Source: Mobula hypostoma (taxonomy: Eukaryota). Taken from it: a stretch of 64,000 bases of DNA. Location of the stretch: contig NC_086108.1 in the NCBI RefSeq assembly GCF_963921235.1, forward strand, positions 25,978,001 to 26,042,000, written 5' to 3'. Below the pieces are notes generated by a model. The model was not told where the DNA came from. It made no database searches and was given only the letters and a program-made list of their open reading frames with translations. Positions 1 to 64,000 of the stretch are shown here, one piece after another. The first letter of the stretch is position 1. Every line of letters starts with the position of its first letter. The position numbers and the translations under genes were made by a program.

Positions 1-1105
1 TTTCCAATGCTTCCACATCCTTCCTATAGTGAGGCGACCAGAACTGGACACAGTACTCCAAGTGTGGCCTAACCAGAGTTTTATAGAGCTGCATCATTAC
101 ATCGCGACTCTTAAACTCTATCCCTCGACTTATGAATGCTAACACCACATAAGCTTTCTTGACTACCCTATCCACCTCTGAGGCAACTTTCAGGGATCAG
201 TGGACATGTACCCCCAGATCTCTCTGCTCCTCCACACTACCAAGTATTCTGCCATTTACTTTGTACTCTGCCTTGGAGTTTGTCCTTCCAAAGTGTACCA
301 CCTCACACTTCTCCGGGTTGAACTCCGTCTGCCACTTCTCAGCCCACTTCTGCAACCTGTCAATGTCTCTCTGCAATCTTTGACAATCCTCTACACTACC
401 TACAACACCATCAACCGCTGTGTCATCTGCAAACTTGCCAACCCACCCTTCTACCCCCGCATCCAGGTCGTTAATAAAAATCAGGAAAAGTAGAGGTCCC
501 AGAACAGATCCTTGCGGGACACCACTAGTCACAATCCTCCAATCTGAATGTACTCCCTCCACCACGACCCTCTGTCTTCTGCTGGCAAGCCAATTCTGAA
601 TCCACCTGGCCAAACTTCCCTGGATCCCATGCCTTCTGATTTTCTGAATAAGCCTACCGTGTGGAACCTTGTCAAATGCCTTACTAAAATCCATATAGAT
701 CACATCCACTGCACTACACTCATCTATATGCCTGGTCACCTCCTTAAAGAACTCTATCAGGCTTGTTAGACACGATCTGCCCATCACAAAGCCATGCTGA
801 CTGTCCCTGATCAGGCCATGATTCTCTAAATGTCCAGAGATGCTATCTCTAAGAATCTTTTCCAACAGCTTTCCCACCACTGACGTAAGGCTCACTGGTC
901 TATAATTACCCGGACTATCCCTATTACCTTTTTTGAACAAGGGGACAACATTTGCCTCCCTCCAATCCTCTGGTACCATTCCCGTGAACAATGAGGACAT
1001 AAAGATCCTAGCCAGAGGCTCAGCAATATCTTCCCTCGCCTCGTGGAGCAGCCTGGGGAGTATTCTGTCATGCCCCGGAGACTTATCCGTCCTAATGTAC
1101 TTTAA
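1..1105 (-). mobile_element. CR1 LINE fragment (ORF2 reverse transcriptase region), runs off the window start
   Basis: ORF 197..1159 contains KSPG.D, NYRPVSLTSVVGK, QHGF..GRSCLT, DFSKAFDKVPH, GVPQGSVLGP and KFADD. Confidence 0.95.
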
Positions 1106-1119
1106 CAAAGTCCATTTAG

Positions 1120-1830
1120 GAATCGGATGGCGGAGGAGAAGAAGCTGTTCCTGACTCACTGAGTGTGTGCCTTCAGGCTTCTGTACCTCCTACCTAATGG
1201 TAACAGTGAGAAAAGGGCATTCCCTGGGTAATGGAGGTCCTTAATAATGGGAGGATTTACAACCTTCTGCAGCTTCTTTCGGTCCTGTGCGGTAGCCCCT
1301 CCATACCAGACAGTGATGCAGCCTGTCAGAATGCTCTCCATGGTACAACTATAGAAGTTGTTGAGTGTATTTGTTGACATGCCAAATCTCTTCAAACTCC
1401 TAATAAAGCATAGCCGCTGTCTTGCCTTCTTTATAACTACATTTATAGTTGTGCGCTTTCAGGCTTCTGTACCTCCATCCTGATGGCAACAATAAGAAGA
1501 TGGCAGGTCCTTGATGATGGGGGTCCTTAATAATGGATGCTGCCTTTCTGAGGCACTGCTCCATGGAGATGTTTTGGATACTACAGAGGCTAGTGCCCAA
1601 GATGGAGCTGACTAATTTTACAACTTTCTGCAACTTATTTCGATCCTGTGCAGTAGCTGCCCCCACCCCCATACCAGATGGTGATGCAGCCAGTCAGATT
1701 GCTCTCAACAGTGCATTTGTGAAAGCTTTAGAATGTTTTAAGTGACAAACCAAATCTCCACAAACTCCTAAAGGAACATATCTGTGGTCTTGTCTTCCTT
1801 CATAGCTGCATCAATATGTTGTGAACTATG
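1120..1830 (-). mobile_element. Two tandem Rex1/Babar-like LINE 3' fragments
   Basis: ORFs 1156..1395 and 1400..1672 contain ESILTGCITVWYG, DRKKLQKVV and LPSG.RYRSLK, typical C-terminal motifs of this clade. Confidence 0.8.
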
Positions 1831-2313
1831 CAATGTGAATTTATCACAAGACCACAGGTATCAAAATGAAAACAAATGCACTGAAACATTTGTTAGGCCT
1901 TTCACTTCAGTTATGTAAACTGCGGTCCTCGAGAATCAGAGTTACAACACAAGAGCAAGTTCGTGCCCACAGCACTCAGCAATCTGAGTTTGAGCTGTCT
2001 GTGAATGTATTACTGTCACAATGAATCAGACAGCTTCTAAAGAGACCAATTTTCAGATTGTCTGATTTAAGAGCACTTTAGAGATTCTTGCAACATTAAC
2101 TCTGTGCAATTTACAATGAATTGATCATAACCCATCTTCAGCTTCCCTATACTTCATCACACTGTTGAGATAGAACCCATCCAATGTCCCAGTGGAGAAG
2201 CTAGATCTCACTTGACTGTTGAATACAGCAAAAATGTGAGTATTATAGTGTGGACAAAGCAGATGATTATGATTAAAATGAAATCTATATTATCAACAAA
2301 GTGAATCACTCAC

Positions 2314-2363
2314 CTTTACAGACATTAGAATACCTGTGATTGACAATATCTTGAAAACAATTT
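2314..2363 (-). CDS. Candidate coding exon C of a small transmembrane adaptor-like gene (NCFQDIVNHRYSNVCK)
   Basis: Minus strand: pyrimidine-rich acceptor ctttccattgtacttctcacag, 50 nt, donor AAG|GTGAGT; phase 2 start matches exon B. Confidence 0.55.
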
Positions 2364-3129
2364 CTGTGAGAAGTACAATGGAAAGATCAAAACAAGGTGG
2401 CCATGAAAGGCACTAAGAAATTGACAGGGCTGCAGGATATCATTTGTGCAGGTATTCCCAGTGAAGCAGAATAATGACAGCATCTGCTTCTCTTCTGGTT
2501 CCCATGGAATCCAGTAAGTGATATGTGCATTATCATGTTATTTGTGGCCTATTGTCATTGTATGGTCATTTACTTCCATACATGTGCAGTGGGATGCAAA
2601 GATATTTTGCAGGGCCTCGACACTTCCTATAATTGGTTATATCATGCACACTGAAAGTCCTTGTTCTGCTGATTGTTTGTAATGCAAACACAGGAAAAAT
2701 AATACCACACTTCAGTAACTCATCATGTCAATATACTTAATGAACCTATGAGTCTATTTTCACATATCAATTCAGAACTTCTTCACTTGCTAATGCTGGA
2801 AGCCACATGAAAGTGTTGGGTGAACCTCCCAAATCAGTCTAGTTAAGGAAAAGACATATATGCAATGCCAGTGGGGAATTGTGATGTTGACATGTCAGAT
2901 GCACAGCTCCTCCCTTTAAATATTATTATCTGGATCTGGAGTCACTGGAAGGACCATCATATGTTACCAGTTGTTCTTAAGAAAGCAATGATGAACCACT
3001 TTTTCGCACTTCCCAGGAGTTCCATTGAAGGTGAAGATCAACAATTTGGAAGAAATAAATATAGTATGTGACTTCAAGGGGAATCTTTAGGTGGCAGTAC
3101 TCCTATGACCTTGTCCTTCTTTGTGATAG

Positions 3130-4316
3130 TGTCATGGTCCGGTCCGTGAAGTCCACATTCTGGTTCACGTCCGGTCCATTGACCCTTGCTGCAGGTTTTC
3201 CTGTCAGCCCTGTTTCTGTTCCTGTTGAGCACTAATTGAGGCAGCTGATTCTCGTTGGGGCTGGCTGCATAAATACCTCCAGAGACCAGGGCCTGGCTTC
3301 TGGACTGTTCTTGTCCTTACTCCTTACATACCTCTCCCTGCCTTCTGAACTCCTGCCTTGTCTTGTCGATAACTCTCGCCTCGCCTGAAGTTCTTGTCTC
3401 GCCTTGTATTTTCTGAAGCCTTGCCTTGTCTTGTCGGTAACTCGTACCTCACCTGAAGTTCTTGTCTCACCTTGCATTGCCTGAAGCCTTGCCTTGTTTT
3501 GCTGGTAACTCTCGCCTCGTCTTGCCTGCAGTCTTGTCCTGGAGCCACCCTGTACCTAGCTCCCTTCCTGTCCCTTGCCTCTGCCGGGTAAGTCAGGCCG
3601 TCTTGCCGTTACCCCGCAGTTGGCCCTGTCCTTTCCTGTCCCTTGCCTCCGTCGGGTAAGCCAGGCCGTCTTGCCGCTACCTGCGGTTGGTTCTGTCCCT
3701 TCCCTCCGCCGGGTAAGCCAGGCCGTCTTGCCGTTACCTACAATTGGTTCTGTCCCTTCCTGTCCCTTGGCTCCATCGCGTAAACTAGGCTGTATTGCCA
3801 TTACCCTGCGGTTGGTTCTGTCCCTTCCTGTCCCTTGCTTCTGTCAGTTGGAGTACCGCACTCTGCCCAGGTGATCCGCGCCCTGCCCAGGAGTACTGCG
3901 CCGTGGCCAGGAGGAGCTTCAGGACCCCAAGCCTCGAGCCTCGCCCCAAGCCAACCTTCAAGACCCCAAGCCTCAAGCCTCGCCTCACGTCTCTAGTCTC
4001 AAGCCTCGCCTCAAGTCTCTGGTCTCAAGCCTCGCCTCAAGTCTGAAGGCTCCAGACTCATCCTGCCTGCTAGCCAAGTCACGTCCTTGCCTAGTTCTAG
4101 GGTCCAAGCCAGAGGCAAGACCCAGGTTCTGGGTCCTTGTCTAGTCTATGGCTCGGAGTCCAAGCCCGGGCTCCTAGCTCTCTTGTCTAGTCCTGTTCCG
4201 GGTTCCCAGTTTTCGTGTCCATGTCCTAGCCCTCACCCTGTATCCTAGTCCTCTCCCTAGTACTTCAGTGTTTGTCTCTTGCACTTGGGTCCATTCCCAG
4301 CCACCACCTTATGACA
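3130..4316 (+). mobile_element. Solo LTR (probably Gypsy) with internal tandem sub-repeats
   Basis: Termini TGTCAT...ATGACA, flanks GATAG/GATCG (5-bp TSD with one mismatch), TATA-like gcataaata near 3267, GC-rich internal repeats of about 50-60 bp. Confidence 0.8.
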
Positions 4317-4374
4317 GATCGAAGTTACAGGTTTGTGATAGGTACCACTGGAGCAGACTAGGTGAGTCACTGTT

Positions 4375-6880
4375 GTTAAAAAGGGTAGCAAGAACATGTC
4401 AAAGAATTACAGGCTGATCATCTGACATAATAGTGGGAAAGTTAATGAGAGAATTCTGAGGAGCAGGATCTACCAGCATTTAGATAGATAGAGTCTTATT
4501 AGGAGAACTCGCCATGGCTTTGTGCATGAGAAATTGTGCTTGACAAACCTTTTGAAGAGGTACAGTTGAAGTCAGAAGTTTACATACATCTTAGCCAAAT
4601 ACATTTAAACTCAGTTCTTCACAATTCCTGACATTTAATCCTAGAAAACATTCCTTGTCTTAGGTCAGCTAGGATCACTAGTTTATTTTAAGAAAGTGAA
4701 ATGTCAGAATAATAGTAGACAGAATGACTTATTTCAGCTTTTATTTCTTTCATCACTTTTCCAATGTGTCAGAAGTTTACATACACTTTGTTAGTATTTG
4801 GTAGCATTGCCTTTAAATTGTTTAATTTGGGTCAAACATTTTGCGTAGCCTTCCACAAGCTTCTCACAATAAGTTGCTGGAATTTTGTTCCATTCCTCCA
4901 GACAGAACTGATGTAACTGAGTCAGGTTTGTAGGCCTCCTTGCTCGCACACGCTTTTTCAGTTCTACCCACAAATTTTCTATCGGATTGAGGTCAGGGCT
5001 TTGTGATGGCCACTCCAATACCTTGACTTTGTTGTCCTTAAGCAATTTTGCTACAACTTTGGAGGTATGCTTAGGGTCATAGTCCATTTGGAAGACCCAT
5101 TTGTGACCGAGCTTTAAGTTCCTGGCTGATGTCTTAAGATGTTGCTCAATATATCCACATAATTTTCTTTCCTTATGATGCCATCTATTTTGTGAACTGC
5201 ACCAGTCCCTCCTGCAGCAAAGCACCCCCACAACATGATGCTGCCACCCGCATGCTTCACGGTTGGGATGGTGTTCTTCGGCTTGTGAGCCTCACTTTTT
5301 CCTCCAAACATAATGATGGTCATTATGGCCAAACAGTTCAATTTTTGTTTCAGCAGACCAGAGAATATTTCTCCAAAATGTAAGATCTTTGTCCCCATGT
5401 GCACTTGCAAACTGTAGTCTGGCTTTTTTATGGTGGATTTGGAGCAGTGGCTTCTTCCTTGCTGAGCAGCCTTTCAGATTATGTCGATATAGGACTCACT
5501 TTACTGTGGATATAGATACTTCTCTACCTGTTTCCTCCAGGATCTTCACAAGGTCCTTTGGCTGTTGTTCTGGGATTGATTTGCACTTTTCACGCCAAAG
5601 TACGATCCTCTCTAGGAGACAGAAAGCGGTATGGCAGCTGTGTGGTTCCATGGTGTTTATACTTGCGTACTATTATTTGTACAGGTGAACGTGATACCTT
5701 CAGAAATTTGGAAGTTGCTCCCAAGGATGAACCTTGGGAAAACGCATGTGCGAGCAAGGAGGCCTACAAACCTGACTCAGTTACATCAGTTCTTTCTGGA
5801 GGAATGGACTAAAATTCCAGCAACTTTTTGTGAGAAGCTTGTGGAAGGCTACCCAAAATGTTTGACCGAAGTTAAACAATTTAAAGGCAATGGTACCAAA
5901 TACTAACAAATTGTATGTAAACTCCTGACCCACTGGGAAAGTGATGAAAGAAATAAAAGCTGAAATAAGTCATTCTCTCTGCTATTATTCTGACATTTCA
6001 CATTCTTAAAATAAAGTAGTGATCCTAACTGACCTAAGACAAGGAATGTTTTCTCGGATTAAATATCAGGAATTGCGAAAAACTGAGTTTAAATGTACTT
6101 GGCTAAGGTGTATGTAAACTTCTGACTTCAACTGTATATGATGGGAAGCTAGTGTCTCTTTTCACTTTATCAAGTTCTTTGACAAGGTTATATACATAGC
6201 AGGCTGGCCTTGAAGGTTAGGTCCATTGGAGTCTAGGGAAAGCTAGCTAGTGGATTCAGAATTAGCTTAGAGATGGGAAGCAGATGGGGATGATTGAAGG
6301 TTACTTTCTGGAATGGCAGTGACCAGTGGATGGAGTTAGGACCCTTGTTATTCATTATTTATAGGAATAATTTGGATCCAATTGCATAAGTCTTGATCAG
6401 TACATTCGTGGTTGACATATATTAGGAGGAGCTGTTGATAGTGAAGTAGGTTATTGAAGATTAAAAGGGGACCTTGATCAGTTAGGGAGGTGGGCTGAGG
6501 AGTAGAAAATAGATTTCAATGCAGTTAAGTATGAGGTGATACATTTTGGAGAGTCAAACTAATGTCGGGCATGCTATGAATGGTAGGACTTGGAATACAT
6601 GCATAGTTAATTGAAAGTAGCATCATATGTAGACAGGGTGATGAAAAAAGTGTTTAGTGCAGTCAGGGCATTAAGTAAAGGAGTTAAGACATTATGTTGC
6701 CGATGTATAAATTGTTTGTCACAATGTTATAAGAAATATGTGGTTAAAATGGAAAGAGTGCAAAAAAAGGCTTATGAAGATGTTACTAAGACTAGATTTC
6801 CTGAGTTATAGGGAGAGGTAAGCCAGAGTAGATGTTTATTCCTTGCAATGATGGAGAATGAGTGACCTTACAGAAATGTA
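4375..6880 (+). mobile_element. Old degraded CR1 ORF2 fragment interrupted by the Tc1 element
   Basis: CR1 RT-like sequence (gaattacaggc, catggctttgtg, tttgacaaggt) is continuous on both sides of 4563-6134. Confidence 0.75.
4563..6134 (-). mobile_element. Sleeping Beauty-like Tc1 (IR/DR) transposon, rearranged to carry two right-hand ends; transposase is a frameshifted pseudogene
   Basis: TA|CAGTTGAAGTCAGAAGTTTACATAC...GTATGTAAACTTCTGACTTCAACTG|TA; ORF pieces WVFQMDYDPKHTS, WPSQSPDLNPIENLW, QFKGNATKY and GGSIMLWGCF. Confidence 0.95.
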
Positions 6881-6904
6881 TGCTTTGACATATTACTATG
6901 GATG

Positions 6905-7552
6905 AGTGGTGGAGAGTATATTGACTAGCTACATCGTAGCCTTGTATGGAAACACCAATGCCCTTGAAAGGAAAATCCTACAAAATGTATTGAATATGGC
7001 CCACTCCTTCACAGGTAAAGCTGGATACCACTGGATATAGTGACATGGAGCAGTGTCGCAGGAAAGCAGCATCCATTATCAGGGAGCCCCACCACATGCT
7101 CAGTTCTTGCTGTTGTTATGAGAAAGAAGGTACAGGAGCTCAGGGCTCACACCATCAGGTTCAGGAACAGTTATTATCCCTCAACCATTAGGCTCTTAAA
7201 CCAAAGGGGATAACTTACTCAACTTCACTTGCCCCATCACTGAACTGTTCCCACAACCTATGGACTTACTTACAAGGACTCTTCATCTTGTTCTCAATAT
7301 ATGTTGCTTATTTATTTATTTATCCCCCCCTGCCCCCGGCCCATATTTATTTATTTATTTATTTGTTGATTGATTGTATTTGTATAGTTTGTTGTCTTTT
7401 GTACACTGGTTATCCACCCTGTTGGCATGGTCTTTCATTGATTGTATTATCGTTATTGGTTTTATTGAATATGCACGCAAGAAAATGAGTCTCAGGCTTG
7501 TATATGGTGACATGTATGTACTTTGATAATAAATTTACTTTTAACTTTGAAC
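6905..7552 (+). mobile_element. Rex1/Babar-like LINE 3' end
   Basis: gcagcatccattatcaggga...agaaggtacaggag...ttcaggaacagttattatccc, ending in aataaatttacttt tail. Confidence 0.7.
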
Positions 7553-8099
7553 TGAGCTTTAAAAAATGGTAACAGTCTTCCCCGGGATAGGGAAGACCCA
7601 AACTAGGGGCATAGATTTGGGACGAGAGGAGAAAGATTTAAGAGAGACCTGAGAGACAAATTTTTCTTCCAGATGGTGGTGAGAGAGGAAGTGGCTGAGT
7701 CAAGTAAAATGGTATTATATAACAATCACTTGGATAGGTGTATGAAACGGCGGGGCATAAAGATATTTGTCCCGATCACAAAAAAAGACTAGACTAGTGG
7801 GGTAGGCACCATGGTTGGACTCGCTGAGCCAAAAGGCCTATAGGCCCATACAGTATTACTCTCAGGATCTGTGACTCTTTGACTATGCACACAGCACTAG
7901 AGGTCAGGGTGACCCTGCAGTTCTGAGGCAATAGCAATACTATGTTTTTCCTATTTGTAAATTTTATTGACTTCTCAATTAAATAGTTTATTCCTCAATC
8001 TTACCTCATGCGTCTTTTCACAGCAAGAGAAAATCTGCAGATGCTGGAAATCTGAGCAACACACACAAAATGCTTTGTTGTGTGTGTTGCTCATCTTCT

Positions 8100-8730
8100 T
8101 TTTTTCTTGCTACTATATACATCTATACTCAAGTCATTCTACAGGTGTGCAGTAAACAGCATCCTGACAAACTGCATCTCTGCATGGTATACAAGTGTAT
8201 TGTGGTGGACAGGAAAGATCTACGACAGGTAGTCAAAACTGCCAATGCATCCCCTTCACCAGCCTACCCTCCATCAGCGACAGATATACAGAAGGTGCCT
8301 GAAAAGGACCCGTAACATCATGCTGGGCATAGACTGTTTGTTCCATTTTCATCAAGAATTAGGCTACATGACATCCACACCTGAACCAGCAGACTCAAAA
8401 ACTGTTTCTTTCTCCAAGCAGTAATGCTGATCAACACCGCCACGCACTAACCCGCCTCACAAACCACATGCCCAACCACCATTATTTATCAGTTATTTTC
8501 CATAGGTTATGTACAGGCATTCCAGTGCCTAGTGTCACTTTATGGACATACAATCAATCTATGAATACAAGCTATCTGATGTATTTATATTTATTGTGCT
8601 TTTATTATTATTTTGTTCTTTACCTTACTGTGTGTTTTTTGCGCTGCATCAGATCTGGAGTAATCATTATTTCATTTTCCTTTACACTTGTGTATTGGAA
8701 ATGACATTAAATCATTTTGAAACTTGAATT
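8100..8730 (+). mobile_element. Rex1/Babar-like LINE 3' end
   Basis: agcatcctgacaaactgcatctctgcatggta...gactcaaaaactgtttctttctccaagcagt and tail gaaatgacattaaa. Confidence 0.65.
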
Positions 8731-10539
8731 TGTTCGAGTTCATGCACACAGGCAGCAAAATGGCATTTAAAACTTTTCAAATTCTTTGTGCGATAGGAGA
8801 TCATTATGCCCAAACAATCCAATTTTTAAGGGAAAAATAAGAAAAGAAAAATAACTGCAGATTTAATCATTCAGGAGGAAGACACCAGGAATCACAAAGT
8901 GTCTCCACGGATGCTGAGTTCTTCGAGCACTCCTTATTTTATTTTATTTCAGATTCTAGCATCTGATGTTAAAAAAAGATCGTGACCTTTTGCATTTAAT
9001 TTTAAATCTGCTTTTCAGTCAGTCAGTATGTCATAACCATATTCAACTCTTTCCCTTTGCTGAGATATTGTATATTCAGTATGCTTCAATTTAATTATTC
9101 TGTTCATACCAAAGATTGTTCCTTTTTATTTAACCAACAAGGAACACTTTGTCATACCTTTTCTCTTCCCATTGTGTATATTTTAACTTGTGCTTCCCTA
9201 TTAACTCTATTTCTAATTTCTATAGAAGAGCTTGTGATTTGATAACACCTCAGTGGAACAAGGCCAGCTTCCAACAGAGCTTGATTCATCCCTGACACAG
9301 AAATTAAAAGCAAATGCCTTCCTCTTGAACTTTATCCACCGTATCTTGATTTCTAAAGAGCTCTCTGTCAGTCTCAAACCCTGGTTCTTGCTTTAGTTCT
9401 GAATTTCATGCAGAGACTGACTGAAAGCCCATATTAAGCTGCTGTTCTATTTGATGGGATATATATTGAACATATTACCAGTAAAAACATCGCATAAATG
9501 CAACATAACTAGAAGTGCTATCAGACATATGGCACATATCAACTATGTTATTTTGCAGTGTTTCAGGATACATAAATGAAATTCGCAAATCACACATGGG
9601 GCATTCTGTATGCTCTAATAAAATATTCATATGTGGTTTGTGCTGACTGAGATCTGTTGGTGGCAAAGCCTGAAGCAAATTTTCCTTCCATCCAAAAATT
9701 GAAAAGTAAAGCTTGCATTTATACAGCATTTCTCTGCCCTCAGGTCATCTCCTTCAACCAATGAAAAACTTGTTTGCTTACAGTGCAGATGAAGAGTTCA
9801 GCCTTTCATGACCGCACCAACTCTATTAAGCAGTTATCAAGCTAGTCCCACTTCCTCGCAATCTCTCAGTAAGTTCTCTCTTTTCATAGATTTACACTGC
9901 ACAGTTTTAAGTACTACAATTGAATCTGTCTCCACTGACACCCCAGCAGTGCATTCTAGACCCTAACCTCTCATTACTTTAAAATATTTTTGCCAATCAC
10001 CCAGTTCATGACACATCCAACAAGAGGAAAAGTTTTTTTTCTTATCTTCTCTGCCTACATCTCCTTCATGATTATAATTATTTCCAGTGGATCCCTGTGC
10101 ATTTTCCTTTCTTCCAAGAAGGACAAGCCAGGCATCTTCAATCTATCCACATAGCCAAAGTTCTTATTTCATGAATCGTTCTGGTAAACCTATTTTGCAT
10201 TATCGCTAAAACTCTAAGTATGATTCCTAGAACTTGGCACAATGCTCCAACTGTGGACAAATAAGTTATATAAAGCAATCAAAAATATATTGAAGGGACT
10301 CAGCAGGTTGAGTAAGACCTGTGGTGGGAAAGGAATTGCAGATGTTTCAGTTCGGAACCCTGCAACCCTGCAAAAGTCCTAATGGTTCAACATCATTATG
10401 ATAATATAATTACTTATAATCAATACCCATTCACTTGTTGGTTACAGATACCCAAACAAATGGGTTTATTGATTGTTGCTTTATTCTGATACCATATGTG
10501 CTATCTGTACCTGTCATCTCCTCCTGAAATTCAGTGAGT

Positions 10540-11493
10540 GTGAGGGCAGTTTGCTGTTCTCGGTGTCGGATGTGGGAGGCCCTGGAGTCTCCAAGCCTCC
10601 CGGACGTCTACATCTGCGCCAAGTGTATCGAGATGCAGCTCCTAAGGGACCGCGTTACGGAACTGTAGCTGCAGCTCGATGACCTTCGTCTGGTCAGGGA
10701 GAGTGAGGAGGTGATAGAGAGGAGTGGAAGGCAGGTGGTCACGCCAGGGCCACGGGAGGCAGACAAGTGGGTCACGGTTAGGAGGGGGAAGGGGAAAAGT
10801 CAGGTAATAGGGAGTACCCCGGTGGCTGTGCCGCTTAACAACAGGTACTCCTGTTTGAGTACTGTTGGGGGGGACAGCTTACCCAGGGGAAGCGACAGTG
10901 GCCGTGCCTCCGGCACAGAGTCTGGCCCTGTAGCTCAGAAGGGTAGGGCAAGGAAGAGGAGGGCAGTTGTGATAGGGGACTCGATAGTAAGGGGGTCAGA
11001 TAGGCGATTCTGTGGACGCAGTCCAGAGACCCGGATGGTAGTTTGCCTCCCTGGTGCCAGGGTCCGGGATATTTCTGATCGTGTCCAAGATATCCTGAAG
11101 TGGGAGGGTGAGGAGCCAGAGGTCGTGGTACATATAGGTACCAATGACGTAGGTAGGAAAAGGGATGAGGTCCTGAAAGGAGAATATAGGGAGCTAGGAA
11201 GGGAGTTGAGAAAAAGGACCGCAAAGGTAGTAATCTCGGGTTTACTGCCTGTGCCACGCGACAGTGAGAGTAGGAATGCGATGAGGTGGAGGATAAATGC
11301 GTGGCTGAGGGATTGGAGCAGGGGGCAGGGATTCAAGTTTTTCAATCATTGGGACCTCTTTTGGAGCAGGCGTGACCTGTACAAAAAGGACGGGTTGGGG
11401 GTGGGAATCAAATTAAAGAGGCTAGCCGTGAGGAGGTTAGTTCACAGCAGGGGGATGGGAACCAGTGCAGAGAGACAGAGGGGTGTAAAGTGA
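10540..11493 (+). pseudogene. CR1 ORF1 (CxxC zinc finger plus SGNH/GDSL esterase), with one stop and an apparent deletion near 11397
   Basis: CCSRCRMWE...ICAKC upstream of an in-frame TAG; ORF 10711..11493 has IGDSIVRG, CLPGA and HIGTND, then KKDGL lacking the expected following His. Confidence 0.88.
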
Positions 11494-14427
11494 GGATAGA
11501 AGCAAAAAGTACTAAGGAGAAAAGTAAAAGTGGCAGGCCGACAAATCAAGGGCAAGCATTAAAAAGGGCAGCTTTTCAGCATAATTGTACAAGGGCTAAG
11601 AGAGTTGTAAAAGAGCGCCTGAAGGCTTTGCGTGTCAATGCAAGGAGCATTCGAAATAAGGTGGATGAATTGAAAGTGCAGATTGTTATTAATGATTATG
11701 ATATAGTTGGGATCACAGAGACATGGCTCCAGGGTGACCAGGGATGGGAGCTCAATGTTCAGGAATATTCAATATTCAGGAGGGATAGACAAGAAGGAAG
11801 GGGAGGTGGGGTGGCGTTGCTGGTTAAAGAAGAGATTCATGCAATAGAAAGGAAGGACATAAGCTGGGAAGATGTGGAATTGATATGGGTAGAGCTGCGT
11901 AACACTAAGGGGCAGAAGACGCTGGTGGGAGTTGTGTACAGGCCACCTAACAGTAGTAGTGAGGTCGGAGATGGTATTAAACAGGAAATTAGAAATGTGT
12001 GCAATAAAGAAACAGCAGTTATAATGGGTGACTTCAATCTACATGTAGATTGGGTGAACCAAATTGGTAAAGGTGCTGAGGAAGAGGATTTCTTGGAATG
12101 TATGCGGGATGCTTTTTTGAACCAACATGTCGAGGAACCTACTAGAGAGCAGGCTATTCTGGACTGGGTTTTGAGCAATGAGGAAGGGTTAATTAGCGAT
12201 CTTGTCGTGAGAGGCCCCTTGGGTAAGAGTGACCATAATATGGTGGAATTCTTCATTAAGATGGAGAGTGACATAGTTAATTCAGAAACAAAGGTTCTGA
12301 ACGTAAAGAGGGGTAACTTTGAAGGTATGAGACGTGAATTAGCTAAGATAGACTGGCAAATGACACTTAAAGGATTGACGGTGGATATGCAATGGCAAGC
12401 ATTTAAAGGTTGCATGGATGAACTACAACAATTGTTCATCCCAGTTTGGCAAAAGAATAAATCAAGGAAGGTAGTGCACCCGTGGCTGACAAGAGAAATT
12501 AGGGATAGTATCAATTCCAAAGAAGAAGCATACAAATTAGCCGGAGAAACTGGCTCACCTGAGGACTGGGAGAAATTCAGAGTTCAGCAGAGGAGGACAA
12601 AGGGCTTAATTAGGAAGGGGAAAAAAGATTATGAGAGAAAACTGGCAGAGAACATAAAAACGGACTGTAAAAGCTTTTATAGATATGTAAAAAGGAAAAG
12701 ACTGGTAAAGACAAATGTAGGTCCCCTGCAGACAGAAACAGGTGAATTGATTATGGGGAGCAAGGACATGGCAGACCAATTGAATAATTACATTGGTTCT
12801 GTCTTCACTAAGGAGGACATAAATAATCTTCCAGAAATAGTAGGGGACAGAGGGTCCAGTGAGATGGAGGAACTGAGCGAAATACATGTTAGTAGGGAAG
12901 TGGTGTTAGGTAAATTGAAGGGATTGAAGGCAGATAAATCCCCAGGGCCAGATGGTCTGCATCCTAGAGTGCTTAAGGAAGTAGCCCAAGAAATAGCGGA
13001 TGCATTAGTGATAATTTTTCAAAACTCGTTAGATTCTGGACTAGTTCCTGAGGATTGGAGGGTGGCTAATGTAACTCCACTTTTTAAAAAAGGAGGGAGA
13101 GAGAAACCGGGGAATTACAGACTGGTTAGCCTAACGTCGGTGGTGGGGAAACTGCTGGAGTCAGTTATCAAGGATGTGATAACAGCACATTTGGAAAGCA
13201 GTGAGATGATCAGACAAAGTCAGCATGGATTTGTGAAAGGAAAATCATGTCTGACGAATCTCATAGAATTTTTTGAGGATGTAACTAGTAGAGTGGATAG
13301 GGGAGAACCAGTGGATGTGGTATATTTGGATTTTCAAAAGGCTTTTGACAAGGTCCCACACAGGAGATTAGTGTGCAGACTTAAAGCACACGGTATTGGG
13401 GGTAAGGTATTGGTGTGGGTGGAGAATTGGTTAGCAGACAGGAAGCAAAGAGTGGGAATAAACGGGACCTTTTCAGAATGGCAGGCGGTGACTAGTGGGG
13501 TACCGCAAGGCTCAGTGCTGGGACCACAGTTGTTTACAATATATATTAATGACTTGGATGAGGGAATTAAATGCAGCATCTCCAAGTTTGCGGATGACAC
13601 GAAGCTGGGTGGCAGTGTTAGCTGTGAGGAGGATGCTAAGAGGATGCAGGGTGACTTGGATAGGTTGGGTGAGTGGGCAAATTCATGGCAGATGCAATTT
13701 AATGTGGATAAATGTGAAGTTATCCACTTTGGTGGCAAAAATAGGAAAACAGATTATTATCTGAATGGTGGCTGATTAGGAAAAGGGGAGGTGCAATGAG
13801 ACCTGGGTGTCCTTATACACCAGTCATTGAAAGTGGGCATGCAGGTACAGCAGGCGGTGAAAAAATGCGAATGGTATGCTGGCATTTATAGCGAGAGGAT
13901 TCGAGTACAGGAGCAGGGAGGTACTACTGCAGTTGTACAAGGCCTTGGTGAGACCACACCTGGAGTATTGTGTGCAGTTTTGGTCCCCTAATCTGAGGAA
14001 AGATGTCCTTGCCATAGAGGGAGTACAAAGAAGGTTCGCCAGATTGATTCCTGGGATGGCAGGACTTTCATATGAAGAAAGACTGGATGAACTGGGCTTG
14101 TACTCGTTGGAATTTAGAAGATTGAGGGGGGATCTGATTGAAACATATAAGATCCTAAAGGGATTGGACAGGCTAGATGCAGGAAGATTGTTCCCGATGT
14201 TGGGGAAGTCCAGGACGAGGGGCCACAGTTTGAAGATAGAGGGGAAGCCTTTTAGGACCGAGATTAGGAAAAACTTCTTCACACAGAGAGTGGTGAAGCT
14301 GTGGAATTCTCTGCCACAGGAAACAGTTGAGGCCAGTTCATTGGCTATATTTAAGAGGGAGTTAGATATGGCCCTTGTGGCTACGGGGGTCAGGGGGTAT
14401 GGAGGGAAGGCTGGGGCGGGGTTCTGA
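11490..14427 (+). pseudogene. CR1 ORF2 (APE endonuclease plus reverse transcriptase), interrupted near the C-terminus
   Basis: 761-aa ORF with NARSI, ITETW, GDFN, SDH and KFADD; stops at 13773 and 13797; C-terminus continues in ORF 13876..14427. Confidence 0.95.
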
Positions 14428-14867
14428 GTTGGATGATCAGCCATGATCATAATAAATGGCGGTGCAGGCTCGAAGGGCCGAATGGCCTACTCCTGCACCT
14501 ATTTTCTATGTTTCTATGTTTCTATTATAGATGCTGTTTCAGACATTCTTGTGATGCTAATGTGTTTATTGAAGAAGCTGACAAGTGATAGCTTAACTCT
14601 GCAGTTGGTGCTGAGTGGATCAGGTAGGCCTTGAAGCTCATTTATTACTGAGTTGGATTTTAGATACATCTCTTGAGAAAAAAAACATTGCAAAAGAGGC
14701 TTTCTGGCCTAAAATGTACACATTTCAAGCAGTATTCACTTGAAAATTCAAAGAAATTCAATGTATATTTGATCATGAAATATATGTAAAGAAGAATACA
14801 AATAATGCATGCTAGGAGGACATAGTAATATAGTATACTCCACAGTTAGCAATACAAAACAACTTTA

Positions 14868-15620
14868 AAACTGAAAATGCTGGTAAAGCTTGTCTGGTCA
14901 GTTGTCATCCTTCGAAAGAGAACATGAGTTAACGCTTTAAGTCTGAAACTCTTCATCAGAAGTGGGAAAGAGAAGTTAGTTTTCAATCTGTAGATAATGT
15001 GACTGGAGGAGTGGCAAGGACAAATGCAATATCTGTGATAGGATGAGTCCAAGGCGACTGTGCAAAAATGCAGTTAGAAATAATTACACTTCTTTGTATT
15101 CTGTGCAGTTAATAGCAGGGCTGTGGAACATGACCAGCAGGTCTGTCTGTACTAATGGAGAGAGAAAAACTGAGCCAAGATCTCTGATGGATGACAGACT
15201 TACATGGCCAGTTCTGACACAGAGAGAGAAAGCAAGTTACCTACTTTTGGAGAATTCAATACTGAATCCAAAAGGATGCAACATGCCTGATAGAAGATAA
15301 GATTTTGCTTCTCAAGGCTGCATTGATCTGCATTGCAACAGTGCAGGAGGCATAGAGAATTGCTCAGAGTAGGAACAGAATGGAGAATTAAAGTGGCAGG
15401 CAGCCAGAAGCTCAGAACCACTTGTGTGCTCCACAGAGTATGAAAGTAAACTGCATTTGTTTTCTCCACTGAAAAAGGGACTAGATTGTGAGCACTTCAT
15501 GCAATGCACAATATTGACGAGCAGAAGAATCACTGCTTCACTTAGACGGACTGTTTGGGTAGGAAAGAAGGGGGTGAAAAGACGGCTGTTGGCCTCCTGA
15601 GGCTGCATGGAAGAATAAGT
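14868..15620 (-). mobile_element. Old Penelope-like element 3' portion
   Basis: Degenerate terminus (aatgctgg...ctcttcatcag) followed by GIY-YIG-region relic; minus-strand ORFs give VACHFNS-like and LEKQNLIF motifs. Confidence 0.65.
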
Positions 15621-15639
15621 GAAGACTGAACTGATTGCA

Positions 15640-16140
15640 TGAAATGATCGGCTGTGAAGAGGGTACAGAAGATGTTTACCAGGATGCTTCCTGGATTAGA
15701 GAGTACTAGCCACAAAGAGGAGTTGGACAAACTTGGATTGTTTTGTCAGGATCATTGGAGGCTGTGGGGTAATCTGTTATAATCATGAAAAATTATACAG
15801 GCATAGATACTGTAGATAGTCTCAGTCCTTTTCACAAGGTGTAAGTGTCAATACTAGAGGGCATAAGCTTAATGCGAGAAGAGTAAAGATTAAATAATGT
15901 ATACATTGCAAATATCTTACAATAGAGAGTGGTGCCTGGTATGTGATAATAGGAAATTAATGGAAGCAGATATAATAGTCACATTTAGGTGGCAGTTAGA
16001 CAGGCGCAAGAACAGACAGGGGATGAAGGGATATGGAGCAGGAGTCAATCAAATTAATTTGGATTTACACCATCTTTGGCACAAACATTATGGGCCGAAA
16101 AGCCTGTTATTGTGCTGTCATTTTTCTAAGATTTATATTC
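15640..16140 (+). mobile_element. CR1 3' fragment
   Basis: gagggtacagaagatgtttaccaggatg...actagagggcata...gggccgaaaagcctgt. Confidence 0.75.
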
Positions 16141-17092
16141 ACAGTGTAGTTCCAACATCTGACTGAAATTTCAAATGCTACAGTCCCATGCAGCCCAACT
16201 CATTGTTTTCACAGTGCCCACCAGCCAATGAGCAATCAGTCAGAATATTTTGGTCTATAGGTCATTACTGAAGTCACAAAACTGTGATACACTCATAGCA
16301 CTTTTGCAGAAACCAAATTTAAAATAGTTTCCTAAAAATGCACACACATACAAACCTTTCCATGTATCTGAAGAGAACATAGATCATTCAGAGTGGAATC
16401 AGAGCAGCTCAATGGATCTTCCTTTCGGAAGATGGTTTCCTGTTTGAATTTCTTTTCTACTATAACCCTTTGTTCATGACATGTGAATTGCAGATTGACA
16501 AAATCAAGCTTAAACTACAACCTGTGGGTTGGACGTTTGCAGTCTACGTGACTCAGCATCAAATGAATAGTGTATTTAGCAAATGAGGTACTGCAGAGCA
16601 TCCTAATGTGCGATTATAATGTCAAATTGAGTAGCAAAGGGGACCACAATTCCAGGTAATATCTGGTGCAAAAAGTGCCATTCATACATTTTACATGAAA
16701 GTACAAAGTAATATTTACAATTTATACATTTCTGTATATGACACTTTATTATTTATGCTACCTCAATGGGATTTATGATGACTTGATAGCTAGTAGTTAA
16801 GTTTGAAATCTTCATTATCCACTCCATTTCAAATGAGATGAATTGCCTTCCAGATCTTCAAATATTTAACATTCTGCCAATATCAAAAAAAGGATTTGCC
16901 AAACTTACAGTTTCACAACATGGCAGTAAACAACATAGAGCAGAAGAGATGATAATAAATTTCAAATAAAGCATAGTTTAACTTCATTGATTCTGTTCAT
17001 AGGCTGAAAAAAAATCTGGATTGATCTGAGACTGTGTTTTATAAATGTTAAGTTCTTTCAGGATTTTCTCCACAGCACAGGGCTGATTGCAA

Positions 17093-17915
17093 TGTAAGAC
17101 AATGGGGTTATGTTAATTGGCTTGTATCAAACCAGACAACGCTGGCTAAGTTATTTTATTCAAGGAAGCTTGCAGACCAGATTGATAATATCACATATCA
17201 CATCAAATCACTGATCTATCAATAGTTGGAAAATCTGTGTACTCAGAGTCAGCTTTCATAGAATTAGCTTTGGGTGTTTGGGATATCTGTCCCCAGAAAC
17301 TTTTTCACCATCTGTGTGAAAAGGGATCTGAAAAAATATCAATGCATGTGAAATCACCAAAGTGGTAATAAAAGCAATATAAATATAAGAGTGCAGTCAG
17401 GCTTGTATTGAATGATCAAAGAACATCAAGAAGAATGACAGAAAGATAGGATGAATTAGAATCCATTCTCCTGCCTTTGATTTTGTGATGGATGGTTCAT
17501 TCATTTGTAACAGGTTGGTATGTCTTTTTAGCTTATAGGAATTGTACCCGTGTTTTGGAAATCCTTTGTGTTTTGGAAATCCTTTGTAATTTGGAAATCT
17601 TCTATAAGATAGAGATCTTCTGTGAATTTTAAATGTACTTTGAAGGAAGTTACCTAAATTTAAATGTGTTTCATTAAAAATAACTGAACTGTATTTAAAC
17701 TATTTTGTAAGCTGGAAGTATCCCCTCCTTGTTAGGGAGGAGACCCACTGCTCAAATGGTGGGTATTAGCAGCTTATCTCGCTGTGGAAGATAAACAGGA
17801 AAGTGATGTAGCCTTTGAAGAGTAGATAGCTACAGTGTAACCTCTCTTTAGTGAGGGTCCACATGCCTATTTACATTGGATAGGGCTTAAGATCATTTGA
17901 GCTTAGAATTTCAGC
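17093..17915 (-). mobile_element. Ancient divergent Penelope-like relic, copy 1 (paralogue of 50833-51690)
   Basis: Colinear nucleotide similarity to 50833-51690; broken minus-strand translation gives LKRGY and SYRRFPNYKG. Confidence 0.5.
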
Positions 17916-18723
17916 AAACCCAAGATCATCAGCTAATAGAGGTAACTGTGTTTCATTCACACAAAGAGGTGAATTAGTTCGCCACTGTTAGCCCCCTGCA
18001 ACTTCTGAATTTTAAATTCAATCTATGTAATGCTAGTGGACTTTCATCATTATAACTGTTATCATAATATTCTTTTAAAGATGAGTATTAAATGTAAATT
18101 GAAATGTTTTCAATGATTTCTTCTGTAGGTTGCAGAGCTGTCTATGGACAGCTGTGCAATTAGCTACACTGAAACAGCTTTATAAGTGTTGTTTTTAATG
18201 CAACATGCACTTTGGCTACAGCTCAAGCCTTTTCAGGATCAATTATGACCTTAACTAAATGCAGAACCAGTGAAATACATATATGATAAAGCTGTGCAAT
18301 AGAATTCAACTCCAGCATGGAGCTGTCACATGTAATCTTAAATATCAAATACAAGTAAAATTAACATTGCATGGAAATTTAAATTTCAAGGTCATATTAG
18401 CTTTGGATGAATGGTTATAGAACAAAGGTCTTGGACCTCAGGTTAACATGAATCCAATATTCTTAACGAGGATAACGACAGACCAGGGAACACAGACAAA
18501 AATGAGAACCCAGAGAAATACACAAAGACGAGGAAAAAGCAAGCTGATGTTTCTACCTTCCATTTAACCAAATTAAAAGAGATTATATTGGTAGCTTTCT
18601 AAAAAAAAAGACTTTATAATGATAGATCCATCTGGAAGTCTGTTACAGTCAGGTTCCTGCTGGCATGACAATAGCAGGTGTTTGTGACAGCAGTTACTGG
18701 CTCTCACTGAGGTAATCACTTAC

Positions 18724-18780
18724 TCATGGCTATGTGCACTGCTTGTCAGTTCCTTAATATTACTTTGCAATTTCTGCTCG
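18724..18780 (-). CDS. Candidate coding exon B (EQKLQSNIKELTSSAHSH)
   Basis: Acceptor ttatttgtttctgacag, 57 nt, donor GA|GTAAGT; only the phase 2-2 frame is stop-free and it fits both neighbours. Confidence 0.6.
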
Positions 18781-19269
18781 CTGTCAGAAACAAATAACTA
18801 TTACAGAGTACAAGTTCTCAATCTGTTTAAGATTCATATCTTGCTTTCAAAAAGGATAAACTCTATTATTTTATCTCTGGTAGCATCAGGCAGATATATT
18901 ATTCTCTTTTTAAGTTTGAGAAGTAAGGTCACTCATTACTGATAGATGGCAGGTCTCTGATATTTGTTCAATTGGACGGAGTGTCTTACAAGACTGATCA
19001 TGAAGAAAATAATGATATAAATCTCTATTCGTCCATTATGTTAGGGTGACTGGCAATGATTGAAAAGAGTTCCAGCTAGATAACCACAGTGGTTCTTTCC
19101 TTCTTTTGCGTATTTCAGATTTCGAAGGATTTGTGGAGGGTAATGATACATACAGCATTTTCAACAGCAAAACTTTATTGCCTATTGAAAATGTAATGCC
19201 AGAATGGAAAATTTTGAATACGAATTTAAGTAATTATATATTAGATGTAAGATAACTGATGAAGGGTTC

Positions 19270-19870
19270 ACGATTCAAGATTGTTTAGTGTCTTATCCAT
19301 TATACAAGTGCAAAGAGAACAAAATATTTGTTACTCCAGATCTAATGCAGCACAAAGAAACATAATAAAATCAAGAACACAATAATGGTACAAACACAAT
19401 AAATATAAATACATAAGATAGCTTATATACCTATGTAGATTGATTGTATCACCATAAAGTGACACCAGACACAGGAGGTGGCTGACAGGAAGTTATAAAG
19501 TAGTGGTGTTTGGGGGTGCAGAGGGGTGGCTTAGTGGGTAGTGGTGTTGATCAGCATTAATGCTTGGGGAAAGTAACTGATCTTGAGTCTGGTGATCTTG
19601 ACATGGACGCTACATTGCTTTCTCCTTGATGGAAGTGGAACAAATAGTGCATGAGCTGTGGGGGTGGGATGCTTCTTGGTATTGCTAGCCCTTTTCTGGC
19701 ATCTTTCTGCATATATGTCCTTGATGGTGGGTAGGCTGGTGCCGGTGATGTGTGGTGCAGTCTTGGCTACCCATTGTAGAGCTTTCCTGTCTGCTGCCGT
19801 GCAGTTTCTGTACCATGCAATAACGCAGCTTGTTAGGATGCTCTCCACTGGGCATCAGTAGAATGACATG
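19270..19870 (-). mobile_element. Rex1/Babar-like LINE 3' end
   Basis: ORF 19531..19848 has ESILTSCVIAWY, DRKALQ, LPS.R and SYFPQA. Confidence 0.8.
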
Positions 19871-20239
19871 AGTATAGTTGGGATGGGAAGGGGTGATTCA
19901 ATGTCCACCCTCATGATTCTTAAACTAAATTAGTCCTCTGCCTGAACTATTAATGACAGTTACCATCAGAATATTTTCTATCCCAGTAAGCCAACCTATG
20001 TATTTCAACTCTGCATGGCACACATGTATTTATCAAACTTTCAATGTTCTCGACTAAGTATCCAACAACTCTGCTTCATTTGTAGGCTTCAGTGGTATTT
20101 TTGCCTCTGCTGAAAGATGATAAATAGGAATTAATTTACCAGATATGCATTTACTGTTTTTCACAAAAGTACAACATCCAATTCCTTTTTCCCGTCAACC
20201 AGTTGCTTCTTTGTCACCTGGTTGAAAAGAAACAGGAAT

Positions 20240-21365
20240 TTGGTTTATGCTTCTTAATGGCGATACTGGCATGGATAAAGGAATGGCTGACAGGCAGGAA
20301 GCAATGAATGGGAAAAAAGGGGCCTTCATGGTTGGCTGCCAGTGACTGGAGGTGTTCCTCAGGGGTTAGTATTGGGACTGTACGTTGTGCATTGTTTGTT
20401 AATGATTTGGATAATAGAACTGATAGTGTTGTGACAAAGTTTGTGCATGATATGAAGATAGATGGAGGGGTAGGTAGTGTTGAGGAAGCAATGTGATTGC
20501 AGCAGGACTTAGACAAATTGGAGTAATGAGCAAAAGAAGTGGCAGATGGAATACAGTGTTGGGAAATGTATGATAATGTATTTTGGAAAAAGGAACAATA
20601 GTGCAGACTATTATCTAAATGGAGAGAAAATTTAAACATCAGAGGTGCAGAGAGATTTAGGACTCTTTGTGTAACATTTCCCAGATAGTTAATTTACAGG
20701 TCGAGTTTGTAGTAAAGAAGGCAAATGCAATGTTGGCATTTATTTCAAGTGGAATAGAGTATAAAAGCAAGGAGATAATGTTAAGATTTTATAAGGCACC
20801 ACTCAAGTTGTACTTGGAGTATTGTCAACAGTTTTGGGCCCAATATCTCAGAAAGGGTGTGTTGTCATTGGAGAGGTGGTTCATGAGGATGATTCCGGGA
20901 ATAAAGGGGTTAACAAATGAGGAGTGATGGGCAGCCAGCTTTTGGCCTGTATTCACTAGAATTTAGAAGAATGAGGGGGAATCGCATTGAAACCAACCAA
21001 ATGTTGAAAGGACTAGCTAGGCTGGATGTGGAGAGGAAGTTTCCTATGGTGGGGATATTGAGAACTAGAGAGCACAACTTCAAAACTGAGGGGTGACCTT
21101 TTAAAACAGAGGTAAGTTGGATCTCTTCTAGCCAGAGAGTAGTGAATCTATGGGTACTCTGCCACAGACTGCAGTGGAGGCTAAGACGGGGGTCTACTTA
21201 AAGCGGAAGTTGATAGTTTTTCTGACTGGTCAGGACATCAAATGATATGGTGAGAAGGCAGGTGTATGGGTTGTGTAGGATCTGGGATCAGCCATAATGG
21301 AGTGGTGGAGCAGACTCGATGGGCTTAATGATCTAATTCTGCTCGTATGTCTTAGGGTCTTATGA
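20240..21365 (+). mobile_element. Degraded CR1 3' fragment
   Basis: ORF pieces VNDLD...KFVHDMKI and KKANAMLAFISSGIEYKSK; CR1 3' UTR. Confidence 0.85.
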
Positions 21366-21629
21366 ACTTACTAACCCTCTCACCTCCAATTTTATCTAAG
21401 TTATTTATCTATATCAAGAGCAACAGGTGCTCCAGGACTGATCCCTCTGGAACACCACTGGTCAATGTCTTCCATCCAGAGTAACTTTCTTCCACCATTA
21501 CCTTCTGCCTTCCATGAGCAGGCCAATTCCGAATTCAGACTACCAAATCACCATGGATTACATGCATCTTTTATGTTAGATAATCATACAGGAAAACATT
21601 TTTAAACATGCATGTCTGGCCTGCTTTAC

Positions 21630-21807
21630 TTTAAAGCCAAACAAATGCACAGAGATAGAGACAGCATTGCAGATACCATGGCTATAAGGATTGATAAACT
21701 CCAAAGGAATGGCCTCATCCATTCCAAGAGGATGGCCAGTGCAGTTTCCTGCATTATGAGTCGTCCCGAGGTTACGGCACACGGGAACATTGACGACTGT
21801 TCATAAC
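21630..21807 (-). CDS. Candidate coding exon A encoding a transmembrane helix plus CxC motif (MQETALAILLEWMRPFLWSLSILIAMVSAMLSLSLCICLAL)
   Basis: Acceptor catttcag, donor AA|GTAAAG (phase 2), ATG at 21754 with A at -3; non-repetitive and locally CpG-retaining; about 25 uncharged residues. Confidence 0.6.
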
Positions 21808-21964
21808 CTGAAATGTGGTGGCCTGGCAAGATAGTTAAATAAAAACATAGACTAATCAAAAGCTATTGTAGGTCAACCAGTTTGTTTTTTTTCTCTCTCT
21901 TCGCTGCCTTGCGTATTTTCTGTATAATTTATGATGTGTGTTCTGTCTGTACTGAAGTACCTGT

Positions 21965-22648
21965 GATTAGATTAGATTAGATTATGAGGACACTCAGTCC
22001 TCGTTTATTGTCATTTAGAAATGCATGCGTTAAAAAATGATACAATGTTCCTCCAGAGTGATATCACAAAAAAAAGGACAAACCAAGACTAACACTGATA
22101 AGACCACATAATTATAACATTTAGTTACAGCAGTGCAAAGCAATACCATAATTTGATAAAGAGCAGACCATGGGCACGGTAAAAAAATGTCTCAAAGTTC
22201 CGATCGACTCCCAATAGTCCCGATAGCAGGCGGCAAAAGGGAGAAACTCTCCCTGCCATAAACCTCCAGGCACCGACAACTGCCGATGCATTGGAAGCAC
22301 CCGACCACAACCAACTCTGAGTCCGTCTGAAAACTTCGAGCCTCTGACCAGCCCCTCCGATACAGCCTCCCGAGCACCATTCTCTGCCAAGCGCCTCGAC
22401 TCCACCCCGGTCGCCGAGCAACAAGCAAAGCCGAGGACTCGGGGCCTTCTCCTCTGGAGTTTCTGGATCACACAGTAGCAACGGCAGCGAAGCAGGCATT
22501 CCAGAAGTTTCTCCAGATGTTCCTCCGTGCTCTCACGTCCATCTCCATCAAATCAGAATTGTGCACGGCACCCTACTTGACAGATAACAGATATCATTTC
22601 ACCGGAGTGGCCGCTGCGCGCTACTTCGCGCCGCCATCTTCTCCTCCA
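21965..22648 (-). mobile_element. Young non-autonomous retroposon with (TAATC)n tail, inserted into an older LINE tail
   Basis: Minus strand starts ggaggagaAGATGGCGgcg, is CpG-rich with no recognisable ORF, and ends tgacAATAAA...ataatctaatctaatc. Confidence 0.65.
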
Positions 22649-23281
22649 TCTGTTGCAAACATGTTTTCATTGTATCTGTAGTTCTCCATACCTTAGCACA
22701 TGACAATAAACTCAACTTGACGGTGAAACGCACATGTTAAAGAGCCTCAAGAAATGAGTCAAAATATTTGAGAACTTGGTTGAAATATTTCGGAGCACCA
22801 TAAATACTCATGCGGTACCTGTGGTCAGGCTTGTAGGGAAAGAAATAGTGATGTTAAGCAATGCTGAGACATAAATCAGGAAACAACAGAGTAGTCAGCC
22901 TAACATTGTGCAGGGAATGCTCAGGAGCCTTTTACGAGAAGCCATCAACATTCAGCTAAAGAGCTGAGAAGCTGTAAAGAGTACTTAACATGGTTTTAGA
23001 AGCAATGGTCCATGCCTCACAAATCCTGGAGAATTATCTGAAGCCTCATCTAAATTATTGGATGACAGCAAGTGGTTCTGATTAAGCTGGATTTTTTGAG
23101 CTCATTGGACAAGATTTAGCATTTGGAGGATTTTATAAGGATTCAAGATTCAAATGGTTAATAAGAATGAAAATTGGTAACAGTGAGCAAGGAACATTCA
23201 TCATGGGGATAGAACATCTGTGGTAGGAACCCCACTTATTTCTTATTTCAATATTATTTTCAGATAATAATATGTATGAAT

Positions 23282-24012
23282 ATAGAAACATAGAAACATA
23301 CAGAATAGGTGCAGGAGTAGGCCATTCAGCCCTTCGAGCCTGCACCGCCATTTATTATGATCATGGCTGATCATCCAACTCAGAACCCTGCACCAGCCTT
23401 CCCTCCATACCCCCTGATCCCCGTAGCCACAAGGGCCATATCTAACTCCCTCTTAAATATAGCCAATGAACCGGCCTCAACTTTTTCCTGTGGCAGAGAA
23501 TTTCACAGATTCACCACTCTCTGTGTGAAGAAGTTTTTCCTAATCTCAGTCCTAAAAGGCTTCCCCTTTATCCTCAAACTGTGACCCCTCGTTCTGGACT
23601 TCCCCAACATCGGGAACAATCTTCCTGCATCTAGCCTGTCCAATCCCTTTAAGATTTTATACGTTTCAATCAGATCCCCCCTCAATCTTCTAAATTCCAA
23701 CGAGTACAAGCCTAGTTCATCCAGTCTTTCTTCATATGAAAGTCCTGCCATCCCAGGAATCAATCTGGTGAACCTTCTTTGTACTCCCTCTATGGCAAGG
23801 ATGTCTTTCCTCAGATTAGGGGACCAAAACTGCACACAATACTCCAGGTGTGGTCTCACCAAGGCCTTGTACAACTGCAGTAGTACCTCCCTGCTCCTGT
23901 ACTCGAATCCTCTCGCTATAAATGCCAGCATACCATTCGCCTTTTTCACCGCCTGCTGTACCTGCATGCCCACTTTCAATGACTGGTGTATAATGACACC
24001 CAGGTCTCATTG
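23282..24012 (-). mobile_element. 5'-truncated young CR1 copy, same subfamily as 10532-14526
   Basis: ORF 23503..23979 is nearly identical to ORF 13876..14427; same 3' UTR and tail. Confidence 0.95.
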
Positions 24013-24339
24013 TGATTCATTTCTGGAAAAACAAAAGGCTAGCAAATTAATTGAACTGATAAAGTAATGACAGGAAAGTACTAGTGTCCGTTGATGAGAA
24101 AAAAAGGGGAAAGATTTAATAAGAATACACAGAAAGCTATCATGGAGATGGATACTTAAATATCATCGAATTAAGATGCATTGCAAGATCTTTGCCCTGT
24201 AACTAAATAATTAAATCACAATTCAAATATTGTGTAGGGCATCTCTTCAGAAAATAACAATTGGATTTGGTGGGGGTGGGGGCACAATAACAGAAGCAAA
24301 AAAGATGACATTATCTAAATTGGTGTTGGTTCTGACAGG

Positions 24340-25610
24340 TTCAGGAATGGAAGAATTTTACAACAGGACAGTTTGCTAATGAGCCTTGATTGCAATCAGT
24401 TCTACTACAGTACAAAACCTTCTACAATGTTTCTCTTCCACGAATTACAGGCTCTACATTGGAACGTTTTTACTAAAGGTCCATTGTACAAAGGATTACT
24501 TCCACAATAGGACAGCTGACACAATCCCTATTTTACTTTGTGCAAATACCACAATTGTTAGGTTCCATTTTGGTTGTGTTCTATTATTGGTGAATGCTAT
24601 AATGGGATCTTCTACCCTTGATTAAATTTGAATAGGACACATTTAACAAAGAGTAGAGACTACATTGGATGCCTTCAGTAATGGGCTGGACTACAAGAGT
24701 GTTTTCTATACAGTAATAGGTGATTTTTACTTAGAGCCATTTATGCTATTGTTATTTTTTCATAATTAGGAGTTTTGTAATAGATGTCACAAATGGGTGA
24801 TTTCAAATTCTTCAATATCTTGGTTCTATGGATTATAAAACAATGAATGAGTTTTATAATGGCATGTTCTAAATTGCAGTTTTGGATAGGTTCTACCATC
24901 AGTAGATTGGATCTAATAAGGGATGTTTCTCTAGCAGAATAATTTGGGAATGGGTATTTTCTACAATGAAGTGCTTCTACAACAAGCAGATCCTACATTG
25001 TGTGATAGGTGATCTTGACAGTATGAATTTACAATGGGTAAGCTTTATACATTTTGCAATCAGTAAGTTTCAAGAAAGAATTGGTGTGTTCTTGGGGAAG
25101 GGGAGGGCAAGCTTCTGAAGTAAAGGTAGAGTCAATAATTGGGTTCTACAAAAGATAATTTCTACAGTGGCTGGTTCCTTCAGTATATGACTTCTACAAT
25201 ACTTGGATTGTACAATCAGTATATTCTTCAATAGATTAGTTCTATAATAGCTGGCTTTTGAATTGGGTAATTGCTACAATGGGTATCTCCTACAATCATG
25301 CCTTTTCAATGGGAAGATTAAGCAGTCTGTGAGTAGTTACATTCTATAATGGATATTTCCTAACATCTCTGAACTGAGCGAGCATTGTAATTGATTAGTT
25401 CTATAAGAAGCTATTCAGCAACTAGTGGTTCTGAATTGTATGTGTTTTATACAGCAAGATCTACAATCAGGTGGGCTTCCATGATGGCCAGGTTCCAAGC
25501 CAATGGTTTAGAAAATGAATGGGCCTTTTGGTGGCTTGATTCGACAAGTTAGCCTCTACAATAGCTGTAGTCTACAACAGACAGGTTTATAATCAGTGTG
25601 TTCGTTAATG
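24340..25610. repeat. Degenerate 16-bp-period tandem array (TTCTACAA(T) core plus variable ~7-8 nt)
   Basis: Cores in exact register at 25144, 25160, 25192, 25208, 25224, 25240, 25256, 25272 and 25288; motif recurs throughout the interval. Confidence 0.8.
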
Positions 25611-25754
25611 TGAAGGAAAATCTGCAGAGTCTGCATACTTCTTATAAATCTGACCAGCAACGACTAGCAGTTAATTTTTCTTTACCGTAAATCACTTTCC
25701 ATTATCAGTATTTCATGTTATGGTGAGCTCCCTCAAAGGGTTCCATACTTCTGC

Positions 25755-25990
25755 ATTTTCACCAGCAACCCGGGTTCAATTCCTGCCACTATTTGAAGGA
25801 GTCTGTACCTTCTCCCCATGACTGCATGGGTCTTCTCCCACAGTTCAAAGACACACCAATTGATAGGTTAATTGGTTATTGCAAATTGTACTGTGATTAA
25901 ACTGGAGTTAAATTGAGGCCTGCTGTGAGGCATGGTTCAAAGGGCTAGAAGAACCTATTTTGCGCTGTATCTCAACAAGTAAGAATATAA
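25755..25990 (+). mobile_element. tRNA-derived V-SINE-like element
   Basis: B-box gggttcaattcc followed by V-domain-like ttctccccatgactgcatggg...ctcccacagttcaaagac...aggttaattgg. Confidence 0.75.
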
Positions 25991-26884
25991 GTAAATGTCC
26001 AAGGCAAGCAGTTGTCTCCTGCATGGTGAGCCGTCCCCACCACCTCCATTTAAACTCCTTAATCTAAGAGACAACAGTTACTGCAGTGGCACCAACAGCA
26101 CTTGTTCAATTTTTGACTAAGCAATTGAACTCCACCAGAATTGCAACATTCAACGCTGATTTATCAGCCAAGATGCAACTGGCAGCCTAATAAGCTTCCT
26201 ATCCTTACTATATCCAGGTTAATTACTGAAATGCTCTTCCTCCTCACTGGATTATTCTCAATTTAGCATCCAACTTTATTCAAGAAGTTTGGGCCCTATC
26301 TAAAAATAGTGGACAGAAAGGTTTCAAACCAAGTGAGAGAACTTAAAGGGTTGTGTGCTATTGATGAATTGAGTAGTTTGGGGGCTACAATAAGTTATCT
26401 GTTATCACTTAAAAATACGTCTTTAATAAAATTAGAAGGAGGCAATTGTAAGTGAAAAGGAAGAGTGGTTCCCAGGTTTACATATTAGTCGTAGTATTCT
26501 GTGTGTGAGGCGACAAATGAAACCCAGAATGGACCTGTTTATGAAATAATAATCAAAATCCAGCAGGCAAAGAGCTAGCTTGAGTGACAGGATTCTGGAA
26601 GCAAAGAGACAAGAGGCAGATGGGTAGTGACAGGTAAGCTCTGACAAGAATAGAGGGAAAACGTCTGGAAGAGTCAGATTCAGCTGTGGAGGCACAAAGC
26701 ATGAAGAAAAGCTGCTAAAGCTGCTTTTACAAAAGTGCAATCCCACAGAGAAAGCATAAGCAATTTGCAAAGTCACAGCTTATATTACTCTTACTTTTTC
26801 ACCATGGAGCATGCTCTAACACCATTTTCTCACAACCAGGAGTAGTGAGCTCTGTCTCCAAAATATTTATTTGCATTTACACAA

Positions 26885-27570
26885 AGCACAGAGAACACTA
26901 CAGCACAGTACAAGGCCTTTGGTCCACAATGTTATGCCAATCTTTTAACGTACTCTTAGATCAATGTAGTCCTTTCCTCCCACATAGCCCTACATTTTTC
27001 CATCATCCATGTGCCTATCAAGGAGTTTCTCACATTTTCTTAATGTATCTGCCTCTACCACCACTCTTGGCAGTGGGTTCATTGCACCAAGCATGCATAA
27101 TAAAACTACCTCTGACATTCCCCTGTACTTTCACCCAAACACCTTAAAGTTATGCCTCCTCATGTTAGCCATTTCCCTCTTGGGAAAATGTCACAGGGTA
27201 TCCCATTGATCTCTGCATCCTGTGATCTTATATACCACAAGCAAGTCATCTCTCATTCGCCTTCACCCCAAAGAGAAAAACCCTAGCTCACTCAACCCAT
27301 TCTCATAAGAGTTCATTTCTAATCCAGGCAGCAGCCTGGTAAATCTTCTCTGCATCCTCTCTAAGGCTTCCACATCATTCCTATAATGAGGTGATCAAAA
27401 CTGAGCGTGATATTCCAAGTGTGATATAACCAGGGTTTTAAAGAACTGCAACATTACCTCACGGCTCTTGAACTCAGCCGTCTGTGTAATGAAAGCCAAC
27501 ATATCATATGCCTTCTTAACAACTCTATCAACCTGCACGGCAACTTCGAGGGAATTATAGACATGTACTA
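26885..27570 (-). mobile_element. CR1 3' fragment
   Basis: agaacactacagcacagtacaaggccttt tail; body similar to positions 1-210. Confidence 0.8.
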
Positions 27571-27915
27571 ATTAAGCTTATTCATGGATGAATTTTAAGC
27601 GGTTATTAAAGTTTCTGCAATTTTCAGATATATGTGCTTGTATTTTTACCTTTGGTTCCATCACATCCTAAAATAATCATGTAGACTGGAGGGCAAACAG
27701 ACTTGTAGCAGTTCCAATAGATGGAGGTTATTTCCTTTGGATAAATTTGTCTGCATCTGCTTCAAATATCCCTTAAGGGTAATACACTAATGTAAAAATT
27801 CAGTGTAGAAGGCAACATGTGACAATGTTGGAGTACATCATCAATATTAATGAACAAACATCAGAAAATATATGAACTGGTTCCACGTCGGCTTCAGGAC
27901 ATTGGAAGTAATGTA

Positions 27916-28526
27916 CGAGGGGTGACTGATATATTCGTGGCCTAAGATAGAAAGAGTCAATTTTAGAAAACCTAGCACATTTATTTTTCAACATAGTCCC
28001 CTCCTACATTTACACACTTAGTCCAGCGGTCGTGGAGCATACGGATCTTGGACCTCCAGAAAGTGTCCACAGCAGGGGCGATCGATAAGTTTGTGGCCTA
28101 AGGTAGAAGGAGATGGGTTATACGGCTCTCATTACATGCACGTGCAGTTCAACTCTTTGAGTGATTATGCAGAAAGTTTGAAGTTAATAACTCATCAGTT
28201 AATAACATCAGGGGTGATTGATATCTTCGTGGCCTAAGGCAGAGGAGATGAGTTATTAACTGCAAACTTTCTGCATAATCACTCAAAGAGTTGAACTGCA
28301 TGTGCATGTAACGAGAGCCGTATAACTCATCTCCTTCCACCTTAGGCCGCAAACTTATCAATCACCCTGCTGTGGACACTTTCTGGAGGTCCAACATCCG
28401 TATGCTCCACGACCGCTGGACTAAGTGTGTAAATGTAGGAGGGGACTATGTTGAAATATAAATGTGCTAGGTTTTCTAAAATTGACTCCTTCTACCTTAG
28501 GCCACGAACATATCAATCACCCCTTG
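27916..28526. mobile_element. Mariner-derived fold-back non-autonomous element with internal TIR copies
   Basis: TA on both flanks; ~280-bp inverted arms; each arm encodes the mariner C-terminus DRWTKCVNVGGDYVE. Confidence 0.9.
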
Positions 28527-29219
28527 TATGTTCACTCTGACGGTGCCTTCCACAGTGGGAATGTGTACCATACCATGAATAAGCATAACATGTCCTTCTA
28601 CCGATATATACATATTTAAATAGATATTTTGACATCAACATTTATGGCTGTGTTAAATCTATGTTGGGCACTGAGTTGGCGTTAATATGACTCAAAGTAA
28701 CCTCAGCACCTGGAATCTCAGCACAGTAATAATTCAGTATAAAAGTTATTAGTCCAAATACCATCTTAATGCCTTCAGGTTTATTCTGTTGCAAATATTA
28801 TAATGTTCTTTAAACAACTTGACTTTACAGTGAATTATTTTGCCGGCTTTATCAATTAAAACTGATGTAATAAGTTAATTCAAATTTTCCAGACTTACCC
28901 AGCAATTAATATACAAATACCCATAAATAATTTTTAAATCCAATAGAATAATGTCATTTGAATGTTTAAGAAATGAGCAGAAACTAATTTCATGCCCAGA
29001 GCAATTGGTGGGCTTTCTCTCTGAAAAGATTCACCCCGTTAGCTGGCGTGAGAGACTACAGATGCTGGAAATCTGGAGCAAACACACAAAACACTAGAGG
29101 AACTCAGCATGTTAGGCAGTATCTATAGGGGAAAGTAAACAGTTGAAGCTCAGGCTGAGACCTTTTATCCTGATACATTCTGTTGTGTGTTTAATACTTC
29201 AAAAATATTTGCGTATTCT

Positions 29220-29228
29220 TGTGTGTGC

Positions 29229-29302
<74 letters not shown>
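29220..29302. repeat. Compound (TG)n(TA)n(GA)n microsatellite
   Basis: Directly visible. Confidence 0.95.
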
Positions 29303-29305
<3 letters not shown>

Positions 29306-29427
29306 TGATAAGCATTCTTGTTCATTTAAATAATTAATTATGGTTTATATATAAAAACATATTAATTGCATGTGTTATCACACTTCCACGTGATACATGC
29401 ATGTGCCTCACTTAAAGTAAAGATAAA

Positions 29428-30389
29428 GCAACACACACAGAATGCTGGAGGAACTCAGCAGGCCAGGCAGCATCTATGGAGACAAGTACAGTTGACCTAT
29501 CGGGCCGAAACCCTTTGGCTGGACTGGAGAAAAAAAGCTGAGGAGTAGATTTGAATGGTGGGGGGAGGGAAGAAAGAAACGTCAGGGAATAGATGAAACC
29601 TGGAGGGAGAGGGATGAAGCAAAAAAGCAAAGAGCTAAGAAGTTGATTGGTGAAAAAGACAGAAGGCCATGGAAGAAAGAAGAAAGGCAGGGAGGAGCAC
29701 CAGAGGAAGGTGATGGGCAGGCACGGAGATGACATGAAAGAAGGACAAGCTGAATGGGAAATGGTGAAGGGGGTGGGGGAGGCACTACTGGAAGTTTGAG
29801 AAATCGATGTTCATGACATTAGTTTGGGGTTACCCAAACGGAAGATAAGGTGTTGTTCTTCCAACCTAAGTGTAGCCTTATCTCGACAGTGGATAACCCC
29901 AATCTCCCACCACGCTACCTGGTATAGGGTTCCTCTTGTCGTCACCTACCACCTCCAACCTGATAGCATGAACATTGAGTTCTCAAACTTCCAGTAATGC
30001 CTCCATCTCCCCCCGCTTATTATTTCCCTCCCCTTCTCCCTCTCTCATGTTACCTCCTTGCCTGCCCATCGCCTCCCTTTGGTGCTCCTCCCCCCTCCCT
30101 TTCTTCTTTCTTCCATGGCCTTCTGTCTCTTTCACCAATCAACTTCCTAGCTCTTTGCTTCATCCCTCTTCCTCCAAGTTTCACCTATTGCCTGACATTT
30201 CTCTCTCTCTTCCCCTCACCACCTTTCAAATCTATTCCTCAGCTTTTTTTCTCCAGTCCTGCTGAAGGTTTTCGGCTCGAAATGTTGACTGTACTTTTTA
30301 CCATAGATGCTGCCTGGCCTGCTGAGTTCCTTCGGCATTTTGTGTGTGTTGCTCAGATTTCCAGCATCTGCAGATTTTCTCTTGTTTGA
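29428..30389. mobile_element. Inverted pair of Penelope-like 3' ends with degenerate hammerhead motifs
   Basis: Antisense half 29428-29893 and sense half from about 29900 with RVPLVVTYH and LQPDSMNIEFSNFQ*; mutated cores near 29490-29527 (-) and 30255-30292 (+). Confidence 0.85.
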
Positions 30390-30475
30390 GATTTAAAGAT
30401 AAAATAAACACATTTCAGACTCCTGTGTCTTCATGTGAATTAATTTAATGTTTTTGAAGTTGCAAAGCATAATAA

Positions 30476-32022
30476 TGGTGGCAGGGTATTTCTAAAACAA
30501 ACCTCACACTGGTACCGATCTGTTAAAGTACAACAAGACGTTCAAACTACAAAAAAAATGCAGCAAGTTTAAAAAAAGCAACTCAGCATGTGTAGAGACG
30601 GTCTTCAGAAGGGAAATATAAGATTGAGTTTTTTTTAAGTCAGTAAATGGAAGAATTCATGGATTTATAAAGAGTGGGTACCAGGTGATAATTGTCATTA
30701 AAAAAAATCTGAAGTGTCTGCTACATCAGAAAGATTGACAAGTTTGATTACACAGCAAGTAATTGGCTTGTATATACTGAGCTATTGGAACAGTATATTG
30801 AAGCAAATGAAATAAGAAGTGAGTGCAAATTTTGCTGAGTGTATTAGGGTTAAAGGCATATAGCTTGCTTCACAGTTTGACTGCTCCAACCAAAGAATAA
30901 AGGAGCAGTGAGTTAGTCCTGACGAAGGGTCTCGGCCTGAAACGTCGACTGCGCCTCTTCCTATAGATGCTGCCTGGCCTGCTGCGTTCACCAGCAACTT
31001 TGATGTGTGTTGGTTGAATAAAGGAGCATTCTTGATATAATGCAGGAACATTTAGAACCAAAACAATTATTGATTGCAGAATGCTTTAGGTTTCATAAGT
31101 GGAATCAAAAAGAAGTGGAGTCCATTTCAGTGTATATCGCTGAATAAAAGAAATTGTCTGAGTATTGTCAGTTCGGTAATGGACTTAATTATATGGTACG
31201 AGATCATTTAGCTTGTGGAGTCTTAAAAGAAAACATTCATAAATGGCTCCTAACAGAAGCATAACTTATATTTAAAAGCGCAGTCAGAATCGTTGTTTCA
31301 ATGGAAACTGCAGACAGAGACGCAATTGAGTTGTAGTTAGGACTGAAAAGTGAGCGTCAACAAAATTGCATCACCTAAACAGAAACAGGCCTGCTGAACA
31401 AATAGTGCTACCATTACACCCAATAAATGTAGATTTAAAGCCGAAACTTGCAGAACATGCAACAAAGTAAGACACATACTAAGAGCATGTTGGACAGATA
31501 AAAATAAATGGTCTGCTCAAGGAAGAAAAAAAGCTAAAAAGTCAAGTTGCAGTTTCAGACAGAGCACTAATCCGGGTGCTGTTGATGAAAAATCTGACAG
31601 TGATTGACACAAGGTTGTGTAGCCTTGAGATTTACAGAGTGAAAATTAATAATAGACAAGCAATATGGATTACGCCAGACATGAATGGTAACTGAATTAA
31701 AATGAATTGGACTCTAGTTTGGCTGTTCTAGTCTTTACACAAAATGAGTTTTAATAGTATTTCAAAGATAACAAACTGAAGCTTGCCGATATCCAACTAA
31801 GACCTTATAATGGACAAAAGATAGTCCCTGTTGTAACAGTGAAATACAACAACCAGCAAGCCAAATTGATGGTAAAAACAGAAGGGCCAGTATCGTGGGG
31901 ACGAGATTGGCTGAGACAACTACAACTTGATTAGAAATCCATCCATCATTTGTATACCCCATCCCCTGCAATGAAGCTACTGAAAGCAAATTAAGAAAGG
32001 TACTGGATGATGCCACAACTGT
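30476..32022 (+). mobile_element. Decayed Gypsy gag-protease internal region
   Basis: Broken translation: KWLLTEA...SMETAD, zinc knuckle CRFKAETCRTCNKVRHILRAC (about 31428-31490), MELDSSLAV and GRDWLRQLQLD. Confidence 0.85.
30915..30950 (+). ncRNA. Minimal type I hammerhead ribozyme motif (Penelope-type), intact core
   Basis: AGTC-CTGACGA-AGG(gtctcgg)CCT-GAAA-CG-TC^-GACT, inside a 108-bp insertion flanked by direct repeat GAATAAAGGAGCA. Confidence 0.8.
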
Positions 32023-32221
32023 CTCAATGCCAAATACCATGAACCGGGTGCTAACAGAGGACAAACAGGCAATTGTTCCAGGCTTTGTACCTCTGGCTGG
32101 AAAGATTATTGGACGAAGGAAGGACCATGTTGTTCAGAGGAATCGTGAAAGTGATGAAAGCAAGTGGTCTGACTACAATAGTTTTTGTAGGTAACATATC
32201 TGAGAAAGCTTCTGATATGTT

Positions 32222-35129
32222 CTGAAGGCTTTATGTGTCAATGCAAGGAGCATTCATAATAAGGTGGATGAATTGAAAGTGCAGATTGTTATTAATGATT
32301 ATGATATAGTTGGGATCACAGAGACATGGCTCCAGGGTGACCAGGGATGGGAGCTCAACGTTCAGGGATATTCAATATTCAGGAGGGATAGACATGAAGG
32401 AAGGGGAGGTGGGGTGGCGTTGCTGGTTAAAGAAGAGATTGACGCAATAGAAAGGAAGGACATAAGCCGGGAAGATGTGGAATCGATATGGGTAGAGCTG
32501 CGTAGCACTAAGGGGCAGAAGACGCTGGTGGGAGTTGTGTACAGGCCACCTAACAGTAGTAGTGAGGTCGGAGATGGTATTAAACAGGAAATTAGAAATG
32601 TGTGCAATAAAGGAACAGCAGTTATAATGGGTGACTTCAATCTACATGTAGATTGGGTGAACCAAATTGGTAAAGGTGCTGAGGAAGAGGATTTCTTGGA
32701 ATGTATGCGGGATGGTTTTTTGAACCAACATATCGAGGAACCGACTAGAGAGCAGGCTATTCTGGACTGGGTTTTGAGCAATGAGGAAGGGTTAATTAGC
32801 GATCTTGTCGTGAGAGGCCCCTTGGGTAAGAGTGACCATAATATGGTGGAATTCTTCATTAAGATGGAGAGTGACATAGTTAATTCAGAAACAAAGGTTC
32901 TGAACTTAAAGAGGGGTAACTTTGAAGGTATGAGACGTGAATTAGCTAAGATAGACTGGCAAATGACACTTAAAGGATTGACGGTGGATATGCAATGGCA
33001 AGCATTTAAAGGTTGCATGGATGAACTACAACAATTGTTCATCCCAGTTTGGCAAAAGAATAAATCAAGGAAGGTAGTGCACCCGTGGCTGACAAGAGAA
33101 ATTAGGGATAGTATCAATTCCAAAGAAGTAGCATACAAATTAGCCAGAGAAACTGGCTCACCTGAGGACTGGGAGAAATTCAGAGTTCAGCAGAGGAGGA
33201 CAAAGGGCTTAATTAGGAAGGGGAAAAAAGATTATGAGAGAAAACTGGCAGAGAACATAAAAACGGACTGTAAAAGCTTTTATAGATATGTAAAAAGGAA
33301 AAGACTGGTAAAGACAAATGTAGGTCCCCTGCAGACAGAAACAGGTGAATTGATTATGGGGAGCAAGGACATGGCAGACCAATTGAATAATTACTTTGGT
33401 TCTGTCTTCACTAAGGAGGACATAAATAATCTTCCAGAAATAGTAAGGGACAGAGGGTCCAGTGAGATGGAGGAACTGAGTGAAATACATGTTAGTAGGG
33501 AAGTGGTGTTAGGTAAATTGAAGGGGATGAAGGCAGATAAATCCCCAGGGCCAGATGGTCTGCATCCTAGAGTGCTTAAGGAAGTAGCCCAAGAAATAGT
33601 GGATGCATTAGTGATAATTTTTCAAAACTCGTTAGATTCTGGACTAGTTCCTGAGGATTGGAGGGTGGCTAATGTAACCCCACTTTTTAAAAAAGGAGGG
33701 AGAGAGAAACCAGGGAATTATAGACCGGTTAGCCTAACGTCGGTGGTGGGGAAACTGCTGGAGTCAGTTATCAAGGATGTGATAACAGCAAATTTGGAAA
33801 GCGGTGAAATGATCGGACAAAGTCAGCATGGATTTGTGAAAGGAAAATCATGTCTGACGAATCTCATAGAATTTTTTGAGGATGTAACTAGTAGAGTGGA
33901 TAGGGGAGAACCAGTGGATGTGGTATATTTGGATTTTCAGAAGGCTTTTGACAAGGTCCCACACAGGAGATTAGTGTGCAAACTTAAAGCACACGGTATT
34001 GGGGGTAAGGTATTGGTGTGGGTGGAGAATTGGTTAGCAGACAGGAAGCAAAGAGTGGGAATGAACGGGACCTTTTCAGAATGGCAGGCGGTGACTAGTG
34101 GGGTACCGCAAGGCTCAGTGCTGGGACCCCAGTTGTTTACAATATATATTAATGACTTGGATGAGGGAATTAAATGCAGCATCTCCAAGTTTGCGGATGA
34201 CACGAAGCTGGGTGGCAGTGTTAGCAGTGAGGAGGATGCTAAGAGGATGCAGGGTGACTTGGATAGGTTGGGTGAGTGGGCAAACTCATGGCAGATGCAA
34301 TTTAATGTGGATAAATGTGAAGTTATCCAGTTTGGTGGCAAAAATAGGAAAACAGATTATTATCTGAATGGTGACCGATTAGGAAAAGGGGAGGTGCAAT
34401 GAGACCTGGGTGTCATTATACACCAGTCATTGAAAGTGGACATGCAGGTACAGCAGGCGGTGAAAAAGGCGAATGGTATGCTGGCATTTATAGCGAGAGG
34501 ATTCGAGTACTGGAGCAGGGAGGTACTTCTGCAGTTGTACAAGGCCTTGGTGAGACAACACCTGGAGTATTGTGTGCAGTTTTGGTCCCCTAATCTGAGG
34601 AAAGACATCTTTGCCATAGAGGGAGTACAAAGAAGGTTCACCAGATTGATTCCTGGGATGGCAGGACTTTCATATGAAGAAAGACTGGATGAACCGGGCT
34701 TGTACTCGTTGGAATTTAGAAGATTGAGGGGGATCTGATTGAAACGTATAAGATCCTAAAGGGATTGGACAGGCTAGATGCAGGAAGATTGTTCCCGATG
34801 TTGGGGAAGTCCAGAATGAGGGGTCACAGTTTGAGGATACAGGGGAAGCCTTTTAGGACCGAGATTAGGAAAAACTTCTTCACACAGAGAGTGGTGAATC
34901 TGTGGAATTCTCTGCCACAGGAAACTGTTGAGGCCAGTTCATTGGCTATGTTTAAGAGGGAGTTAGATATGGCCCTTGTGGCTACAGGGGTCAGGGGGTA
35001 TGGAGGGAAGGCTGGGGCGGGGTTCTGAGTTGGATGATCAGCCATGATCATAATAAATGGCGGTGCAGGCTCGAAGGGCCGAATGGCCTACTCCTGCACC
35101 TATTTTCTATGTTTCTATGTTTCTATGTT
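32222..35129 (+). mobile_element. 5'-truncated young CR1 LINE (ORF2 32264..34402, stop then frameshift), inserted in the RBM25 retrocopy
   Basis: 712-aa ORF nearly identical to 11490..13775; (TTCTATG)n tail; ATGTT microhomology at both junctions. Confidence 0.97.
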
Positions 35130-35300
35130 ATTTGGGTAGTTACTTGCAAAATGCGCCTTGGTTTTAAGCTGTAAGAGAATTCAAGGAGCTTCAGGAAAGT
35201 CTCAAGCATTCGGCTTTCATGAGTATAAAGATCCAGAATCTACTCTGTGTATATTGGATGAACTTCAAGTGGGAGACTGGAAAAGCTTGTAAAACTAGAT

Positions 35301-36002
35301 AGACAGATACTTTATAGATCCCAAAGGAAATTACAGCATCACAGCAGCATTAGAAGTTCACAGATATACAAGATTAGAAGAGAAGTAAGAAGAATATATT
35401 TCTAAAAAGTAAGTTACTTTAAACAGTCGAACAGGAAGGGGGTCATCACTTCCCCGGCTAAAGGGTGGCTCATGTTGAGGGTAAGAATGACTTCATACAG
35501 CAATCTTTGGAGCAATGCAGTTGTCTTAGTGTATTACTGAAAATGCTCTTCTTTTCAGCCAAGGTGGCACGCAGAATGTGAAAAACATTGTCCAGAATTG
35601 TCAGGATTTTCCATAGGGTCCTTTGTTCTACCACAGTCTCCAGTATGTCCAGTTTGACTGCTATAACAGAGCTAGCCTTTCTAATCAGTTTATTGAGCCT
35701 GTTGGCATCACCTTTTGATGCCTTTGCCCAACCACATAAAAGATAGTACTGTCAACAACAGACTGGTAGAACATGTGAAGGTGAGGCTTGTATACTCCAA
35801 AGGACTTCAGTCTTCTCAGGAGATAGAGGTGACTCCAGGCCTTCTTGTACACAGCCTCTAGGTTGGTGTTCCACTCAATTATGTCATCCAGGTGCACCCC
35901 CAGGTACTTGTAGGTTCTCACCACATTCATGTCCTCACCATCACTAGTAACAGAGAGCAGTGCAGTCTTCCTAAAGTTCATCACCATTTTGTTTGTATCC
36001 TT
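35301..36002 (-). mobile_element. Rex1/Babar-like LINE 3' fragment inserted in the RBM25 retrocopy
   Basis: ORF 35685..36011 has YKYLGVHLDD and LYLLRRLKSFGV; TAGAT duplicated at 35296-35300 and 36003-36007. Confidence 0.88.
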
Positions 36003-38464
36003 TAGATGCAAAGACCAAATCCCAGCTGGATGAATGGAAGGCCAAAAATAAAGGAGTCAATGGAGATACGAAAACAGAGGATTTGTCTGTTGATATTGCA
36101 GATGAGGAAATCAAACGATCAGATTGTAAAGGAAGCCATAGAAGGATTAACAAGAGAACACTCCCGTGAATTCCAAAATCACCTTCCAAAATCAAAATGC
36201 AAAAACTAGGAGAAAAAGGAAGGAGAGGGAAGGTAGCTACCACTTTTAGAACCATTTCCTGCAGTCTCAAACTCAGCTTTTACAACCACCAGGACAGATC
36301 ATGCTATATGTTAACACCAAGGAATTTAAAGCTGCTTATCAACCTCTGTCATAAACATTCTCAGTGTCCAAGCCTTCACAGCCCTCCAGTAAAGATATCA
36401 AAAGATTCTCTATTCTCTGGGTAAAGAATTATCTTCTAACCTGGATCTGAATGCCAACCTCCTATTTTGAGACTGTGACATTAGTTCTATACATCTCAGT
36501 CAAAGGAAACATCATCCCTCTTTCTACTGTGGTGATCCTTGTATGTTTTAGCCATGTCCTCATCCATTTATCTGCCAGCCAAATTTCTTTTAAGTCTCTC
36601 TTCAAATTCCTTAGAGTTATCAGCCGCAAACTTGAATGTATTGTACTTAGTTCCTATTGGCATAAATTGTAAACAGCTGAGGACCCAGATCTTTCACTTT
36701 ATTTTCTAAGACATATGAAAATATAATTCTAGTAAACTTTATTCAGCACACAAACCCAGGTACCAACATATTTTGTTTATCTCCTAGGAACAACATTTAT
36801 TGTTCATTTTTAGAAACAAAACTCCTTTAACTCATGTCTGAAGAGCTCGGTGTGTCCATTTGTGAGACTACCCAGTTTAAACGAGTCAAAAACAAGTCAT
36901 TATCTGCATTGCCCACTAAACTGTGGTGGGACCTCACATCCCACCAAAACCATAAACTCATTGATTTCCTGAACTTATCTGTGAGTTCAAATATTCTTTC
37001 TGAAAATGGTAATTTAATTTCTTCAGAAGCTTCCTCAGAGTAAATATTAGGTGTTTGATCTAGTTTACAGATGCAGTTCCTGCCAAAAAGGATACAGATT
37101 ATCCCTGTTTTAACAGGAGGAGAAAAATCTCTCAATTACTCCATGGGGAACCTACTGTACAGTCACATGCTGAGAAAGATGAGAAGTCAAATTCTGTTTT
37201 ATTGGCAAGATATAATTGAACTTTGATCAGCAGTTTGAAATATTTGTTGAGATCTATTTATTTTTAGACTTCTTCCTCTTCATTTACTCCCAGGGTTTTA
37301 ATTCACATCATTTTACAATGTCACATCCGACCCATGCCTGCCCCATTGGTACAATGCACCAATGTACAGATGGTAATCTTCATGCAAACCTGACAAACTA
37401 TTTGAAGGTTGGCATTCAGAATAACAGATCAGTCTGACATTATCATCAACTTTTCAGTGGAGAAGGATTATGTGTCGGAAACTGGTATGATTCATCCCAC
37501 CTCTAATGCCCCCAGTCATTGCAGTCCAGGAAACTGACAGCAGCACAGTGAAACCACCAGTGCAGCTGAACCACAGTTTATAGAGATGTAATGCAAACAT
37601 TGGGAGAGAAAAAGATTGTTATTTCATAATGCACCATTGCCAATGAAGAATAAAAGTTCTTACTAAGTTTTGTGATTGAGAGGTTACAGGATGCATGAGG
37701 GAATTAATTAATCTTACTGTTCAATAAGGCTTACTACCACAGCTGGCAATTTACTTGCTCACATTAACATCAACAGGAGTTGGTTTCATACCAGGAAAGT
37801 CGTCCCTCTATGCATGAAGCTGGAAACCTCTCCACAGCATTAGACTGACAAAATGCTCTTCCTGAGGGGCACCATCTGACACAGTCAGATGCTTGCTGTT
37901 CTGTGCATTTGATGAAGAGAACCTGAGCGTAGGAAGGAGATTGGCACTATAACAGATTATTTAAAAGCCAGACCTCCACTCTTGAAAGGTCGTCTGCAAA
38001 CCAAGGAGAAATCTTTTAACTGTAAACAAATCTTGTCATTATCTGATGAATCAGAAAGACAGCAGCATGAAAACTTTTAACAGATAATGGTCTAAATCTT
38101 TTGAGCCACTAGCCAATTAACCTGACATTTTTTTTCTACTCCGTTCCTCCTCCTTACTTACCAAACTGCAAGATTTATGAACTGAAGCACTATACCTGAT
38201 AGGCTAATCTGCTAAGCATATGCCCACAAAATTGCAATGAATTTTAAGAAAGCATTTACTGGGATTGTAAAGCACTTGAAAAAGTATGGTAAATAGTAAA
38301 AATCTTTGTTTTCCATTGTAGTGTATTTAAGAAAATCAGGTGTAAGGCAAGAAGAACAGAAATAGGGTAGATATTAGGCAAATTTTCCTCTTAGCAAAAA
38401 CACGTTATGGCCAGAGGGCTTAAGCTTAAGGAAAAGAGGAAGAGGTTCAGAGGATATCCTAGGG

Positions 38465-38544
38465 CAGGGCTTCCTAAACTTTGTTGCATTATGGATCCTT
38501 ACCATTAACTGAGGGGTCTGTAGACCCCAGGTTGGAATCTCCTG
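38465..38544. mobile_element. Short hAT-like MITE inside a CR1 3' fragment
   Basis: cagggcttcctaaac...ggttggaatctcctg imperfect TIRs; related copies near 49719-49800 and 55590-55645. Confidence 0.6.
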
Positions 38545-39602
38545 TGACCTAGGTGAAATTATTTCACACAGAGGGTGGTTGGAGTCTGGAATGTTCTGGC
38601 TAAAGAGATGATGGAGGCAGATATCCTAACGACTTTTAAGAAGCACTTAAACAAATACTTGAATTGCAAAACACAGAAGGCTATGGACCTAATGCAATTG
38701 AAAGGGTGTCAATAAATGCTACAGATGGCATGTTTCTGTCCTATATATTTCTAACTTCATCTTATGGAATGTGTACTGGGCTAGCAGATACAATATTATC
38801 TATCATCTAAAGCATTCCCATGAGGCTGCTGGGCAGGGACTTCCACGATTAATATCCAGCAATGATGAAGGAGAGGCAACGGAGTTTCAAGTCTGGAAGG
38901 TGGTTATGTCTCTGTGTACCCAAAGATTATAGGTTAGATGCTGCCTGAGCAATCTTTGTTAGGGTGCATTCTGGAATTAGGGTATACAGTAAATATTAAC
39001 TTCCTCAGCAGCCAATCTTTAGATATGAACATAGATTGTAGGTAAAATTTAAAATGCAGCCCTGAACAATAGTTTTTCTGGAGCTGCGGACTGGAATTGA
39101 CTGCAAACCAGACAATGCTGATTAACATCCATTTTGGGTTCTGGAGTGCGGTGCAAAGAAAGAGGTGTCTGAAAACTGTATGTAATTCAAAGGAAGCATC
39201 ATAGATACATTGTAACTATAGAATTTTCCTACTGTTACCTTTGATCTGTAACATATAAAAATGTCATGTAATATTGGGTTTGGAGGCCTCTTTCTCCAAG
39301 TGTGTCTCAATATGATGTCTGCTGCTCATTTTTGTTGAATAAATCACTTCTATATCCACTCACTTCAGTGACTTGGTTCACGTTACAACAGTCTTGATGA
39401 GTAACTACAATGAATTTTGTAAAGGATACCCATTGTATTGAAGGGGCAAAATGATTTGGTGATAGAAGAGACACAGATCAAATGGGCTGCTTTCTCCAAG
39501 GCGATGTTAAGCATCCAACTGTGGTTGGAGCTGCACAAACAGACAAGTGGAGAGTATTCAATTCAGATGATGATATGTGTTCTTCTATGATAGTGGAAAA
39601 GG

Positions 39603-40200
39603 TTCCTGAGAAAGCTAAAGAAATTTGGCCTGTTCCCTAAAACCCTCACTAACTTTTATAGATGCATCGCAGAAAGCATTCTTCTAGGGTGCGTCACAAC
39701 CTGGTATGGGAGTTGTCCTGTCCAAGACCGGAAGAAGCTGCAGAAGATTGTGAATACAGCCCAGCACATCACACAAACCAATCTTCCGTCCTTGGACTCA
39801 CTTTACACTGCACGCTGTCAGAGCAGTGCTGCCAGGATAATCAAGGACACGACCCACCCAGCCAACATACTTTTCATCCCTCTTCCCTCCGGAAGAAGGT
39901 GCAGAAGCTTGAAGACTCATATGGCCAGATTTGGGAACAGCTTCTTTCCAACTGTGATAAGATTGCTGAATGGATCCTGACCCGGATCTGGGCCGTACCC
40001 ACCAAATATCCGGACCTGCCTCTCGCTTTTTTTGCACTTCCTTACTTTCCCTTTTCTATTTTCTATTAATGATTTATAATTTAAATTTTTAAGATATACT
40101 ATCGATTTATACTCCAGGGAGCGGGAAGCGCAGAATCAAATATCGCTGTGATGATTTTACGTTCTAGTATCAGTTGTTTGGCGACAATAAAGCATAAAGT
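39603..40200 (+). mobile_element. Young Rex1/Babar-like LINE 3' end
   Basis: ESILLGCVTTWYG, LPSGRRCRSLK and NSFFPTVIRLLN; tail gacaataaagcataaag. Confidence 0.85.
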
Positions 40201-40480
40201 TTCAAGGTTTTGGTATTGGAAGGTCAATAGCTCACAGCAGGATACCTTGGCTCTGACTGACTCTTATAGCCACATCATTTGTACTGCTTCTCCAGTTGAG
40301 GTTCTGTTCAGTTGTAATTCTCTGAAGATTGATGTTCATCTTCTCAGCGATGGCCGTGCCATTGAGTGTCAGGGATAGGTGGTACCTATAAGGTACAAGT
40401 TGCTTATAGGCACTTGTTTGGCACTTTTGTGGTACGTAGAGTAGAGTATGTCATTTAACATTTATCAAAATAAGTTTATA

Positions 40481-41013
40481 CCCTCAGTGGCCACTTTATT
40501 AGGAACACCTGTACACTCGTGTTAATGCAAATATCTATTCAGCCAATCACGTGCAGTAACTCAATGGATAAAGGCATGCAGACATAGTCAAGAGATTCAA
40601 CTGTTGTTCAGACCATACATCAGAATAGGGAAGAAATGTGATCCCACTGACCATGGAAAGATTGTTGGTGCCAGATGAGATGTATCTCAGAAATTGGGAT
40701 TTTCTGTAAAGTTTATAGAGAATGGTGTGAAAACCGAAAAAAAGAGCATCCAGCAAGCAGCAGTTCTATGGGTGAAAGCACCTTGTTAATGGGAGAGGCC
40801 AGAAGAAAATGATCAGACCGGTTCAAGCTGATGGGAAAGCAATAGTAACTCAAATAACCATGCATGCAACAGTGGTGTACAGAAGAGTATCTCTGAATGC
40901 ACATCACATTGAACCTTGTTGTAGATGGCTGCATCAGCAGAAGAGCGCAAGCATACACCGTGTTACCCCTTTATTAGGTATAGGAGGCACAGGTGGTAAC
41001 TAATAAAATGACA
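40481..41013 (+). mobile_element. Non-autonomous Tc1 derivative retaining N-terminal transposase remnants
   Basis: TIR cagtggccactttattagg after TA, degenerate right TIR ctaataaaatgac; ORF 40809 has VQADGKAIVTQIT. Confidence 0.7.
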
Positions 41014-41133
41014 ATATCATTTGACACTTGTCAATTTATGTTTATATACTGTATCAGTGCTTTGTTGCATCAGGTATGAATTGCCAAATTGTTGAGGAAC
41101 TGTGAATGGAATTCAACACTTTGCAGTTCCACC

Positions 41134-41349
41134 TGTTGTGTATTCATTATTTCAGTAGCATTTGTAAATATATTTTTCAATAAAGCATTTAAATAATTCA
41201 TTCCCCATTGTGAATTTCGTATATCATGACACGACCATGTGATATGTCCACAGCTCGCTTAAAGTAAAACTCAAAGTTACGACTCACATTTCAGACTCTC
41301 GTGTCTTCCTTTGAATCAGTTTAATGTTTTGAAGTTACAAAGCATAACA
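41134..41349 (+). mobile_element. Solo Gypsy LTR
   Basis: TGTTGTG...CATAACA with perfect 5-bp TSD CCACC. Confidence 0.88.
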
Positions 41350-41842
41350 CCACCCATCCACTAACCCGCCTCTCCACACCACCAATCACCACTACTTCAT
41401 CATTTCCAATCAGTTACCTTATACACAGCTACTCCTGTGCCGAGCACCACTTTATCAACATACAATAAATCTATGTATATGTGACTTTATGTATTTATAT
41501 ATATTGTATGTGTGATTTTATTATTATTGTGTTCTGTAACTTTTATGTTTTCTTAGTGCTGAATTGAATCTGCAGTAACAGTTATTTTGTTCTCCTTTAC
41601 ATTTGTGTACTGAAAATGACATTAAACAATCTTGAATCATGAGCAAACCTTCCCACTTGACCTAACAATAAAGGAAGGTTGGATCTGATATGATGGTTCT
41701 GATATCACCTAGGAGTATCAATTGCCTGCTGTTTGTTCCTTTTGACTTCACTTGATACAGCTTCACCAAAGTAACAGCTCATTTTATGACACGTAGTTCC
41801 ATCCAGAAATAGATTAAATTAAAGAGAACTACTATAACTTCC

Positions 41843-41940
41843 AAACAACAGGAATTCTGCAGATGCTGGAAATTCAAGGGTCTTGGGTCTCGGCCTGAAA
41901 CGTCAACTGTACCTCTTCCTAGAGATGCTGCCTGGCCTGC
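41843..41940. mobile_element. Miniature inverted Penelope terminus pair with truncated hammerhead
   Basis: aaacaacaggaattctgcagatgctgg joined to gggtctcggcctgaaacgtcaactg...gcctggcctgc; the CTGANGA box is missing. Confidence 0.75.
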
Positions 41941-44204
41941 TACTATTATAATTCAATACTACTGATCATGTAATAGCAGAAAATCACCATCACCATTTCT
42001 ATAGAGCATCATAAGGTTTAGTCTTAATTGTGAAGAGAATTTTCTTGATGGATTACAAGAAGTGGCAAATGAGCGAGGACTCAAAATATCTTTCAAGACC
42101 AAATTGGATTAACTCTATTTTGAAGAGGAAATATATTTGTCCTATGAACAGTAGTGTAACTTATATGAAAATTCTGACAGGTAGATTACCATGATGCAGA
42201 GAAATTAATCTGATGCATTGGTCACAGATTCCAACTCATTGCACCACATCCACACCAATCTTCACACATTTATTGTGACTCCCAGTCTAGCAGGAGAACA
42301 ATATCTGCTGGAGATCTCCTATAGTACCTGAAAGTCAGAAGGATTTGAAGCAATTCTATCTATTTGGGGCTTATTAGCCCTTCATAATTTTTTCTCCCAC
42401 TGTAATCATGTTAGAGTGAATGATAGCTCCAGAGTGAGAATAGGTTTGAATGATCCTTGTATCAAATTTAGATAGGAAGCTGTAATTCTACATCAACCAT
42501 GGCATTGGGTACAGATCCTCTGATAGAAAATTGTAGTGTGCACATAACTTATTTATCATGGATAACTAAATGTGTCATTCTCACATCCAGCTGCACTGGA
42601 AATAGGGAATATGCAGGTTCTGTGAGCAAATAGCAGGAAGCAATCTAAGAAGGATTTCATTTAAAGGTAAGGACTTCTAAAATTGTTTTAAGATGTCTGG
42701 TTTTTATAACAACACAAATACACTGTAGCTGGCACCTTTTGATCTTATGGACTGGAAAAGGACTGGTTTGGTAATTTGTGCAACTAATTGGGCTTAAAAC
42801 AATAAAAATAAATCACCTGGAATAAGCTCAGTCCGTTAAAGTGAAAATGATTTTAAAAGTGTAAATGTAAATAGAATGTGAAGTCCCTATGAAATAGAGT
42901 AAAAAAGCTTCCATTTTTCTGTAGATGTGTGTGATATAGAGTAAGTAAAACAAGGGTTACAGACTAGACAAATGTCAAAACTAAAAACATTCCCTGTTGA
43001 AGAAGTTTGATAAGCTTAGAAAAAAGCCCTTGTCTGAATTCTTTATGAAATATTGCAAAAAAGTTGGATGCATTTCAATTAAGCTTCCATAGTTCAGAAA
43101 AAAATTACCTTCTTGGGCACTTCACCCTCTATGAAATATTCAAGTTCAAATCAATTTATAGGAGTTATTAGCTAGACATAAAACCCATTTAAAGCATATC
43201 CTTTCACCACTATCATTGTTAAAGTTGTATGGAGTATTAAAGTCAAGTTAAAATTAAAATTGTATAAAGCTCCAACTGTCAGATTAGTAAAGCCGATGAA
43301 GAAAATAATAATTCCAAAATTTGTCTAGAAATATTTCAGGCCAGATGAAATATTTCCTGAGAAATAATAGTAAAAGGGATGAAGCTGTGGCATCAAGTGT
43401 AAAAAAAAGATATTATTTTCCACCAGAGGCTTCTTCATCCATTTGTCTGAAAAATATCAAAGGAAACTATATTGTTACTAGTGAGGAAGGGAGAGTTTAT
43501 AAATGAACAGTGCAAATTTTTCACTGCAGCACATTCTCCTTCTCAGAGAATTTATTTACAATAATAGAATCAATGTTACGCATTAGAACTTCAACCTTGT
43601 ACACCTGCTTGACAGAAAGATGGATTGGATGAGAGAGCCAGAGGTCAGAATGCTCAATTTGAAACCTTCTGTTATTGTTAAATTTAATATTGAATGTACT
43701 GACCTGCAGCTCATCAACTACCAAGAGTTTACACTTGAAACACGATATTGCCCCATACTGTGGCATTGTAAACATTGCACCATTTTCATCCTTGCTTCAG
43801 CCTCTGCTCTGAGTAAATCCACATTCTTGGTCATATCAGCCTCTTTCATTTCATAGATATCTCTCTCCACTGAGTTAATCCTTCTCCAATCCTTTGCCAA
43901 ACTTTAGCTCAAATAAATTTTGAAACCCATATTCCTAGCCGCCTCCTTGACTTTTTATCTCCTGTGGCTTTGAAGCTTCCATGGTTTCAATCACTTTTGA
44001 ATGCTGGTATTATCTTCCTTCCACATTCATTTTTTTCCAAACACCACTCCCCTCTGCGTGCATCTATTCATCTATCCTTTCATATTCTTCTCCTGTTTCC
44101 TTCACTGGATCAAACTTGTAGTCTTGCTCTGAGTTCAGGTTCTTCATTTGCCTTTAATTTCTCTCCTATCTCTACCCAAGCCTTGTCTGAGCCTCCATAG
44201 AGAC

Positions 44205-44470
44205 TCGTCCAGTATGGAAACAGGTCCTTGAGCCTACCAAATCCAGCTGAACATTGTACTGATTTTACACAAATCCTGCTCTCATCTCCGTTTATTCTCC
44301 CCACATTCCCATCAGCTCCTGCCAGATGCTATCACCCAGACGCACACTAAAGGACAATCTGAAGTAGCCAATTAACCTGTCAAACCACATGTCTTTGGGA
44401 TGTCGGAGGAAGCCCATGCAATCACATTAAGAACATGCAAATTTCTCACCGGGAACTCTGGAGGTCAGGT
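44205..44470 (-). mobile_element. V-SINE-like element
   Basis: gccaattaacct...catgtctttgggatgtcggaggaa...cccatgcaatcac, the reverse of the V-domain. Confidence 0.65.
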
Positions 44471-44529
44471 TGGCTACTCTATTCCAATTAAATCAAAATT
44501 ATAAATGCCAACGTTCACTTCATCATTAG

Positions 44530-45910
44530 CCAGCTGTGAGGTTCCTTAATACAGGAGGGTGGCTAATGTCATTCTGCTGTTCAAGACAGGTAGTGTGGAC
44601 AAGCCAGGGAACTACAGGCCAGTCAGCCTAACATTGGTGGTGGGAAGTTACTGGAGGGAATTCTGAGGGACAGAACCTGCTAGCATTTGGATAGACAGTC
44701 TGATTAGAAGGAGTCAGTGTGGCTTTGTACCTGGAAAATTGTGTTTGTCAGACCTTTAAGTTCTTCAAAGAAGTAACTAAATGAGTATTTGAGGGTAAGG
44801 CATTGGAAATTGTCTTTTGAACTTCAGCAAGACCTTCAACAAGGTCCCACAGGCAGGCTGCTCTGAAAGGTTAGGTCCCATGAAACCCAAGGAGGGCTGG
44901 TTAGATGGATTTAGCATTGGCTCACGGGTAGCAAGCAAAGAGTGGCAGTTGAAGGTTGCTTCTTGGAATGGAAACCAGTGGCAAGTATGTGCTGCAGGGG
45001 TCAATGTTGGGAACTTTTTTGTACATTATTTATATGAATGATTGGGATGTGAATGCACAAGACGATCAGTAAGTTTGCAGATGACACAAAATGAGGAGGA
45101 GGGGTTGACAGTAAAAAACGTCATAAGTAGATTACAGGGAGATCTTGATCAGTTACAAAAGTGGGATGAGCAGTGGGAAATAGATTTCAATGCAGATGAA
45201 TGTGAGATAATGCATTTTGTAAAGTCACACCAAAGTAGGACTTGTACTATTAACAGCAGGGCACTAGGGAGTGCCATGGAGTAGGGGAACCTAGAACATG
45301 ATTGCTTCATTGTAAATGATGTCACAGGTGAACAGAGTGGTGAAAAAAAGATGAGTTTAACATACTGGCATTCAGGACATTGAGTATAGGAGCTGATTCA
45401 TTATGTTGCCATTGTACACGTAGTAGGTGAGTGCACACCTGGAGTGCAGCATACAGCTTTGGTCACCCTGGTTTAGGAAAGATCTTACATTGGAAAGAGT
45501 GCAGAAAAGGTTTACGAGGATGCTCCTGAATTATAGGGGGTTGGCCTGAGTTAATCTTTGTTCCTTGGAACTTTGGTGAATGTCGAGTGACCATATTGAG
45601 ATGCTTATAATTGAGAGGCATAGATAAGGTGGATGATGTCTTTTCCCCAGGGTAGGGGAGTTCATAACTAGGGGGACATAGGCTTAGGGTGAGAGGTAAA
45701 AGTGACTTTGGGCAACTTTTTTCACAGAGGGGGTGATAGTATACGGACTGAGCTGCCAGATAATGTGGTTGAGGCAGGTTCAATAGTCGACATGCAGGAG
45801 AAGGGTCTGGAGGGATCTGGAAATTGGGACTAGCTAGTTGGACAACGTGACTGACATAGACTAGCTAGGCCAAAGAACCTGTATGCATGCTGTAATGCTC
45901 AATGATTGCA
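44530..45910 (+). mobile_element. Degraded CR1 ORF2 and 3' end
   Basis: gggaactacaggccagtcagcc, FSKTFNKVP and LQGDLDQLQKW. Confidence 0.85.
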
Positions 45911-46989
45911 ATACTCTAAAACAAAATTACTGGATCAAATCACTCTTCAGTTTTTCTACAAGGCTAAATAAGAATTTAGCTTATGTTTGGCTTTGATTCT
46001 GCATTACATCACAGACCTTCCACTGGGCTAATTTTGTATGACAGTATTAAACACAGATTAATAGGTACAGGATTATTGGTCTTTCTCCAGTGTTATTTGC
46101 AGCACAACTGGTCAGGAACATTACACAGGATGAATCTAATGAGAGTTGAGCATTAGATTAGAAATCTTGCCTTTGGGAAAACACCACCAGTCAGCTGCAG
46201 GGTAAAGTATGAGCAATCCATGTTATTTTATGGCACCAACAATTAAGTTATCAGCCCAATGATGCTAACAATTGAACATTATAATCTCTTCCTTTTGCAG
46301 CTTCTGAGTTCAGGCTGCAATGATTTTATTGCTTCACATAAATTTATCACCAGTCTGCATCTTGGACTGGAGAACAGTGTAAGACCTTTTGTGCTCAAGA
46401 ACAGTTTGCAGTATGGTTTGAGTGAAGTAGAACTAAATTAACACAAAAACTAGAAGAACCAGCAAGAGATCTCCCCTGGTTTTGTCACTTCTATGGAATG
46501 CAGGGACCTCTGATGCTCCACATTCATCCGGCAACAATCAGAAGATTAAATCTATTCATTGTTGTCAGATTGATTTGTTCTGTTGTTATACTGTTGTTAC
46601 ACATAAAATTTGCTCATCTCTTTATAAAAAGCTTCATTTCAGTTTGGACTGTGCTCCATCTGTTCTTGGATATAAATAGACACCATTTTTGCCATCTTAC
46701 TGAAGTTGCAGATGTCACAGCTGTGATCATTCATCATTATTATTTCTCCTTTCTTCATGAAGTTAGTGAATCATTTTGGGTTTAGTTCAACTCAAAGGCA
46801 AGTGGCTATTTCTCATGTACAAAAAGGACTTTCGGCAGACTATTCCTTCCTCATCCATTACCACAGGCAGACATCCTAAAGCAGGTCAGTGATATGAATC
46901 AGCATTCTTCTTGACAGGGAAGCTTGAGACGGTGCAGTGTGTGAAGTACTGACTGAACTGAGATTTAAAAGTATAGACACAACGTAATA

Positions 46990-47250
46990 AACTCAGTCAA
47001 AAGGTAGTGGATTCATGTTCCTCTCCAGAGTCTTAAGCACATAAACTTTGGCTGGCTTTTCAGCATTGATGGAAGTGCCATCATTTTATTGAAGCACCTC
47101 ATTTGCTCTCCCACGCTGATGTGAAGAGTTATTTCAAAGCATTATTCGATGATATCCTGCCTAATACTTAACATTTAATTCCTATACCTGTAAAAAGGAT
47201 TACTTTCTATCACTATACTTTTGGTGCAATCTTCTAATATGCAAACTGGC
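46990..47250 (+). mobile_element. Possible ancient Deu-domain SINE relic
   Basis: gtggattcatgttcctctccagagtcttaagcacataa...ggaagtgccatc resembles the DeuSINE head and core as recalled; highly diverged. Confidence 0.4.
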
Positions 47251-47349
47251 TGGTGTACTTGTTTTACTTGATTTGTAGAGAAAGAGAAGGGAATTGCAGA
47301 TTGGTTATCCTGGTATCAGTAGTGTAGAAAATGCCGGAGTACTTGTTAA

Positions 47350-49270
47350 ACACAAAAGAAAATAGGAGCTGGAGAAGGCCATCTGGTCCCTCAGACCTAC
47401 TCCACTATTCAACACACCATGCCTGATCTGACTGGGTCTCATTTCTCTTCTATGCCAGTTCCACACAGTCATTAATTCCCTAAACTTTCAGAAGTGTATC
47501 CATCACTTCTTTAAATGTCACTAATGACTTGGCCTCCATTACTGTCTTAGAATTCCAGTTACTCATTATCTTTTGTGAGAAGTGTTACGAGAATACACAT
47601 AAAATTAAGATGTTTGCTGGCCTGGGCTAGCATCAGTGGCATCAGCAGTTGGTCTGCCACCTGCCCTCAGGGGAAGGAGAGATAAGGAACAATGGAGCAG
47701 CGTCTGGAGATGTGTAATGAAGGGATGTGGGAGAGAGAGCTGTCTGGAGCGGCTCCCCTCTTTGAACCTTGAACTGTTTGAAGTGATGGACAGGCGATAC
47801 CCCAGCAGGGGGATAAAAGGGACAGGTTCGCTAAGACAGGGACACACGCCACCCGAGGTAACGAAACCCTGGAAGCGGTGCGCCTCTCACGAGTGGTGAG
47901 AAGTACCGGACAACGCACAGGGTGGAAAGGTACGATCAGTGGGAACCCGGTGTGTGTCCGCCCTTGCCTGGGTGCCGGGTTCACTGCAGAGGATCGACCG
48001 CATCTGGAGGAGGGGTCACAGTCGGTGACCTCAGGTGACATCACCAAGGACCTGCCCAAAAGCTGTTTGCGAGCCATCTCGCTGGTCTGTGAGTGAAGCC
48101 GTTCTGAATGATCAGTTGTTCCTGTTCTATGTCTCTCTTCCCCCACGTTGTCCACCGCCATGGCAATGATTACTGCGAACTGAACTACTAACTGGACTGA
48201 ACTTTGAGTAATTTTGAAATTGGTCATTTACCCCTAGACAACGATAGAGCTTGATTGATGCTGTTATCTTAATTCTGTGTACATGTGTGGTTATCATTGT
48301 TGAATTGTTGCATTTATTATCCTTTCGATTACTGTGTTGCTTGTTTCTTTAATAAAACTTTCTTAGTTCTAGTACTCCAGACTCCAACTGAGTGATCCAT
48401 TTCTGCTGGTTTGGCAACCCAGTTACGGGGTACGTAACAGAAGAAACCCTAAAAACTTCAGGCTTAAAGCTTGTAATGATGTTCCCTTGTTTCAAACTCT
48501 CCACAGATGGACACATCTTAACATCTACCCTGTCACATCATGCCGTCCTTTAACCTTACATATTTCTGCAAAATCACCTCTCATTCTTCTACAAAGAACA
48601 CTGATCCAATAGATCTGATCCATATGTAAGTCAGCAGACATTTCATCTCAGGAATTAGCTTGTGAATCTTTTATGGACTTACCTGCAACACTCACACCTC
48701 TTTTCCTAAATAAGGGAACCAAAGCTGTGCAGAATTCTGAAGCTGTGACTATTACTAAAACACACTGCAATAAACCCTTTGTGATAAAGAGCAAGATATA
48801 ATTTGCCATCCTAACAATGCACTGTAGCTGATAGCTAATATTTGTTTTTGATTCATGCATAAGTGAACCTAGTTTCCACTTGAGATCATTTTTTGCAGTC
48901 TCTTTTCATTTGGATGATGGCCTGTTTCTTGATTCCTTACTTAAGTACATGACCTCACATTTTCTCACATTAAACTATGCTTGCCAATTTTTCACCCACT
49001 CACTCAGCTATCTATATCCTGTTGCAGAGTCACAATATCCTAAAAGAAACCTGTCAACCCACCTATTTTCATGCTATTTGGGAAACTTAGATATAGTACT
49101 TTCTGCCTCCTCCTCCAGATTATTACATACTGTAAATCGCAAATAATTGAGGGTTAAGAACTGACCTTGGGGCATTCTACTAGTTCGGTAAAGGACATAT
49201 TTATTCTGACACTTCTGTGTGATACCCAGAATTCAATTCATTCTAACAAGCTTTCCCCAATGCTGTGTAC
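47350..49270 (-). mobile_element. Old CR1 3' fragment interrupted by a solo LTR
   Basis: aaaataggagctggagaaggccat tail; CR1 antisense body resumes after 48443. Confidence 0.7.
47583..48439 (+). mobile_element. Young solo LTR (857 bp)
   Basis: TGTTACG...CGTAACA terminal inverted repeat, 4-bp TSD GAAG, AATAAA at 48351, CpGs retained. Confidence 0.92.
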
Positions 49271-49939
49271 CAAAGTCATAAATCAAGTTTACTCTCATAA
49301 GCACATACATACAAGTCAGCAGCAACACAAGCAAACGGCATGAGAGGCACAACATGCACAAGAAATACACAAATTAAACACAAAACATATAAAAGCAAGA
49401 ACACAATTAAATCAAAGAAAAAGTTAGTTGTTCTGCAAAGTGGTGGAAGTGGTTACTGTGTCGCTTACAAAGGTAGTGATTAGGTTTATGTGAGTTGGTT
49501 CAAGACTTGAATGGCTGAAGGAGGGTAGCTGTTCTTGAACCTGGTGGTTTGCAACGTTGGGCTTCTCTACCCCCTGCCTGATGGTAGCCGATGGTGGGGA
49601 TATTTGATGATAGATGCTACCTTACTGAGACAGCACCACATGTAGTTACTGGCAATAGTGAGGAGCTTTTCATGTGGTATCTTGTCAAATGTCTTCTGGA
49701 AATCCAAACAGTTGACAACAGGGGTTCCCAACCCCTTTTTATGCCATGGATCCCTACCATCAACCGAGGGGGGTCGGTGAACCCCAGGATGGGAACTACA
49801 AGTTCCTTGTTCTACAAGTTTGTATTTTTTTTTCAAAAATATGGTAGCAGGTTATTTGGAAAACAGGGAAAGAATAAGACAAGGCAATGTGCAACTATGA
49901 AAGGAAATAAAACTTTAACAAATAAGCCAGAATTTTTTT

Positions 49940-50510
49940 TTGTGGATGTAACTGGCAGAAAGACTGATAGGTTGAAAGCATTGGACTTTCTGAAGGCTTT
50001 CACAAGGTTCCTCACGAGATTAGCCTACAAAATTCAAGCATGTGTCTTTAGAGATAAGAATCTGATGGGGAGAGCAAAACAGCTGGCAGTCAGAAGACAA
50101 AGAAAAGTCTTTCTGAGAGTGACTGGTGAAATACAACAGGTATCACTGCAATGCTCCCACAATTCACAGTATGTAGTAATACTAAATGAGACATAAAACT
50201 TGCGGATGACAAAAAGCTGGGTAAGAGTGTGAGATGTGAGGAAATGGCAGAGAGCTTCCAGTATGTTTGAACATACTGAGTGGGAAGATACATGGCCGAT
50301 GCAGTATAAGGTGGCTAAATGCAAGTCCATTCACTTTGGTGACAATAACAGAATGGTGGTTATCTGAAAGGCAGTAGACTGTGAAAGAGGGAGATCCAGA
50401 GTGGCTTGCTTATCCTTATACATCAATCTCTGTAAGTAAGCATACAGGCACAGTGGATAGATTAAAAGCCAATGGTATGTTGGCCTTCTAAGTAATAGGA
50501 TTTGAGAATA
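49940..50510 (+). mobile_element. Degraded CR1 RT fragment
   Basis: LDFLKAFTR-like motif, ttgcggatgacaaaaagctggg. Confidence 0.7.
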
Positions 50511-50832
50511 GTGTGATGGATATTCATTTTCCAGAGACCAAAGCCTCTTTGCTAACCTCAGCTATCTAGCGCAGCAACATGGTCTTTCTAAAATGTCAGT
50601 GTTGACTATGACAAAGATAAACTTGTAAGCAGTAGTCATTGTTCAGCTCCTAGTTGTAAACGAGAACCAGTCTTCAGTTCTTAATGTAAATTGCAAATAA
50701 TAAGTAGTCTGAGTTAAAAGGACAGAGTGACAGAGCAGTGGCTGCTGACCCATAAAAGGTGATTTTCAGTTCAGGAGATACGGTTTACAAAGTGAAGTGA
50801 CCATGAGACATTTTCATTTGCATCAGTTAAAG

Positions 50833-51690
50833 GTAAGACAATGGGCTATGTTAATTGGCCTACATCAAAGCAGGTGACTTTAGCTAAGTTACTTGCATCA
50901 TTGTGATCAAGATCAAGGAAAGGTCAAGACCTGACTTGTTTGTCACTTAACATATCAAACATGGTCACAGGCATAACTGATCTTTCAAGGGTTGGGATAT
51001 TTGTATACTCAGAGAGTCGGCCTTCACAGTATTAAATTTAGGTGTTTGGGATCCCTGTCCCCAGTACATACATCACTTGTGTGAAAGACTTTGTTCCAGA
51101 AAGGTATCTGAAAACTTCTCATGCAAATAATGTCAACTAGTAGTAAAAACAGTATGAATGTTGGAAAGCATTGAGGATTGTTAAGAATGACAAGGAGAAC
51201 ATCAGAAAGATGGGCTGACAGGAAGAAGGACTAGAATTCATTCCTCAACCTTCGGCTTCTGTGACAGATGACTCGTTCATCTGTAACACTTTGGCATGTT
51301 CTTTCAGCTCATAAGAAGTGTACCTGTGTTTGGAAATTGTTTGTAGTTTATCAATCCTTTGTAATTAGGAAATCTTTTATAAATCAGGAATCTTCTTTGT
51401 TTTGAGAACTATTTGCCTAAATTTAAATGTGTATCATTGACAATAAAATAAAATATATTTAAACTACTTTGTTAGTTGGAAGCATCTCCTCCCAGGTAGG
51501 GAATGGGAAACCATTACACAGATAAGAAGTGTTGGCAGCTGGACCTCACCAAAGGAACTAGATAGTAAGCTAACCTTTGAAAAGTAGGAGTATAGAGTAT
51601 AACCTCTCTATACTGAGAGAACTCATAGTTACATTACCTACATTAGATAGGACTTAAAATCTTCTTTGGAGTTTAGGGCTTTGCGGACAG
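50833..51690 (-). mobile_element. Ancient divergent Penelope-like relic, copy 2
   Basis: Broken minus-strand translation: RKALNSKEDF...RGY, FPIPYLGG, IYKRFPNYKGLI, then YVLGTG...GRLSEY. Confidence 0.5.
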
Positions 51691-52254
51691 TGAATCCAAC
51701 ACAACAGAAGCAGAGGGGTCTTACAGAAATTATGTATTGGTAAGGCTGTACCTTGAGTGTTGGGTCAGTTATCTGAGAAGATACTCTTGCTAAGGAGAAA
51801 GTGCAGTGAAGATTCCTGGGAATGGTAGTACTGAGAAGTGAAGAGATATTCAGTTGATTAGGCTTCTATTAGCTGGAGTTTAGAAATGCGACAATATAAC
51901 ACAATTCTGACAAACTTGGACAGACTTCATACTTGGCAGGAAATATGTTCCTGATTGAAGCAGGGTGTAGGTCCAAGGTTGACAGTTGACATAAGGAGCA
52001 AAACATGTACAACTCAGAATTTCTTCTCCCAGAGAGTGGTCAATTTGTGGAATTTTTCCCTCAGGGGATAGCTGAGATGAAATAATTAAGTACATTCAAG
52101 GAGAAGTTAGATGCATCTCTTAGGACTAGGTAGATCAAAAGCTATAAGGAGAAAGAAAGATACTGAATTTGAATAGTCATCTTTTATCATATTAACTGAT
52201 GGACAATTTTCACTTTCTTATGAGATTAAGGAGTTTGAGCTTACATTTTGAGCC

Positions 52255-52810
52255 CTCTAACAGACTACTACAGATGTGCTGTTGGAGGTATCCCGACTGG
52301 TTGCATTATGGTGTGTTATGGCAATTTGAATGCACAGTAATGTAAGAAACTGAAGAGAATGGTGGGCTCTGCCCAGTACATTATGGGCACATCCCCTCCC
52401 ACTATTACAAATGTTTGTGATTGCATCTGCAGGAGGCACTCCCTAAGAAGGCAACATCCCTCATCAATGATCCCCAACATCTGGACCATGCTACTTTCCA
52501 CAGCTACCATCCGGTAGGAGATGCAGAAGCTTGAAATCCAAGGTTCAAGAATAGCTACCTTCCTTCACCCATTTGTTTCTTGAACTAACCATAATCACCA
52601 CTACAGTTTGCGACACTATGGCCATTTTGATTACTTTGCACTAAAATGGACTTTGCTCGATGTTTCGTTCTAAAGGATTGTATAATTTATGTTTAATTTA
52701 TGTTTTTTTTCTAGCTTATAAGATGCTATGTGTCTGTGCTACTGCAGGTGAGTTTTTCATTGCATCTGCACATACATGTACTGTGCATATGACAATAAAT
52801 TTGACATTAT
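52255..52810 (+). mobile_element. Rex1/Babar-like LINE 3' end nested in a CR1 tail
   Basis: actggttgcattatggtgtgttatggc, ccatccggtaggagatgcagaagc and tgacaataaa. Confidence 0.7.
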
Positions 52811-54557
52811 CTTTGAGTCTGAAGAGCTGAATGATCTATTCCTGCTCCTATTTTCTATGTCATTCTGTGCTCCAATGTCCATTGAGTATTTGTTATGTAC
52901 TGAGATTGTGATAGACAATATATGAATACCAGCCTTTCTTTTGAACTGTCCTTAACTATGAAAACTCAATCCTTGCTCATGAACCCCATGACTTCATCAC
53001 TCAAAATACAGTCATACAATCTTACTGCCTTTTCTTCTTAACTTAGTTTCATTCCTCTTTGCATGTGTTATTCATGAGCTTGAGAGGAGACTTTGCAAAT
53101 AGAAGCATGATTCAACTGGAGAGCTCACTGAATTTTTAAGGTTACTAATTTTGGTTGAAATGCATTATGGTGTGATATGTTTTACCAATGACTTCACAAT
53201 CGCAATGTTGAAACTTGAAATACTAATATTGTCTGTTTGACAGGACTTGGGGTGAGATCTGTATTATACTGGTTCATTGGAGGAATGTCCGAGGCAGCTG
53301 ATCTATTTTAAACTAGCAGAATGGGCATGGATTTGTCATGGCCCAACATTATTGAAATATATGCCATATAAGATTCCCAATTAATGTTCATGCTAATCAA
53401 GAAAGGAACTATTTAGGTTACTAACAATTCCCTGTTCTTGGGCATTAACCTAAAAGGTCACAACAGTTAAAATGGTTACTCAGGTGCTTTTTAAAAGTGG
53501 TGGTTTCCTCATCCAGCACTCTTTAAGGCTGTGTGACACCCAACATACTTTGTTCGAAAATAAAAGCGTCATCAACACTCCTGTAATCCTTCCGCCAAAT
53601 GAAATATGAATCCAAGGTATTGATCTCTCTATCAGCCCTTGCGTAGTCCTAGAGATCATTTTGCTTTTTGCAGAATTGGAGTGAGAATCAGGGGGAGCAG
53701 GCTATTTGGTTGCTTGGAAATTGGAAAACTGGGATACAAAAATAATCAGAATGCTGAAGCCTGAGCAGTGAGGAGGAAAACAAACAGCTGGAGCGATTGG
53801 GGTCACTAGCATAGAGGACAGGAAATCGGCACCACCATTTGAATTCTGTCAAATTCTGAATTCTGAATTCTGTCAATGGTTGAGAAATTTTTCTTGAAAG
53901 TAATTTTGATTATAAATCAAGTTCTGCAATCTTTAATACCAGTTCCAAATGGTCTCATGGGGTGCTGGCCCTGCTTAAGTATCCGGTCCCAGATCAAAAT
54001 AATCAACATGGCGATTCTTTTTTCCAAAACCTTTGTTCAAGAAGGCTCTCTATATGAGTGTTTCATCACAAAACTCACTCACCTGTTTCTTTTTTTTGTT
54101 AAGTATCAAAAAAGTAGCGAATACTCTCAGAAAATTAGTTTGTGCATTCCCCATAAAGAGTAATAATTGACTATAACCTTGGAGGTATTTTGAGAGATTT
54201 AGAATTGAGTTACTCACCAGATGCTCTAATAAAGAGTTTATCTTTCTGGTAAGATAAACTACTTTAAACTGTTTATCTTTCTGGTAAAACTTGAGCTTAG
54301 ATGCTTTAATAAGATTTCACCAGGTCAAACCGAATTAATGCACATTTGTTACTGCATGAATAAAGTACAATTATATTCTATTGTGTGGTTGATTATGTTG
54401 ACAATAGAAGATTTTGTCATTGTGATTATGTAAATGAATTTATATGGGAAAAAGAAATTATACTTTCGCTTTGGAAGACCAGCATAATTTCAAGTGCATA
54501 ATTTGCATCAAGTTGGCCCATTGTACTTTAAACAAACTCCATGGATTTTTCAAGATG

Positions 54558-55320
54558 CAGGAGAGACCGCAGCTGCTGGAAATCTGGAGCAACACATAAA
54601 AAAAGCTGGAGGAACTCAATGGAAACCTCAGTGGAGGAAAACGAAAAGCTGACAATTGAGGTCGAGACCATCAAGACTGGAAAGAAAGAAGGGACATAGT
54701 CAGTATTAAGAGTTGAGGGAGGGGATGGAGAAAGGTACTGAGTGATAGGTGGATAAGGGGTGTGATAAGCAGTTGATGAAGGGGAAAATGGGAATGATAT
54801 AAGAATGATGTAAATAAAAGTGATAAAGGGCTGAAGGCAGAATCTCATAGGTCAATCACAAACACGACAAAGTCTGCATATGCTGGAAATCTAAAGCAAC
54901 ACGCACAAAATGCTGGAGGAAGTTAGCAGGTCAGGCAACATCTATGGAAACGAATAAACAATTTATTCATTTCCATAGATACCGTCTGACCTGCCGAGTT
55001 CCTCCAGCGTTTTGTGTGTGTTGCTTTAGAATCTGGTAGAAGTGACAGGAATGAAGAGAAGCAGGTGGGGAGGGGAGCCAGTGGGAGGAGGAACGGGTGA
55101 CCGGCAGTTTAAGAGGGTGTGGGAGGGGGACCAATGGAGGAGTAATGAGTGACTGGCAGATTAAGAGGGTGTAGGAGGGGAAAAGGAATAGGGTGATGAT
55201 AGTCCGTGGAATGCGGAAAAAAAGGCTAAGGGTTAGAAAAAAGTGGTTCCCAGAAGTTAGCGAAATTGATGTTCATCTAATCATGTTGGAATCGGCAGTA
55301 CCAAGGTGGAACATGAGGTA
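54558..55320 (-). mobile_element. Old Penelope-like 3' end with a nested younger fold-back terminus (54890-55029)
   Basis: gctggaaatctggagcaacac...; arms ctaaagcaacac...gaataaa and tttattc...gttgctttag are near-perfect inverted repeats. Confidence 0.75.
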
Positions 55321-56628
55321 ATTTTATCCATTTACTCAATGTCTAATTACCAGGAGAGAGCTTCTAAAAAGATATTGATAAGTCTGGGTCTTCCATGAGA
55401 TGGTGTCATTGTATCCATCCTTCCACTGAGAGTACAGAACAATCTTTTTGAGATTGCAGCACACTGACACAGCCACTAAAAGGACAACACTTTTCTTCTC
55501 TCCAGAACACAGAATAATAGAAAGGAGATGGAGTATATCTCTATGTAATGCATCACATGGCCAAATGTTGCTGTAAAGCAGAGCTCCTTGGAGCCCTTGC
55601 TTCATGGTATTGGTCCATGGCATAAACAAAGTCGGGAACCCCTGCTCTAAAGGTAATGACAAACCACTGTGTAATTGAGGGATTGTTTATTGGTAAGAAC
55701 TGGATAAGCTTTTTAGTCCTTAACAAAATGTTCTTTTTTCTGATGTTAAGTGGAATTACATAGAATGCACAGCACAGAGATACTGTATACCTTTAATTAT
55801 ATAGCCATCCATGTTAGTGCCTGTTCTCAAGCCTCTCCCACTCTAATTTATCCAATCCTCTCTTCTGTTCCTTTTCCAGGATGTGGTTTATAACTTCCTC
55901 AGAAAGGCATCAACTGCTTCTTATCAAAGTAATCTACACATTCTAATCATTTTCCTGGAAAGAACATTTTCCTAAGTTCATGACTAGATTTCCTTAAATT
56001 TTCTAAAGGTAATTAAATTTGTGGCCTTTAGTTTAGGAGTCCCTTCGCAAGTTAGATATTTTCTCTTTACTTTCCTTAATAAAGTTTGTCCTAATTCATT
56101 AGGTCGCCATCAGGCCGTCGCCGCACCTTCCAAGCTATACTTGTTCTTTTACTCCTTCCAGATAGATATAATTCACCCTCCCATGCTGCATGCTGTATGA
56201 CATATATACAATTCCGCAACAAGAATCTTCTGGAGGAACTCAGGATGTTAAGCAGCATCTGCGGGTGGAAGGGAATTGTCAACATGTTGGGTCAAGATAC
56301 TGCGTCAGTATTATACAATTCTAGTCCTGATGAATGTGTAATGTTAGCAAGTCATGGGGAAAATTATAGCCTTGGAAATGGTGATTTTTCACCAGAATTT
56401 GCAGTTTTTTTCCTATTGGATGTTACAGTAGTCTACTGAATATATGTGAAGATGGGGCAACAGTTCCTATTTTACTCTTCAATGCTTCTTATCCTATGTC
56501 CGGCTTGTAAAGTTAGCTCTATTTAACTGTAAACAACAGGAATTCTGCAGATGCTGGAAATTCAAGCAACATACATCAAAGTTGCTGGTGAACGCAGCAG
56601 GCCAAGCAGCATCTATAGGAAGAGGCGC

Positions 56629-56664
56629 AGTCGACGTTTCAGGCCGAAACCCTTCGTCAGGACT
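56629..56664 (-). ncRNA. Minimal hammerhead ribozyme motif, intact core
   Basis: Reverse complement: AGTC-CTGACGA-AGG(gtttcgg)CCT-GAAA-CG-TC^-GACT. Confidence 0.8.
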
Positions 56665-57150
56665 AACTGAAGGAAGAGTGAGTAAGGGATTTGAAAGCTG
56701 GAGGGGGAGGGGGAGATGCAAAATGATAGGAGAAGACAGGAGGGGGAGGGATAGAGCCAAGAGCTGGACAGGTGATTGGCAAAAGGGGATATGAGAGGAT
56801 CATGGGACAGGAGGTCCGGGAAGAAAGACAAGGGGGGGGGTGACCCAGAGGATGGGCAAGAGGTATATTCAGAGGGACAGAGGGAGAAAAAGGAGAGTGA
56901 GAGAAAGAATGTGTGCATAAAAATGAGTAACAGATGGGGTACGAGGGGAAGGTGGGGCCTTAGCGGAAGTTAGGCCCCCCTCCTTGTCTTTCTTCCCGGA
57001 CCTCCTGTTCCATGATCCTCTCGTATCCCCTTTTGCCTATCACCTGTCCAGCTCTCGGCTCTATCCCTCCCCCTCCTGTCTTCTCCTATCATTTTGCATC
57101 TCCCCCTCCCCCTCCAGCTTTCAAATCCCTTACTCACTCTTCCTTCAGTT

Positions 57151-57186
57151 AGTCCTGACGAAGGGTCTCGGCCTGAAACGTCGACT
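57151..57186 (+). ncRNA. Minimal hammerhead ribozyme motif, intact core
   Basis: AGTC-CTGACGA-AGG(gtctcgg)CCT-GAAA-CG-TC^-GACT. Confidence 0.8.
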
Positions 57187-59254
57187 GCGCCTCTTCCTAT
57201 AGATGCTGCTTGGCCTGCTGCGTTCACCAGCAACTTTGATCTATTTAACTGTATCCCAGTTGAGAGGTGATTTAGTGAGGTCACTATGTTAATACACACT
57301 GAAGTCACCTCCGTTGTTGACATGCAAGACTATTTTGGTGGGAGGCGAAACTTCTGTAGAAATGGAGATGTAAAAGACTGCAGATGCCAGAATATGGAGA
57401 GAAAAATAACTGCTTGGGGAACTTAGCAGGTTGAGAAGTACTGGCAGAGAAGAAAGAAATTGTCAACGTTTCCAATTGAGACCCTTCATCTACCTCACAG
57501 AAGCTCCTCAGCCTGCTAAGTTCTTCCAGCAGATTGTTTAGGGTTCCTTACAAACAGGCTATACAGCACCTCTCTACTAATTGGCTTCTTTCATTCAGTA
57601 CTGCTGGACGCTGATTTCAGCAGAGCAACAAACCACAGGCCTGTCAAAACTTTAGTTTGTTTGCTCTGTATACGTTCCCTGTACCTCTCAAGTTAAACCG
57701 AGGGACAGATTTCTAATTTGCCCATCAATTCTTCGTTTGAGGCTGAAGATAATATGTTTGGAGAAGGTTAGCAATAGAAGGATGCACAATAAACGGTAGG
57801 GAAAATGGAAGACAGGAGGAGCAGAGGGGTCTTAGTGTTGTAATTAGCAGTAAATAGAAATAGGAAATAATCAAATTCCAAGAATTAAGCAAACTTTTGG
57901 GAGTGGTTTGGATACGCATTGGGTATGGTAGCTCTTATTTCAAACTTTTTTCCCTTCGTCTGAGAGTACTGACAAGGCAAAGGAAGTGTGAGAAAAAAAT
58001 GTGTGTTTGATTGTGGCAATAAAACTGGAATGAAATTGAGAATGTCGGATGAAATGAGAATATTTCAGTTTTCATGGTTGGCAGGAGGCTTCTGTCCTGG
58101 AGTTGATTCTTACTAGCTCCCTAACTGCATGCCAGAATTGAATTTGAAGCAGATGTTTATTCATGGCAATATCCATACTTATATATAACTTAGATGTAGC
58201 CATGAGGGTAATCTCACAAATCTCAAAATGATTACTGTAAATGCATATCCTGGGCTTGTTTGCCCTCAGCAATGTTTCCAAGCTGACAGTAAAATTGAAC
58301 TGTCATACCTCTTCACTACTACTCAGCTTCTTTCTTTCTAAACTCCTGAAGGCTGGTGCCAACACAACAAACAAAGCTTCAGTCCATCCAAAACTACAAT
58401 ATTCTTGCTTAGTATCTATTATACTCCTGCAGTAAGCTTGGAAATAGATTGCTAATCCACCACCCATTTGTTCTGTTGAGGCAGATATAATACACTTGGT
58501 GAAGGCTTACAAGGGAACAAAGCACAATGTAAATGATAGGATGTGGAAAAAGGTGGAGGGACAGAAGGGTTTTCGTCCACAGATCCACAAAACTGGCTGG
58601 TTAGATTTAAGAAAGCAAAATTAGATAATTACCCTTATTAGCCAAGGCAGCAGTGCATTTCATACTAGAAGTGTAAATACTTAAGTTAGAATACTTTTAG
58701 ATTACTTCGTACTGTTAATCACAAAAAAGTATATGATAGCATCAAGGAGAATGGAGAGAATATTGAAGAGGATGCTACAAGGCTGGAAATGAAGATGGGG
58801 CTGGGGAGGTTTTCTTTGAGTCAAAGATTATTGGGGAATATGGACATCTCAGAAAGGCATATGAAGGAAGTCCAGTTTTAGATGCAATCTTTCGCATGAT
58901 TGGCACTAACAAGCAAGGAACATGGTTTGACAGAGGGAGAATGCACAGAATAAAAAAAAATCTGAATCCAAATGCTGATGGCATAATTTCTTTTTATTGC
59001 AGTTGTTATATTGTCATGGGTGACAACCATTTTCTTTGAGCAGCCAAATTTGTGTCATTTTCAAAGATTTCCATTAAATCATTGATCCGCATGGTCACGC
59101 CCCTATCAGAAGGGAATTTCGAATGAACAAACCTTTCATCTCTCAAAGAAATCATGAAAGAGTCACAAATGTTCTGAAAAATAACATTTAACTGCTTGAT
59201 TTATTCCACATAATGCATTTCCTTGGTGAAGAAGTGTGGCATAAACATATACAG

Positions 59255-59880
59255 TCATAGTGCACTACAGCACAGAACAGGTCCCCCAGCCCATATATTC
59301 CACATTGAATTGTTCCACTGACCTTCACATGGACTACAGCCCTCTATACACCACCCTTCCATGTACAATATTTCTCTGATTCAAACTTCTTTTAAATGTT
59401 GCAATCATACTCACATGCACCACTTCCACCTGCAGCTTGTTCCACACTGTGTCAGCCTCTGAGTGAAGAAGTTTCCCTCCTAAACATTTCACCTTTTACC
59501 CTTAACCCATAACCTCTAGTTCCAGTCTCCCTAAACCTCAGTGGGAAAAGCCTGCTTGCATTTACCCTATGTATGCCCTTCATAATTTTGTATATCTTTA
59601 TTAAATCTCCCCTCATTCTCCTGTGCTTCAGGGAATAAAGTCCTCACCTGTTCAACTTCTCCCTATAATTCAGGTCCTCAACTCCCAACAGCATCCTTGC
59701 AAACTTGCTCTATACTTTTTCAATCAATTTTTTCCAGCCCACTTTTCCAGCAGGTCCAGATTCTACTGCAAATTTTGATAGCTTTCCTCAGTGACAACTA
59801 TGACCCCAATATTGGTGTCATCCACAGATTTGCTGATCCAGTTTACTACATTTTCATCCAATCATCAATATAGAGATTTG
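59255..59880 (-). mobile_element. CR1 3' fragment with internal deletions
   Basis: catagtgcactacagcacagaacagg tail, ctctgagtgaagaagtttcc and ttggtgtcatccacagattt. Confidence 0.75.
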
Positions 59881-61899
59881 ATTAAAGAAATGTGTAAAAT
59901 TTGTTCAGTCGTAATAAATCAGAATAAACTGATTAAGAAAGAAATGGTGGCGGGCTCGTGTTGCAAGCTTGCACTTATAACCTATATCTCCATTACTAAA
60001 AATTGCATTGATCTTTCCATGAAATCTTCAGGAGAGTTAGATTTTCAACTTTACTGCACCCAGCTGTCTAATATTGTTATTCAACATATAATTAGATATT
60101 GCTCTTCAGCAAAGTTTTAGACCCTGAATTCCAAAAACTATGTATAATGAGATCTGATGTCCCTATCCCAAGGCAGTTAGTGAATTCATTTAGTCAAAGT
60201 CATTGAAAACACATTTATCATAAATAAGGATATTAAGATTTTCCAACGAGTTTGTTGGCTAATCGAATGCACAGATTACATACTGATTCATGCAGACAAA
60301 GTGGATACAACTTTGATTACATACCTCCAAAGTAAAACAATCTCAAGATTATGCCAAAGTTTACAATTTGCCTTTGGGTATTTATTGCTGGAGAGTTGGA
60401 CAAAGAGAATATCCAGTTTTCATTTGTGCTGAAGGCTGAGGTCATTTTTATGTCAGGCAAAGTTAGAAATCCAACATCAGCTCTGGCATTTCCCAGACTT
60501 GTTGAACCTGCTCTGCAGTCTGTGTTCACATTGGGCAAACCCCAGCAGGTTGAAATGCTGCTGATGTTTGAGGATCTAGTGAAACTGTATTATGATGCAA
60601 CCTAATAATTGAAAATTTAAAATGGCATGTATGATGTTCGAGCTTTTATAGATTGTTAATGAGTGATTGTGTCAGCTGTGGTCAAGTGGGAAATGAAGAA
60701 GAGGCTCAGAGGTTCAAGAACTACTCCAAAGGCAGTGAATGAGGGAAGATGCTACAGCATTTCTTCAGATGAAATGTCAGGTTGAAATTCCTTTTATTTG
60801 CTAGATTGTTGCTTATCTCATTGATGAGTGAGAGGTTTGCATTGCCAAGTTAACAACAGTGTTATTTACAAAATCAAAGCAGCTGAAATAGGTATGGTCT
60901 ATAGTAAATCTGTATGGTTTAAACTATTTCTTTTGTCATTTGAGGAAATGTACCTTGAAAGCTGGCATATGGGATAATTGTAATTTCTAAATGGATGCCA
61001 AGTACGTCCTCAGTTCTTCTCTTCTTTATTTCTCCCTATTCTTTCCTCACCTCCCTCCTCTGATAGGTCTTCCCCGTAACATATTGCTGCCACTATATCA
61101 ACCGCTATTTTAGTTACAAAGGTCATCACACATCCACAATGATGATATACTCTAAGTCAGAAACAATGCAGTCTGTGGATTCAAGTCACATTTTAACAGA
61201 GTCAATATCAACCCTTAATTAATTTAACTGCTCCCAATATTGAAAATGACTGACAGCTTAATTGCATTGCTGGCAATGCTTTCAAACTGCACTTAACTGG
61301 TATTGGGGATATACAACTTTACATTAAGAGGCACATTTTTTATGCTAGATTTGCTATTTTACACTTAGAACATCGCCCCTGTTGTCATTAACACAGGCTG
61401 TTTGGGCCACTGCATATGCATACAAAACCATTCCCCTGGCTCCAGAATCACCCACCATTATGGCCAACTATAGGATCATTACCTACCTATAACTCCAGAA
61501 CAAGTCATTATACACTTTCAAAAATACTTCAGTCGGTCAAAAAGTCTTCCCAATTGCTTACAATGTAGTAATATTTGAATAACTTTGTTAGTCATGCACT
61601 AAAATGTTTATTTGCAAATTTCTTTGAAAGTAACAAGTATATGTCTACATTAATGTCCTAATAATAGTCTTGCCATTTAGGACTATGGAGACATGACAGT
61701 TCAATATGTCAATGGCCCATCATTCATCTCCTCCACTACCAGGGACAGTGGCTGCACTGTGTATTACAAACAAAACACACTGCCGTTACTGGTGGGACTA
61801 CTCCAGCAAAGTTCCCTACCCCACCATGAAGGGCAAGAGCAGAAGGTGCATGGAAACACCAATTCCTAGCTTTCCCTCCAATCACACACCATCCTATGT

Positions 61900-62225
61900 T
61901 AGGACTGATGAAGGGTCTCGGACCGAAGCGCCGACTAGATACTCTTTTCCATAGGTGCTGCCTGGCCTGTTGAGTTCCTGCAGTATTTTGTGTGTGTTGC
62001 TGTGTCTGTTGCTAAATCCCAGTGGAAGTAGTTGAAGTTAAAGATGATCCATTGAATTTGGAATCTAGTGGGATGGAATGTGAGGATAAGGGGTACCTCA
62101 TCATTTCTCTGCTCAGGAAGGGAGAGGACAACAGTAGAATACAAGAAAGCGAGGAGATGAAACTGAGAGCACTGTCAACTATGATATGTAGAAATCACAA
62201 TTCAGGAAAAAGGAAGATATCCTAA
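61900..62225. mobile_element. Penelope terminus (+) with mutated hammerhead, adjoining a Penelope ORF relic (-)
   Basis: ctgatgaagggtctcggaccgaagcgccgact; minus ORF 61935..62144 has NDEVPLILTFHPT. Confidence 0.7.
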
Positions 62226-63479
62226 AAGCATTGTTCATTGCCAATATAGCCGGACAGTATGGATGCAAACAACTATCTGTAAAAGACAGACATAAAGATT
62301 AGCTTTAATTGTCATACTGATGGTAAAACACACAATAGAATATATTCTTTTACGGACTGTGTTGTGCAGCATATAACTCTCGCCACCAGAGCTTGCCCAC
62401 AACTCACCAACCCGAGCCAGATGACTTTAGAATGTGGGTAGAAAACAGAGCACCTGGAAGAAGCTCATACAGTCACAGGGAGAATGTACTAATCCAAGTT
62501 TCCAGCACTTGGTCCATAATCTTCTGTGTCATGCCATTTCAAATACGAATCTAAATTCATTTTAAATATTGTGAAAGTATCTACATCCAAGATCCTCTCA
62601 AGCAGTAAGTCTAAGGCTTTATCTACCCTCTGGGGAAAATACTCCCCAAACATCCAACCATTTAGCTCAAACCTATGCATTTTGGTTGAGGGGAAAAGTT
62701 TTTCAATATCTGCCTAACGGTGGCGACCCACCTCCACTGGTGGCGTAAGTAATGTTTTTTTAAAGTTGTACTGTGATCTTCCGATTTATAATCTAAGCTC
62801 CAACTAATGAAAGCAAATATTCCAAATACCTTTTAACTATCATATCTCCATGATCTGCTGGATTCAGAGACCCTTAGATGGTAGGTACATTGAGGAATAT
62901 CTGTTTTATGGCCCCATTGCATATATCCTAATTTTATGAGCCAATCCACAATGTAGCATCTCACATTTATTAGTATTAAGTTTCACACAATGTTGGAGTG
63001 CTATCTTGCCAACTGATCAATATTATTCTATAGCCAAGCATACTGATCATGTACTCACATTCACAGCCAGATTATGAATTTATTTAAGCCTTCTCACTTA
63101 CCCCTGAGGTAATCCACTGGTAACAGAATTACACACACACACAAACAGCCCTTCTTTGCCATTATCCTCTGCTTCCTCTCAACAAGCCAACTTTGCATCC
63201 AGTTTTTCAAATGGCCCTGGATTCTATGGATGCTTACATTTTGAACTATTTTTAACAAAAGAGTATGACTGGAACCTTCCTGGAGATTATGTAGATTACG
63301 TCAATTTGTACTGCCTTCATTTATATACTTGGTCATCTCCTCAAATTCAATAAATGTCATTTGTCAAAATCTTCCATTAACAAATCCACAATAACTATCC
63401 TTGATTAGTTACTGCCTCTCCAAGTACAAATCAAGTGTGTCTTGCAATATTTTCCAATAGTTTTATGCCAGAAAGCCAT

Positions 63480-64000
63480 CTCTCAGGCAAAGTGGAGATT
63501 CCGGACTAGACTGAAATCAATGAGCAATGTTTGACAGCTGTGGCAGGGTTTGAATGCCATAACCTCCTACAAAGTTATATCTTGTGACATAGGGGACAGC
63601 AGAGCTTCACTTCCAGGTGAGCTCAATGACTTCTATATTTGCTTTGACTGTCAGAACAGGGTTTGAAAACTTGGCTGAGTGGTGTAATAACACCAACCTC
63701 ACACACAATGTCAATAAGACCAAGGGACTTCAGGAGAGGGAAACCAGACAGAGATCCATGAGTCAGTAATCATCGGAGGATCAGAGGTGGAGAGGGTCAG
63801 TAACTTTAAATTCCTGAGTGTCACTATCTCAGGGGAAACATCCTGGACAATCATATAAATATTATTGCGAAGAAAGCACTGTCGTGTCTCTACTTCCTCA
63901 GGAACCTGCGGAGGTCTGGCATGGCATTGAAAACCTTGGCATACATGTGTGGTGGAAAGTGTGCTGACTCACTGCATCATAGCCTGGTATGGGAACGTCA
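63480..64000 (+). mobile_element. Degraded Rex1/Babar-like LINE fragment running off the window end
   Basis: gagtggtgtaataacaccaacctc, EVERVSNFKFLSV, LYFLRNLRR and ESVLTHCIIAWYG. Confidence 0.75.

Follow-up and report, generated by a model that had tools for sequence, protein, structure and literature searches.

Palmitoylated transmembrane adaptors (pTRAPs) are catalytically inert docking platforms that become phosphorylated after receptor triggering (PMC9544816, PMC4861716). Their published anatomy, which the candidate described here matches in its helix, CxC and YxN, combines a short ectodomain, a single membrane helix, a juxtamembrane CxC or CxxC and a tail with several tyrosine motifs (PMC9544816, PMC2196071). 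In SCIMP the CxC is S-acylated (PMC7655920), and the tail of the mouse protein has its Grb2 tyrosine at a distance of 30 residues (PMC5253658); in NTAL it is a CxxC that is S-acylated, and YxN is the Grb2 motif (PMC2196071). Since the first exon of SCIMP holds at least seven codons (PMC9544816), a helix exon that is not the first one is normal in this class. In two fish papers SCIMP figures as an adaptor of mammals or as a table entry (PMC10568090, PMC11524855).

The locus considered here lies in a window of 64,000 nt (the whole stretch of Mobula hypostoma DNA that was analysed), which consists of AT-rich vertebrate DNA loaded with repeats. Lacking a folded domain and evolving rapidly, transmembrane adaptors can escape homology pipelines. 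An initial annotation had proposed that three minus-strand islands of the window belong to a hidden spliced gene for a SCIMP-like adaptor.

Anatomy of the candidate exons

The three islands have AG/GT ends and phases 1-2, 2-2 and 2-1 exactly as proposed. The first, exon A (minus strand, 21630..21807, 178 nt, phase 1-2), is a candidate transmembrane exon. Read from the proposed start ATG at 21752..21754, which has an A at position -3, it encodes an ectodomain of 14 residues followed by an uncharged hydrophobic stretch of 28 (residues 15-42, of which 15-41 are encoded at 21632..21712; KD19 maximum 2.55), predicted to form a single membrane helix. The C-terminal end of this helix carries a CxC (CIC, residues 36-38, 21641..21649), a candidate palmitoylation site, and three further apolar residues, not basic ones, come after it.

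Exon B (minus strand, 18724..18780, 57 nt, phase 2-2) would contribute a hydrophilic linker. Its splice sites, scored like all others with a matrix of approximate vertebrate frequencies, are middling (207th of 4047 AG and 215th of 3273 GT on the minus strand), and it can be skipped, exon A joining exon C in frame without it. Exon C (minus strand, 2314..2363, 50 nt) has the second-best splice pair of 146 minus-strand candidates (acceptor 57th of 4047 AG, donor third of 3273 GT), the top one sitting in an old CR1 fragment. Its phase 2-1 frame contains two cysteines, 13 residues apart, and YSNV (2321..2332; Y72 from the 21754 Met), which by sequence fits the Grb2-SH2-type YxN motif, as the annotation had pointed out (PMC2196071). 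A hydrophobic phase 1-0 frame of exon C is open as well.

One of three frames runs through the joined exons A, B and C with no stop, bearing out the annotation on this point, and none of the exons contains a stop or frameshift. The compatible phases had been offered as further support. However, the non-repeat DNA of positions 1-21629 offers 13 phase-2-acceptor candidates that satisfy these thresholds, exon B is only the fifth of them and exon A can do without it; phase compatibility is therefore not evidence. What stands of the three-exon chain is that exons A and C are unusual, whereas exon B is unremarkable and its place in the gene is not established. The chain ends on the open phase-1 donor of exon C and no last exon occurs inside the window, where the DNA remaining beyond that donor is mostly LINE sequence; the 3' end of the gene presumably lies beyond the window's left edge. 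The tail visible within the window has 36 residues, a single tyrosine and no PxxP.

Chance expectation, relatives and transcripts

The foremost alternative is that there is no gene: exon A would be a hydrophobic frame that arose by chance and is flanked by moderate splice sites, and B and C would be pseudo-exons chained by pattern-seeking. Chance frequencies were obtained from 500 simulated 35-kb strands (250 of order 2 and 250 of order 4) that modelled the non-repeat DNA (35,385 bases per strand), the repeat or unique status of the exons being judged by self-comparison inside the window only. With thresholds set post hoc at the observed values, a splice-bounded uncharged helix as hydrophobic as that of exon A arose in 15 of the 500 strands, and the same helix with a CxC or CxxC in none of them (three at a laxer KD19 of 2.3). 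Open phase-2 exons that equalled exon C in strength appeared in 22 of 500, in two when a YxN was included and in four when any of the common tyrosine motifs was allowed. These counts overstate the true odds, because the cut-offs were post hoc and because the real window has seven helix-like exon loci on its two strands, versus about one per strand in a first-order null (40 runs).

This surplus of helix-like loci speaks for chance. So do the splice sites of exon A, which are only in the top 10-12% of the minus strand (acceptor 396th of 4047 AG, donor 395th of 3273 GT), the ease of chaining that 13 phase-2 candidates afford, and a pseudo-exon in an old CR1 that scores as high as exon C. On the other side, exon A is the most hydrophobic of the seven loci and the sole one in non-repeat DNA that also has a CxC. 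CpGs have been retained in its 5' 53 nt (five, versus about 0.45 expected), and only four clusters of this kind occur in non-repeat DNA, one of them inside a solo LTR. Two independently rare features, exons A and C, lie on one strand, in the right order and in matching phase, and this is hard to dismiss. Toward its 5' end, exon A was also considered for an RNA hairpin, which was rejected (z -0.77, matched by 45 of 200 shuffles).

An old CR1 reverse-transcriptase fragment (minus strand, 21394..21567) starts some 60 nt below the donor of exon A and has no extension into the exon. A short likeness at the donor prompted a comparison with seven CR1 copies; in all seven the anchored extension into exon A was no better than in shuffles, so exon A is not CR1-derived. 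A profile search of 21575-21900 returned nothing. The window also holds a young CR1 element whose first frame shares 90% identity with a gene model of Mobula hypostoma (best of 91 matches).

In all, 414 stop-free segments were scanned with Pfam: all 228 minus-strand non-repeat segments of at least 40 aa, 184 of 259 from the plus strand, and the exon B and C frames. The only match above a curated cut-off was the LINE-type ALKBH8_N; matches below it (TSR at 9630-9797, a zinc finger at 15315-15695 and others) were taken as chance. No neighbouring gene was recognised among these segments and there is therefore no synteny to compare. Rfam and tRNA searches gave 0 matches each.

Relatives of the 58-residue exon A frame were sought in a collection of 5.8 billion proteins. 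None of the 17 word-sharing candidates of 103-2000 aa scored, nor did the one candidate of 31-102 aa, a blank that is weak evidence. As a control query showed, this collection includes NCBI models of Mobula hypostoma, M. birostris, Hypanus, Hemitrygon, Pristis, Narcine, Leucoraja, Rhinoraja and several sharks. A phmmer search of 1.84 billion representatives likewise found no relative; its one match (P0001, 851 aa) was an artefact, a tandemly repeated protein unrelated to exon A and aligned over 19 residues. In simulations of relatives at 70% identity, phmmer recovered 50 of 50 when the whole exon was the query and 47 of 50 when the frame began at the Met, and at 50% identity 36 and 13 of 50, respectively; at 80% identity at least three shared 5-mers were retained in 98% of trials. 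By these measures, no close annotated orthologue is apparent among the sequences searched. In Pfam-A at E<=10, no adaptor family matched the exon A frames (32, 42, 58 and 78 aa) or the B and C frames, in a search whose power is lowered by filters that drop most matches above about 0.1 and by scoring the exons singly. PDB sequences yielded 0 matches. Neither the 58-aa nor the 42-aa frame gave a usable result in the ESM Atlas, which bears on neither novelty nor absence.

Annotation pipelines often leave short, homologue-less frames non-coding. The lack of an annotated relative, which extends to several batoid proteomes, fits a hidden gene, yet it lowers the odds of a conserved, well-expressed one and sits well with there being no gene. 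No RNA data set was listed as containing 21560-21900. Three RNA-like runs (one study, same species label) contained 0.00 of 31 sampled words from that interval, and what their contigs covered of 1830-3230 was a repeat (3128-3230) alone, exon C being left bare. Their tissues are not given and contigs show presence only; they count neither for nor against a gene. Altogether, these data make it fairly probable that a real spliced single-pass membrane gene is present, and we consider the absence of any gene unlikely, though it deserves serious weight.

Start, orientation and integrity of the product

The start of exon A and the length of its ectodomain are not fixed, because the frame is open for 17 codons upstream of the proposed Met, back to the phase-1 acceptor, and because a second in-frame acceptor, at 21822, scores higher than the first (7.2 versus 5.0 with the same matrix). 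Use of the latter would extend exon A in frame by 15 nt (minus strand, 21808..21822); a branch-point-like TTAAC lies just upstream. Two alternative in-frame ATGs (21790 and 21718) have a T at -3, and an out-of-frame ATG with a purine at -3 opens a 10-codon uORF (minus strand, 21772..21804) that is relevant only if the start codon sits in exon A.

The protein may thus begin upstream of exon A and could be a larger type I receptor, with exon A as its internal transmembrane exon, exon C in its signalling tail, and ectodomain exons located further upstream, beyond 64000 or too divergent or short to be recognised. Phase-1 acceptors are usual after Ig, FN3 or stalk exons, and phase 1-2 helix exons occur in type I immune receptors, namely class I cytokine receptors and the CAR/CTX and MPZ families. 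Exon A shares their phase pattern, and some of them have juxtamembrane cysteines. The 17-22 extra open codons carry one cysteine and the five CpGs, the out-of-frame ATG in good context burdens only a start within exon A, and introns here are long (16.4 kb), all of which would suit such a receptor. Unlike these receptors, however, the locus has no detected ectodomain or Box1-like exon within the window: no Ig, fibronectin, lectin or other ectodomain family was present in 166 upstream minus-strand stop-free segments of at least 40 aa (42 kb), and a receptor whose ectodomain can be recognised is less likely to have escaped annotation and the searches for relatives. Eight signal-peptide-like first exons were considered, none convincing, and a repetitive stretch at 24400-25600, considered as a mucin-like ectodomain, was rejected (period 16, every frame interrupted). 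We regard the larger receptor as unlikely, if well short of negligible. The small adaptor proposed by the annotation is accordingly supported in part: its helix, CxC and YxN seldom arise by chance, but its size does not follow, since in form the open phase-1 acceptor suits a larger receptor just as well.

It is improbable that the locus is a decayed or silent relic whose protein is no longer made. Gene-like parts with no annotated product in two devil-ray proteomes, and the moderate splice sites of exon A, would agree with a pseudogene, but three exons free of stops and frameshifts, and the retained CpGs, would not.

A type II orientation would place the N-terminus inside and exons B and C outside, as neck and disulfide loop, making YSNV incidental. 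The weak positive-inside signal (net charge -1 before the helix and 0 over the 15 residues after it), the arginine just before the helix and the spacing of the exon C cysteines lean that way. Against it, the 36 residues after the helix contain no N-glycosylation sequon (by eye), and a Trp/Pro cluster at the N-terminal end of a helix with a CxC at its C-terminal end, as found here, fits type I/III; we consider this orientation very improbable. Hardly more credible is a 42-residue, tail-less membrane micropeptide from unspliced exon A, to which the in-frame stop two codons past the donor, the weakest donor of the three, would lend itself, but which leaves exon C unexplained and has no relative among proteins of 31-102 aa.

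A putative adaptor compared with known ones

We tentatively propose that exons A and C, with or without exon B, belong to an unannotated, fast-evolving single-pass protein working like a palmitoylated transmembrane adaptor. Minus-strand splicing, for which the signals are present, would remove introns of 2.8 kb and 16.4 kb and continue past the window's left edge. The long uncharged helix would insert with its N-terminus outside, exposing between 14 and about 36 residues, a number that a small first coding exon would raise somewhat. By analogy with LAT, NTAL and SCIMP, the CxC at the inner face could be S-acylated and direct the protein into membrane microdomains. Once a receptor is triggered, YSNV might be phosphorylated by a Src- or Syk-family kinase and so become a docking site for the Grb2 SH2 domain; further tyrosines would sit in 3' exons outside the window. 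The proposal draws on two rare features in order and phase, CpG retention, an origin other than CR1 and the want of an upstream ectodomain family; the weak positive-inside signal, the visible tail with its one tyrosine and no PxxP, and the lack of a relative weigh against it.

A still bolder version, which we hold to be rather doubtful, is that the locus encodes a leukocyte adaptor of cartilaginous fishes which is palmitoylated, recruits Grb2 and has been missed by every current batoid annotation; it would represent a lineage-specific family or else an unrecognisably diverged counterpart of SCIMP or TRIM. If this were true, the adaptor layer of antigen- and pattern-receptor signalling would already have been diversified in the first jawed vertebrates, and exon anatomy would offer a handle for finding more such genes. 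Confirmation would supply a missing wiring part of the oldest living adaptive immune system and indicate that ray annotations overlook small immune genes; refutation would counsel caution on chaining pseudo-exons. No shark or ray adaptor of this kind is described in the titles and abstract openings searched, a scope with subscription literature mostly outside it, and six adaptor names are absent from the 12 of 24 supplementary files of a whale-shark paper that were searched (PMC8455134).

Compared with the pTRAP class as a whole, the candidate has one uncharged stretch as its single membrane helix and a juxtamembrane CxC that is present as a motif, its acylation being predicted. The ectodomain is short when read from the 21754 Met of an exon that is open from its phase-1 acceptor, with no ectodomain family in the 42 kb upstream, and in place of several tail tyrosine motifs there is one YxN in the 36 residues visible within the window. 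With TRIM/TRAT1, SIT, LAX, GAPT, PAG, LIME and LST1 it shares, as read from the 21754 Met, a short outside part, one helix and a tyrosine-motif tail (PMC4861716), but the ray frames have no Pfam match to any of them. The exon layout is much like that of TRIM, in which the helix exon is also phase 1 and the YxN sits in a small exon further on. LAT and NTAL/LAT2 resemble the candidate in their single helix, juxtamembrane cysteine pair, YxN and small tail exons; they differ in having a CxxC, an ectodomain of about six residues, many tyrosines and a shared 11-exon layout, whereas the ray candidate has a CxC, at least 14 residues before the helix and one visible tyrosine (PMC2196071).

SCIMP likewise combines one helix with a juxtamembrane CxC, and the helix exon of the candidate is compatible with a short upstream coding exon such as that of SCIMP. 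The YxN of SCIMP lies about 30 residues into the tail and that of the ray 31 past the helix end, or 37 if counted from the CxC. Several adaptors have their first YxN at 25-40 residues from the membrane. A Trp/Arg/Trp cluster precedes the helix of SCIMP and is shared with the ray candidate. The likeness to SCIMP put forward by the annotation nevertheless finds no support in testing: there is no match to the family profile or to any other adaptor family in Pfam-A (exons scored singly), no basic cluster follows the CxC, and the SCIMP pattern given in the annotation fits exon A only with two gaps, a 2-residue and a 1-residue shift (by eye). SCIMP has three tyrosines, for Grb2, Csk and SLP65/76, and a proline-rich Lyn-binding domain after the Grb2 tyrosine; in the incomplete visible tail of the ray only the YxN, at a comparable distance, has an equivalent. 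We therefore consider a SCIMP orthologue quite improbable. In conclusion, the candidate may work like SCIMP, but its membership of the SCIMP family is unsupported. Since grass carp is stated to have SCIMP (PMC10679900), an adaptor of cartilaginous fishes would be an expected gap-filler and not a shock; if real, it would add to a known structural class that is expected in jawed vertebrates.

Additional reading frames and upstream exon candidates

Exon C (2314-2363), the minus-strand candidate that carries YSNV in the frame of the proposed membrane-adaptor gene, contains a second open frame, of phase 1-0, encoding a hydrophobic 16-mer. Given this frame, exon C could be part of another reading or of another gene. 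Exon A, the candidate transmembrane exon, is likewise overlapped by two more open frames, one of 74 codons on the minus strand (21579-21800) and one of 66 codons on the plus strand (21606-21803). Neither had a match in Pfam, and the minus-strand frame does not continue into exon B, the candidate linker exon. Upstream of exon A, strong splice pairs on the minus strand delimit four candidate exons in mostly non-repeat DNA, at positions 56127-56258, 57309-57440, 60325-60387 and 36183-36205. These could be 5' exons of the proposed gene or exons of another gene, or they could represent background.

Repeats and mobile elements

The long intron proposed between exons B and C harbors an element (4561-6136) with inverted ends of approximately 400 bp and a broken transposase, whose translation suggests a Tc1/mariner-like family. 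A separate repeat with internal tandem units of 57-68 bp lies at 3128-4100, and RNA contigs from all three runs analyzed are rich in sequence from its left end. The minisatellite at positions 24400-25600 has a period of 16 bp and is so heavily decayed in sequence that Tandem Repeats Finder detected just one 33-bp piece of it. At 47583-48439 lies an 857-bp solo LTR-like element with a CpG-rich interior; its terminal inverted repeats are 7 bp long, and its target-site duplication measures 4 bp.

CR1 LINEs and their database matches

Two young CR1 LINE copies are found on the plus strand (10669-14525 and 32216-35141), along with numerous older CR1 fragments on both strands of the window. The copy at 10669-14525 carries ORF1, a 274-aa SGNH-esterase. 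Matches to the CR1 ORF1 query include several NCBI batoid gene models with fused ORF1 pieces (TMEM204, ABHD14A-like and RPS24 isoforms). ORF1 pieces also occur in a single record that bears the label Pseudomonas aeruginosa. These fusions are probably annotation artefacts or contamination.
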